Positions 1-64,000 of a stretch of DNA of 64,000 nucleotides are shown here, in pieces. This DNA is from Anaeramoeba ignava BMAN (taxonomy: Eukaryota; Protista; Anaeramoebae), in NCBI GenBank assembly GCA_028826165.1, contig JAPDFW010000068.1, forward strand, positions 310,001 to 374,000. The letters are read 5' to 3'. A program made the position numbers and the translations under genes. Position 1 is the first letter of the stretch; the number at the start of each line of letters is the position of its first letter. Below the pieces are notes generated by a model that saw only the letters and a list, made by a program, of their open reading frames with translations, was not told the DNA's origin and did not search any database.

Positions 1-58
1 TATTTCAAAAATTTATTTAAAAAATTTATTTATATATTTATTTAAAAATTTATTTTAG

Positions 59-3000
59 TTTCTCGAAACTCAATCTCCACGTGAAATTAATATAAATAAT
101 ATTGTGAAAAAAAAAATTATACAAAAAATGGAAGAAGGAAAATTTATCCCTGATCTTTTTACTGAAGCAGCTGATTTGATTAGAAATTTAATGAAAACAG
201 ATTCTTATTCAAAATTTGCAAAATCAAGTTATTATCCTCAATTAATAGAAGATTGGAGAAGAATCAAAAACGGACAAAAACCAATTGGACCACAAACAAA
301 AAGAGACACAATTTTTCAAACGATTTATTCTCGAGAAAAAAACTATATGGATTCATTATCAAAACTTTATGATTTTGTAATAAAACCAATACAAAAGGAA
401 ATTGGAAAAATCATCAATTCTGAAATTTTTGATAAAATTTTTAAAGATATTATTGGAGTGTATAATTTCAGCAAAAATTTCTTCACTGAATTAACAAGCA
501 AAATGGCATCTTGGAATTATGAAACTTGTATTGGAGATTTATTCCTAGAAAAATTGTCGTTATTGTTTCCTGTTTATCAACAATATTTTTCGCATTTAAA
601 TATTATAACGGAAAATTATCAACAATTATTATCTACAAAAAATTTCCAAAAATTTATGAAAGCAATTGAATTAAATACGGGAATGGAAGTCGTAAAAATG
701 TTGAAAATTCCGATGAAAAAATTGGATGAATATCGAACCTCGATAACGGAATTAAAAGACGCAACAAACGAAGATCATCCAGACAAAACCAATCTGGACA
801 AGCTTTCACTTCGTCTTCTCAATATCACTCAAAATATTCAGCAAAACAAAGTATTGGACATCACTTTAGACAAAAAAACAACAGAATTATTTTCGAAAAT
901 GAATTTGACGAGAATGGACATTGGGAAAGTTATTCAATATCCGCACAATCCCGAAATGAATGAAAAAATCATACAAATATTCCTGTTTAAAAATGCCATT
1001 TCTTGGTGTTTTTGTTTGCGCGGATCAGACAAATTCACGTTGGATTACATTTCTCCTCTTAATTTTGTATGGATTTCTGATTGGAGCCAAAATCAACAAT
1101 TTGGAAGACAAAAAAAAATGAAAAGCAAAAGTATGATAATCACCAAATTATCACAATTTGTGATCAAAACACCCGATCGTTTTATTGAGTTGGAAATTCC
1201 GAACAAACAAGAATTCATTTCGGATTTTTATAATAATTTATGCGAAGAATTCTCGATGAGAATGGAAGATATTTTGCAAGATAAGGAAAGAGTGTTCACA
1301 TATCCGTATCGGAATTTGACAAAACACACAGGAGCGTTTATCAAGGCAACCCCCACAGGAAGAAGCAAAGTGGAGTATCCAAATGGAACTATTTTTGAAG
1401 GAGAATATGTTGATGGAAAAAAAGAAGGAAAAGGAATAATCAAATTTTCAATTGGAGATGTTTTAGTTTCTTTTTGGAAAAATGGGCTTCCAAATGGAGA
1501 CACTGTTTTGACTGATCCTTCAGGAAAAAAATATCAAGGAATGTTTGTGGATGGAAAAAGAGAAGGCGAGGGTGAGTTTATTGATATTGATGGCACTATT
1601 TATCAAGGAGAATTTAAAAATAATATGTTTCATGGCGATGGAACAATTGAATTTTCTGATGGAACTAAATTTATTGGTACTTTTCAATTTAATTCAAGAG
1701 AAGGTTTTGGAAAGTTTATTGAAAATGAGAATTGTTATTATGAAGGTAATTGGGAAAATGATATGAGAAATGGATTTGGAAAGCAAGTTTTTAATAATGG
1801 TGAAATTTATGAAGGACAATGGATGAATGATATGGTAAAGAGATGATAAAATCAATTTATTAAATTAAAATTCATTTATAAAATTAAAATCAATTTATAA
1901 AAATTAATTTATAAAATTAAAATTTATTTATAAAATTAAAATCAATTTATAAAAATTCATTTATAAAATTAAAATTTATTTATAAAATTAAAATTAAAAT
2001 TAAAATTAATTTATAAAATTAAAATTCATTTATAAAATTAATTTATAAAATTAAAATTAAAATTAATTTATAAAATTAAAATTCATTTATAAAATTAAAA
2101 TTCATTTATAAAATTAAAATTAAAATTAAAATTAAAATCAAAATTAAAATTAAAAAAGAAACATGGAAAAGGCAAATTAATTTCAAATCAAGAATATTAT
2201 GATGGAAATTGGGAATATAATTGTAAAAATGGAAAAGGATTAATGGTTTGGAAAGATACAAAATGGTATGATGGAGAATGGAAAAATAATTTAAGACATG
2301 GAAATGGTATTTATGTTAATGGAAACTATAAATATACTGGAAGTTGGGAAAATAATCTCCCAAATGGAAAAGGTGAACTTACTTATTATGCTCGTCCTTT
2401 ACAAAATAATTTTTCTCAGAATGATTTAATTCTTGATGAAAAAGAACCAGAAGTTATTGAAAAAATTATTGGTAATTTTACAAATGGAAAACCAAACCAT
2501 CAAGTTAAATATTATTTTCCAAAAAGATATCGATTTGAAGGCGAAATGAATATGGGAAAGGTGAATAAAATTAATTTACAAAATTAAAATTCATTTATAA
2601 AATCAAAATTATAATTAAAATTAAAATTAAAATTAAAATCAAAATTAAAATTAAAATTAAAATTAAAATTCAAATTAAAATTAAAATCAAAATTAAAATT
2701 ATAATTAAAATTAAAATTCATTTATAAAATTAAAATTATAATTAAAATTAAAATTAAAATTAAAATTATAATTAAAATTAAAATTAAAATTAAAATTAAA
2801 ATTATAATTAAAATTAAAATTAAAATTAAAATTATAATTAAAATTAAAATTAAAATTTAAATTTAAAAAGAAAAATGGAGAAGGAACATTATTTTTTGAT
2901 AATGGAGGAAAAGCAACATTATATTGGAATCAAGAAATACCAAATTATGAAAAAAGTACGAAAATGGAATTCATTTCAAAAACAGGATTATTTAGATTAA

Positions 3001-3170
3001 ATTATGATCCATCAGGAGCAGTTTCTGAACATGTAACAATTAGAAAAGAAGAAAATAATACAATATTTGAAAGACAAAGAGATGATACAGTTCAAAGAAT
3101 AAGTGAACATTTTGATCAATGGTTAATTCCTCATCATTTATCTTTTATTAATCAATGCAATTGGTTTTAA
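59..3170 (+). CDS. RGS + RhoGEF (DH-PH) + MORN-repeat protein (alsin-like C-terminal half), 5' partial; exons 59-1834, 2159-2560, 2871-3170
   Basis: After the acceptor TTTTAG (58) the frame reads FLETQSPREINI...FTEA...LMKTDSYSKFAKS, the RGS C-terminal signature. A DH helix (IYSREKNYMDSL), a PH-like region and many YxGxWxNxxxxGxG MORN repeats follow. GT-AG introns 1835-2158 and 2561-2870 join the MORN repeats in frame. Confidence 0.85.
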
Positions 3171-3600
3171 TTTGGATTTGATTTGATTTAATTTGATTTT
3201 AATTTGGTTTAATTTGGTTTAATTTGATTTGATTTAATTTTAATTTGATTTAATTTGGATTTTGTTTTTGATTTAATTAAATTTAATTAAATTTTAATTT
3301 GAATTTGATTTGATTTGATTTTGATTTGATTTTGAATTAAATTTAATTTGATTTAATTTGATTTAATTTGATTTGATTTGATTTGATTTGATTTGATTTG
3401 ATTTGATTTGATTTTAATTTGATTTGATTTGATTTGATTTGATTTTAATTTGATTTGATTTTAATTTGGATTTTGTTTTTGATTTAATTAAATTTAATTT
3501 GATTTAATTTGATTTGATTTGATTTGATTTGATTTGATTTTGATTTGATTTAATTTGATTTGATTTGATTTGATTTGATTTAATTTGGATTTGTTTTGAT
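3171..3600. repeat. (ATTTG)n/(ATTTA)n pentamer microsatellite, intergenic
   Basis: Directly visible imperfect ATTTG run. Confidence 0.9.
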
Positions 3601-3891
3601 TTTAATTTTAAAAGTTAAATAAAAAGTAAAAGAAATTTTTGCTTTTTTTATTAATTTTTTTGGTGAATTTTCGCAATTTAAATTTTTGATTTGTTTTTTT
3701 GTTTTAAATTAAATTTTTGATTTGTTTTTTTGTTTTAAATTAAATTTTTGATTTGTTTTGTTTTAATTTAAAATTTTTTGTGTTTTTTTTTCGTTATTTT
3801 TTTATTTTTCATTTTTTATTTTTCATTTTTTTCTTTTCAATTATTATTTTTTTATTCTTTTTAAAATATTTTATTTTTTCCACAAATAAAA

Positions 3892-5712
3892 ATGAACATT
3901 AATTTAAATGAAATAATTGTGAATCAACAACCAAATCAAAATATATCAACACGAACATTTCGAACAATAACAGAAGCATTAAAAGAAGCAAAAGCAGGAG
4001 AAATAATAAAAATAATGGCAGGAAACTACAAAGAAAGCATTGTCATCACACAACCAGGGATAATGCTGACAGGACCAGATGATCCAAACGAGGAAGTTAT
4101 TGTAGAAAACAATAACGAGAAAAGCACGATCATTTTCAATTCAGTTTCGGCAAGAATTTCAAAAATCACGATCAAGTTTTCGAACGAGAACGAAAATTCA
4201 GATCAAATTTCAGATTCTCTAAGAACACAAGAGTTCTCAACATTTATGAGTAAACAAAGTACACGGTCAAAAGGCGTAGATGACGAAAATACAAGCAACA
4301 AGCCAAGTGTGTATTCCCAGTTTCCGAGCAGGGCAAATGACTCGGATTTTGAGAAGGGTTTTGGAAGACAAGGAACGAACAGTAAATTCAGCACAAGCAT
4401 TGCAGCAGAAAAACTAAGCAACATCAACACGGGCGGTAATGCCAATGGAGGGATTATTCTAGACGACTCTGAAAGCGAGCAAGATGACGAAAATAATCTC
4501 GACCAAAAAAGTGTCATCCAAATGAACATACAAGAACAGCATAAGGGGTTCTTGAATATCCAGCGCGAATCCGATTCGGAGGATTCTGACGACAACATCA
4601 GTGTTGTGCTTAATATAAAAAGAGACTATCCAAAACGATATGAGAAGCCAAAATTGTTTAGACGCGTAAGATTCCACAAATCCGCTATTTTGGCGAGATC
4701 AGGAAAATTGCAAATTGATTCATGCAAGATTTACTCAAGCACTTATGGCATCGTTGTGGAGAGAAATTCCAGCGTTGTTCTAAGAAGCAACAAGTTTCTC
4801 GGATGCAAAAAAACCGCTGTTTTGTTTAATAACTCAAAAAACTCAACAATCCAAAATAATTTCATTTCCAAATGTTTTCATGGGATTGATTTGTTCGATT
4901 GCGAAAATATCAAAATTTCAAGCAATAAAATAGGCAACTGCGAAAATGGAATATTTTCTACTGGCGGAGGAATGTTTAAAATTGAGCAGAACGACATTTT
5001 CCAAAATAACACAAATGGAATCGAAATTCAAAATCAATCGAATCCATCAATTATTTCAAACACGATATTTAAAAATGGACTTGGAATAAGCATCTCAAAA
5101 AACGGTCTCTCAGTGATATCACGGAATGAGATCGAAAGCAACAAAACGGGCATCAAAATCGCGGATGAAAGCAGTCCCGTTATTTCAGAAAACAAGATCT
5201 TTTCAAATTCAGAAACAGGGATTTTTATCACAAATAAAGGCCAAGGAACAGTCAAAAAAAATACCATCTTTTCAAACAACTCAAACGGAATCGAGATTGT
5301 CAATTATTCGCAGCCACTTGTCAGCAACAATGAAATATACAAGAACAAGAAAAACGGCTGCGCAATTTTAAACAATGGAAATGGATCTTTTGACAAAAAT
5401 GATATTTATGAAAATAATTTTTCGGGAATTGCCATTCAGGACAGTTCTAATCCAACAATCACTAATTGTACCGTTAGAAATAACCAAGAATCTGGAATTG
5501 TTATATTCGCAAATAGCAGTGGAATCATCCAAAAATGTGCAATTTTTGAAAATCATTTGTATGGAATCATGATTGATCATGAATGCACCCCAAATATTCA
5601 ACAAAATATCATCTCTGCAAATAAAAAAGGTGCTATTCAAGCTCTTTCAGGAAGCAAAGCTAAATTATCTGATAATGAAATGAAAAAAGATGCTAATTGT
5701 AATTTGATGTAA
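3892..5712 (+). CDS. Right-handed parallel beta-helix (PbH1/CASH, FBXO11-like repeats but no F-box) protein with C-terminal CaaX (CNLM)
   Basis: Intronless 606-aa ORF. N-terminal FRTITEAL...GxYxESI cap, an acidic insert, then many IxxNxIxxNxxxGIxI repeats; ends KKDANCNLM-stop. Confidence 0.85.
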   Translation: MNINLNEIIVNQQPNQNISTRTFRTITEALKEAKAGEIIKIMAGNYKESIVITQPGIMLTGPDDPNEEVIVENNNEKSTIIFNSVSARISKITIKFSNENENSDQISDSLRTQEFSTFMSKQSTRSKGVDDENTSNKPSVYSQFPSRANDSDFEKGFGRQGTNSKFSTSIAAEKLSNINTGGNANGGIILDDSESEQDDENNLDQKSVIQMNIQEQHKGFLNIQRESDSEDSDDNISVVLNIKRDYPKRYEKPKLFRRVRFHKSAILARSGKLQIDSCKIYSSTYGIVVERNSSVVLRSNKFLGCKKTAVLFNNSKNSTIQNNFISKCFHGIDLFDCENIKISSNKIGNCENGIFSTGGGMFKIEQNDIFQNNTNGIEIQNQSNPSIISNTIFKNGLGISISKNGLSVISRNEIESNKTGIKIADESSPVISENKIFSNSETGIFITNKGQGTVKKNTIFSNNSNGIEIVNYSQPLVSNNEIYKNKKNGCAILNNGNGSFDKNDIYENNFSGIAIQDSSNPTITNCTVRNNQESGIVIFANSSGIIQKCAIFENHLYGIMIDHECTPNIQQNIISANKKGAIQALSGSKAKLSDNEMKKDANCNLM

Positions 5713-5884
5713 ACACTGTCATTTCGACTTGGAAATCTAAATTCCCAAAAAAAAAATTTACACAAAAAAAAAATTCACAAATTTCTTACTTTAATTAATT
5801 GGTTATAGTTATTTTTGTTTTTTTTTTTTTCCATTTGTTTATTTTCTTGTTTTTTCTTATGGTGTTTTGATACAAAAAATGAAG

Positions 5885-6655
5885 AAATCAAATTCAAAAT
5901 CAAAATCAAAATCAAAATCAAAATCAAATTCAAAATCAAAATCAAAATTCAAAATCAAAATTCAATATGAAAATTAAAATTCAATTCAAAATCAAAATTC
6001 AAAATCAAAATCAAAATCAAAATCAAAATCAAAATCAAAATTGAAATTCAAAATCAAATTTAAATTCAAATTCAAAATCAAAATCAAAATCAAAATCAAA
6101 ATCAAGATCAAATTCAAAATCAAAATTAAAATGAAAATGAAAATGAAAATGAAAATGAAAATGAAAATGAAAATCAAAATCAAATTCAAATTCAAAATCA
6201 AAATCAAAATTAAAATGAAATTTAAAATCAATTTCAAATTCAAAATGAAAATCAATTTCAAAATCAAAATCAAATTTAAAATCAAAATCAAAATCAAAAT
6301 TAAAATGAAATTTAAAATCAATTTCAAAATGAAAATGAAAATCAATTTCAAAATCAAAATCAAAATCAAAATCAAAATCAAAATCAAAATGAAAATGAAA
6401 ATGAAAATCAAAATCAAATTTAAAATGAAAATGAAAATGAAAATGAAAATCAAAATCAAATTTAAAATCAATTTCAAAATTCAAATTCAAAATCAAATTG
6501 AAAATGAAAATGAAAATCAAAATCAAAATCAAATTCAAAATTAAAATTAAAATCAAAATCAATTTCAAAATCAAAATCAAAATCAAAATCAAAATCAAAA
6601 TCAAAATCAAAATCAAAATCAAAATCAAAATTAAAATTGAAATTAAAATTAAATT
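5885..6655. repeat. Non-coding AAAAT(C/G/T) hexamer microsatellite between convergent genes
   Basis: Visible hexamer run; it generates the spurious ORFs at 5992-6782. Confidence 0.9.
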
Positions 6656-6662
6656 GAAAGAA

Positions 6663-8040
6663 TTATTTTTCTTGTTCATCTTTATTGATAATTTCATTTT
6701 CTTGTTCAAATCTAATATAATTAATATTATCAAAATTTGCTTGATTTTCAACAGAAATTTTCAATTTCGAAAATTCTTCTAAAGAACAAACTTTTATAAT
6801 AGGATATTCAATGATTGTTTTAAATCTCAAATTGTATTGAATTGATTTTTTTGGTTCTAATTCAAAAAAAGCAGGATCATTTGCCTTATTTTTTTTTTAA
6901 TGAATTTTGATTGATTTTGATTTATTTTTTTTTTGATTTGAACAAAAATAAGAAAAATAAGAAAAATAAGAAAGTTTGTTCAATTGATTTTAAATTAAAA
7001 AATATTTTTTTTTACAGGTCTTTCTTCTTGTTTTATCAAAAATTTAAATTTATCTAAATTTTCAATAATTTGATTTTTTGATTTAATTTCTTGTTGTTTT
7101 TCAAGTGCATTTTTAAATACAATTTCTAATTCTAAATTTTCATCAATTCTTGATTTTTTTTGATTTTTTTTTTTGTAAATGAAAAAAAGTGGAACAAAAT
7201 TTATTTTTTCTTTTTTAAAAAAAAATCTTACTTATGTAAAAGAAATTTTGATTCTTCAATTTCAAAACAAATTGTCCAAAAAATTTTGTTTAATTTTTTG
7301 TTTAAATTTGTTTGATTTTCTTTTCTTTTTTTCATAGAAGAAGGAAGAATTAATAAACGAATTTGTTGATTTTGTGCTTTTTTTATAAGTTTTTGAAGAA
7401 AAAATGGTAATTTTCTGATTTGATTATTTGGTTTTGATTTAAGAGTTTTTTGTCTTTTCATAACAAATTCACATTCTTCAAGGAAATTAATATCTAAAAA
7501 ATTAAAATTAAAATTTAAAAATTAAAATCGGATAAAAATTAAAATTAAATTAAAATTAAAAATTAAAATTAAAATTTAAAAATTAAAATCAAAATTAAAA
7601 TTAAAATTAAAATTAAAATTAAAATTAAAATTAAAATTAAAATTTAAAATTAAAATTAAAATTAAAATTAATATTAAAATTAAAATTAAAAATCAAAATT
7701 TAAAATTAAAATTAAAATTAAAATTCAAATTAAAATTAAAATTAATATCAAAATTCAAATTAAAATTAAAATTAAAATTTAAAATCAAAATTAAAATTAA
7801 AATTAAAATTTAAAATTAAATTTCTTGTTAAAATGATTTGAGATTTCTACCACTAAAAAAATTATTTTCATCAAAATTTTTTAAAGAAATATAATCTGTT
7901 TTTGATCTTTTTCCTGAACAATTAAATTTTGCTTTATGTTCTTGATAACATTTTAAACTACAAGTATGCATTCCACAACTAGGACAAGTATATTTAGATT
8001 TTTCTTGACAAATTTCACAAATAAATTTATTTTCAGACAT
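6663..8040 (-). CDS. BCD1: Box C/D snoRNP assembly factor BCD1/ZNHIT6; exons 8040-7851, 7493-7232, 7148-7016, 6884-6663
   Basis: N-terminal zf-HIT (CEIC...YTCPSC...CSLKCYQEHK...CSGKR), then SD|INFLEE across intron 1 and a C-terminal LRFKTIIEYP motif. Three GT-AG introns give one continuous frame ending in TAA at 6663-6665. Confidence 0.88.
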
Positions 8041-8146
8041 TTTATAAAAAAAAATAATTGAAAAATGAAAAATGAAAAATGAAAAATGAAAAATGAATAA
8101 TGAATAAAATTTTTTTTCATTTTTTTCTTTTTTGAAAAATTTAAAA
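8041..8146. promoter_or_regulatory. 106-bp bidirectional promoter (BCD1 / RCC1-BTB) with oppositely oriented TTTCATTT Inr-like motifs
   Basis: Head-to-head ATGs at 8040 (-) and 8147 (+). (TGAAAAA)x5 at 8059-8093 faces BCD1; TTTTCATTTT at ~8114-8123 faces RCC1-BTB. Confidence 0.5.
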
Positions 8147-9994
8147 ATGAATTTATTTGATAATCAAAAGAATGAAATTATATTTTTTGGAAGAAATGAA
8201 TATCCAACATTTTATAAAAATAAATCAAATGAAATTAAAAATCCAATTCAATTTAAATTTGAAAATGAAAATGAAAATGAAAATGAAAATGAAAAAGAAA
8301 ATGAAAATGAAAATGAAAAACAAATTAAACAAATTTTATCAGGAAAACTTTCAATAGTTTTCCTTTTTAAAAATGGAAAAGCAATAGAATATTTAAGAAA
8401 TTCAAATTCAAACCAAAAACCTCAAAAAATTGAAATGAAGAAAATTCAAAAAGTATCTGTTGGTTGGCAAAATGAAGCTATTTTAACTTCAGAAGGAAAT
8501 GTACTTGTAAAAGGTGAAAGCATTAGCTTTGATTATCCAAATCAATTTATCAATATTTCATCATTAATTGAAGATCCAAATGATAGAACAATTCAAGATA
8601 TTGTTTCTGGATACAGTTCAATTTACTTATTAACTTCAAATCATAATGTTTATGGAATTGGTTCAAATGAATATGGTCAACTTGGTTTTGATTCTGATTC
8701 ATTGTATCAAAAAACAGAAAAACCAATTTTAATGATGAAAAATGTTTCTAAAATATTTTCAGGAAATTCTTCAAAATGCGTTTTTCTTTTAAATTCAAAT
8801 CAAGAATTATTTGGATGTGGATATAATCAATATGATCAAATTGGATTAGGGAAATCATTTATAGGTGCGAAAATCAAAAAATTAACCAAAATTCCAAATA
8901 TTCCAAAAGGTAAAATAATTGATATTAAATGTGGAGCTGCTTATTCAATAATGCTGATTGAAGATGAAAATGAAAATGAAAATCCAAAAAGAAAACTTTA
9001 TTCATGTGGAGAATATCGATTTAATGGACTTGGCAAAAATCTATATACTGACGAATTTACTGAAATCAAATCACCTTTATTTGAAAATGATAATATTCTT
9101 GATTTTTCTGTTACATACAATCATACTTTGATTTTAACTGAAAAAGGGAAATTAATAGGTTTCGGGAGTAACTGCTTTGGAGAATTAGGAATTGGAAATA
9201 CAGAAGATCAGAAAAATCCTATTCAAATTGAACTTCCTAAATTAAGATTTAATGAAGATATTTCTAATTATCATATTTATTGTGGTTATCATAGATCATT
9301 TCTTTATTATTCTCCTTCTTTTTCCAATCTTGAAGAAGATTTGATAAAATTATTTGGAAGAAAAGAATTTTGCAATATTTCATTTAAAACCGAAAATGGA
9401 GAAATAATCAAAGCTCATAAATTAATATTGAAATATAGATTAAAAGATCAAAATGAAAATCAAATTGAAAAACTTAAAGAAATTATTTCAAAAAAATCAA
9501 TTAAAGAATCAAATCAAATATTTGAAATGATTTATTCAAACAGAATAATAAATCCAAAATTATATTCAGAAATTAAAGAAATTATAAATTCAAATGAAAA
9601 AATTGAAGAAACAATGAAAAGAATTTATTTAAATGAAAATGAAAATAATTTTATTATTGAAAGAAAAGAAAAACAATATAAATTTCCTAAATTAATATTA
9701 ATAATGAGAAGTGAATTATATCGAGGAATGTTTTTATCTGTAACTGAAGATACTTCTAATAAAGTTACAGATTATAGTGAATTAAGTAATAAATCATTTC
9801 AAATATTTGAATATTGGATTTATTCAAATCAAATTAAAAAAGGAATTCAAATTACACAAGAAATAATTGATGAAATTAAAATTGGAATTGATTATTTTCA
9901 ATTAAATCAAACAAATCCAAATTTATTTGATTTATTAATTAGGAAATTTAAAAAACAACAAAGAAAGGCTTTATTTTCCATTTTATTCATATAA
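8147..9994 (+). CDS. RCC1/BLIP-II beta-propeller protein with two degenerate C-terminal BTB/POZ domains
   Basis: Repeats such as VYGIGSNEYGQLG, LFGCGYNQYDQIGLG and LIGFGSNCFGELGIG. C-terminal IKAHKLIL and FPKLILIMRSELYRGMF BTB motifs. First in-frame ATG at 8147. Confidence 0.88.
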   Translation: MNLFDNQKNEIIFFGRNEYPTFYKNKSNEIKNPIQFKFENENENENENEKENENENEKQIKQILSGKLSIVFLFKNGKAIEYLRNSNSNQKPQKIEMKKIQKVSVGWQNEAILTSEGNVLVKGESISFDYPNQFINISSLIEDPNDRTIQDIVSGYSSIYLLTSNHNVYGIGSNEYGQLGFDSDSLYQKTEKPILMMKNVSKIFSGNSSKCVFLLNSNQELFGCGYNQYDQIGLGKSFIGAKIKKLTKIPNIPKGKIIDIKCGAAYSIMLIEDENENENPKRKLYSCGEYRFNGLGKNLYTDEFTEIKSPLFENDNILDFSVTYNHTLILTEKGKLIGFGSNCFGELGIGNTEDQKNPIQIELPKLRFNEDISNYHIYCGYHRSFLYYSPSFSNLEEDLIKLFGRKEFCNISFKTENGEIIKAHKLILKYRLKDQNENQIEKLKEIISKKSIKESNQIFEMIYSNRIINPKLYSEIKEIINSNEKIEETMKRIYLNENENNFIIERKEKQYKFPKLILIMRSELYRGMFLSVTEDTSNKVTDYSELSNKSFQIFEYWIYSNQIKKGIQITQEIIDEIKIGIDYFQLNQTNPNLFDLLIRKFKKQQRKALFSILFI

Positions 9995-10178
9995 TTTCTT
10001 TTCTTTTTCTTTTTCTTTTTCTTTTTAAAAAATTAAAACAAATTATTTTTTTTCATTTTTTTCATTTCAATAAAAAAAAGAAATTTCAATTTAGCAAATA
10101 TTTTTTATAAATAAATTATTATAAAAACAAATTTACTTTAATTATTAAATTCAAATTATATTCCAAAAAAGAAAAAAA

Positions 10179-12513
10179 ATGAATAAATCATCTCAATTTC
10201 AAAATGAAAATGAAAATCAAAATCAAAATGAAAATCAAAATGAAAATCAAAATGAAAATCAATTTGAAAATGAAAATCAAAATCAATTTGAAAATCAAAA
10301 TCAAAATCAATTTCAAAATGAAAATGAAAATCAAAATCAAAATCAAAATAAAAATCAAAATGAAAATCAAAATCAAAATCAAAATCAAAATCAAAATCAA
10401 AATCAAAATCAAAATCAATTTCAAAATGAAAATGAAAATCAAAATCAAAATGAAAATGAAAATCAAAATCAAAATCAAAATGAAAATCAAAATCAAAATC
10501 AAAATCAAAACCAAAATGAAAATGAAAATGAAAATCAATTTGAAAATCAAAATCAAAATCAAAATGAAAATGAAAATGAAAATGTTGAAAAAAATAGATT
10601 AGAAATGGAACAAACAATTTTACAAAATTTTGTAAATAAAACTTCAAATATAGATGAAAGTAAATTATTTATTATTCATTATTTATTTCAATAAAAAAAA
10701 TAAATCAAATATTAAAATTGTAAATTAAAAAATTATATTTTTTCTTTTATAAAAAATTTTAATTGAAAAAAAACAAACAAACAAATTAAAAGAATCAATT
10801 GAAGAAATAATTAAATTGATGGAAAAATATCCAAATAATGAAAATATTCAAGAAAAAGGATTTATTATTTTACAAAAATTTATACAAGAAAAAAATCAAG
10901 GTAAAAATTATTAATTTCTTTTTTTTTTAAACAAATTTAAACAAAATCTAAACAAAATCTAAATAAATCTAAAGAAAATCGAGATAAAATGAGAGAATTA
11001 AAAGGAATTGAAGCAATTATTAAATTAATGATTAATATCCCAAATAATGAAGATATCGAAAATAATGATGAATATAAAGAATTAATGAATACTGCTTTTC
11101 AAGATCAACGTAATAATAATAATAATAATAACAATAATAACAATAACAATAATGAAAAGAAGATTCAAATTAAATCCAAAATTAAAAAGAAATAAAAACT
11201 CCAAAAGGAATTGAAACAATTATTAAATTAATGAATAATTTCCCAAATAATGAAAATATTCAAGAAAATGGATTTGAAATTTTAGCAGATACTTCTTTTG
11301 ATAATAAAAGTAAATTCAACCCAAAAATTTAATAATTTTTATAATCCAAAAAATAAATATTAAAAAATCAAAATAAAGAAAATCAAAATGAAATAAGAAT
11401 TTTAAAAGGAATTGAAACAATTATTAAATCAATGAATAATTTTCCAAATAATGAAAATATTCAAGAAAAAGGATGTGGAGCTTTATGGAATATTTCTAAT
11501 GATAATAAAAGTAAATTCAATCCAAAAATTTAATAATTTTTATAATCCAAAAAATATTAAAAAATCAAAATAAAGAAAATCAAAATGAAATAAGAATTTT
11601 AAAAGGAATTGAATCAATTATTAAATTAATGAATAATTTCCCAAATAATGAAGATATTCAAGAAAATGGATGTGGAGCTTTATGGAGTATTTCTAATGAT
11701 AATCAAAGTAAATCCAAAAATTTAATAACTTTAAAATCCAAAAAATAAATATTAAAAAATCAAAATAAAGAAAATCAAAATGAAATAAGAATTTTAAAAG
11801 GAATTGAAACAATTATTAAATCAATGAACAATTTCCCAAATAATGAAAATATTCAAGAAAATGGATGTGGAGCTTTATGGAGTATTTCTAATGATAATAA
11901 AAGTAAATTAAATTCAAAAATTTAATAATTTTTATAATCCAAAAAATAAATATTAAAAAATCAAAATAAAAAGAAAATCAAAATGAAATAAGAATTTTAA
12001 AAGGAATTGAAACAATTATTAAATCAATGAATAATTTCCCAAATAATGAAGATATTCAATATCAAGGATGTGGAGCTTTATGGAATATTTCTAATGATAA
12101 TCAAAGTAAATCCAATCCAAAAATTTAATAACTTTAAAATCCAAAAAATAAATATTAAAAAATCAAAATAAAAAGAAAATCAAAATGAAATAAGAATTTT
12201 AAAAGGAATTGAATCAATTATTAAATCAATGAATAATTTCCCAAATAATGAAAATATTCAAGAAAATGGATGTGAAGCTTTATTAAGTATTTCTAATGAT
12301 AATAAAAGTAAAAAATTAAAATCAAAAAATCCAAAAATTAAATTAAATTTAAATTAATTTAAATAAAACTCTTTCTTCTTTTAAAAAAAAAATAAAGAAA
12401 ACCAAGAAATAATCAAAACATTAAATGGAATCAATATTATTAAAAAAGCAATAGAAAATTTTCTTGATAATGAAAATATTCAAGAAAAAATAAATTTTAT
12501 AGATGAAATTTAA
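10179..12513 (+). CDS. Armadillo-repeat protein with QN/EN-rich N-terminus, 10 exons: 10179-10659, 10793-10900, 10975-11109, 11190-11309, 11379-11510, 11576-11707, 11771-11902, 11974-12105, 12176-12307, 12398-12513
   Basis: Nine phase-1 GT-AG introns join exons encoding ENQNEIRILKGIETIIKSMNNFPNNENIQEKGCGALWNISNDN-type ARM repeats; TAA at 12511-12513. Largely missed by the ORF track. Confidence 0.82.
11310..12307 (+). repeat. Five tandem ~195-203 bp units, each one intron (63-71 bp) plus one 132-bp ARM exon
   Basis: Near-identical introns (GTAAAT...CCAAAAATTTAATAA...TCCAAAAAATAAATATTAAAAAATCAAAATAAAG) alternate with near-identical exons. Confidence 0.9.
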
Positions 12514-12524
12514 AAAAAAACCAA

Positions 12525-12725
12525 AATTTGGAATTTGGAATTTTGATTTGAATTTGGAATTTGATTTGGAATTTGAATTTGGAATTTGGAATTTGATTTG
12601 GAATTTGATTTGATTTGAATTTGAAATTTGAATTTGAATTTGGAATTTGGAATTTGGAATTTTGAATTTGGAATTTGGAATTTGATTTGAATTTGGAATT
12701 TGAATTTGGAATTTGAATTTGATTT
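12525..12725. repeat. (G)GAATTT / GATTT simple repeat between convergent genes
   Basis: Directly visible. Confidence 0.8.
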
Positions 12726-12731
12726 TCATTT

Positions 12732-15700
12732 TTATTTTAACTTTTTTAAAAATAAATCAATTATTGAATTTTGATTTAATTGATAAAAATCTTTTAAATC
12801 TTTAAATTCTTCAATATTATAATTTTGATTATTATTTTGATGATTATTTCCTTTTCTTTCTTTATAAAATTTATCATGATAAAGAAAATAAATTAATTGT
12901 TGAATTGTTTCAAATGATTTTCTTGAATAATCATGAACTTGATTTGAAGAATCTTGAACACTTAAAAACATTCCTTTGAATAATTCACTTCTTATTATCA
13001 ATATTAATTTATGAACTTTGATTTCTTTTTCTGAAGCAATTATTGTAAAATCTTTTGTTGTTTCTTCTTCATATAATTTTGTTAAATCTTTTATTATTCC
13101 TTTTCTTCCTTTTTTTTGTTTTATCCAATTTGATTCAAATTCCAATTTCTTTCAAAAATTCTGTAATTTTATTTTCTTTTTGTTTAAAATCTTTGAAAAA
13201 CATATTTTCTTCTTGATTTTGGGAATTTTGTTTTATTCCCCAAAAAAGATTAATTCGATTTGATGAATTTTGATTTTTTTGATTTTGTGTTTCATTTAAT
13301 TTATTAATTAATTCTTGAAAATTTGGAAATCCTGTATAAAGGAAATTTAGAACAATTTCAACTTCTCTTTTGGGTTTTAATTTGCAAATATTAATAAATT
13401 TTTGGAAAATTGTTTTATCATTATTGAATCGTGTTAAAAGAATTAATTTATGAATAGATATTTTAGAGAAATCACTTGTTTGAATTTGATAATCTGAAAA
13501 ATTATCATTTGAATTTAATAATTTGTTCATATCTTCATTAATTGAATAAATTTGTGTAAATATTTCAATAAATTGTTTGGAAATTTGTTCTTTATTTAAT
13601 TCATAAAAATCAACTTCATTTATTAATAATAATTCAATTAATTTTTGATTTTTTTTTGTAATAGATATTGAAAGTGCTGTTTCATTATAATCTGTTTTTG
13701 CATTGATATCAATCCCTTTTTTAATAAGATATTTAATAATTTCAATAGATGAGTTGTATTGAAAAGCAAGATGAAAAATTGTTTGATTTTGATTTGTTTT
13801 TGCATTAATATCAACTCCTTTTGAAATGAGATATTTGATAATTTCATTTGATAAATTATATTGAAAAGCATGATGTAAAATTGTTTCATTTTGATTTGTT
13901 TTTGCATTAACATCAGCTCCTTTGGAAACAAGAAATTTGATAATTTCAAATGTTGAATTTTGATTTCGACAAGCATAATGTAAAATTGTTCGATTATCAT
14001 TTGTTTTGGAATTAATATCAATTCCTTTGGAAATAAAATATTCAATAATTTCAAATGATGGTTTGAATTGAAAAACACAATTTAAAGCTGTTTCATTTTG
14101 ATTTGTTTTGGAATTAATATCAATTCCTTTGGAAACAAAATATTTAATAACTTCAAGTTGTGGATTAAATTGACAAGCTAAATGTAAAAACGTTTCATTA
14201 TTATTTGTTTTGGAATTAATATCAATTCCTTTGGAAACGAAATATTCAATAATTTCAAGTGTTGAATTATTTCTACAAAAAAAATGTAAAGCTGTTTCAT
14301 TATTATTTGTTTTTGAATTAATATCAATCCCTTTGGAAACAAAGTATTTGATAATTTCAAGTTGTGGATTATATTGGCAAACTAAATGTAATGCTGTTTC
14401 TCCATAAATTGTTTTTACATTAATATCAATCCCTTTGGAAACAAGATATTCAATAATTTCAAATTGTGGTTTATAATGGCAAACACAAAGTAAAGCTGTT
14501 TCATTTCGATTTGTTTTTGCATTAATATCAACTCCTTTGGAAACTAAATATTTGATAACTTCAAGTTGTGGATTGAATTGACAAGCTAAATGTAATACTG
14601 TTTCATTCCGATAAGTTTTGATGTTAATATCAATTCCTTTGGAAATAAGATATTTGATAATTTCAATTGATGAATTATTTCGACAAGCAATATGTAAAAT
14701 TGTTTCATTTTGATTTGTTTTGGAATCAACATCAAATCCATTTTCAATAAAATATTTGATAACTTCAAATGATGGATTTGTTTGTAAAACAATATGTAAG
14801 GCTGTTTCATTTTCATCTGTTTTGGCATTAATATCAATTCCATTTGAAACTAAACATTTAATAATTTCAAGTGATGGAATAAATTCGCAAACATAATGTA
14901 AAACTGTTTCATTATTATTTGTTTTGGAATTAATATCAATTCCTTTGGAAATCAAATATTCAATAATTTCAAGTGATGGATTATATCGAAAAACATAATG
15001 TAAAGCTGTTTCATTGTTGTTTGTTTTGGAATTAATATCAATCCCCTTGGAAATCAAATATTTAATAACTTCAAGTGATGGATTATATTGGCAAGCATAA
15101 TGTAAAACTGTTTCATTTTCATTTGTTTTTGAATTAATATCAACTCCTTTGGAAATTAAATATTTAGCAACTTCAAATGTATTATTTTGTAAAGCAAAAT
15201 GTAAAGTTGTTTCATTTTGAAATGTTTTTGTATTAACATCAGCTCCATTTTCAACTAAATATTCAATAATTTCAAATGTTGATCTAGTTTGTAATGCAAT
15301 ATGTAAAGCTGTATAATTTTGGTTTGATTTTGTGTTAATATCAATCCCATTTTCAATTAATATTTCAATAATTTCAAATGGTAAATTATATTGAAATGCA
15401 ATATGTAAAGCTGTTTCATTTTCATTATTTTTTGCATTAATATCAACTCCTTTGTAAATTAAATATTCAATAATTTTAACTGTTGGTTTGCTTCTGCAAG
15501 CATAATGTAAAACTGTTTCATTATTATTTGTTTTTATATTAATATTAATTCCTTTGGAAATTAAATATTCAATAATTTCAAGTTTTGGATTATTTATGCA
15601 AGCAATATGTAAAACTGTTTCATTTTGATTTGTTTTTATATTAATATCAATTCCTTTGGAAATTAAATATTCAATAATTTCAAGTTTTGGATTGTTTCTA

Positions 15701-17754
15701 CAAGCAACATGTAAAACTGTTTCATTTTGATTTGTTTTTATATTAATATCAATTCCTTTGGAAATTAAATATTCAATAATTTCAAGTTTTGGATTGTTTC
15801 TACAAACATAATGTAAAACTGTTTCATTATTATTTGTTTTTGTATTAATTTCAATTCCTTTGGAAATTAAATATTCAATAATTTCAATTTTTGGGTTATT
15901 TTGGCAAATAAAATGTAAAGTTGTTTCATTATTATTTGTTTTTATATTAATATCAATTCCTTTGGAAATTAAATATTCAATAATTTCTAAATTTGGGTTA
16001 TTTTGGCAAATAAAATGTAAAACTGTTTCATTATAATTTGTTTTTATATTAATATCAATTCCTTTAGAAATTAAATATTCAATAACTTCAATTTTTGGAT
16101 TGTTTCTAAAAACATAATGTAAAGCTGTTTCATTATTATTTGTTTTTGTATTAATATTAATTCCTTTAGAAATTAAATATTTAATAATTTCAAGTTTTGG
16201 ATTATTTCTACAAACATTATGTAAAATTGTTTCATTATTAGTTGTTTTTGTATTAATATCAATTCCTTTGGAAATTAAATATTCAATAATTTCAAGTTTT
16301 GGATTATTTTGGCAAATAAAATGTAAAGCTGTTTGATTATAATTTGTTTTTGAATTAATATCAATTCCTTTGGAAATTAAATATTCAATAATTTCTAAAT
16401 TTGGGTTATTTTGACAAATAAAATGTAAAATTGTTTCATTATAATTTGTTTTTGAATTAATATCAATTCCTTTGGAAATTAAATATTTAATTATTTCTAA
16501 ATTTAGATTATTTTGGCAAAGATAATGTAAAATTGTTTCATTTTGATTTGTTTTTGTATTAATATTAATTCCTTTGGAAATTAAATATTCAATTATTTCA
16601 AGTTTTGGATTATTTTGGCAAATAAAATGTAAAATTGTTTCATTATTAATGGTTTTTGTATTAATATCAATTCCTTTGGAAATTAAATATTTAATAACTT
16701 GAATTGAATTATGTTTACAAGCAAAATGTAAAATTGTTTCATTTTGAACTGTTTTTGAATTAATATCAATTCCTTTGGAAATTAAATATTCAATAACTTG
16801 AATTGAATTTTTTTGACAAGCATAATGTAAAATTGTTTCATTATTATTTGTTTTTAAATTTATATCAATTCCTTTGGAAATTAAGTATTCAATAATTTGA
16901 ATTGAATTACATTTACAAGCATAATGTAAAACTGTTTCATAATAAACTGTTTTTGAATTAATATTAATTCCTTTGGAAATTAAGTATTCAATAACTTGAA
17001 TTGAATTGTGTTTACAAGCATAATGTAAAACTGTTTGATTATAATCTGTTTTTGAATTAATATCAATTCCTTTGGAAATTAAGTATTCAATAACTTGAAT
17101 TGAATTGTATTTACAAGCATAATGTAAAACTGTTTCATTTTCATCTGTTTTTGAATTAATATCAATTCCTTTGGAAATTAAATATTCAATAATTTGAATT
17201 GAATTTTTTTGACAAGCAAAATGTAAAACTGTTTCATTTATAACTGTTTTTGAATTTATATCAATTCCTTTGGAAATTAAGTATTCAATAATTTGAATTG
17301 AATTGTATTTACAAGCAAAATGTAAAATTGTTTCATTTCTATTTGTTTTTGAATTAATATCAATTCCTTTGGAAATTAAATATTCAATAATTTGAATTAA
17401 TTGATCTTTTTTTAAGTAAATAAATGAATAATGAAGAATTGTTTTTCCTTTTTTATCTTTTGAATTAATATCAATTCCTTTGGAAATTAAATATTCAATA
17501 ATTTCTAAATTTGGATTATTTAAAAATGAAATGTGTAATAAATTTCTTCCTTTTTTATCTTTTAAATTAATATTATCAATTCCTTTTGAAATTAATAATT
17601 CAATTATTTCTTTTGAAATTTGTTTTTTTATTGAAAATTTTAAAATTGATTTTTTTTGATCATTTTCTTTTAATTGTTTTTGTGTAATGGATTCAATTTG
17701 TTTCAATAATTCTTTATTATTTTTATTATTCTCAATAATTTCCCAAATATTCAT
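12732..17754 (-). CDS. Giant ankyrin-repeat (39 repeats) protein with two C-terminal BTB domains; one apparent +1 frameshift at ~13138
   Basis: ORF 13135-17754 (NETxLHxAC...IIEYLISKGIDIN repeats) continues into ORF 12732-13145 (DFTI...IKVHKLILIIRSELFKGMF). The paralog reads EIGIELNWIKQKKG; removing one T from GGA ATT TGA restores EIGIESNWIKQKKG. Confidence 0.88.
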
Positions 17755-17819
17755 TTTAAAAAAATAAAAATGAAAAATGAAAAATGAAAAATGAAAAATG
17801 AAAAATGAAAAATGAAAAA
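17755..17819 (-). promoter_or_regulatory. 65-bp intergenic spacer made almost entirely of (TTTTTCA)x7, Inr-like
   Basis: TGAAAAA repeated at 17771-17819, between the stop of one ankyrin gene and the ATG of the next. Confidence 0.5.
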
Positions 17820-20800
17820 TTAAAAATCTTTAGTTTGATGAAATAAAATTAAATCAATTATTGAATTTGGATTTAATTGATAATAATCTTTTACATCTTC
17901 AAGTTCTTGAATAATAATTTCTTCATTAATTTTATCTTCTTCTAAATCATCATGATAAAAAAAATAAATTAATTGTTGAATTGTTTCAAATGATTTTCTT
18001 GAATAATCATGAACTTGGTTTGAAGAATCTTGAACATTTAATTCAAACATTCCTTTGAATAATTCACTTCTTATTATCAATATTAATTTATGAACTTTGA
18101 TTTCTTTTTCTGAAACAATTATTGTAAAATCTTTTGTTATTTCTTCTTCATATAATTTTGTTAAATCTTTTAATATTCCTTTTCTTCCTTTTTTCTGTTT
18201 TATCCAATTCAATTCAATTCCAATTTCTTTCAAAAATTCTGTAATTTTATTTTCTTTTTCATTTAATTCATTTTGTTCTTGTTTTTGTTCTTCTTGTTTT
18301 TTTTCATTTGGGAATTGAATTTCATTTAAATTTAAATTTAATTTGTTTTGAAGTTCTTGAAAATCTGGAAATCCTGTATAAAGAAAGTTTAAAATAATTT
18401 CAACTTCTTTTTTTGGTTTTAATTTGCAAATATTGATAAATTTTTGGAACATGATTCGATCGTTATCAAATCTTCTTAATAAAATTAATTTATTAACATT
18501 AAATACAAAAGAATCTTTGCTTATAATTTGGAAATCTGAAAAAACTCCATTTAAATTTAATTTTAAAAAATTATTCATATCTTCATTAATTGAATAAATT
18601 TGTGTAAATATTTCAATAAATTCTTTCATTATTTCTTCATCTTCTTCTTCTAAATCAAAAATATTTACATCATTCATTAATAATAATTGTGTTGCTTTTT
18701 GATTTTGATTTTGAATTGATATTGAAAGTGGTGTTTCATTTTTACTTGTTTTTGCATTAATATCAACTCCTTTCGATATTAAATATTTGATAACTTTGAT
18801 TGAATTATTTTGATTTTCACAAGCAAAATGTAGTGCTGTTTCATTCCAATATGTTTTAGCATTAATATCAATTCCTTTGGATATTAAATATTTGATAACT
18901 TCAAATGAATTACATTGACATGCAATATGTAATGCTGTTTCATTTTCATTGGTTTTCGCATTAATATTGATTCCTTGTGATATTAAATACTTGATAACTT
19001 GTAATGAATTGTTTTTACATGCAATGTGTAATGCTGTTTGATCTTCATCAGTTTTACAATTAATATCAATTCCTTTTTCAATTAAATATCTGATAACTTT
19101 GATTGAATTCTTTTGGCATGCAAAGTGTAATGCTGTTTGATTTTCATTGGTTTTGGCATTTAAATCAATTCCTTTTTCAATCAAATATTTGATAACTTTG
19201 ATTGAATTCTTTTGACATGCAATATGTAATGCTGTTTCATTTTGGTTGGTTTTAGCATTAATATCAATTCCTTGTGATATTAAATACTTGATAACTTCAA
19301 ATGAATTATTTTGGCATGCAAAGTGTAATGCTGTTTCATTTTCATTGGTTTTGGCATTAATATCAATTTTTTGTGATATTAAATATTGAATAACTTCAAG
19401 TGAATTTTTTTGACTTGCAATATGTAAAACTGTTTCATTTTTATTGGTTTTAGCATTCATATCAATTCCTTGTGATATTAGATATTTGATAACTTCAACT
19501 GAATTATTGAATAAGCAAACAAAATGTAATGCTGTTTCATTTTTATTGGTTTTTGCGTTAATATCAATTCCTTGTGATATTAGATATTTGATAATTTCAA
19601 GTGAATTAAATCTACATGCAAAATGTAATGCTGTTTGATTTTCTATTGTTTTAGCATTTATATCAACTCCTTTTGATATTAAATATTTGATAAATTCAAT
19701 AGAGTTATTTTGACATGCTAAATGTAATATTGTTTGATTTCTGTTCGTTTTGCAATTAATATCAAGTCCTTTGGAAATTAAATAATCAATAACTTGAATT
19801 GAATTGTTTTTTGATGCAAAATGTAAAACTGTTTCATTTCTATTGGTTTTGCAATTAATATCAAGTCCTTTGGAAATTAAATAATCGATAACTTCAACTG
19901 TATTGCTTTGACATGCATAATGTAAAAGTGTTTCATTTTGACTTGTTTTTTGATTAATATCAAGTCCTTTGGAAATTAAATAATCAATAACTTCAACTGT
20001 ATTGTGTTTACATGCAATATGAAGTGTTGTTTCGTTCCAATAGGTTTTTGCATTTATATCAATTTCTTTTGAAAATAAATATTTGATAACATCAACTGAA
20101 TTTTTTTCACTTGCAAAATGTAAAACTGTTTGATTGAAATTTGTTTTTTCGTTGATATATAATCCTTTGGAAATTAAATATTCAATAACTTCAACTGAAT
20201 TGTTTTGACATGCAAAATGAAGAATTGTTTCGTTTCTATTGGTTTTTGCATTGATATCTAATTTTTGTGATATTAGATATTGAATAACTTCAAGTGAATT
20301 TTTCTGACATGCAACATGTAATGCTGTTTTATTCCAAAATTTTGTTTTGGCATTAATATCAACTCCTTTGGAAATCAAATATTGAATAACTTCAACTGAA
20401 TTATTTTGACATGCAAAATGTAATGATGTTTCATTTTGATTTGTTTTGCAATTAATATTAGCTTCTTTAGAAATTAGATATTTGATAACATCAACTGAGT
20501 TTTTCTGACATGCAACATGTAATGGTGTTTTGTTTTGATTTGTTTTAGAATTAATATCAATTCCTTTAGAAACCAAATATTTGATAACTTGAATTGAATT
20601 TTTTTGACATGCAAAATGTAAAATTGTTTCATTGAATTTTGTTTTAGAATTAATATCAATTCTTTGTGAAATTAAATATTTGATAACTTGAATTGAATTA
20701 CTTTGACATGCAAAATGTAATACCGTTTCATTTTGATTTGTTTTTGCATTAATATCTAATCCTTGTGAAATTAGGAATTTGATAGTTTTAAGTGAGTTTT

Positions 20801-22346
20801 TCTGGCATGCTAAATGTAATCCTGTTTCATTTTTAATTGTTTTGGCATTAATATCAATTCCTTTAGAAATCAAATACTTGATAACTTGAATTGAATTTTT
20901 TTGACATGCAAAATGAAATGGAGTTCTACTTGTTTTTGTTTTAGAATTGATATCAATTCCTTTAGAAAGTAAATATTCAATAATTTTACATGAATTTTTT
21001 TGTGAAACAAAATGTAATGCTGTTTCATTTTCATTTGTTCTCGCATTAATATCAATTCCTTTTGAGATTAAGTATTCAATAATTTCAAGTGAATTATTTT
21101 GACATGCAAAATGTAATATTGTTTCATTTTGGCTTGTTTTTGAATTTAAATCAGCACCTTTGGAAACTAAATATTTGATAACTTTGATATTATTTTTTTG
21201 ACAAGCAAAATGTAAAGGAGTTCTATTGTTTTTGGTTTTAGAATCTATATCAATTCCTTGTGAGACTAAGTATTCTATAACATCAAGTGAATTATCTTGA
21301 CATGCGAAATGTAATACTGTTTTGTTTTCATCTGTATTTGCGTTTAAATCAATTCCTTTTGAAATTAAGTATTCTATAACATCAAGTGAATTATTTTGGC
21401 ATGCATAATGTAAAACTGTTTTGTTTTGATTTGTTTTGGCATTTAAATCAACTCCTTTGGAAATTAAATATTTGATAACTTGAAGTGAATTACTTTGACA
21501 TGCGTAATGTAAAACTGTTTCATTTTGATTTGTTTTTGCATTTAAATCAACTCCTTTGGAAACTAAATATTGAATCATTTCGATTGATTTTTTTTGGCAA
21601 GCAAAATGTAAAATTGATTGATTTTGAGTTGTTTTTGCATTTATATCAATTCCTTTTGAAATTAGGTATTTAATAACTTCAAATGAACTATTTTTTTGAC
21701 AAGCAAAATGTAAAGCTGTTTTATTTTGTTTTGCTTTTGAATTGAAATTAACTCCTTTGGAAATTAAAAATTTAACAAATTCAATTTGAAAATTTTTGAT
21801 AATTGCAATATGTAAACAATTTCTTCTTAATTTATCAACTGAATTTATTTTAGCTCCTTTTTCAATTAATTTTTCAATCATTTCTTTTGAAACTTTTTTT
21901 TCTATTGCAAAATTTAAAATTGGTTTATTTTGTTTTTCAAAATCTTTTTCTGAAATTGTTTTAATTTGGTTTAATAAATTTAAGTTATTTTGTTTAATAA
22001 TTTTAGATATTAAGAAATTATTTTCATTTAAATTTAAATTTGTATTTAAATTTGTATTTGTATTTAAATTTGTATTTAAATTTTCATTTGTATTTGTATT
22101 TGTATTTGAATTTTCATTTGAATTTAAATTTAAATTTGTATTTATATTTGTATTTAAATTTGTATTTTCATTTAAATTTGAATTTGTATTTGTATTTGAA
22201 TTTGTATTTAAATTTGAATTTAAATTTGTATTTGTATTTGAATTTGTATTTGAATTTGAATTTGTATTTATATTTGAATTTATATTTGTATTTGAATTTT
22301 CATTTGAATTTAAATTTGTATTTGCAAGATTATTTGAAATATTCAT
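17820..22346 (-). CDS. Giant ankyrin-repeat (32 repeats) protein with N/T-rich N-terminus and two C-terminal BTB domains; tandem paralog of 12732-17754
   Basis: Intact 1508-aa ORF. Its C-terminus is closely similar to the neighbour (FIEIFTQIYSINEDMN, KENKITEFLKEIGI, VHDYSRKSFETIQQLIY). Confidence 0.92.
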   Translation of the reverse strand: MNISNNLANTNLNSNENSNTNINSNINTNSNSNTNSNTNTNLNSNLNTNSNTNTNSNLNENTNLNTNINTNLNLNSNENSNTNTNTNENLNTNLNTNTNLNTNLNLNENNFLISKIIKQNNLNLLNQIKTISEKDFEKQNKPILNFAIEKKVSKEMIEKLIEKGAKINSVDKLRRNCLHIAIIKNFQIEFVKFLISKGVNFNSKAKQNKTALHFACQKNSSFEVIKYLISKGIDINAKTTQNQSILHFACQKKSIEMIQYLVSKGVDLNAKTNQNETVLHYACQSNSLQVIKYLISKGVDLNAKTNQNKTVLHYACQNNSLDVIEYLISKGIDLNANTDENKTVLHFACQDNSLDVIEYLVSQGIDIDSKTKNNRTPLHFACQKNNIKVIKYLVSKGADLNSKTSQNETILHFACQNNSLEIIEYLISKGIDINARTNENETALHFVSQKNSCKIIEYLLSKGIDINSKTKTSRTPFHFACQKNSIQVIKYLISKGIDINAKTIKNETGLHLACQKNSLKTIKFLISQGLDINAKTNQNETVLHFACQSNSIQVIKYLISQRIDINSKTKFNETILHFACQKNSIQVIKYLVSKGIDINSKTNQNKTPLHVACQKNSVDVIKYLISKEANINCKTNQNETSLHFACQNNSVEVIQYLISKGVDINAKTKFWNKTALHVACQKNSLEVIQYLISQKLDINAKTNRNETILHFACQNNSVEVIEYLISKGLYINEKTNFNQTVLHFASEKNSVDVIKYLFSKEIDINAKTYWNETTLHIACKHNTVEVIDYLISKGLDINQKTSQNETLLHYACQSNTVEVIDYLISKGLDINCKTNRNETVLHFASKNNSIQVIDYLISKGLDINCKTNRNQTILHLACQNNSIEFIKYLISKGVDINAKTIENQTALHFACRFNSLEIIKYLISQGIDINAKTNKNETALHFVCLFNNSVEVIKYLISQGIDMNAKTNKNETVLHIASQKNSLEVIQYLISQKIDINAKTNENETALHFACQNNSFEVIKYLISQGIDINAKTNQNETALHIACQKNSIKVIKYLIEKGIDLNAKTNENQTALHFACQKNSIKVIRYLIEKGIDINCKTDEDQTALHIACKNNSLQVIKYLISQGININAKTNENETALHIACQCNSFEVIKYLISKGIDINAKTYWNETALHFACENQNNSIKVIKYLISKGVDINAKTSKNETPLSISIQNQNQKATQLLLMNDVNIFDLEEEDEEIMKEFIEIFTQIYSINEDMNNFLKLNLNGVFSDFQIISKDSFVFNVNKLILLRRFDNDRIMFQKFINICKLKPKKEVEIILNFLYTGFPDFQELQNKLNLNLNEIQFPNEKKQEEQKQEQNELNEKENKITEFLKEIGIELNWIKQKKGRKGILKDLTKLYEEEITKDFTIIVSEKEIKVHKLILIIRSELFKGMFELNVQDSSNQVHDYSRKSFETIQQLIYFFYHDDLEEDKINEEIIIQELEDVKDYYQLNPNSIIDLILFHQTKDF

Positions 22347-22432
22347 TTATTATTAAGAAAAAGAAAAAAATGAAAAAAATGAAAAAAATTTTTTTTTTAA
22401 ATTATTTAATTAATTTTTTTTTAATTAATTAT

Positions 22433-25400
22433 TTAATTATTATAATTTGAAAATCGAGAAAAATCTTGATAATTTGGATTATTTTCTGGATTATCTAAAT
22501 CTCGATATTTTCTTTGTGAATTTTGATATGAAATTTCTTGTTTATATCTTGGATTTGGTTTTCCTCTAAAATTCCCTCTTCTAACAAATTCTTGATTTTG
22601 TTTTTGTTGATTTAAAATTGAATTTGAATTTGTATTTGTATTTGTATTTTGTTGTTGATTTTGATTTTGATTATTATGATGATGATGGCGATGATGATGA
22701 TGATGAGATGTTGAAGAAGAATCTGTTGTATATTTTCTTTCAAATCCTCTTGATCTTGGAATTTGTTGTTTTTGTGAATTATTCCATTCATTATTAATAT
22801 TAGTATTATTATTATTATTAGTATTAGTATTATTATATTGATTTCTTCTATCAATTTGTTGATTATTCAAAAATATATTATTTTGTGGTATTCTTGCAAA
22901 ATTTTGTGTTTGTAATGTTTGTTGTTTTGGAATTAAAATTTGTTGTTGTGGTTGTTGTAATTGTAATTGTGATTGTAATTGTAATTGTAATTGTGGTTGT
23001 GGTGTTGTTAATATTTGTCTTGGTATAATTGATGGAATTGCTCCATGTATTGGTGGTAATTGTTGTAATGGTATTTGTGATCTTAAAGATGGTATTATTG
23101 GATTTTGAGGTGTGAATATTGTTTGTCTTCCAATTCCTGTTATTTCTGGTATTTCAATATTATTTCCATATCTTCCAATACTTTCATTTCTTGTATTTTC
23201 TTTATCTCTTCTTATATTTTCTCTTGCTCGTTTTTGTGTTTCATATTTTTGTGTTTCTTCTTCATTTCTTCCTTTTGGAATTGTTTCATTTTTTAAGTTT
23301 CTTTTTCTTGTTTGTTTGGGTTGTGTTGATTCTTGATATTTTCTTTTTGAAATATTTTACAAGTTCTTCTAATTCTGTAAAAACTTTATCAAATATTTGG
23401 AATCCATTTGGTGAAATTGAAATATATACTTTTTTCACTGTTGTGTTTGGAAGAAAACAAAATTCAAATTTTCCTCCATATTTCTTTGAATTCACAATAA
23501 AATATGGTATTCTTTTGGGATTGTTTTCTTTTTCTTTTTTCAATTCTTTTTCAATTTCTTCTTCATCTTCAATATTTTTAAATGAATTAAATTCAAGCAT
23601 ATCATCAACATAACTACTTATTGTTTCAACAAATCCTGCTTTGATTTCATCTAAATCATCATATTTCTGGTTTCTAATAATCAAAACTTTTCCAATAACA
23701 AATGGATTTGCTTTATCTTCTTCAATAACATCTTCATGTAATATAATTTCATCATTAAATTTCCAAGAAAGTGTAAGATGATTAATTCCTTTGGAACTTG
23801 GTCTGAAAATTAATGAATCTCTTGGTTTATCTTTAAGAAAACTTTCTGCTTGTTGATATGTTATGTTTTTGAAATATGGATGAACTATTGCTCTTGGTTG
23901 ATATATTCTTTTATCTTCTTGTACTTTTAATTTCTCTTCAATCATTTTTTCTTCTTTGTTTCTATCAAAATATTCTTCAGTTATTCCCATCATCATATTT
24001 TCTTTAGATTCAACTTCTTCTTTTTTACTTGTTAATTCAATCAAAAATCTATCTTCTTTAATACTCATTACTTTACATATTAATACTTCTCCAACTTTGA
24101 TAATTTTATCAAGTTCAATATCTTCTTTTCTTCTTCTTTCTCTTCTGTTATCTTCCTTATCTTTATCTTTATCTTTATCTTCTTCTTTTTTTTCTATTGT
24201 TAAATTTCTTTTATGAATAAATCCAGTTAATCCATTTGTAAGTCTGCAATAAATTCCTTTTTCATTTATAATTTTGAAAACTGTTGCTTCAACTAAACAT
24301 CCTTCTTTTAAAGTTTCTTCAGTTTCTCCTGAAAGTAAATAAAATAATTCTTTGGGTGTTAAATCTCGATATTTGAATCTTGGATCTGCAAATGGGTTAC
24401 TAAGTTCATTTTTGATTAATTTGATTGTTTCCATTTTTTCGACTTCCCATACATTTTCTTCAACAAGTTTTTTAGCAAATGTTTCTAAATCTAATTTATT
24501 GAGTATTTCTGGATGATCCATAATAAATCTAGTTTTTTTACGAATTTCTTTTTCTTCATTTGTAATTGTTTTTTTTCTTCTTTCAATGTTTTCTTCATAA
24601 TTTTCTTCATAATCATAATCATCTCCAAATCTTCTAACAACCATTTCATCTTCATTTTCTTCATTTTCATCTTCATCTTCATAATCATCTATTGTTCCAA
24701 TATCATTTCTATTTGTTTCTCTTTCTTTCATTGCAATATCATAACATTCATCACATATTTTCTTAGCAAGTGTATAATTTTCTGGATGTATTCTTGTTTT
24801 ATCTAATGGTTCTGAACTATTTTTGAATCGAATAAATCCTGAACAATTTCGAAATACATTTTCTGGAAACAATTTCTGTTTCATAAAAACTTTCTCTTGA
24901 ATTGATATATTTTTTGTTTGCAATTTGTCTTATTATATATTGTGATTTTCTTACTCCCAATCCTGGAATAAATGGTAATATATTCGCTATTTGTGGTTGT
25001 TCTTGTATTTTATCAATATCTATTCCTACTTGGCTTACAACATCTACAATTTTCCATATTAGAATTTGTTTTAATTCTTTTTGGAATGAAATGTTTAAGT
25101 GGATGTAATGGTAGATAAACTGCATTGTTTACTGTTTTGTAAACAAGTCCTGATATTTCAAGAATTGGATTTTGTAATCTTCTTGCTAAACTAATTGAAT
25201 GTCGAATTACAACATTTTTTGTTGGGAATTCTTCTTCGGATTTTTTACTATTGCTATAAATTTGTGCAACATCAGATTCAATAAATGTAACTTGAATATC
25301 TTTTTTGATTTTGGTTTTGATAAGTACTAAAATATCATCATATATTTTACGACAAATTAATGAATTTGTTCCAATAACAATAACATGTGGTTTGCATTCT

Positions 25401-28400
25401 TTGATAAATTTAATTAATTTCAAAGATATCTTTTTGTTTTCTTTGTTTATCTATTTCTCGAACATTTATTCCTTGATCTCTTTTCAAGAAATATTTAAGT
25501 TTAATTGAATCTACATAATTTCCTTTTTCGTTTATCAATGATAATCCAAGTGGTAAATTATTTGATAGATAAGAACATCCAATAATTCTGAATCCTTTGT
25601 TTTTCTCAAATGGTTTTCCATAAATATCTTTTTTTTCATCATTTTCATTTTTGATTTCTTCTTGTAATTCGTTATTATTATTATTATCATTATCATTTTC
25701 TGTTGAATTCCATCCATCATTATTATTATTATTGTTATTATTATTATTATTATTTTCTGTTGAATTCCATCCATCATCATTATTATTTTGAATTTCAGTT
25801 GAATTCCATCCATCATCATTATTATTTTGAATTTCAGTTGAATTCCATCCTAAATCTTTATTATCATTTTCAGTTGAATTCCATCCTAAATCTTGATTTT
25901 CATTTTCAGTTGAATTCCATCCTAAATCTTTATTTTCGGTTTTATTTTCATTTTCAGTTGAATTCCATCCTAAATCTTTATTTTCGGTTTGATTTTCATT
26001 TTCAGTTGAATTCCATCCTAAATCTTGATTTTCAGTTTTATTATCATTTTCAGTTGAATTCCATCCTAAATCTTTATTTTCAGTTTTATTATCAGTTTCA
26101 GTTGAATTCCATCCTAAATCTTTATTTTCGGTTTTATTATCAGTTTCAGTTGAATTCCATCCTAAATCTTGATTTTCGGTTTTATTATCAGTTTCAGTTG
26201 AATTCCATCCTAAATCTTGATTTTCAGTTTTATTATCAGTTTCTGTTGAATTCCATCCTAAATCTTGATTTTCAGTTTTATTATCATTTTCAGTTGAATT
26301 CCATCCTAAATCTTGATTTTCAGTTTTTTTATCATTTTCAGTTGAATTCCATCCATCATTTTCATTTTCATTTTCATTTTCATTATTATTGATTGAATTC
26401 CATCCATCATTTTTATTATTTTGAGTTTCTGTTGAATTCCATCCATCATTTTCATTTTCATTAATTGAATTCCATCCATCATTTTGATTTTGATTTTGAT
26501 TTTGATTTTGATTTTGATTTTTGATTTTGATTTTGATTTTCATTATAACTCATTTTATTTCTTTTTTTATTCATTCTTAATATTTCTTGTTCTTGAAGAT
26601 CTGGATATTCAATAGAATCTTCTGGGAAAAGTTTTGGAATATTATTTTCTTGTTTATTTGAATAATTTGATGGTATAAATGCTCCTGATAAAAGCATTTC
26701 TTCTAATTTAGTTCCACATTTTTCTTTCACAAGTTCAATAGTTTCTGATATTAAAATAAATTTTAATTCTTGCTCAAAATATGGTATTAATTTCTTTAAT
26801 ACATTTCGAATAATTATTCTTCTTTGTTTATTCCATTTCTTTGTTATTTCTGTTTTTTCTTTGCTTAAATATAATTCTTCCATTGGTTTTTGAATTTCTT
26901 CATATTTTCTTTGTTTTTCATTTTCATTTTTATTTTTATTTTTATTTCTATTTCTATCATTATTATTATTATTATTAATATCATCTCTAATATTTTCTTC
27001 ATTTTCTTTATTATTTTCTAAATCAAGTTCTAAATCTTCATCTTCTTCATCATCTTCATCTTCATCTTCATCATTTTCATTTAAATCATTATTTGAAATT
27101 GCTTTAATAGGTAATTCAATTTTAATATTAATAAATCCTTCTTTTTCAGCTTTAACAATCCATAAAAATTGTTCATCATTAAATGCTTTGCTTGGTTTTT
27201 CTTTGATAAGTTTTAAATTTCCATAAATATGAAATGTATCAATTTCTTTTTTTCCTTTTTCTGTTGGTTCTGTTGATATTCTTGCAAATTTCTTAAATAA
27301 TATTCTTAATGATGATCTTATATTTGGATCAGAAATTATTTCTTGTTCAAGAATATATCTTGCTCCTCTTAATGCTTCTCCTCGTGTTGGGAATTCTCTT
27401 GATAGAAAATCTAATGCAATATCTTCAGGCTCTCGAATAGAATCATGTGGTGTATAAACTCTTTCTCCATGAATTAAATTCATTCCAAATTTAAATGATG
27501 ATATTCCAAATACATCTGCAAGTTTACGAAGTCTTTTGATTCCAATTAAATATCTACTTTTATTTATATTTGTTGTTTGTTTCTTTTGTTTATTAATTTC
27601 ATGATTAAGTTGAAAATATTGATAAATATCATCAATTTCTTGTTCACTTTGACTTTCTTCAAGAAGTTCAAAAACATCATGTTCTTCTCTTGTGAAAAAT
27701 CTTCTTCCTCTTTCATTTTCATTTTCATCATTTTCATCATTTTCATCATTTTCTTGTTCTTGTTCTTCTCTTTCAATTACTTCTTCATACATTTTCTTAA
27801 AAAATTCTTTTCTTAAACATAAATGTTCATATTTTTGTTTCCATTTATAAAGTATCCATAAATCATATCTTTTCAATTCATAAAGATATTGTTCTTTTCT
27901 ATACATCGTGATAAATCCTATTTCTAATTTTTCTTTATCCATCAATTTTAATATATTTAATATCTTTTTTTGAAGAGATGCTGATGTTGCTCTTTCAGGA
28001 AATCCATATGTTTGAATCCATGCTGCTTCTTTTAAATAATCTTCTTCTCTAAATTTTCTTATATTTCTCAATTTTTCATTTTCTTCTAATTGTAATCTTT
28101 CTGGAATATCTTTTTTCAAAATAATTTCATCTTTTTCAGTAAGAAATCTTTCTTCAAGTTCTGTTTTTGTGTATCTATTTTTAAGAATATCATAAATATT
28201 CGTTTCTCTTTCTTTTTCTTTTTCTCTTTTAAGTCTTTCCAAAGTATTTCTTTGAATTCTTAAATATTCATCTTCATCATCATTTTCATTTTCATTAATT
28301 TCTTCTCCATCAAAATTATCATTTTGGTTTGATGGAATTTCATTTTCTTCAATTTCTCCAAATAATGATTCTAAATATTGTTTTCTTGTCATTTTACTAT

Positions 28401-31060
28401 GTGATTCTTCTTGAAAATTTGAATTTTTTTGATGAATTTTTGATGTTTCATTTTGTGTATTTTGTGATTGGTTTGTTTGACTTCTATTTTTGAAAACATT
28501 TAATATTGTATTTTTTGTTGATTGAGATAATTCTGGATATCTTGAATTATCAAAATCTTCAAAATCTTCAGAATCATCAGAATATTGTGTTGCTTTTATT
28601 TTATCCTTTTCATTTTCATTTTCATTTTCATTTTCATTATAATTATCTACAATAAATGAATTATAACTTTCTATTTTTTTATAAATGAATTTTATAAATT
28701 AATTTTAAATTTTATGAATTTTATAAATGAATTTTACCATCTTTTTTTTGATTTTCTAAATGATATTTATTATCATCTTCATCTTCATCTTCATCAGTTG
28801 ATAAAAAATTTTCATTATCTATTGTATCAATTTCAATATCAGATTCATCATCTGAATTTATTGTTGAATCTTCAATATTTTCTTGTTTTTTTTCAAATCT
28901 TGTATCTAATACATCTTCTTGAATAATATCATCAATTTCTCCATCTGAAAATTCTTCAATTTTATCTAATTTTCAAAAAGAAATATAATTTAAATTTATT
29001 TATATATTTTATATTTAAATTTATTTATATTTATATTTTTATATTTAAATTTATTTATATATTTTATATTTAAATTTATTTATATATTTTATATTTATTT
29101 TATATTTATATATTTTATATTTAAATTTATTTTTTATACATTTAATTTTTTTTTATATTTATATTTTTTATTTTAAATTTATTTTTATATTTATTTTTAT
29201 TTATATTTTTATATTTAAAATTATTTATATATTTTAAATTTATTTATATATTTTATATTAAAATTTATTTATATATTTTATATTTTAGGTTGTTTTTTTA
29301 TTTTTATTTGTTTTTTTTTATTTATTTTTTATTTAAATTTTCATTTTATATATTTTTATATTTTTAATTTAAGGTTTTTTATATTTTTATTTTAAATTTA
29401 TTTTTTATATTTTATTATTTTAAATTTATATTTATTTTTTATTTTATATTTAAATTTTTTTTTTATTTTTATATTTAAATTTTTTTATTTTTATTTAATT
29501 TTATATTTTTTTTATATTTTATGTTTATTTTTTATTTATATTTATATTTTTTATATTTTAAATTTTATTTTTTTATGTTTATTTTATTTTTATATTTTTA
29601 AATTTGTTTATTTTGTTTTTATATTTGTTTTTATTTATATTTAATTTGTTTATATATTTTATATTTAAATTTATTTATATTTTTTATATTTAGGTTTATT
29701 TTTTTTATTTTTTTTTATTTTTATTTTTATTTTTATATTCAAATTTATTTATATATTTTATATTTTTATATTTATTTTTGTTTAAATTTATTTATATTTT
29801 ATATTTTATGTTTTATATTTTTTACATTTATGTTTAAATTTGTATTTTTTTTTTATTTATTTTATTTAAATTTTTTTATATATAAATATTTAATTTTTAT
29901 ATTTTTTATTTAAATTTTTTTATATATTTTTATTTTTATTTTAATTTTATTTATTTTTATATTTTATATTTAAATTTATTTGTTTATTTATTTTTATATT
30001 TATTTATTTATGTATTTTTTATGTATATTTTTTTATGTTTTATGTTTTTGTTTATTTTTTATTTTATATTTTATATTTTAAATTTGTTTATATTTATTTT
30101 AGGTTTTATTTATATGTTTTTATTTATATATATTTTATATTTTTTTGTTCCATTTATATATATTTTAGGTTGTTTATAATCATTTAAAGTTGTTTATATT
30201 TTTATATTTAAAAGGTTATTTTATATATTTTATATTTAGGTTATTTAAATATTTTTTATATATTTAAATTTACATTTTTTATATATTTATTATTTTTTTT
30301 TATTTTATATTTTTATTTTATGTTTTTATATATTTTATATTTATTTATTTTATATTTTTATGTTTATAATTTATTTTATATATTTTATATTTAAGTCTTA
30401 TTTATATATTTTATATTTTAGTTTTATTATATATTTTTATATTTTTTATTTTTATATTTTTATATTTTATATTTTAAAATTTATTTTTTATTTATTTTAT
30501 ATTTATTTAGTTATTTTATATTTAAAATTTAAGTTTTTATGTATTTTTATATTTTATTTATTTATAATTTTATTTTATATGTTTTATATTTAAGTTGTTT
30601 GTTTATATTTTATATTTAAAAATTTTTATATTTATTTTATATTTTTTATATTTTTGTTTATATATTTTATATTTTAAATTTATATATTTATATTTAAAAT
30701 TTTATTTTATATTTTATTTTATATTTATTTTATTTTTTTATATTTTATTTATTTATATATTTTTATGTTTAAATTTATTTTATATATTTTAAATTTATTT
30801 ATTTTATATTTTTTATTTTAGTTTTATATTTTTTTTTTAATTTATTTTATTTTTTATTTTTATAATTTTATATTTATTTTTGTTTATTTTTTCATTTTTT
30901 TATTTTTTTCTTTTCATTTTTATTATTTTTTTCATTTTTTCTTTTCATTTTTTCATTTTTCTTTATTTTCATCATTTTCATCATTTTCATCATAATAATC
31001 ATCTTTATTATCATCATCATCATCTTCATCTTCAAAAACTGGAATAAATCTTCTTCTCAT
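22433..31060 (-). CDS. SPT6: Transcription elongation factor / histone chaperone SPT6, left copy, with internal GW-repeat insert; five apparent 1-nt insertions (~26520, 25420, 25080, 24885, 23345)
   Basis: Acidic N-terminus with SFIVD, then DIPERLQL, YRKE, STEPTEKGKKEIDTFH, YqgF (KPHVIVIG, SLARRLQNP), HhH (FIPGLGVRK), LDKTRIHPENY, an S1 domain and tandem SH2 (HPYFKNI...RPSSKGINHLTLSWK). ATG at 31060, exon 2 at 28965-28738, exon 3 from 28671. The exon-1 donor is not resolvable in this noisy copy. Confidence 0.93.
25700..26480 (-). repeat. Coding minisatellite in SPT6: 18 GWNS motifs, core 48-bp (16 aa, DLGWNSTENDNKTENQ) unit
   Basis: GAATTCCATCC occurs 18 times on the + strand (25705-26467), at exact 48-bp spacing from 25912 to 26344. 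Confidence 0.95.
28970..30880. repeat. SPT6 intron 1 (left), degenerate 25-bp AT tandem repeat, low-quality sequence
   Basis: TTATATTTAAATTTATTTATATATT-like units; mirror of 59312-61245. Confidence 0.7.
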
Positions 31061-31210
31061 TTTAATTTTAATTTAAATTTAAATTGAAATTTTAATTGAA
31101 ATTTGAAAAAATGAAAAAAAAAATGAAAAAAAAATTTTTATTTTTATTTTTTTTTTTAAATAAAATAGAAATAAATAATAAAAGAAATAATAAAAGAAAT
31201 AATAATAAAA

Positions 31211-34200
31211 ATGTTTTTTAATGGAGAATTTACTGAAAAAAAAGTTGTTTCAATGCGTGGATTAAGGTAAAAATTGTTTTAAAAAATTTTAATTTTTATT
31301 TTTTAATTATTTTTTTTCTTTTTTTTTAAAATTAAAAAAAATTAAAATTAAAAAAAAAAGTAAAAAATCAAAAGATAAAGAAAAATTAATTGAAAATGTT
31401 AATATTGAAAGAAAAAAAAGAAAAGAAGAAAAAATTGAAAAAGAAAGTGCAATTAAAATTCAATCTTTCTTTAGAAATAGAATTCAAATTTTAAATGAAA
31501 AAAAAATTCAAAGAGAAATTTATGATCAAAATCAAAATGAAAATCAAAATAAAAATGAAATCAAAAAAATCAAAATCAAAATCAAAATCAAAATCAAAAT
31601 CAAAATCAAAATCAAAATCAAAATCAAAATGAAAATCAAAATCAAAATCAAAATCAAAATGAAAATCAAAATCAAAATCAAAATCAAAATGAAAATCAAA
31701 ATCAAAATCAAAATCAAAATGAAAATGAAAATCAAAATCAAAATGAAAATCAAATTCAAATTCAAAATCAAAATCAAAATCAAAAAGAAAATGAAATTAA
31801 TGAAGAAATATTTCATAAAAATATAAGTAGAATATGCTTTTTTTATTCACAATCAGAATCAAAAGATATTTCTCGTTTATTAACTGCTTGTTTTAATATT
31901 TTTCATCACAAATCAACTTTCTTCAAATTTGAAAATTCAATTTATTTACTCAAAAAAATTCTTTATCATTGTTTATCAACAATTTCAAATCTTTCTATTC
32001 AAAATGAAAAAGAAAAGAAAATAATAGATGGTCTTTCTCATTTTGTTTTATGTTTTACTGATGTTTCTTATCTCAATAATAATAATAATGATACTAACGA
32101 TACACTTCTTCAAATATTTAATTATTTGATTTCAAATAATTTTTATAATTTTATGAGAAATTTCTTTATCAAAAATACATTCATCAAAAATCAATTTCCA
32201 AAATCTCAAACTGAAGATGAAAAAATTATTATTCAATTTTTTTCTTTATGTCTCAGACCTTTAAATCTTCAAAGAAATATAACAAAAGAATCAATTTTAC
32301 AATTACAAAATCAAAATCAAAATCAAAATCAAAATCAAAATCAAAATCAAAATCAAAATCAAATTCAAAATCAAAATCAAAATCAAAATCAAAAACAAGT
32401 TCAAAATAATTGGATTGATCCATTCATTTCATTTGGAATCAATATTTTATCAATTCCTTTATTTTCTTATCGATTTCCTGAAAATATTGTTTTATTATTC
32501 AAAAGTTCATTTTTCTTTCAAGAAACACTTAATAGATTAGGAAATTATTTAAATGATTGGTCAAATTTACCAAAATCATTTGATAATCAAAATCAAAATC
32601 AAAATCAAAATCAAAATCAAAATCAAAATCAAATTCAAATTCAAAATCAAAATCAAAATCAAAATCAAAATAATGAAGAAACAATTCCAACAAGTATTTG
32701 GATGCTTGGAAACTTACTTCAATTAAAATTTAAAAATCCAAAAATTAATAATAATCCTCAATTAATTCATGTTTATGCAAAAACAATTTCAAAATTAATT
32801 TCAAAATCTCCTAAAAATTGTTTAGGTGTAGATTTATTATTTTCAAAAAATCAAAATCAAAATCAAAATCAAAATAATAATAATAACAATAATAAAAATA
32901 ATAATAATAACCAAAATGAAAATCAAAATGAAAATCAATTCCCAAAATATATACTTCCAGATTTACTCATAAATCAACTTTCAATCATGTATACAAAAGA
33001 ACATATTATGGAACTTTTCCAAGTTTTACTTAAATCAAATAATTCAAAAAACAATTCAAAAATATTAAATTCATTATGTAAATTAATTGTTAATGTTTTA
33101 ATAAGAGATGAAAATGTTTCTCAAAGTATTGTTTCTAAAATTGCTTATAATTATGATTTAATCAAAATAATTTACAAAGAATTAATTAATCAAGATTTTA
33201 ATCATTTTTGTTTAAAATTTCAAAATCAAAACAAATTTAAAATCAATTTCCAAAATTCAAATCAAAAAGAAAAGAAAAAGAAAAAGAAAAGAATAAAAAT
33301 AAAAATAAGAATATAATTAATATTGGATTAGTTTTCTTATCAAGTTATGAAAGTCTTTTATATATTTTAGATGATGTTGAATTTTTGAAGAACAAAAACC
33401 TTTATCAATTCAACAAGTTTTATCACTTTCAACTTCATTAAAAATGTTTTTATACAATTCATTTTATTCTCCATCTTTCAAAAGAAAATCTCAAAATCAA
33501 ATTTCATTTCAAAACAATCAACAAAAATCAAATTATTGAAAAAAATTTCATTAAAATTACTCAATTCACTTTATCAAAGAAATTCACGAAAATCATTTAC
33601 ATCAAAAATCATTGGCAACTTCAACAAATTAATTCAAATTCATTTATTGGAGAAATTTATTCTGAAGAGAAAAGTGGAAATAATGGGCCAGCTCATAAAA
33701 TATTAAAGAAAATTCCATTTTTCATTCCATTTGATATTCGACTTCAAATTTTCAAACGTAAAATTGCAGAAAATAAATTACAATTTATTGAAAATCCACA
33801 AAATCAAGAACCTGTTTATATTACGATAAGAAGAAATTATCTTGTTGATGATGGATTCAAAGAACTTAATCAAATCAATTTAAAAAAACAAATTCGAGTA
33901 AGATTTATTGATAAATTTGGAGAAGAAGAACCAGGAATTGATGGAGGAGGAATATTTAAAGAATTCTTAATCGAACTTTCCAAAACAATTTTTCAAGCTG
34001 ATTATGGATTATTTCTTAATACAGAACAAAATTTTATTTATCCAAATCCATCAAGCAATTTTGTAAATTCTGAAGATAAAGAATTATTTGAATTTTGTGG
34101 GAAAATAATCGCAAAATGTATTTATGATGGAATTCTTGTTGATATTCCATTTGCAAATTTCTTTCTTACCAAAATGCTTGGGAAATATAATTATATTCAT

Positions 34201-34878
34201 GATCTTTCTTCTCTTGATCCATTTCTTTATAAAAGTTTAATGTATCTCAAAACTTATCAAGGAAATTTTGAAGATCTTGAACTTAGTTTCACATTAACAG
34301 ATAATTTAGTTGGAGGAAATTCAATAACTGAACTTGTTAAAGGAGGAAATAAAATCAAAGTTTCCAAAGAAAATGTTATTCGATATATTTATCTTGTTTC
34401 TCATTATAAATTAAATGAACAAATCAAAACACAAAGTTTATCTTTTCTTCAAGGATTTTCAGAATTAATTCCATCAATTTGGATTAAAATGTTTTCACAA
34501 AATGAACTTCAAATGTTAATTTCAGGAGATGAACATAATATTGATATTCATGATTTAATGATGAATACCAAATTAGTTAATTTCAAACCAAATGATTCAA
34601 CAATTAGATTTTTATGGGAAGTTTTAAATGAATTTGGATTTCAAGAAAGATCATTATTTTTAAAGTTTGTAACAAGTACAGAAAGAGCACCACTTCTTGG
34701 ATTTAAAACTTTTCAACCACAATTTACAATTCAAAAAGCAGGAGATGATAGAAGAAGATTACCAACTTCATCAACTTGTTCAAATTTATTAAAATTACCA
34801 AAATATAAAACAAAAGAAGAATTAAGAGATAAACTTAAACTTGCAATTTCTCAAAGTACTGGTTTTAATTTTGCTTAA
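31211..34878 (+). CDS. UBE3C: UBE3C/Hul5-like IQ-HECT E3 ubiquitin ligase, left copy, broken by several 1-nt homopolymer deletions (~33285, 33385, 33525, 33605); intron 31267-31360
   Basis: MFFNGEF...VSMRG start, IQSFFR IQ motif, and HECT motifs (GIDGGGIFKEF, LPTSSTC, GFNFA). Colinear with the intact copy at 55228-59009. Confidence 0.82.
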
Positions 34879-35003
34879 AACATTTAAAATTAAAAAGAAA
34901 AAAAGAATTTGAAATTTGAATTTATTTTTTGAAAAGAATTTTTAAAAAGAATTTTTAAAAGAATTTTTAAAAAGAATTTTTAAAAGAATTTTTAAAAGAA
35001 TTT

Positions 35004-38000
35004 TTAAAAGAATTTTGATTCATCTTCATTCATTTTTTTCCAATATAAAAATGCAGCTCCAAAAACAATTTCTAATATGAATAAAATTATCCAATATCTT
35101 ATTTTTTTTCTTTTTTCAATTCCTTCTGGTAATTTTTCTGTTTCTCCTTGATAATTTTCAACAATTTCTAAATATATTTTTTTAGTTGATTCAATAATTG
35201 TTGGAATTTTTTGAACTTTATCTTTTAAAATATTAACTTCATTAATCATTTTAGGTCTTTCTTTTTTATCATCTTCAATTATAATTTCTTTTAATTCATT
35301 TAATCCAATAATTACTTTATCAATTTCACTTTTTTCTTCTGAAATTGTTCTATTTTAAATTAAAATTAAAATTAAAATTAAAATTAAAATTAAAATTAAA
35401 AATTAAATTAAATTTTTACTTAATCATTAAAGAAAATTCTTCTTGAAATTTTTGAATTAATTCTGATGATGATAATTCTTCATTTGTTTTTAATTGTTGA
35501 TTTAAAGTTTTTTCAATTTTTTCTTTTAATGAATTTGTTGATTTTTGAATTGAAATAACATTATTAACTGCTTTTAATATTGATTTTGTTTCTTCATTAA
35601 AATCAATCAAATAATCTTTTTCTTCATATTTTTTTGTTTTTAAATCTTCAATTTTATTTTCAATTTTCTTTTTGATTAATAAAACATTTTCCATTGTTAA
35701 TATTTCTTCTTCTTCTTCATTTTCTTCTTCATCTTCTTCATCTTTAATTTCAATATCTAAATTTTCTACATAAATTTCTTGATAATCTTTTTTTTCATTT
35801 TTATATTTTGATGGTGTTAAATCCATTGTTAAAATTGAAATTAATTCATGTTTATCTATTTTTTATAAATATTTTTTTAAATAATTTTATAATTAATTTT
35901 ATAATTATTTTTATAAATATTTTTATATATAATTTTATAAATAATTTTATAAATAATTTTATAAATAATTTTATATTTAATTTTATTTAATTTTATAAAT
36001 AATTTTATAAATAATTTTATAAATAATTTTATAAATAATTTTATAAATAATTTTATAAATAATTTTATAAATAATTTTATAAATAATTTTATAAATATTT
36101 TTATAAATTAATTTTATAAATAATTTTATAAATAATTTTATAAATAATTTTATAAATAATTTTATAAATAATTTTATAAATATATTTTATAAATAATTTT
36201 ATAAATAATTTTATAAATAATTTTATATTTAATTTTATAAATAATTTTATAAATAATTTAATTTTATAAATAATTTTATAAATAATTTTATAAATAATTT
36301 TAAATATTTTTTAATTTTATAAATAATTTTATAAATAATTTTATAAATAATTTTTGAAATAATTTTTAAATATTTTTGAAATAATTTTATAAATAAATTA
36401 TAATTATTTTTAAATAATTTTTTAAATAATTTTATAAATAATTTTATAAATAATTTTTATAAATAATTTTATATTTAAATTTATATTTAAATTTATAAAT
36501 TTTTATAAATAATTTTTATAAATAATTTTTATAAATATTTTTATAAATAATTTTAAAAATAATTTTATAAATAATTTTAAAAATAATTTTATAAATAATT
36601 TTATAAATATTTTTATAAATAATTTTAAAAATAATTTTATAAATAATTTTAAAAATATTTTTATATATAATTTTTTAAATAATTTTATAAATAATTTTAT
36701 AAATAATTTTATAAATAATTTTATAAATAATTTTATAAATAATTTTATAAATAATTTTATAAATAATTTTATAAATATTTTATAAATAATTTTATAAATA
36801 TTTTTATAAATAATTTTATAAATAATTAATTTTTATAAATAATTTTATAAATAATTTTTATAAATATTTTTATAAATAATTTTATTTAACCTGAAAGTCC
36901 ACCTGTTCTAGCAGAAACTCCAAAATAATATTCTGTTGGTAAATCTACATTTGAAATACTTGAACATTTTATCCATTCTCCTTTTGATCCTAAATCATAT
37001 TCAACCTATTATTTTTTTATTTTTATTTACATTTATATTATTATTTTTATTTATTTTTATTTTTATTATTTATTTATTTACATTAAGAATATTATTAAAA
37101 TAAGTAATTTTGATTTGAGATTCTTTTCCTAAATTTCTTGGTGATAATTCACAAAATCCTCTTACAATATCCATTCCATCTTTATTTCCATTATAAACTA
37201 AATTTCCATCATTTATTACAACTTGTAACATTCCTGGTTCTCCCTTTTATATATATATATATATATATACATACAATTTATATAATTTAATTTTCATTTC
37301 CAAATTAAAATTATAATTATAATAAATACAGATTTATCATTATCATAAGTATCTAAAAATACACCTAATCCAACAAATTTTTCCATATTTCCAAAAACAG
37401 GACCTGATATTCCTTTAAATTTTGTATACCAAAATGCAATTCCATCTGCTCCTACTTTTTTTCCTTCAATATTAAATGTAATTGTACTTGTCCAATATTT
37501 CATATCATTTTTCTATTATTATATTTATATTTATATATATTTATATTTATATTTATATTTATATTTATATTTATATTTATATTTATATTTATATTTATAT
37601 TTATTATTATATTTATATTTATATTTATATTTATATTTATATTTATATTTATATTTATATTAATTTATATTTATATTTATATTTATATTTATATTTATAT
37701 TTATATTTATATTTATGTTTATTTATGTTTATATTTATATTTATGTTTATATATTTATTATTATATTTATTATTATATTTATTATTATTATATTTATTAT
37801 TATATTTTTATATTTATATTTATATTTATATTTATATTTATATTTATATTTATATTTATATTTATATTTATATTTATATTTATTTATATTTATATTTATA
37901 TTTATATTTATATTTATATTTATATTTATATTTTTTATTTTTATATATTTATATTTATATTTTGATTTATATTTATATTTATATTTTATATTTATATTTA

Positions 38001-38914
38001 TATTTATGTTTATATTTTATATTTTATGTTTATATTTTATATTTATATTTATATTTATAATTATATTTATATTTATATTTATATTTATATTTATATTTAT
38101 ATTTATATTTATATTTATATTTATATTTATATTTATATTTATATTTATATTTATATTTATATTTTATATTTATATTTATATTTATGATTTATATTTATAT
38201 TTATATTTATATTTATATTTATATTTATATTTATATTTATATTTATATTTATATTTATATTTATATTTATATTTATATTTATTATTTATATTTATATTGT
38301 TATATTTATATTTATGTTTATATTTTATTTTATATTTATTATTATATTTATATTTATATTTATATATTTATATTTATTATATTTATATTTTATATTTATA
38401 TTTATATTTATATTTATATTTATATTTATATTTATATTTATATTTATTATATTTATATTTATATTTTTATATTTATTATATTTATATTTTATTTTTATTT
38501 ATATTTATTATATTATTTATATTTATATTTATATTTATATTTATATTTATATTTATATTTATATTTATATTTATATTTATATTTATTTTTATATTTATAT
38601 TTATATTTATATTTATATTTATATTTATATTTATATTTATATTTATATTTATTATTATTATTATTATATTTATAAAGGAAAAGAATAAAATGAATAAAAA
38701 TTACTAAATTATTCCAAATAAAACCTTGTTTATCAGTTTTATCTTCTGTTAAAATAATTTTATAACCATCAAGAATTGCATCTTCTCCAATTTGCCAATT
38801 TTTAAGATCTCCTCGAAAACTGTATCTATTTTCAAATAATCTCTTTGTTTCTGTTGTTTCAATCATTATAATTATTATTAAAAAAATCAATAAAAATATT
38901 CTTTTTATTTTCAT
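35004..38914 (-). CDS. L-type lectin cargo receptor, ERGIC-53/LMAN1-like, left copy, 6 exons
   Basis: Signal peptide, [43 protein letters not shown], coiled-coil stalk, TM helix and SKFF tail. Introns include 38704-37513 and 36890-35856. Confidence 0.85.
35856..36890. repeat. Lectin intron 4 made of 12-bp (ATAATTTTATAA)n
   Basis: Visible tandem repeat; 1035 bp here versus 686 bp in the right copy. Confidence 0.85.
37513..38704. repeat. Lectin intron 1 made of (TATATT)n
   Basis: Visible hexamer repeat; 1192 bp here versus 354 bp in the right copy. Confidence 0.85.
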
Positions 38915-39265
38915 TTTTTCTTTAATTTTTTTAATTTTTTGAATTTAATAAAAAGTTTGTTTTGTTTTTGTTTTGTTTTGTTTTGTTTTATTTTATTTTA
39001 TTTTTGTTTTTGTTTTTTGTTTTATTTGTTTTTGTTTTTAAAAGAAAAGAAATTAAATTTAAAAAGAAAAAAAATGAAAAAAAAATTAAAAATAAAATTA
39101 AAAAAAAATTTTGAATTATTTTATTTATATATTTTCTAAATCATTTTCTTTAATTCTTCTTTTTTATTTCTTTTCTATTTTTTTATAATTTTTTTAATTT
39201 AAAAAATTTTCATTTTTTCATTTTTTTTTTAATCTTTTTTTAAATAAAAATAAAAATAAATAAAT

Positions 39266-39717
39266 ATGGAAAAAGATTATGATTTAAAATGGATTTGTGA
39301 AGATGAAGAATATTTTAAACAAATTTTAGAATTAAGATATCAAATTTTAAGAAAACCAATAAATATGAAAAGAGGAACAGAAAATAATTTATTAGATGGA
39401 AAAAAAGAAACAAAACATTTAGCAGCAATTTTTGAAGGAAATGTTATTGGATGTGTTTCTATTTATGAATCAAATCAAACTCTTAAAATTTTTCAAATGC
39501 TTGTTGATATTGATTTCCAAAAAAAAGGAATTGGAAGAAATTTAATTAAAAAAAATTCAAGATGAATTTAAAGATAAAAATCAATAAAAACTATTTATTG
39601 TCATGCAAGAGCTCCAGTTGTTCCATTTTATGAAAAATTAGGATTTAAAAAGAAGGAGATATGTTTTTGAAGTTGGAATTGAACATTATAAAATGATTTA
39701 TCAAAAATCAAAATTAA
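39266..39717 (+). CDS. GNAT acetyltransferase (ElaA/YjcF-like), left copy, frameshifted in A-runs
   Basis: Matches 51632-52084 apart from homopolymer indels at ~39550, 39578, 39650 and 39705. Confidence 0.78.
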
Positions 39718-39719
39718 AA

Positions 39720-40115
39720 TTAAAATTAAAATTAAAATTAAAATTAAAATTAAAATTAAAATTAAAATTAAAATTAAAATTAAAATTAAAATTAAAATTA
39801 AAATTAAAAATTAAAATTAAAATAAAAATTAAAATTAAAATCAAAATTAAATTAAATTTAAAATTAAAATTAAAATTAAAATTAAAATTAAAATTAAAAT
39901 TAAAATTAAAATTAAAATTAAAATTAAAAAATTAAAATTAAAATTAAAAATCAAAAATTAAAAATTAAAATTAAAATTAAAATTAAAATTAAAATTAAAA
40001 TTAAAATTAAAATTAAAATTAAAATTAAAATTAAAATTAAAATTAAAATTAAAATTAAAATTAAAATTAAAATCAAAATTAAAATTAAAATCAAAATTAA
40101 AATTAAAAATTAAAA
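39720..40115. repeat. (TTAAAA)n intergenic microsatellite
   Basis: Visible; its mirror is at ~51395-51630 and is shorter. Confidence 0.85.
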
Positions 40116-40146
40116 ATTTCATTTTTTTCTTTTCATTTTTTTTAAA

Positions 40147-41676
40147 ATGGAAAATTATTTAAATTTAGAAAAACTTTCAAATGATTTTAAAAATTTATTT
40201 CAAAATCAAAATGAAAATCAAAAAGAAAAAGAAAGTTATTTTGATTTTGAAATAATTTGTGAACAAAATAAAATTTCATTTAAAACTCATAAATCAATTC
40301 TTTCTTCAAGAAGTGAATATTTTAAATCTCTTTTTAAATCTAAAATGAAAGAATATCAAGAAAATAAATTAATTCTAAAAGATGTTTCAAGTTTAATTCT
40401 ATTTCCAATTTTGAATTATTTTTATTCAGGAAAAATTGAAATTAATTTAGAAAATTCAATTCAAATTTTAATTTTTTCATCAAAATATTTAATTGATGAA
40501 TTAATTGAATTTTCTTCAAATTTTATCAAAAATAATTTACAATTTGAAACTATTATTGATGTTCTTAAATTATGTGAATCAATGAACTTAAATCAATTAA
40601 TAGATTCTTCTTATCAATTTATTTCTGAAAATTTTGAAAAATTTATCAAAACTCCATTTTTTCTTGAACTTGAAGAAAATCATTTAAATTCAATTTTATC
40701 AAATTATGAAATTCCATTAAATGAATTTGAACTTTTTCAATCAATAATAAAATGGGGAAAACATAAATCAAATATTAATCAAGAAAAAGAAAATAAAAAA
40801 CTAAATAAAAAAGAAAAAGAAAAAATTCAAGATCAAATTTCAAATATTATTCAAAAAATCAGATTTATTGATTTTTCAAAACAAGAACTTAAATATATTT
40901 TACAAGAAAATTTAATTCCAAATCAAATTTCACAAAAATTAATTCAATTCCAAAAACTTCAAAAAGAAAATGAAAAAGAAAATCAAAAAGAAAATGAAAA
41001 AGAAAATGAAAAAGAAAATGAATTAAATGAATTAAATGAATTAAATGAAAAATCATTAATTTTTAAATCAAAATTTAGTTTAAACAATTCAGAAATTATT
41101 AAAAATAAAGAATATATCAAGAAATTAAAAGAATGGATAAATGATGATGAATTCTTTTCCAAAATGAAAAAAGGATATTCAGCCAAAAGAGATGGATTTA
41201 ATTGTGAAAAATGGCATGATAAATGTGATGATAAAGGAAAAACATTAATTATTATCAAAACCAAAGATAATTTCATTTTTGGAGGATTTACTCAAATTGG
41301 ATGGACAAGTGAACAAATAGAATGGAATAAAGATGATGAAAAAGATGAATTTGGATGGATTTTTGATTCAGATTCATTTATTTTTTCATTAAGAAATGAT
41401 AAAGGAGATCGAAAACCAGAAAAATTTACAATTAAAAAAACAGAAAAAAAATATTCAATTTATTATGATTATTCAGAACTTGGACCAACTTTTGGAGGTA
41501 AATATGGAATTTCAGATTTTTCCTTAAATTTCGATTTACAAACAAATTATTCAAATTTTGGTAATAGTTATAATTTACCTGATGGAATTGAATATGAAAC
41601 AAATGAAGCTCAAAGTTATTTAGCTGGTTCTTATAATAATTGGGAAGTTGAAGAACTTGAAACTTATTTCATTTAA
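40147..41676 (+). CDS. BTB-BACK-TLDc domain protein, left copy
   Basis: FKTHKSILSSRSEYFKSLF (BTB), NEFELFQSIIKWG and IRF (BACK), YSAKRDGF...WHDKCDDKGKTLIIIKT...FGGFT...SFIFSL...GPTFG...ELETY (TLDc). Confidence 0.92.
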   Translation: MENYLNLEKLSNDFKNLFQNQNENQKEKESYFDFEIICEQNKISFKTHKSILSSRSEYFKSLFKSKMKEYQENKLILKDVSSLILFPILNYFYSGKIEINLENSIQILIFSSKYLIDELIEFSSNFIKNNLQFETIIDVLKLCESMNLNQLIDSSYQFISENFEKFIKTPFFLELEENHLNSILSNYEIPLNEFELFQSIIKWGKHKSNINQEKENKKLNKKEKEKIQDQISNIIQKIRFIDFSKQELKYILQENLIPNQISQKLIQFQKLQKENEKENQKENEKENEKENELNELNELNEKSLIFKSKFSLNNSEIIKNKEYIKKLKEWINDDEFFSKMKKGYSAKRDGFNCEKWHDKCDDKGKTLIIIKTKDNFIFGGFTQIGWTSEQIEWNKDDEKDEFGWIFDSDSFIFSLRNDKGDRKPEKFTIKKTEKKYSIYYDYSELGPTFGGKYGISDFSLNFDLQTNYSNFGNSYNLPDGIEYETNEAQSYLAGSYNNWEVEELETYFI

Positions 41677-41949
41677 AAATTCAATTTCAATAAAATAAAA
41701 TTATTCAAAATAACAAATAAAAAAAGAAATAAATTTAAAAAATTTTCAAATTAATTTTAAAAAATGATTAAAAATTAAACAAAAACAAATTTCAAATTAA
41801 TAAAATTATTTTTTAAAGATTATAAAGAAAAATAAAAATTGAAAATAGAAATTAATAATAATTAAATTTAAATTATTTATTATTATATAAATTATTAAAA
41901 AGAATAAATGATAATCTATTAATAAAAATTATTAAAATTCAATTTTTAT

Positions 41950-42810
41950 TCTAATTAAAATATTTTATTTATTTTTTTTAAATATTGGGAATTATTTTAT
42001 ATTATTTTAAATAAATAAATATTAATAAAATATATAAAATAAAATTAATTTTAAAGTTAATTATTTAATATTCTTTATTTAAATTTTGAAATAAACTAAT
42101 TAAAATATTTTATTAATTTTTTTAAATATTGGGAATTATTTTATATTATTTTAAATAAATAAATATTAATAAAAATATATTAAAATAAAATTAATTTTAA
42201 AGAGTTAATTATTTATTTAAATATTATTTATTTAAAATTTGAAATAAATTAATTAAAATATTTTATTAATTTTATTTTAAATATTAAAATTATTTTATAT
42301 TATTTTAAATAAATAAATATTAATAAAATATATAAAATAAAATTAATTTTAAAGTTGATTATTTAATATTCTTTTATTTAAATTTTGAAATAAATTAATT
42401 AAAATATTTTATTTATTTTTAAATATTGGGAATTATTTTATATTATTTTAAATAAATAAATATTAATAAAATATATAAAATAAAATTAATTTTAAAGTTA
42501 ATTATTTAATATTCTTTATTTAAATTTTGAAATAAATTAATTAAAATATTTTATTTATTTTATTTAAATATTGGGAATTATTTTATATTATTTTAAATAA
42601 ATAAATATAAATAAAATATATAAAATAAAATTAATTTTAAAGTTGATTATTTAATATTATTTATTTAAATTTTGAAATAAATTAATTAAAATATTTTATT
42701 ACTTTTATTTAAATATTGGGTATTATTTTATACTATTTTGAATAAATAAATATTAATAAAATATATAAAATAAAATTAATTTTAAAGTTAATTATTTAAT
42801 ATTATTTATT
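41950..42810. repeat. ~145-bp AT-rich satellite, about 6 copies, inner end of left arm
   Basis: ATATTGGG marker at ~41987, 42131, (variant ~42285), 42428, 42573 and 42718. Confidence 0.88.
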
Positions 42811-42845
42811 CCATTTTTTTCATTTTTTTTCTTTTTGTTTTGAAA

Positions 42846-44435
42846 ATGATTTTACCAAATTTCCTTCAAGAGATTCATTGTGAAAAAATTGAAACTAAAG
42901 GACATCATTGGCCAACAGAAACAAGAAGCCACTCTTTGAATTTTTTTGAAAATAAATTAATTCTTTTTGGAGGTTATTCAAATAAATTAAACACAAAAAA
43001 AAGAAATGAAAAAGAAAAAGAAAAAGAAAAAACCAAAAGAAGAAATTTTTAATGAATTTCAAAAAGAAAATATCAAAATATTTGAATTTGAAATTGCAAA
43101 ATTAAGATGGAGAATTTATAATTATGAATCAAAAGAAACAAAAGAAATTCTTCAAATAAACAAAATGAATGATAAAAATCAAAAAATACCAAATCAAGAA
43201 ATTGGAGAACACACATCTATAGTTGTTAATGGGAAAATGTATGTTTTTGGAGGTTTTATTCCTGGTTTAGGTGCTGTAAATGATCTATTTATATTTGATT
43301 TAGTGAATAGACAATGGTATCAAAATGACCAATCGCAAATGTGTGATGTTCCAAATAAAAGATTTGATCATCATTGCTTAGTTTTTCGAAATAATTTACT
43401 CTTTATTTTTGGAGGTTGGAATTTATACAAATATTTTAATAAGAAAATTTATGCTATTAAATTGAAAGAAACTTGGGAATATGATTCTGATGATTTTTTT
43501 GAACAAGAAAATGAAAATTTAAATCCAAATCAAAATCAAAATCAAAATCAAAATCAAAATCAAAATCAAATTCAAAATATAAACCAAAATCAAAATCAAA
43601 ATCAAAATCAAAATATAAATCAAAATCAAAATCAAAATCAAAATCAAAATCAAAATCAAAATCAAAATCAAAATCAAAATCAAAATCAAAATCAAAATCA
43701 AAATCAAAATCAAAATCAAAATCAAAATATAAATATAAATCAAAATCAAAATATAAATCAAAATCAAAACAATATTTCAAATGAAATTGGAGAAATTTTA
43801 ATCAATTATGAATGGAAAAGTGTGATTGTTGAAGGAATAACTCCACCTGATACTTTAAGAGGTTTTTCATCAAGTTTGTGGAGAAATAAGATTTTTATTT
43901 TTGGGGGAATTAATGAAAATAATGAATTTTCAAATGATTTATGGGTTCTTCATATTAACGATTTAAGAGAAGGTAAAAAAAAAATTTAAATGATTTTTGA
44001 AAAAAGAAAAAAATTTTTTGTTCCACTTTTTTTTCCATTTTGAAAAAAAAAAATAATCAAATTATGAATTTAAATGAAATAGAAGTCATTTGTGTTTGGA
44101 GTAAATTAGAAACTTTTGGAAACTGTCCTTCTCCTCGAGCTTTTCATAGTGCTGATGTTATTGATGGAAATTTGCTTATTTTTGGAGGAGTTGATTCTTC
44201 AGATTTTTTCCAAGATTTTTTTTGTTTAGATCTTTCTCAATTAAAATGGTATCAACCAATTATTAAAGGAGATATTCCTTCATCAAGAAGTCATCATTCA
44301 ATGACAAAAATAAATGAAACAACTTTGTATATTTTTGGAGGAATGTTTAATGATTCATTTTTAAATGATTTATACAAATTGAATGTTGTTTTAAAGAATA
44401 AATTTGAAGAAGAAAGAAAGAAAAAAATTATTTAA
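42846..44435 (+). CDS. Kelch-repeat beta-propeller protein with QN insert; intron 43973-44082; one apparent frameshift in the A-rich stretch ~43000-43040
   Basis: Repeated R..H(S/T)......LxxFGG...NDLxxxD....W kelch motifs in three ORF pieces. The phase-1 GT-AG intron restores ...LRE-EVICVWSKL. Confidence 0.83.
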
Positions 44436-44657
44436 AAAAGAAAAAATATTTTTTTTTTGTTCCACTTTTTTTTATTGAAAAGAAAAGAAGAAAAAAAACA
44501 ACAAAAACAAGTTTCTTATTTCTTATTTCTTTGTTTTGTTTTGTTTTTTTTTGGGAATTTGAAATTTGAAATTTAAGATGAAAAAAAAAAGTGAAAAAAG
44601 AAGAAGAAAATCAAATCTTCTTAAAATAAAAGAGATTTTTTAAATTTTTTAAATTTT

Positions 44658-47600
44658 TTAAATGATATTGCAACAACCACAACTTTTTTTTTGAGTTTTT
44701 GGAACAAGAGAAGTTTTTTCATCAGGAATATTCTCAATATCATCATCTTTTTTCAAATCAATATCATCATCTTTTTTCAAATCAATATTATCATCCAATT
44801 CATCAGCATCTTTAATTGGTTTTGCAATTTCTTTTTCATCTTCCAAATCATTTTCTTTATTTTTTTCCTTATCAATATTTTCTTGTTGACGAACAATAAT
44901 TACATTTGGTTTTTTTCCAAAAGAAACTGATCTTTTCTTTAACTTTTTAGTTGGATCATATTCTTTACTTGGTTTTCTCAGAATTGAATTCTTTTTTGGT
45001 CCATAACTTTTTTTTTCTTGATTATCAATTGGTTTATTCTCATTTTCTAATTCTGGTTTTTTCTCTTCAATTTTTGGAAGATTAACTATAAACTTGAATA
45101 ATTTCCAAGGATGGAATTTGCTTTGTGATTCATCAATATTGATTGAAACTAATGATGAAATTGCTTGTTTTAATGATTGCTCTTTTTTTTCTATCCGACA
45201 AATTTTATCTTCTTTAAAAATTTTGGCTTTTGAACGTTTTGCAAAAACTTTTTCCCATTTTTCATATTCATCTTTTTCTGGAATTTCAACTGTAAATTGT
45301 GTTTTTTCTGAGATTATCTTTATTTTGGAATCTGGAAGTGGTGTAAATCTAGAATTATCAACAATCATCCAATATTTTAATTCTTCAAGAGACTATTTTA
45401 ATTTTAATTATAATTATAATTTTAATTTTAATTTTAATTTTAATTTTAATTTTGAATTTAAATTTTAATTTTAATTTAATTTTAATTTTAATTTTAAATT
45501 TTAATTTTAATTTTAATTATAAATTTTAATTTTAATTTTAATTTTAATTTTAATTTTAATTTTAATTTTAATTTTAAATTTTAAATTTTAATTTTAATTT
45601 TAATTTTAATTTAATTTTAATTTTAATTTTAATTTTAATTTTAATTTTAATTTTAATTTTAATTTTAATTTTAATTTTTAATTTTAATTTTAATTTTAAT
45701 TTTTAATTTTTAATTTTAAATTTTAATTTTAATTTTTAATTTTAATTTTAATTTTAAATATAATTTTAAATTTTAATTTTAATTTTAATTTTAATTTTAA
45801 TTATAATTTTAAATATAATTTATAATTTTAGTTTTAATTTAATTTTAATTTTAATTTTAATTTTAATTTTAATTTTGATTTTAATTTTAATTTTAATTTT
45901 AATTTTAATTTTAATTTTAATTTTAAATTTAATTTTAAATTTAATTTTAATTTTAATTTTAATTTTAATTTATTTCAATTTTAATTTTAATTTTAAAATG
46001 TTTTACTTCATCTTTAAAAATAAACAAAAATTTTGATTGTAAAATGAAATAAGATTGAATCCAAGAATCATTATCAGAAGTAATTTTAAACATGCTTTTT
46101 TTTTTAGACATTTTCAACCAATTTTGACCATATTTTGCAATTTTGAAAACAGCATCATAAGCCTCTGAAATTTTTCCAAGTTTGTAATAAATCAAAGATG
46201 ATCTAACATATAAAATTGGGTTTTTTGAATCAATTTGGATTCCTTCATTAATGAATTCAAGACTTTTCTCATAATTTTCTTTTATAAATTCTTCTTTTGC
46301 TTGTTCAAGAATATTTTTAATTTTTTTCTCTTCTACTTTGTGATTTGCTGCTCGAAATCCATCTTGAATTCTTTGTTCAAATGGATTTAAGTTTTTTGCT
46401 TTTTCTAAAAATTCTAATGCTTCTTCATATCTTTCAAGGAAGAAAAGTGTAATTCCATGTCGGAATAATACCTTTTTTAATTTTGATTATAAATTTAATT
46501 TTAATTTTAATTTTAATTTTAATTTTAATTTTTTAATTTTAATTTTAATTTTAATTTTAATTTTAAATTTAATTTTAATTATAATTTTTATTCTAATTTT
46601 AATTTTAATTTTAATTTTAATTTTAATTTTGATTTTAATTTTTGATTTTAAATTTTAATTTTAATTTTAATTTTAATTTTAATTTTAATTTTAATTTTAA
46701 TTTTAATTTTAATTTTAATTTTAATTTTAATTTTAATTTTAATTTTAATTTTAATTTTTAATTTTAATTTTAATTTTAATTTTAATTTTAATTTTAATTT
46801 TAATTTTAATTTTAATTTTTAATTTTTATTTTAATTTTAATTTTAATTTTAATTTTAATTTTAATCTTAATTTTAATTTTAATTTGAATTTTAATTTTAA
46901 TTTTAATTTGAATTTTAATTTTAATTTTAATTTTATAAATAAATTTTAATTTTAATTTTGAAAAAAAAAGAAATAGAAGTACATATTCTGATTGTTCATT
47001 AAGTTTTAAAAGCTCTGAAGTATCAGACAAAGCATCTTTATGATTACGTAAAGCATTAAAAGCAGCAGCACGATAAGATAAAATATCATATTTAACAGAA
47101 TCAGAAATATCATCAAAATCCAAAGAAGAAGTCAAAATAGAAATAGCTTTTTGATAATCTGTATTGTTAAAAAGTTTAACTCCTTGATAAATTTTATCCC
47201 ATGATTCTGGATAACTAAATTTCATTTGAACATCAAGAACAATCGATTCTTCTTCTTCTTTTTCTTTTAATTTTGTTTTTAAAACCATGTTTAATGTCTC
47301 GTTTGTGTTCCGTGGTAATATTGATAGATCTAATCTCACATCCCCAACAAATCCTTCTTGTAATTTATCATCAGTCCACACAGTAAACTTGAAATATGGT
47401 TTTATTCGCTCAATTTTACTATTGTTTTATATTTTAATTTTAATTTTAATTTTAATTTTAATTTTAATTTTAATTTTAATTTTAATTTTAATTTTAATTT
47501 TAATTTTAATTTTAATTTTAATTTTAATTTTAATTTTAATTTTAATTTTAATTTTAATTTTAATTTTAATTTTAATTTTAATTTTAATTTTAATTTTTAA

Positions 47601-48498
47601 TTTTAATTTTTAATTTTAATTTTAATTTTTAATTTTAATTTTAATTTTAATTTTAATTTTGATTTTAATTTTTAATTTTAATTTTAATTTTAATTTTTAA
47701 ATTTTAATTTTTAATTTTAATTTTATAATTTTAATTTTAATTTTAATTTTTAATTTTAATTTTTAATTTTAAATTTTAATTTTAATTTTAATTTTAATTT
47801 TAATTTTAATTTTAATTTTAATTTTAATTTAAATTTTAATTTTTAATTTTAATTTTAATTTTAATTTTAATTTTAATTTTAATTTTTTTTTAATTTTAAT
47901 TTTAATTTTAATTTTAATTTTAATTTTAATTTTAATTTTGATTTTAATTTTAATTTTTAATTTTAATTTTATATTTTAATTTTAATTTTAATTTTAATTT
48001 TAATTTAAATTTAATTTTAATTTTAATTTTAATTTTTAATTTTAATTTTAATTTTAATTTTTAATTTTATTTAATTTTAATTTTAATTTTAATTTTAATT
48101 TTAAATTTTAATTTTAATTTTAATTTTAATTTTAATTTTAATTTTTAATTTTAATTTTAATTTTAATTTTAATTTTAATTTTAATTTTAATTTTAATTTT
48201 AATTTTAATTTTAATTTTACATTTAAAAAGATTCATTCAAGAATTTTTCCATCTTTAAATTTTAATTTTGGATTTAATTTTTACAAATTTCTTTTTCAAT
48301 TTAAAAGCACAAAAATTTTTATTTTGAATGAAGAGTTTTTCAGTTTTAATTTGAATAACTATTTGGAAAAATAATGTAAAATGAGGTTTTAATTTAATTT
48401 TTAATTAATTTTAAATTTTTTTTAATTTTTTTTTTTTAAATTTTAATTTTAATTTTTTTTAATTTTACTTTTAAAATTTCCAAAACACTTTCACTCAT
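44658..48498 (-). CDS. C2-TPR-PH protein with SILK/RVxF motifs and C-terminal CGCCNII lipidation signal; confident exons 47418-46983, 46471-46007, 45392-44658; 5' exons (48498-48469, ~48358-48221) uncertain
   Basis: FKFTVWTDD...GFVGDVRLDL (C2); YQKAISIL...YRAAAF...ALSD and VLFRHG...YEEAL...A..LNP (TPR); GQNWLKM...WIQSYFIL...FLFIFKD...EYEKWEKVF (PH). Phase-0 GT-AG introns are filled with TTAAAA repeats. Confidence 0.78.
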
Positions 48499-48734
48499 TT
48501 TTAAGAAAGAAAAATGAAAAAAATAAAATTTGCTTTTTCTTTTTCATTTAAAAAGAAAATTTTAAAAATTTTAATTAATTTATTTCAAATTTTGAATAAA
48601 TAATAGTTTTTAAATAATTGGAAAAATAATGTAAAATTTAAAATTTTAATCAGTTTTCCTTTTTCTTTTTCCTTTTTATTTATTTATTTTATTTATAATA
48701 TTTTAAAAGAAAAATGAAAAAAAAAATTTCACTT

Positions 48735-49515
48735 TTATTTAAATAAAATAAATAAAATATTTTAATTAATTTATTTCAAAATTTAAATAAATAATATTAA
48801 ATAATCAACTTTAAAATTAATTTTATTTTATATATTTTATTAATATTTATTTATTAAAAATAATATAAAATAATTCCCAATATTTAAAATAAAATTAATA
48901 AAATATTTTAATTAATTTATTTCAAAAATTTGAATAAAAGAATATTAAATAATTAACTTTTAAAATTAATTTTATTTTATATATTTTATTAATATTTATT
49001 TATTGAAATTAATATAAAATAATTCCCAATATTTAAATAAAATAAATAAAATATTTTAATTAATTTATTTCAAAATTTAAATAAATAATATTAAATAATT
49101 AACTTTAAAATTAATTTTTATTTTTTTTTTATATATTTTATTAATATTTATTTATTCAAAATAATATAAAATAATTTCCAATATTTAAATAAAACTTTAA
49201 AATAAAAAATATTTTTAATTAATTTATTTTAAAATTTAAATAAAAAATATTAAATAATCAACTTTAAAATTAATTTTATTTTTATATATTTTATTAATAT
49301 TTATTTATTCAAAAATAATATAAAATAATTCCCAATATTTAAATAAAATTAATAAAATATTTTAATTAATTTATTTCAAAATTTAAATAAATAATATTAA
49401 ATAATTAACTTTAAAAATTAATTTTATTTTTATATATTTTATTAATATTTATTTATTCAAAATAATATAAAATAATTCCCAATATTTAAATAAAATAAAT
49501 AAAATATTTTAATTA
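48735..49515. repeat. ~150-bp AT-rich satellite, about 5 copies, inverted relative to 41950-42810
   Basis: CCCAATAT marker at ~48876, 49025, (49178), 49331 and 49478. Confidence 0.88.
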
Positions 49516-49791
49516 AGAATAAAAATTGAATTTTAATAATTTTTATTAATAGATTATCATTTATTCTTTTTAATAATTTATATAATAATAAATAATTTAA
49601 ATTTAATTATTATTAATTTCTATTTTCAATTTTTATTTTTCTTTATAATCTTTAAAAAATAATTTTATTAATTTGAAATTTGTTTTTGTTTAATTTTTAA
49701 TCATTTTTTAAAATTAATTTGAAAATTTTTTAAATTTATTTCTTTTTTTATTTGTTATTTTGAGTAATTTTATTTTATTGAAATTGAATTT

Positions 49792-51363
49792 TTAAATGAA
49801 ATAAGTTTCAAGTTCATCAACTTCCCAATTATTATAAGAACCAGCTAAATAACTTTGAGCTTCATTTGTTTCATATTCAATTCCATCAGGTAAATTATAA
49901 CTATTACCAAAATTTGAATAATTTGTTTGTAAATCGAAATTTAAGGAAAAATCTGCAATTCCATATTTACCTCCAAAAGTTGGTCCAAGTTCTGAATAAT
50001 CATAAAAAATTGAATATTTTTTTTCTGTTTGTTTAATTGTAAATTTTTCTGGTTTTCGATCTCCTTTATCATTTCTTAATGAAAAAATAAATGAATCTGA
50101 ATCAAAAATCCATCCAAATTCATCTTTTTCATCATCTTTATTCCATTCTATTTGTTCACTTGTCCATCCAATTTGAGTAAATCCTCCAAAAATGAAATTA
50201 TCTTTGGTTTTGATAATAATTAATGTTTTTCCTCTATCATCACATTTATCATGCCATTTTTCACAATCAAATCCATCTCTTTTGGCTGAATATCCTTTTT
50301 TCATTTTGGAAAAGAATTCATCATCATTTATCCATTCTTTTAATTTCTTGATATATTCTTTATTTTTAATAATTTCTGAATTGTTTAAACTAAATTTTGA
50401 TTTAAAAATTAATGATTTTTCATTTAATTCATTTAATTCATTTTCTTTTTCATTTTCTTTTTGATTTAATTCATTTAATTCATTTAATTCATTTAATTCA
50501 TTTTCAATAAATTCATTTCCTTTTTCATTTTCATTTTCATTTTCTTTTTGAAGTTTTTGGAATTGAATTAATTTTTGTGAAATTTGATTTGGAATTAAAT
50601 TTTCTTGTAAAATATATTTAAGTTCTTGTTTTGAAAAATCAATAAATCTGATTTTTTGAATAATATTTGAAATTTGATCTTGAATTTTTTCTTTTTCTTT
50701 TTTATTTAGTTTTTCATTTTCTTTTTCTTGATTAATATTTGATTTATGTTTTCCCCATTTTATTATTGATTGAAAAAGTTCAAATTCATTTAATGGAATT
50801 TCATAATTTGATAAAATTAAATTTAAATGATTTTCTTCAAGTTCAAGAAAAAATGGAGTTTTGATAAATTTTTCAAAATTTTCAGAAATAAATTGATAAG
50901 AAGAATCTATTAATTGATTTAAGTTCATTGATTCACATAATTTAAGAACATCAATAATAGTTTCAAATTGTAAATTATTTTTGATAAAATTTGAAGAAAA
51001 TTCAATTAATTCATCAATTAAATATTTTGATGAAAAAATTAAAATTTGAATTGAATTTTCTAAATTAATTTCAATTTTTCCTGAATAAAAATAATTCAAA
51101 ATTGGAAATAGAATTAAACTTGAAACATCTTTTAGAATTAATTTATTTTCTTGATATTCTTTCATTTTAGATTTAAAAAGAGATTTAAAATATTCACTTC
51201 TTGAAGAAAGAATTAATTTATGAGTTTTAAATGAAATTTTATTTTGTTCACAAATTATTTCAAAATCAAAATAACTTTCATTTTCTTTTTCTTTTTCATT
51301 TTGATTTTGAAATAAATTTTTAAAATCATTTGAAAGTTTTTCTAAATTTAAATAATTTTCCAT
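49792..51363 (-). CDS. BTB-BACK-TLDc domain protein, right copy
   Basis: Intact 523-aa ORF, near-identical to 40147-41676. Confidence 0.92.
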   Translation of the reverse strand: MENYLNLEKLSNDFKNLFQNQNEKEKENESYFDFEIICEQNKISFKTHKLILSSRSEYFKSLFKSKMKEYQENKLILKDVSSLILFPILNYFYSGKIEINLENSIQILIFSSKYLIDELIEFSSNFIKNNLQFETIIDVLKLCESMNLNQLIDSSYQFISENFEKFIKTPFFLELEENHLNLILSNYEIPLNEFELFQSIIKWGKHKSNINQEKENEKLNKKEKEKIQDQISNIIQKIRFIDFSKQELKYILQENLIPNQISQKLIQFQKLQKENENENEKGNEFIENELNELNELNELNQKENEKENELNELNEKSLIFKSKFSLNNSEIIKNKEYIKKLKEWINDDEFFSKMKKGYSAKRDGFDCEKWHDKCDDRGKTLIIIKTKDNFIFGGFTQIGWTSEQIEWNKDDEKDEFGWIFDSDSFIFSLRNDKGDRKPEKFTIKQTEKKYSIFYDYSELGPTFGGKYGIADFSLNFDLQTNYSNFGNSYNLPDGIEYETNEAQSYLAGSYNNWEVDELETYFI

Positions 51364-51631
51364 TTTAAAAAAAATGAAAAGAAAAAAATGAAATTTTTAA
51401 TTTTAATTTTAATTTTAATTTTAATTTTAATTTTAATTTTAATTTTAATTTTAATTTTAATTTTAATTTTAATTTTAATTTTAATTTTAATTTTAATTTT
51501 AATTTTAATTTTAATTTTAATTTTAATTTTAATTTTTAATTTTAATTTTAATTTTAATTTTAATTTTAATTTTAATTTTTATTTTAATTTTAATTTTAAT
51601 TTTGATTTTAATTTTGATTTTAATTTTAATT

Positions 51632-52084
51632 CTAATTTTGATTTTGATAAATCATTTTATAATGTTCAATTCCAACTTCAAAAAACATATCTCCTTCTTT
51701 TTTAAATCCTAATTTTTCATAAAATGGAACAACTGGAGCTCTTGCATGACAATAAATAGTTTTTATTGATTTTTTATCTTTAAATTCATCTTGAATTTTT
51801 TTAATTAAATTTCTTCCAATTCCTTTTTTTTGGAAATCAATATCAACAAGCATTTGAAAAATTTTAAGAGTTTGATTTGATTCATAAATAGAAACACATC
51901 CAATAACATTTCCTTCAAAAATTGCTGCTAAATGTTTTGTTTCTTTTTTTCCATCTAATAAATTATTTTCTGTTCCTCTTTTCATATTTATTGGTTTTCT
52001 TAAAATTTGATATCTTAATTCTAAAATTTGTTTAAAATATTCTTCATCTTCACAAATCCATTTTAAATCATAATCTTTTTCCAT
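51632..52084 (-). CDS. GNAT acetyltransferase (ElaA/YjcF-like), right copy, intact and intronless
   Basis: LRYQILRKP, motif A (QMLVDIDFQKKGIGRNLI), YCHARAPVVPFYEKLGF and FFEVGIEHYKM. Confidence 0.9.
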   Translation of the reverse strand: MEKDYDLKWICEDEEYFKQILELRYQILRKPINMKRGTENNLLDGKKETKHLAAIFEGNVIGCVSIYESNQTLKIFQMLVDIDFQKKGIGRNLIKKIQDEFKDKKSIKTIYCHARAPVVPFYEKLGFKKEGDMFFEVGIEHYKMIYQNQN

Positions 52085-52413
52085 ATTTATTTATTTTTAT
52101 TTTTATTTAAAAAAAGATTAAAAAAAAATGAAAAAAATAAAAATTTTTTTAAATTAAAAAAATATAAAAAAATAGAAAAGAAATAAAAAAGAAGAATTAA
52201 AGAAAATGATTTAGAAAATATATAAATAAAATAATTCAAAATTTTTTTTAATTTTATTTTTAATTTTTTTTTTTCATTTTTTTTCTTTTTAAATTTAATT
52301 TCTTTTCTTTTAAAAACAAAAAACAAAACAAATAAAACAAAACAAAAACAAAATAAAACAAAATAAAACAAACTTTTTATTAAATTCAAAAAATTAAAAA
52401 AATTAAAAAAAAA

Positions 52414-55128
52414 ATGAAAATAAAAAGAATATTTTTATTGATTTTTTTAATAATAATTATAATGATTAAAACAACAGAAACAAAGAGATTATTTGAAAAT
52501 AGATACAGTTTTCGAGGAGATCTTAAAAATTGGCAAATTGGAGAAGATGCAATTCTTGATGGTTATAAAATTATTTTAACAGAAGATAAAACTGATAAAC
52601 AAGGTTTTATTTGGAATAATTTAGTAATTTTTATTCATTTTATTCTTTTCCTTTATAAATATAAATATAAATATAAATATAAATATAAATATAAATATAA
52701 ATATAAATATAAATATAAATATAAATATAAATATAAATATAAATATAAATATAAATATAAATATAAATATAAATATAAATATAAATATAAATATAAATAT
52801 AAATATAAATATAAATATAAATATAAATATAAATATAAATATAAATATAAATATAAATATAAATATAAATATAAATATAAATATAATAATAAATATAATT
52901 AAAATTAATAAATATAATAATAAATATAAATATAATAATAAATATAAATATAAATATAAATATAAATATAATAATAGAAAAATGATATGAAATATTGGAC
53001 AAGTACAATTACATTTAATATTGAAGGAAAAAAAGTAGGAGCAGATGGAATTGCATTTTGGTATACAAAATTTAAAGGAATATCAGGTCCTGTTTTTGGA
53101 AATATGGAAAAATTTGTTGGATTAGGTGTATTTTTAGATACTTATGATAATGATAAATCTGTATTTATTATAATTATAATTTTAATTTGGAAATGAAAAT
53201 TAAATCAATATATAAATTGTATGTATATATATATATAAAAGGAGAACCAGGAATGTTACAAGTTGTAATAAATGATGGAAATTTAGTTTATAATGGAAAT
53301 AAAGATGGAATGGATATTGTAAGAGGATTTTGTGAATTATCACCAAGAAATTTAGGAAAAGAATCTCAAATCAAAATTACTTATTTTAATAATATTCTTA
53401 ATGTGAATAAATAATAAAAATAAATAAAAATGAATAAAAATAATAATATAAATATAAATAAAAATAAAAAAATAATAGGTTGAATATGATTTAGGATCAA
53501 AAGGAGAATGGATAAAATGCTCAAGTATTTCAAATGTAGATTTACCAACAGGATATTATTTTGGAGTTTCTGCTAGAACAGGAGGACTTTCAGGTTAAAT
53601 AAAAATATTTATAAATTATTTATAAAATTATTTATAAAATTATTTATAAATTTATTTATAAAATTATTTAAAAAAATTAATTATAAAATTATTTATAAAA
53701 TTATTTATAAAATTAAATATAAAATTATTTATAAAATTATTTATAAAATTATTTATAAAATTATTTATAAAATTATTTATAAAATAAATATAAAATTATT
53801 TATAAAATTATTTATAAAAATATTTATAAAATTATTTATAAAATTAATTATAAAATTATTTATAAAATTAATTATAATTTATTTATAAAATTATTTATAA
53901 AAATATTTATAAAATTATTTATAAAATTATTTATAAAATTATTTATAAAATTAATTATAAAATTAATTATAAAATATATTTATAAAATTATTTATAAATT
54001 TATTTATAAAATTATATATAAAATTAAATATAAAATTATTTATAAAATTATTTATAAAATTATTTATAAAATTATTTATAAAATTATTTATTAAATTATT
54101 TAAAAAATATTTATAAAATTGAATATAAAATTATTTATAAAATTATATATAAAAATATTTATAAAATTATTTATAAAATTATTTATAAAAATATTTATAA
54201 AATTATTTATAAAAATTATTTATAAATTTATTTATAAAATTATATATAAAATTAAATATAAAATTATTTAAAAAAATAGATAAACATGAATTAATTTCAA
54301 TTTTAACAATGGATTTAACACCATCAAAATATAAAAATGAAAAAAAAGATTATCAAGAAATTTATGTAGAAAATTTAGATATTGAAATTAAAGATGAAGA
54401 AGATGAAGAAGAAAATGAAGAAGAAGAAGAAATATTAACAATGGAAAATGTTTTATTAATCAAAAAGAAAATTGAAAATAAAATTGAAGATTTAAAAACA
54501 AAAAAATATGAAGAAAAAGATTATTTGATTGATTTTAATGAAGAAACAAAATCAATATTAAAAGCAGTTAATAATGTTATTTCAATTCAAAAATCAACAA
54601 ATTCATTAAAAGAAAAAATTGAAAAAACTTTAAATCAACAATTAAAAACAAATGAAGAATTATCATCATCAGAATTAATTCAAAAATTTCAAGAAGAATT
54701 TTCTTTAATGATTAAGTAAAAATTTATTAATTTAAATTTTATTTTATTTTTAATTTTAATTTTTAATTTTAATTTATAATAGAACAATTTCAGAAGAAAA
54801 AAGTGAAATTGATAAAGTAATTATTGGATTAAATGAATTAAAAGAAATTATAATTGAAGATGATAAAAAAGAAAGACCTAAAATGATTAATGAAGTTAAT
54901 ATTTTAAAAGATAAAGTTCAAAAAATTCCAACAATTATTGAATCAACTAAAAAAATATATTTAGAAATTGTTGAAAATTATCAAGGAGAAACAGAAAAAT
55001 TACCAGAAGGAATTGAAAAAAGAAAAAAAATAAGATATTGGATAATTTTATTCATATTAGAAATTGTTTTTGGAGCTGCATTTTTATATTGGAAAAAAAT
55101 GAATGAAGATGAATCAAAATTCTTTTAA
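52414..55128 (+). CDS. ERGIC-53/LMAN1-like L-type lectin, right copy; exons 52414-52623, 52978-53160, ~53242-53402, 53479-53593, 54280-54715, 54783-55128
   Basis: Same motifs as the left copy (LPTGYYFG here). The exon-3 acceptor has GG where the left copy has GGG, a likely 1-nt error. Confidence 0.85.
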
Positions 55129-55227
55129 AAATTCTTTTAAAAATTCTTTTAAAAATTCTTTTTAAAATTCTTTTCAAAAAATAAATTCAAATTTCAAATT
55201 CTTTTTTTCTTTTTAATTTTAAATGTT

Positions 55228-58200
55228 TTAAGCAAAATTAAAACCAGTACTTTGAGAAATTGCAAGTTTAAGTTTATCTCTTAATTCTTCTTTTGTTTTA
55301 TATTTTGGTAATTTTAATAAATTTGAACAAGTTGATGAAGTTGGTAATCTTCTTCTATCATCTCCTGCTTTTTGAATTGTAAATTGTGGTTGAAATGTTT
55401 TAAATCCAAGAAGTGGTGCTCTTTCTGTACTTGTTACAAACTTTAAAAATAATGATCTTTCTTGAAATCCAAATTCATTTAAAACTTCCCATAAAAATCT
55501 AATTGTTAAATCATTTGGTTTGAAATTAACTAATTTGGTATTCATCATTAAATCATGAATATCAATATTATGTTCATCTCCTGAAATTAACATTTGAAGT
55601 TCATTTTGTGAAAACATTTTAATCCAAATTGATGGAATTAATTCTGAAAATCCTTGAAGAAAAGATAAACTTTGTGTTTTGATTTGTTCATTTAATTTAT
55701 AATGAGAAACAAGATAAATATATCGAATAACATTTTCTTTAGAAACTTTGATTTTATTTCCTCCTTTAACAAGTTCAGTTATTGAATTTCCTCCAACTAA
55801 ATTATCTGTTAATGTGAAACTAAGTTCAAGATCTTCGAAATTTCCTTGATAAGTTTTGAGATACATTAAACTTTTATAAAGAAATGGATCAAGAGAAGAA
55901 AGATCATGAATATAATTATATTTCCCAAGCATTTTAGAAAGAAAGAAATTTGCGAATGGAATATCAACAAGAATTCCATCATAAATACATTTTGCAATTA
56001 TTTTCCCACAAAATTCAAATAATTCTTTATCTTCAGAATTTACAAAATTGCTTGATGGATTTGGATAAATAAAATTTTGTTCTGTATTAAGAAATAATCC
56101 ATAATCAGCTTGAAAAATTGTTTTAGAAAGTTCGATTAAGAATTCTTTAAATATTCCTCCTCCATCAATTCCTGGTTCTTCTTCTCCAAATTTATCAATA
56201 AATCTTACTCGAATTTGTTTTTTTAAATTGATTTGATTAAGTTCTTTGAATCCATCATCAACAAGATAATTTCTTCTTATCGTAATATAAACAGGTTCTT
56301 GATTTTGTGGATTTTCAATAAATTGTAATTTATTTTCTGCAATTTTACGTTTGAAAATTTGAAGTCGAATATCAAATGGAATAAAAAATGGAATTTTCTT
56401 TAATATTTTATGAGCTGGTCCATTATTTCCACTTTTTTCTTCAGAATAAATTTCTCCAATAAATGAATTTGAATTAATTTGTTGAAGTTGCCAATGATTT
56501 TTTGATGTAAATGATTTTCGTGAATTTCTTTGATAAAGTGAATTGAGTAATTTTAATGAAATTTTTTTCAATAATTTGATTTTTTGTTGATTGTTTTGAA
56601 ATGAAATTTGATTTTGAGATTTTCTTTTGAAAGATGGAGAATAAAATGAATTGTATAAAAACATTTTTAATGAAGTTGAAAGTGATAAAACTTGTTGAAT
56701 TGATAAAGGTTTTTGTTCTTCAAAAAATTCAACATCATCTAAAATATATAAAAGACTTTCATAACTTGATAAGAAAACTAATCCAATATTAATTATATTC
56801 TTATTTTTATTTTTATTCTTTTCTTTTTCTTTTTCTTTTTCTTTTTGATTTGAATTTTGGAAATTGATTTTAAATTTGTTTTGATTTTGAAATTTTAAAC
56901 AAAAATGATTAAAATCTTGATTAATTAATTCTTTGTAAATTATTTTGATTAAATCATAATTATAAGCAATTTTAGAAACAATACTTTGAGAAACATTTTC
57001 ATCTCTTATTAAAACATTAACAATTAATTTACATAATGAATTTAATATTTTTGAATTGTTTTTTGAATTATTTGATTTAAGTAAAACTTGGAAAAGTTCC
57101 ATAATATGTTCTTTTGTATACATTATTGAAAGTTGATTTATGAGTAAATCTGGAAGTATATATTTTGGGAATTGATTTTCATTTTGGTTATTATTTTGAT
57201 TTTCATTTTGGTTTTTATTATTGTTATTATTATTGTTATTGTTATTATTATTATTATTTTGATTTTTTGAAAATAATAAATCTACACCTAAACAATTTTT
57301 AGGAGATTTTGAAATTAATTTTGAAATTGTTTTTGCATAAACATGAATTAATTGAGGATTATTATTAATTTTTGGATTTTTAAATTTTAATTGAAGTAAG
57401 TTTCCAAGCATCCAAATACTTGTTGGAATTGTTTCTTCATTATTTTGATTTTGAATTTGAATTTGATTTTGAATTTGAATTTGATTTTGATTTTGATTTT
57501 GATTTTGATTTTGATTATCAAATGATTTTGGTAAATTTGACCAACCATTTAAATAATTTCCTAATCTATTAAGTGTTTCTTGAAAGAAAAATGAACTTTT
57601 GAATAATAAAACAATATTTTCAGGAAATCGATAAGAAAATAAAGGAATTGATAAAATATTGATTCCAAATGAAATGAATGGATCAATCCAATTATTTTGA
57701 ACTTGTTTTTGATTTTGATTTTGATTTTGAATTTGAATTTGATTTTGATTTTGATTTTGATTTTTATTTTCATTTTGATTTTGAATTTGAATTTGATTTT
57801 GATTTTGTAATTGTAAAATTGATTCTTTTGTTATATTTCTTTGAAGATTTAAAGGTCTGAGACATAAAGAAAAAAATTGAATAATAATTTTTTCATCTTC
57901 AGTTTGAGATTTTGGAAATTGATTTTTGATGAATGTATTTTTGATAAAGAAATTTCTCATAAAATTATAAAAATTATTTGAAATCAAATAATTAAATATT
58001 TGAAGAAGTGTATCATTAGTATCATCATTATTATTATTGAGATAAGAAACATCAGTAAAACATAAAACAAAATGAGAAAGACCATCTATTATTTTCTTTT
58101 CTTTTTCATTTTGAATAGAAAGATTTGAAATTGTTGATAAACAATGATAAAGAATTTTTTTGAGTAAATAAATTGAATTTTCAAATTTGAAGAAAGTTGA

Positions 58201-59009
58201 TTTGTGATGAAAAATATTAAAACAAGCAGTTAATAAACGAGAAATATCTTTTGATTCTGATTGTGAATAAAAAAAGCATATTCTACTTATATTTTTATGA
58301 AATATTTCTTCATTAATTTCATTTTCAATTTGATTTTGATTTTGATTTTGATTTTGATTTTGATTTTGATTTTGATTTTGATTTTCATTTTGATTTTGAT
58401 TTTGATTTTGATTTTGATTTTGATTTTGATTTTGATTTTGATTTTCATTTTGATTTTGATTTTGATTTTGATTTTGATTTTGATTTTGATTTTCATTTTG
58501 ATTTTGATTTTCATTTTGATTTTGATTTTCATTTTGATTTTGTATTTCATTTTCATTTTGATTTTGATTTTGATTTTGATTTTCATTTTGATTTTGATTT
58601 TGATTTTGATTTTGATTTTGATTTTGATTTTGATTTTGATTTTGATTTTGATTTTGATTTTGATTTTGATTTTGATTTTGATTTTGATTTTGATTTTGAT
58701 CATAAATTTCTCTTTGAATTTTTTTTTCATTTAAAATTTGAATTCTATTTCTAAAGAAAGATTGAATTTTAATTGCACTTTCTTTTTCAATTTTTTCTTC
58801 TTTTCTTTTTTTTCTTTCAATATTAACATTTTCAATTAATTTTTCTTTATCTTTTGATTTTTTACTTTTATTTTAATTTTTTTTAATTTTAAAAAAAAAA
58901 AGAAAAAAAATAATTAAAAAATAAAAATTAAAAATTTTTAAAACAATTTTTACCTTAATCCACGCATTGAAACAACTTTTTTTTCAGTAAATTCTCCATT
59001 AAAAAACAT
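55228..59009 (-). CDS. UBE3C: UBE3C/Hul5-like IQ-HECT E3 ligase, right copy, intact (~1230 aa); exons 59009-58954, 58864-55228
   Basis: The spliced frame is continuous with ORF 55228-57987. IQ motif plus complete HECT domain with catalytic Cys in LPTSSTC. Confidence 0.88.
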
Positions 59010-59160
59010 TTTTATTATTATTTCTTTTATTATTTATTTTATTATTTATTTCTATTTTATTTAAAAAAAAAAATAAAAAAATAAAAATTTTTTTTTCATT
59101 TTTTTTTCATTTTTTCAAATTTCAATTAAAATTTCAATTTAAATTTAAATTAAAATTAAA

Positions 59161-62100
59161 ATGAGAAGAAGATTTATTCCAGTTTTTGAAGATGAAGATG
59201 ATGATGATAATAAAGATGATTATTATGATGAAAATGATGAAAATGATGAAAATAAAGAAAATGAAAAAGAAAAAAATGAAAAAGAAAATAATGAAAAAGA
59301 AAATAATAAAAGTAATAAAGAGCAAAAAAAATACATATAAAATTACAAAATAAACACAAAAATAATTATAAACAAAATATATAAATAAATTTAAATATAA
59401 AATATATAAATAAATTTAAATATAAAATATATAAATAAATTTAAATATAAAATATAAAAATAAATTTAAATATAAAATATAAAAATAAATTTAAATATAA
59501 AATATATAAATAAATTTAAATATAAAATATATAAATATATTTAAATATAAAATATAAAAATAAAAATAAATATAAATATAAAATATAAAATAAATTTAAA
59601 AATATAAAATATATAAATAAATTTAAATATAAAATATATAAATAAATTTAAATATAAAATATATAAATAAATTTAAATATAAAATATATAAAATAAATTT
59701 AAATATAAATATATAAATAAATTAAAATAAAAATAAAAATATAAAATAAATTTAAATATAAAAATATATAAATAAATAAAAATAAAAATAAAAATAAAAT
59801 ATATAAAAATTTAAATATAAAATATATAAATAAATTTAAATATAAAATATATAAATAAATTTAAATATAAAATATATAAATAAATTTAAATATAAAAATA
59901 TATAAATAAATTTAAATATAAAAATATATAAATAAAATTTAAATATAAAATATATAAATAAATTTAAATATAAAATATATAAATAAATTTAAATATAAAA
60001 TATATAAACAATTTTTAAAATAAAAAATATATAAAATAATTTAAAAATAAAAAAATATTAAATATTTAAAAATAAAAATATAAAAATAATTTAAATATAA
60101 AATATATAAATAATTTAAATATAAAAAAATATATAAATAATTTTAAAAATATAAAATATATAAATAAAAATTTAAAAATAAAAATATATAAAAAAATAAA
60201 TATAAAAATATATAAATAATTTAAATAAAAAAATATAAAATAATTTAAAATATAAAATATAAATAAAAAAAAATAAAATATAAAAAATATAAAAAATAAA
60301 TTTTAAAATACAAAAAAATATAAATAAATATAAAATATAAAATATAAATAAATTTAAATATAAAAATATATAAATAAATTTAAATATAAAAATATATAAA
60401 TAATTTAAAATATAAAAATATATAAATAATTTTAAATATAAAAATATATAAATAAATTTAAATATAAAATATATAAACAAATTTAAAATATATAAATAAA
60501 TTTAAATATAAAAATAAAAATAAGTTTAAATATAAAATATATAAATAAATTTAAATATAAAATATATAAATAAATTTAAATATAAAATATATATAAACAG
60601 TTTTTAATATAATAATATATAAATAATTTTTAAATATAAAAATATATAAATAAGTTTTAATATAATATATAAATAATTTTAAATATAAAATATATAAATA
60701 AATTTAAATATAAAATATATAAATAAATTTAAATATAAAAATATATAAACAAATAAATTTTAAATACAAAAATATAAAAAAACAATTTAAATATAAAAAA
60801 TATATAAAAATAAATTTAAATATAAAATATATAAATAATTTTAAATATAAAATATATAAATAATTTTAAATATAAAATATATAAATAATTTTAAATATAA
60901 AATATATAAATAATTTTAAATATAAAATATATAAATAAATTTAAATATAAAATATATAAATAAATTTAAATATAAAATATATAAATAAATTTAAAATATA
61001 AAAATATATAAATAATTTTAAATATAAAATATATAAATAATTTTAAATATAAAATATATAAATAATTTTAAATATAAAATATATAAATAATTTTAAATAT
61101 AAAATATATAAATAATTTTAAATATAAAATATATAAATAAATTTAAATACAAAAAATATAAATAAATTTAAATACAAAATATATAAATGAATTTAAATAC
61201 AAAAAATATAAATAAATTTAAATTATATTTCTTTTTGAAAATTAGATAAAATTGAAGAATTTTCAGATGGAGAAATTGATGATATTATTCAAGAAGATGT
61301 ATTAGATACAAGATTTGAAAAAAAACAAGAAAATATTGAAGATTCAACAATAAATTCAGATGATGAATCTGATATTGAAATTGATACAATAGATAATGAA
61401 AATTTTTTATCAACTGATGAAGATGAAGATGATGATGATGATAATAAATATCATTTAGAAAACCAAAAAAAAGATGGTAAAATTCATTTATAAAATTTAA
61501 AATTTAAAATTAATTTATAAAATTCATTTATAAAAAAATAGAAAGTTATAATTCATTTATTGTAGATAATTATAATGAAAATGAAAATGAAAATGAAAAG
61601 GATAAAATAAAAGCAACACAATATTCTGATGATTCTGAAGATTTTGAAGATTTTGATAATTCAAGATATCCAGAATTATCTCAATCAACAAAAAATACAA
61701 TATTAAATGTTTTCAAAAATAGAAGTCAAACAAACCAATCACAAAATACACAAAATGAAACATCAAAAATTCATCAAAAAAATTCAAATTTTCAAGAAGA
61801 ATCACATAGTAAAATGACAAGAAAACAATATTTAGAATCATTATTTGGAGAAATTGAAGAAAATGAAATTCCATCAAATCAAAATGATAATTTTGATGGA
61901 GAAGAAATTAATGAAAATGAAAATGATGATGAAGATGAATATTTAAGAATTCAAAGAAATACTTTGGAAAGACTTAAAAGAGAAAAAGAAAGAGAAAGAG
62001 AAACGAATATTTATGATATTCTTAAAAATAGATACACAAAAACAGAACTTGAAGAAAGATTTCTTACTGAAAAAGATGAAATTATTTTGAAAAAAGATAT

Positions 62101-64000
62101 TCCAGAAAGATTACAATTAGAAGAAAATGAAAAATTGAGAAATATAAGAAAATTTAGAGAAGAAGATTATTTAAAAGAAGCAGCATGGATTCAAACATAT
62201 GGATTTCCTGAAAGAGCAACATCAGCATCTCTTCAAAAAAAGATATTAAATATATTAAAATTGATGGATAAAGAAAAATTAGAAATAGGATTTATCACGA
62301 TGTATAGAAAAGAACAATATCTTTATGAATTGAAAAGATATGATTTATGGATACTTTATAAATGGAAACAAAAATATGAACATTTATGTTTAAGAAAAGA
62401 ATTTTTTAAGAAAATGTATGAAGAAGTAATTGAAAGAGAAGAACAAGAAAAAGAAAAAGAAGAAAAAGAAGAATATGATGAGAATGAAAATGAAAATGAA
62501 AGAGGAAGAAGATTTTTCACAAGAGAAGAACATGATGTTTTTGAACTTCTTGAAGAAAGCCAAAGTGAACAAGAAATTGATGATATTTATCAATATTTTC
62601 AACTTAATCATGAAATTAATAAACAAAAGAAACAAACAACAAATATAAATAAAAGTAGATATTTAATTGGAATCAAACGACTTCGTAAACTTGCAGATGT
62701 ATTTGGAATATCATCATTTAAATTTGGAATGAATTTAATTCATGGAGAAAGAGTTTATACACCACATGATTCTATTCGAGAGCCTGAAGATATTGCATTA
62801 GATTTTCTATCAAGAGAATTCCCAACACGAGGAGAAGCATTAAGAGGAGCAAGATATATCCTTGAACAAGAAATAATTTCTGATCCAAATATAAGATCAT
62901 CATTAAGAATATTATTTAAGAAATTTGCAAGAATATCAACAGAACCAACAGAAAAAGGAAAAAAAGAAATTGATACATTTCATATTTATGGAAATTTAAA
63001 ACTTATCAAAGAAAAACCAAGCAAAGCATTTAATGATGAACAATTTTTATGGATTGTTAAAGCTGAAAAAGAAGGATTTATTAATATTAAAATTGAATTA
63101 CCTATTAAAGCAATTTCAAATAATGATTTAAATGAAAATGATGAAGATGAAGATGAAAATGATGAAGAAGATGAAGATTTAGAACTTGATTTAGAAAATA
63201 ATAAAGAAAATGAAGAAAATATTAGAGATGATATTAATAATAATAATAATGATAGAAATAAAAATAAAAATAAAAATAGAAATAAAAATGAAAATGAAAA
63301 TGAAAAACAAAGAAAATATGAAGAAATTCAAAAACCAATGGAAGAATTGTATTTAAGCAAAGAAAAAACAGAAATAACAAAGAAATGGAATAAACAAAGA
63401 AGAATAATTATTCGAAATGTATTAAAGAAATTAATACCATATTTTGAGCAAGAATTAAAATTTATTTTAATATCAGAAACTATTGAACTTGTGAAAGAAA
63501 AATGTGGAACTAAATTAGAAGAAATGCTTTTATCAGGAGCATTTATACCATCAAATTATCCAAATAAACAAGAAAATAATATTCCAAAACTTTTCCCAGA
63601 AGATTCTATTGAATATCCAGATCTTCAAGAACAAGAAATATTAAGAATGAATAAAAAAAGAAATAAAATGAGTTATAATGAAAATCAAAATCAAAATCAA
63701 AATCAAAATCAAAATGATGGATGGAATTCAATTAATGAAAATGAAAATGAAAATGAAAATGATGGATGGAATTCAACAGAAACTCAAAATAATAACAATG
63801 ATGGATGGAATTCAATCAATAATAATGAAAATGAAAATGAAAATGATGGATGGAATTCAACTGAAAATGATAAAAAAACTGAAAATAAAGATTTAGGATG
63901 GAATTCAACTGAAAATGAAAATAAAACCGAAAATCAAGATTTAGGATGGAATTCAACTGAAAATGATAAAAAAACTGAAAATCAAGATTTAGGATGGAAT
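59161..64000 (+). CDS. SPT6: SPT6, right copy, 3' partial; exons 59161-59311, 61246-61476, 61542 to >64000; GW array begins ~63715
   Basis: The spliced frame stays open to the window end and includes seven GWN(S) motifs in frame. It is absent from the ORF track because it has no stop in the window. Confidence 0.92.
59312..61245 (+). repeat. SPT6 intron 1 (right), mostly 25-bp tandem repeat AATATATAAATAAATTTAAATATAA
   Basis: GT at 59312, TAG at 61243-61245; clean 25-bp periodicity at both ends. Confidence 0.85.

What the first reader, a model, noticed from the sequence alone, without database searches (positions are those of the whole stretch)
25620..26670. SPT6 carries an internal 18x GW array: candidate Argonaute-hook platform on a Pol II elongation factor
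Seen: a ~350-aa acidic, N/E/T-rich insert lies between KLEEMLLSGAFIP and KGFRIIG (start of the YqgF/RNase H-like domain). It contains 18 GWNS motifs. GW is invariant while spacer length varies from 11 to 19 aa, and a 48-bp core has recently expanded. The array is in frame in the second copy (63715-64000). Established: GW/WG repeats in disordered regions bind the PIWI domain of Argonaute (GW182/TNRC6, S. pombe Tas3, plant NRPE1 and SPT5L/KTF1). Plant SPT6L has a C-terminal WG/GW domain, whereas animal and fungal SPT6 have only a short acidic loop at this position (recalled, not aligned). Inference: this protist independently added an Ago hook at a different, internal position, which would couple small-RNA silencing to Pol II elongation. 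The C-terminal tail here has no GW motifs. G-rich GGA-TGG codons retained in such AT-rich DNA suggest selection.
Basis: partly seen in the sequence, partly recalled or inferred. Interest (0 to 1): 0.88.

Follow-up and report, generated by a model that had tools for sequence, protein, structure and literature searches.

The report
Tryptophan hook array inside protist SPT6
In an anaerobic amoeba, the transcription elongation factor SPT6 carries an expressed, flexible insert of 18-20 Gly-Trp repeats inside its folded core, probably a docking strip for small-RNA silencing proteins like the one plant SPT6 carries at its tail, although binding has not been shown.

Summary
Observation confirmed. This is Anaeramoeba SPT6 (probably A. 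ignava), present twice in a large inverted duplication. The copy at the finding has 18 GWNS units and five small frameshifts; RNA shows three of these are assembly errors. The second copy is one open frame with 20 units. Spliced RNA contigs cover the insert, no junction skips it, and AlphaFold predicts it disordered between well-folded domains. The loop segment is about 34 aa in 130 orthologues and 398 aa here. The array passes the published Ago-hook composition score, but the score is Asn-driven, and invariant GW reflects recent tandem amplification, not proven selection. Comparative support is stronger: W/GW-rich tails occur on SPT6 in many non-plant eukaryotes; Anaeramoeba SPT6s lack them, and an A. 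flamelloides paralogue has four conserved W in another internal loop. The genome encodes three Argonautes, those tested PIWI-clade, whose Trp pockets are poorly conserved, plus two WG-array DEAD-box helicases. Best reading: a relocated, amplified Ago-hook-like platform recruiting PIWI to transcribing Pol II (about 0.55). New variant of a known kind. The scan separately noted copy 2 and both helicases.

The parts
22432..31060 (-). SPT6 copy A (left arm of the inverted duplication); start codon 31060; assembly frameshifts near 26515, 25424, 25082, 24865, 23347
   Evidence: RNA contig carries copy-A alleles at 10 of 12 sites with no gaps over three of the frameshifts
25599..26670 (-). Insert of about 357 aa between the long core helix and the YqgF domain (normal linker about 10-22 aa)
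25704..26477 (-). 18 x GWNS array, consensus N-x-[DN]-[LD]-G-W-N-S-T-E, spacing 11-19 aa, acidic, predicted disordered
25896..26405 (.). 48-bp tandem core of the array (10.6 copies, 93% matches)
25016..25598 (-). YqgF/RuvC-like domain directly C-terminal to the array
   Evidence: Pfam PF14639 E=3e-20 on 25016-25450
23289..24929 (-). HHH, S1 and tandem SH2 domains
59161..64000 (+). SPT6 copy B, intact (continues to contig C69:377850; database protein P0001, 2230 aa); exon 1 59161-59311, intron 59312-61245, exon 2 61246-61476, intron 61477-61541
   Evidence: both splice joints seen in RNA contigs
63551..64000 (+). Start of the copy B insert (376 aa, 20 GWNS; 7 GW lie inside the window)
10663..64000 (.). 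Inverted duplication of at least 70 kb centred near 45.5 kb (arms 92-97% identical, running to about window position 80300) that carries both SPT6 copies

Best explanation
The insert is an Argonaute-hook-like tryptophan platform. SHOWN: it is transcribed and in frame, predicted disordered, acidic (net -43), with 18-20 exposed W spaced 11-19 aa apart, and it hangs off the N-terminal edge of the YqgF domain of an otherwise normal SPT6. KNOWN: SPT6 travels with elongating Pol II, nascent RNA passes a groove between its YqgF and S1 domains, and plant SPT6L recruits AGO4/AGO9 through a WG/GW hook. INFERRED: the W residues dock multivalently on small-RNA-loaded PIWI proteins, the only Argonaute type found here, concentrating them on nascent RNA for co-transcriptional scanning. 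The outcome would be cleavage, termination or chromatin marking, possibly with the WG-array DDX5-like helicases. The hook sits in a core loop instead of the tail and was recently amplified by minisatellite expansion.
For: Exonic and in frame. pLDDT about 30 over the array and mostly above 90 in the flanking domains. Karlowski dos score 123 for copy A and 56+73 for copy B, threshold 7. 22 of 99 SPT6 tails carry 3 or more GW/WG, in plants but also Amoebozoa, a malawimonad, a heterolobosean and a Mortierellaceae fungus; a ciliate SPT6 has several too. Anaeramoeba tails have only 1 W, while the hooks appear internally: 20 W here, and 4 W in a different loop of an A. flamelloides paralogue group, unchanged among four sequences whose flanks vary. 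Another SPT6 (P0149, clustering with heteroloboseans) has a 4x GW/WG cluster in a third internal loop. The genome has 3 Piwi-domain genes, two with a DEDH tetrad, and a two-RNase-III + dsRBD gene. Two of the three other GW/WG arrays found genome-wide sit in DDX5/17-like RNA helicases. Precedents: 10.64898/2026.03.25.714125 (SPT6L hook binds AGO4/9); PMC5666084 (Tetrahymena GW proteins Wag1p/CnjBp act with Twi1p, a PIWI-clade protein by my recall); PMC6832287 (RNA groove).
Against: No binding data. The PIWI exons tested are PIWI-clade (E about 1e-69 and 1e-61 to PIWIs, about 1e-36 to AGOs), and the three Trp pockets are mainly an AGO-clade feature (PMC12477606). The array is G-poor (6.7%) and its dos score turns negative without Asn. 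Invariance of GW is explained by recent amplification. A. flamelloides has no W at this loop, and one of its paralogues has no W cluster at all. No RdRP, DNMT or Pre-SET hit (the RdRP and Pre-SET searches had no positive control), so the downstream silencing machinery is unclear. A W array in an SH3 protein shows that W repeats in this genome also arise outside RNA biology.
Confidence: 0.55

Rival explanations
1. A functional W-motif platform with a non-Argonaute partner. The aromatic 'stickers' in an acidic spacer would bind other Trp-pocket proteins (CCR4-NOT subunits, as GW182 does) or drive condensation with the WG helicases and the transcription machinery. The repeated S-T-E-x-D could also be CK2 sites that create phospho-docking motifs.
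For: No AGO-clade gene was found. The authors of 10.1101/2024.01.20.576478 raise CCR4-NOT binding and phase separation as alternatives for the plant hook. Each unit contains S-T-E-x-D/E (the CK2 consensus is recalled). An SH3 protein has a W array.
Against: W is always in a GW context with hook-type spacing and composition. The one SPT6 W-tract tested experimentally binds Argonautes.
Confidence: 0.23
2. A tolerated coding minisatellite. In a genome full of repeat inserts, one W-containing unit was amplified by slippage in a surface loop and is kept only because it stays in frame and disordered.
For: More than 260 tandem repeats in this window alone. The 12-nt core is identical even at synonymous sites. 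Copy number and order differ between the two copies. The array is absent from the sister species at this site.
Against: W is 0.24% in comparable polar low-complexity segments and 6.7% here. The few GW/WG arrays in the genome fall mainly in RNA-handling proteins. W tracts recur on SPT6 across eukaryotes and in another internal loop of the sister species.
Confidence: 0.2
3. Artefact: the array is an intron, or the frameshifted copy is a pseudogene or a misassembly.
For: Copy A has five frameshifts in the assembly, one directly before the array and not covered by RNA. There is a coverage hole at the array's 5' end.
Against: Copy B is open throughout. All 36 spacers are multiples of 3. Spliced RNA contigs run into both ends of the insert and lie within the array, with no skipping joint. 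The RNA has copy-A alleles without the three frameshifts it covers.
Confidence: 0.02

Closest known systems
Plant SPT6L/GTB1 AGO-hook (Arabidopsis At1g65440)
   Same: Same host protein; disordered W-repeat tract; passes the same composition score; plausible role of recruiting Argonaute to Pol II (shown for AGO4/AGO9 in 10.64898/2026.03.25.714125).
   Different: The plant hook is C-terminal, G-rich, irregular and binds AGO-clade proteins. This one is inside the core before YqgF, N/E/T-rich, a regular minisatellite, in a genome where only PIWI-type genes were found and no DNMT hit.
Non-plant SPT6 with W/GW tails (Physarum in PMC9864664; Echinamoeba, Protostelium, Gefionella, Pharyngomonas, Linnemannia, Stylonychia found here)
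   Same: SPT6 carrying several GW/WG motifs in a disordered region outside plants.
   Different: Tail position and 3-20 irregular motifs; none tested for binding.
Tetrahymena Wag1p and CnjBp
   Same: GW-repeat proteins acting with a PIWI-clade Argonaute (Twi1p) in nuclear, nascent-transcript-linked small-RNA selection (PMC5666084).
   Different: Separate proteins, not an elongation factor; no homology tested or implied.
NRPE1 CTD, SPT5L/KTF1, GW182/TNRC6, Tas3
   Same: Rapidly evolving repeat arrays in which W in a GW/WG context is the constant; NRPE1 and SPT5L sit on a polymerase complex.
   Different: Different host proteins, terminal positions and AGO-clade partners. SPT5 of this genome has no GW/WG.

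Membership tests
SPT6 | HtH, YqgF, HhH, S1 and tandem SH2 domains in order after an acidic N-terminus | tested here: met
WG/GW Argonaute hook | Three or more GW/WG motifs | tested here: met
   18 and 20
WG/GW Argonaute hook | Intrinsically disordered context | tested here: met
   pLDDT below 50 for model residues 364-670 (P0001 843-1149)
WG/GW Argonaute hook | Composition score dos of at least 6.99 (Karlowski 2010 matrix) | tested here: met
   122.7 (copy A); 55.6 and 73.1 (copy B); driven by Asn, -21 without it
WG/GW Argonaute hook | Internal composition score ics of at most 2.14, or Wsearch motif score | not tested
   reference matrices not retrieved; G content 6.7% against 21% in plant hooks suggests a poorer fit
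WG/GW Argonaute hook | An Argonaute-family protein is encoded in the genome | tested here: met
   three Piwi-domain loci
WG/GW Argonaute hook | The partner is AGO-clade with conserved Trp pockets | tested here: not met
   two exons tested are PIWI-clade; the third resembles them but was not scored; pocket residues were not aligned to a tool-supplied AGO2
WG/GW Argonaute hook | W-dependent physical binding to an Argonaute | not testable with these tools
   needs pull-down or multimer prediction
Plant-type SPT6L | Hook C-terminal to the tandem SH2 | tested here: not met
   tail of 307 aa with 0 GW/WG

The most novel reading that the evidence does not exclude
A tryptophan hook on SPT6 is an old or repeatedly regained eukaryote-wide feature, not a streptophyte invention. 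In Anaeramoeba it has moved from the tail into core loops (different loops in two species) and binds PIWI-clade proteins through a non-canonical surface. It would be the anchor of a co-transcriptional small-RNA pathway that lacks AGO-clade proteins, RdRP and DNA methylation and uses WG-array DDX5-like helicases.
Probability: 0.3. Interest if true: 0.82.

Novelty: new variant of a known kind. Interest (0 to 1): 0.62.

Why it matters
Recent plant work treats the SPT6 AGO-hook as unique to streptophytes (10.1101/2024.01.20.576478; 10.64898/2026.03.25.714125). This array, with the W-rich SPT6 tails seen here in many protists, suggests that coupling small RNAs to Pol II elongation through SPT6 is much wider. 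It also gives a clean test of an open question, whether and how PIWI-clade proteins bind GW motifs without the AGO-type pockets: one 16-aa unit repeated 20 times and only three candidate partners. If the array proves neutral, it is a caution about calling hooks from composition in AT-rich proteomes.

Tried and rejected
Intron or pseudogene reading: rejected. Codon invariance as proof of selection: rejected as uninformative. ESM Atlas search of the array: best score 0.79, low recognition, no lead. GGTTGG and GATTGG triple scans: mostly reverse strands of Pro/Gln-rich repeats, no further clear arrays. RdRP, DNMT and Pre-SET searches: blank, two without a positive control. SPT5: no GW/WG. Literature searches found nothing on Anaeramoeba RNAi or on internal SPT6 hooks. 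The genome-size look-up did not give the species; A. ignava is inferred because the nearest SPT6s are A. flamelloides at only 38% identity and A. pumila has a 25.8-Mb, about 52% GC genome. The tail count printed used a faulty anchor and was discarded in favour. One alignment script timed out. Spliced PIWI and helicase models were searched exon by exon by reference; the joined step was left out. No peptide-PIWI complex was predicted (single chains only).

Full report
OBSERVATION. Six-frame translation shows 18 GWNS motifs on the minus strand between 26477 and 25704, inside an insert that runs from 26670 (after GAFIP) to 25599 (before KGFRIIG). A 48-bp unit makes up the core. Pfam finds HtH, YqgF, HhH, S1 and SH2 domains around it, so the gene is SPT6. 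A second copy on the plus strand is a single 2112-codon frame with 20 GWNS (database protein P0001). Both lie in an inverted duplication of at least 70 kb centred near 45.5 kb. The closest proteins are Anaeramoeba flamelloides SPT6s at 38% identity, and the query groups with them at support 1.0. The genome is therefore Anaeramoeba, probably A. ignava (inference).

IS IT CODING? Copy A has five frameshifts relative to copy B; outside the array the copies differ by 14 synonymous and 21 other substitutions, the latter mostly in low-complexity tracts, so they are real alleles or paralogues. All spacers between GW units are multiples of three in both copies. The one public run that holds the gene is spliced RNA: its contigs join exon 1 to exon 2 and exon 2 to exon 3 at GT-AG introns. 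They carry copy-A letters at 10 of 12 differing sites and have no gap across three copy-A frameshifts, which are thus assembly errors. Contigs run from the core into the first 30 or so codons of the insert and from its last 20 or so codons into YqgF, short contigs lie inside the array, and no joint skips it. A hole at the array's 5' microsatellite leaves that one frameshift unverified. These are contigs, not reads, so they show presence only; expression of copy B is not shown.

STRUCTURE. AlphaFold2 on residues 480-1660 with 50 sequences gives pLDDT of about 30 across the array and mostly above 90 for the long core helix before it and the YqgF domain after it. The array is 29% N, 13% E, 10% T, 10% D and 6.7% each of G and W, net charge -43. 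In Pol II-SPT6 structures the exiting RNA passes a groove between the YqgF and S1 domains (PMC6832287 citing Vos 2018; PMC12119854). A 300-residue disordered chain attached at the start of YqgF could reach it; I could not measure the distance.

COMPARISON. The segment that holds the insert has a median length of 34 aa in 130 orthologues (maximum 99) and 398 aa here; the linker itself is typically 10-22 aa and acidic in animals and short in fungi. Both A. flamelloides paralogue types have a short, W-free loop here, so the array is recent. One paralogue group has four W (DDW, NWG, GWG, DWN) in a different internal loop, in a block nearly identical among four sequences whose neighbouring low-complexity stretches differ. 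An unnamed SPT6 that clusters with Pharyngomonas has four GW/WG in a third internal loop. C-terminal W/GW tracts are common: 22 of 99 tails have at least three GW/WG. They include plants, Protostelium, Echinamoeba, Gefionella, Pharyngomonas and Linnemannia; Stylonychia has a W-rich tail too, and Physarum was already reported (PMC9864664). All Anaeramoeba tails have a single W. This pattern fits relocation or re-creation of a hook better than a one-off. The sample is not taxon-balanced, many rows lack names, and no root or gain/loss test was run, so ancestry versus repeated gain stays open.

PARTNERS IN THE GENOME. Three Piwi-domain genes. The two last exons tested match PIWI structures far better than AGO (E about 1e-69 and 1e-61 against about 1e-36). 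Two genes read D-E-D-H and one ends in S at the fourth catalytic position (by eye). One gene has two RNase III domains and a dsRBD. No RdRP, DNA methyltransferase or Pre-SET hit (only the DNMT search had ringing controls). SPT5 has no GW/WG. Genome-wide codon scans found three other arrays: two WG arrays upstream of DDX5/17-like DEAD-box motifs, one gene also with a BTB domain, and an FG[GA]WN array in an SH3 protein. These scans need three motifs within fixed distances and miss sparser tracts. Spliced models were searched exon by exon by reference; the joined step was left out.

HOOK TEST. With the published matrix (PMC2910046) the array scores 123 in copy A and 56 plus 73 in copy B, against a threshold of 7 and 100-177 for plant SPT6L tails. 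Without Asn the sum is negative, so the score is inflated in this proteome. The main difficulty is the partner. The three Trp pockets are conserved in AGO-clade proteins and variable in the PIWI clade (PMC12477606), although GW proteins do act with Tetrahymena Twi1p (PMC5666084; the primary paper was not held). The plant SPT6L hook binds AGO4 and AGO9 independently of Pol V (10.64898/2026.03.25.714125).

MECHANISM AND VERDICT. Most likely (0.55) the array is a multivalent W platform that holds small-RNA-loaded PIWI proteins next to nascent RNA on elongating Pol II. Expression, disorder, position and composition are shown; binding, partner and outcome are inferred. Rivals are a W platform for other partners or condensates (0.23), a tolerated minisatellite (0.20) and artefact (0.02). 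It works like the SPT6L hook on the evidence available, but it is not a plant-type SPT6L, and membership of the Ago-hook class is unproven because the partner criterion is unmet and binding is untested. Novelty: new variant of a known kind. Interest 0.62: unusual anatomy and a clean test of GW-PIWI binding, tempered by the known plant and Physarum precedents. Earlier scan notes on copy B and on the two helicases agree, but they are not independent evidence.

Noticed in passing
L054/L061 (G000:C2:268200-272000) and L062/L063 (G000:C46:576200-578500): Two DDX5/17-like DEAD-box helicase genes with long N-terminal WG arrays (DDWGNN-type and DNWGND-type); the C2 gene also has a BTB domain. Candidate PIWI-pathway helicases.
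   Followed up: partly
window 10663-64000 and beyond (to about 80300): Inverted duplication of at least 70 kb with a spacer near 42.7-48.7 kb; arms 92-97% identical, the left arm with several small indel errors. Could be two haplotypes joined head to head or a real palindrome.
   Followed up: partly
P0015, P0161, P0163, P0164 residues about 660-695 (A. flamelloides SPT6): Four conserved W (two in WG/GWG) in a different internal loop; absent from the other paralogue P0014.
   Followed up: partly
P0149 residues 362-424; P0047 residues 650-682: Further SPT6s with internal GW/WG: four in an HtH-region loop (unnamed, clusters with heteroloboseans) and one GWG in the same loop as the finding (Pharyngomonas).
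   Followed up: partly
P0159, P0145, P0232 (Stylonychia) C-terminal tails: SPT6 tails of a clade that includes a ciliate combine WG repeats with CCHC zinc knuckles, recalling CnjBp; these lineages are thought to use PIWI-clade proteins (recalled).
   Followed up: no
L014:4854-5606 (G000:C141): One of the three PIWI genes has Ser in place of the fourth catalytic His, so it is probably a non-slicer.
   Followed up: partly
L049:2769-4751 (G000:C72): SH3-domain protein with PTFG[GA]WNVK repeats and PNLPTRGR repeats; probably an endocytic or cytoskeletal adaptor.
   Followed up: partly
L051:1979-5524 (G000:C64): Intronless 1182-codon frame with two RNase III domains and a dsRBD, no helicase or PAZ hit: a minimal Dicer- or Drosha-like enzyme.
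   Followed up: partly
window 13135-22346: Two tandem ankyrin-like repeat genes of about 1500 aa (102-bp and 99-bp periods) next to SPT6, mirrored in the other arm.
   Followed up: no
window 59312-61245 and about 28980-30900: SPT6 intron 1 is a 1.9-kb, almost pure A/T satellite and is correctly spliced in RNA.
   Followed up: yes
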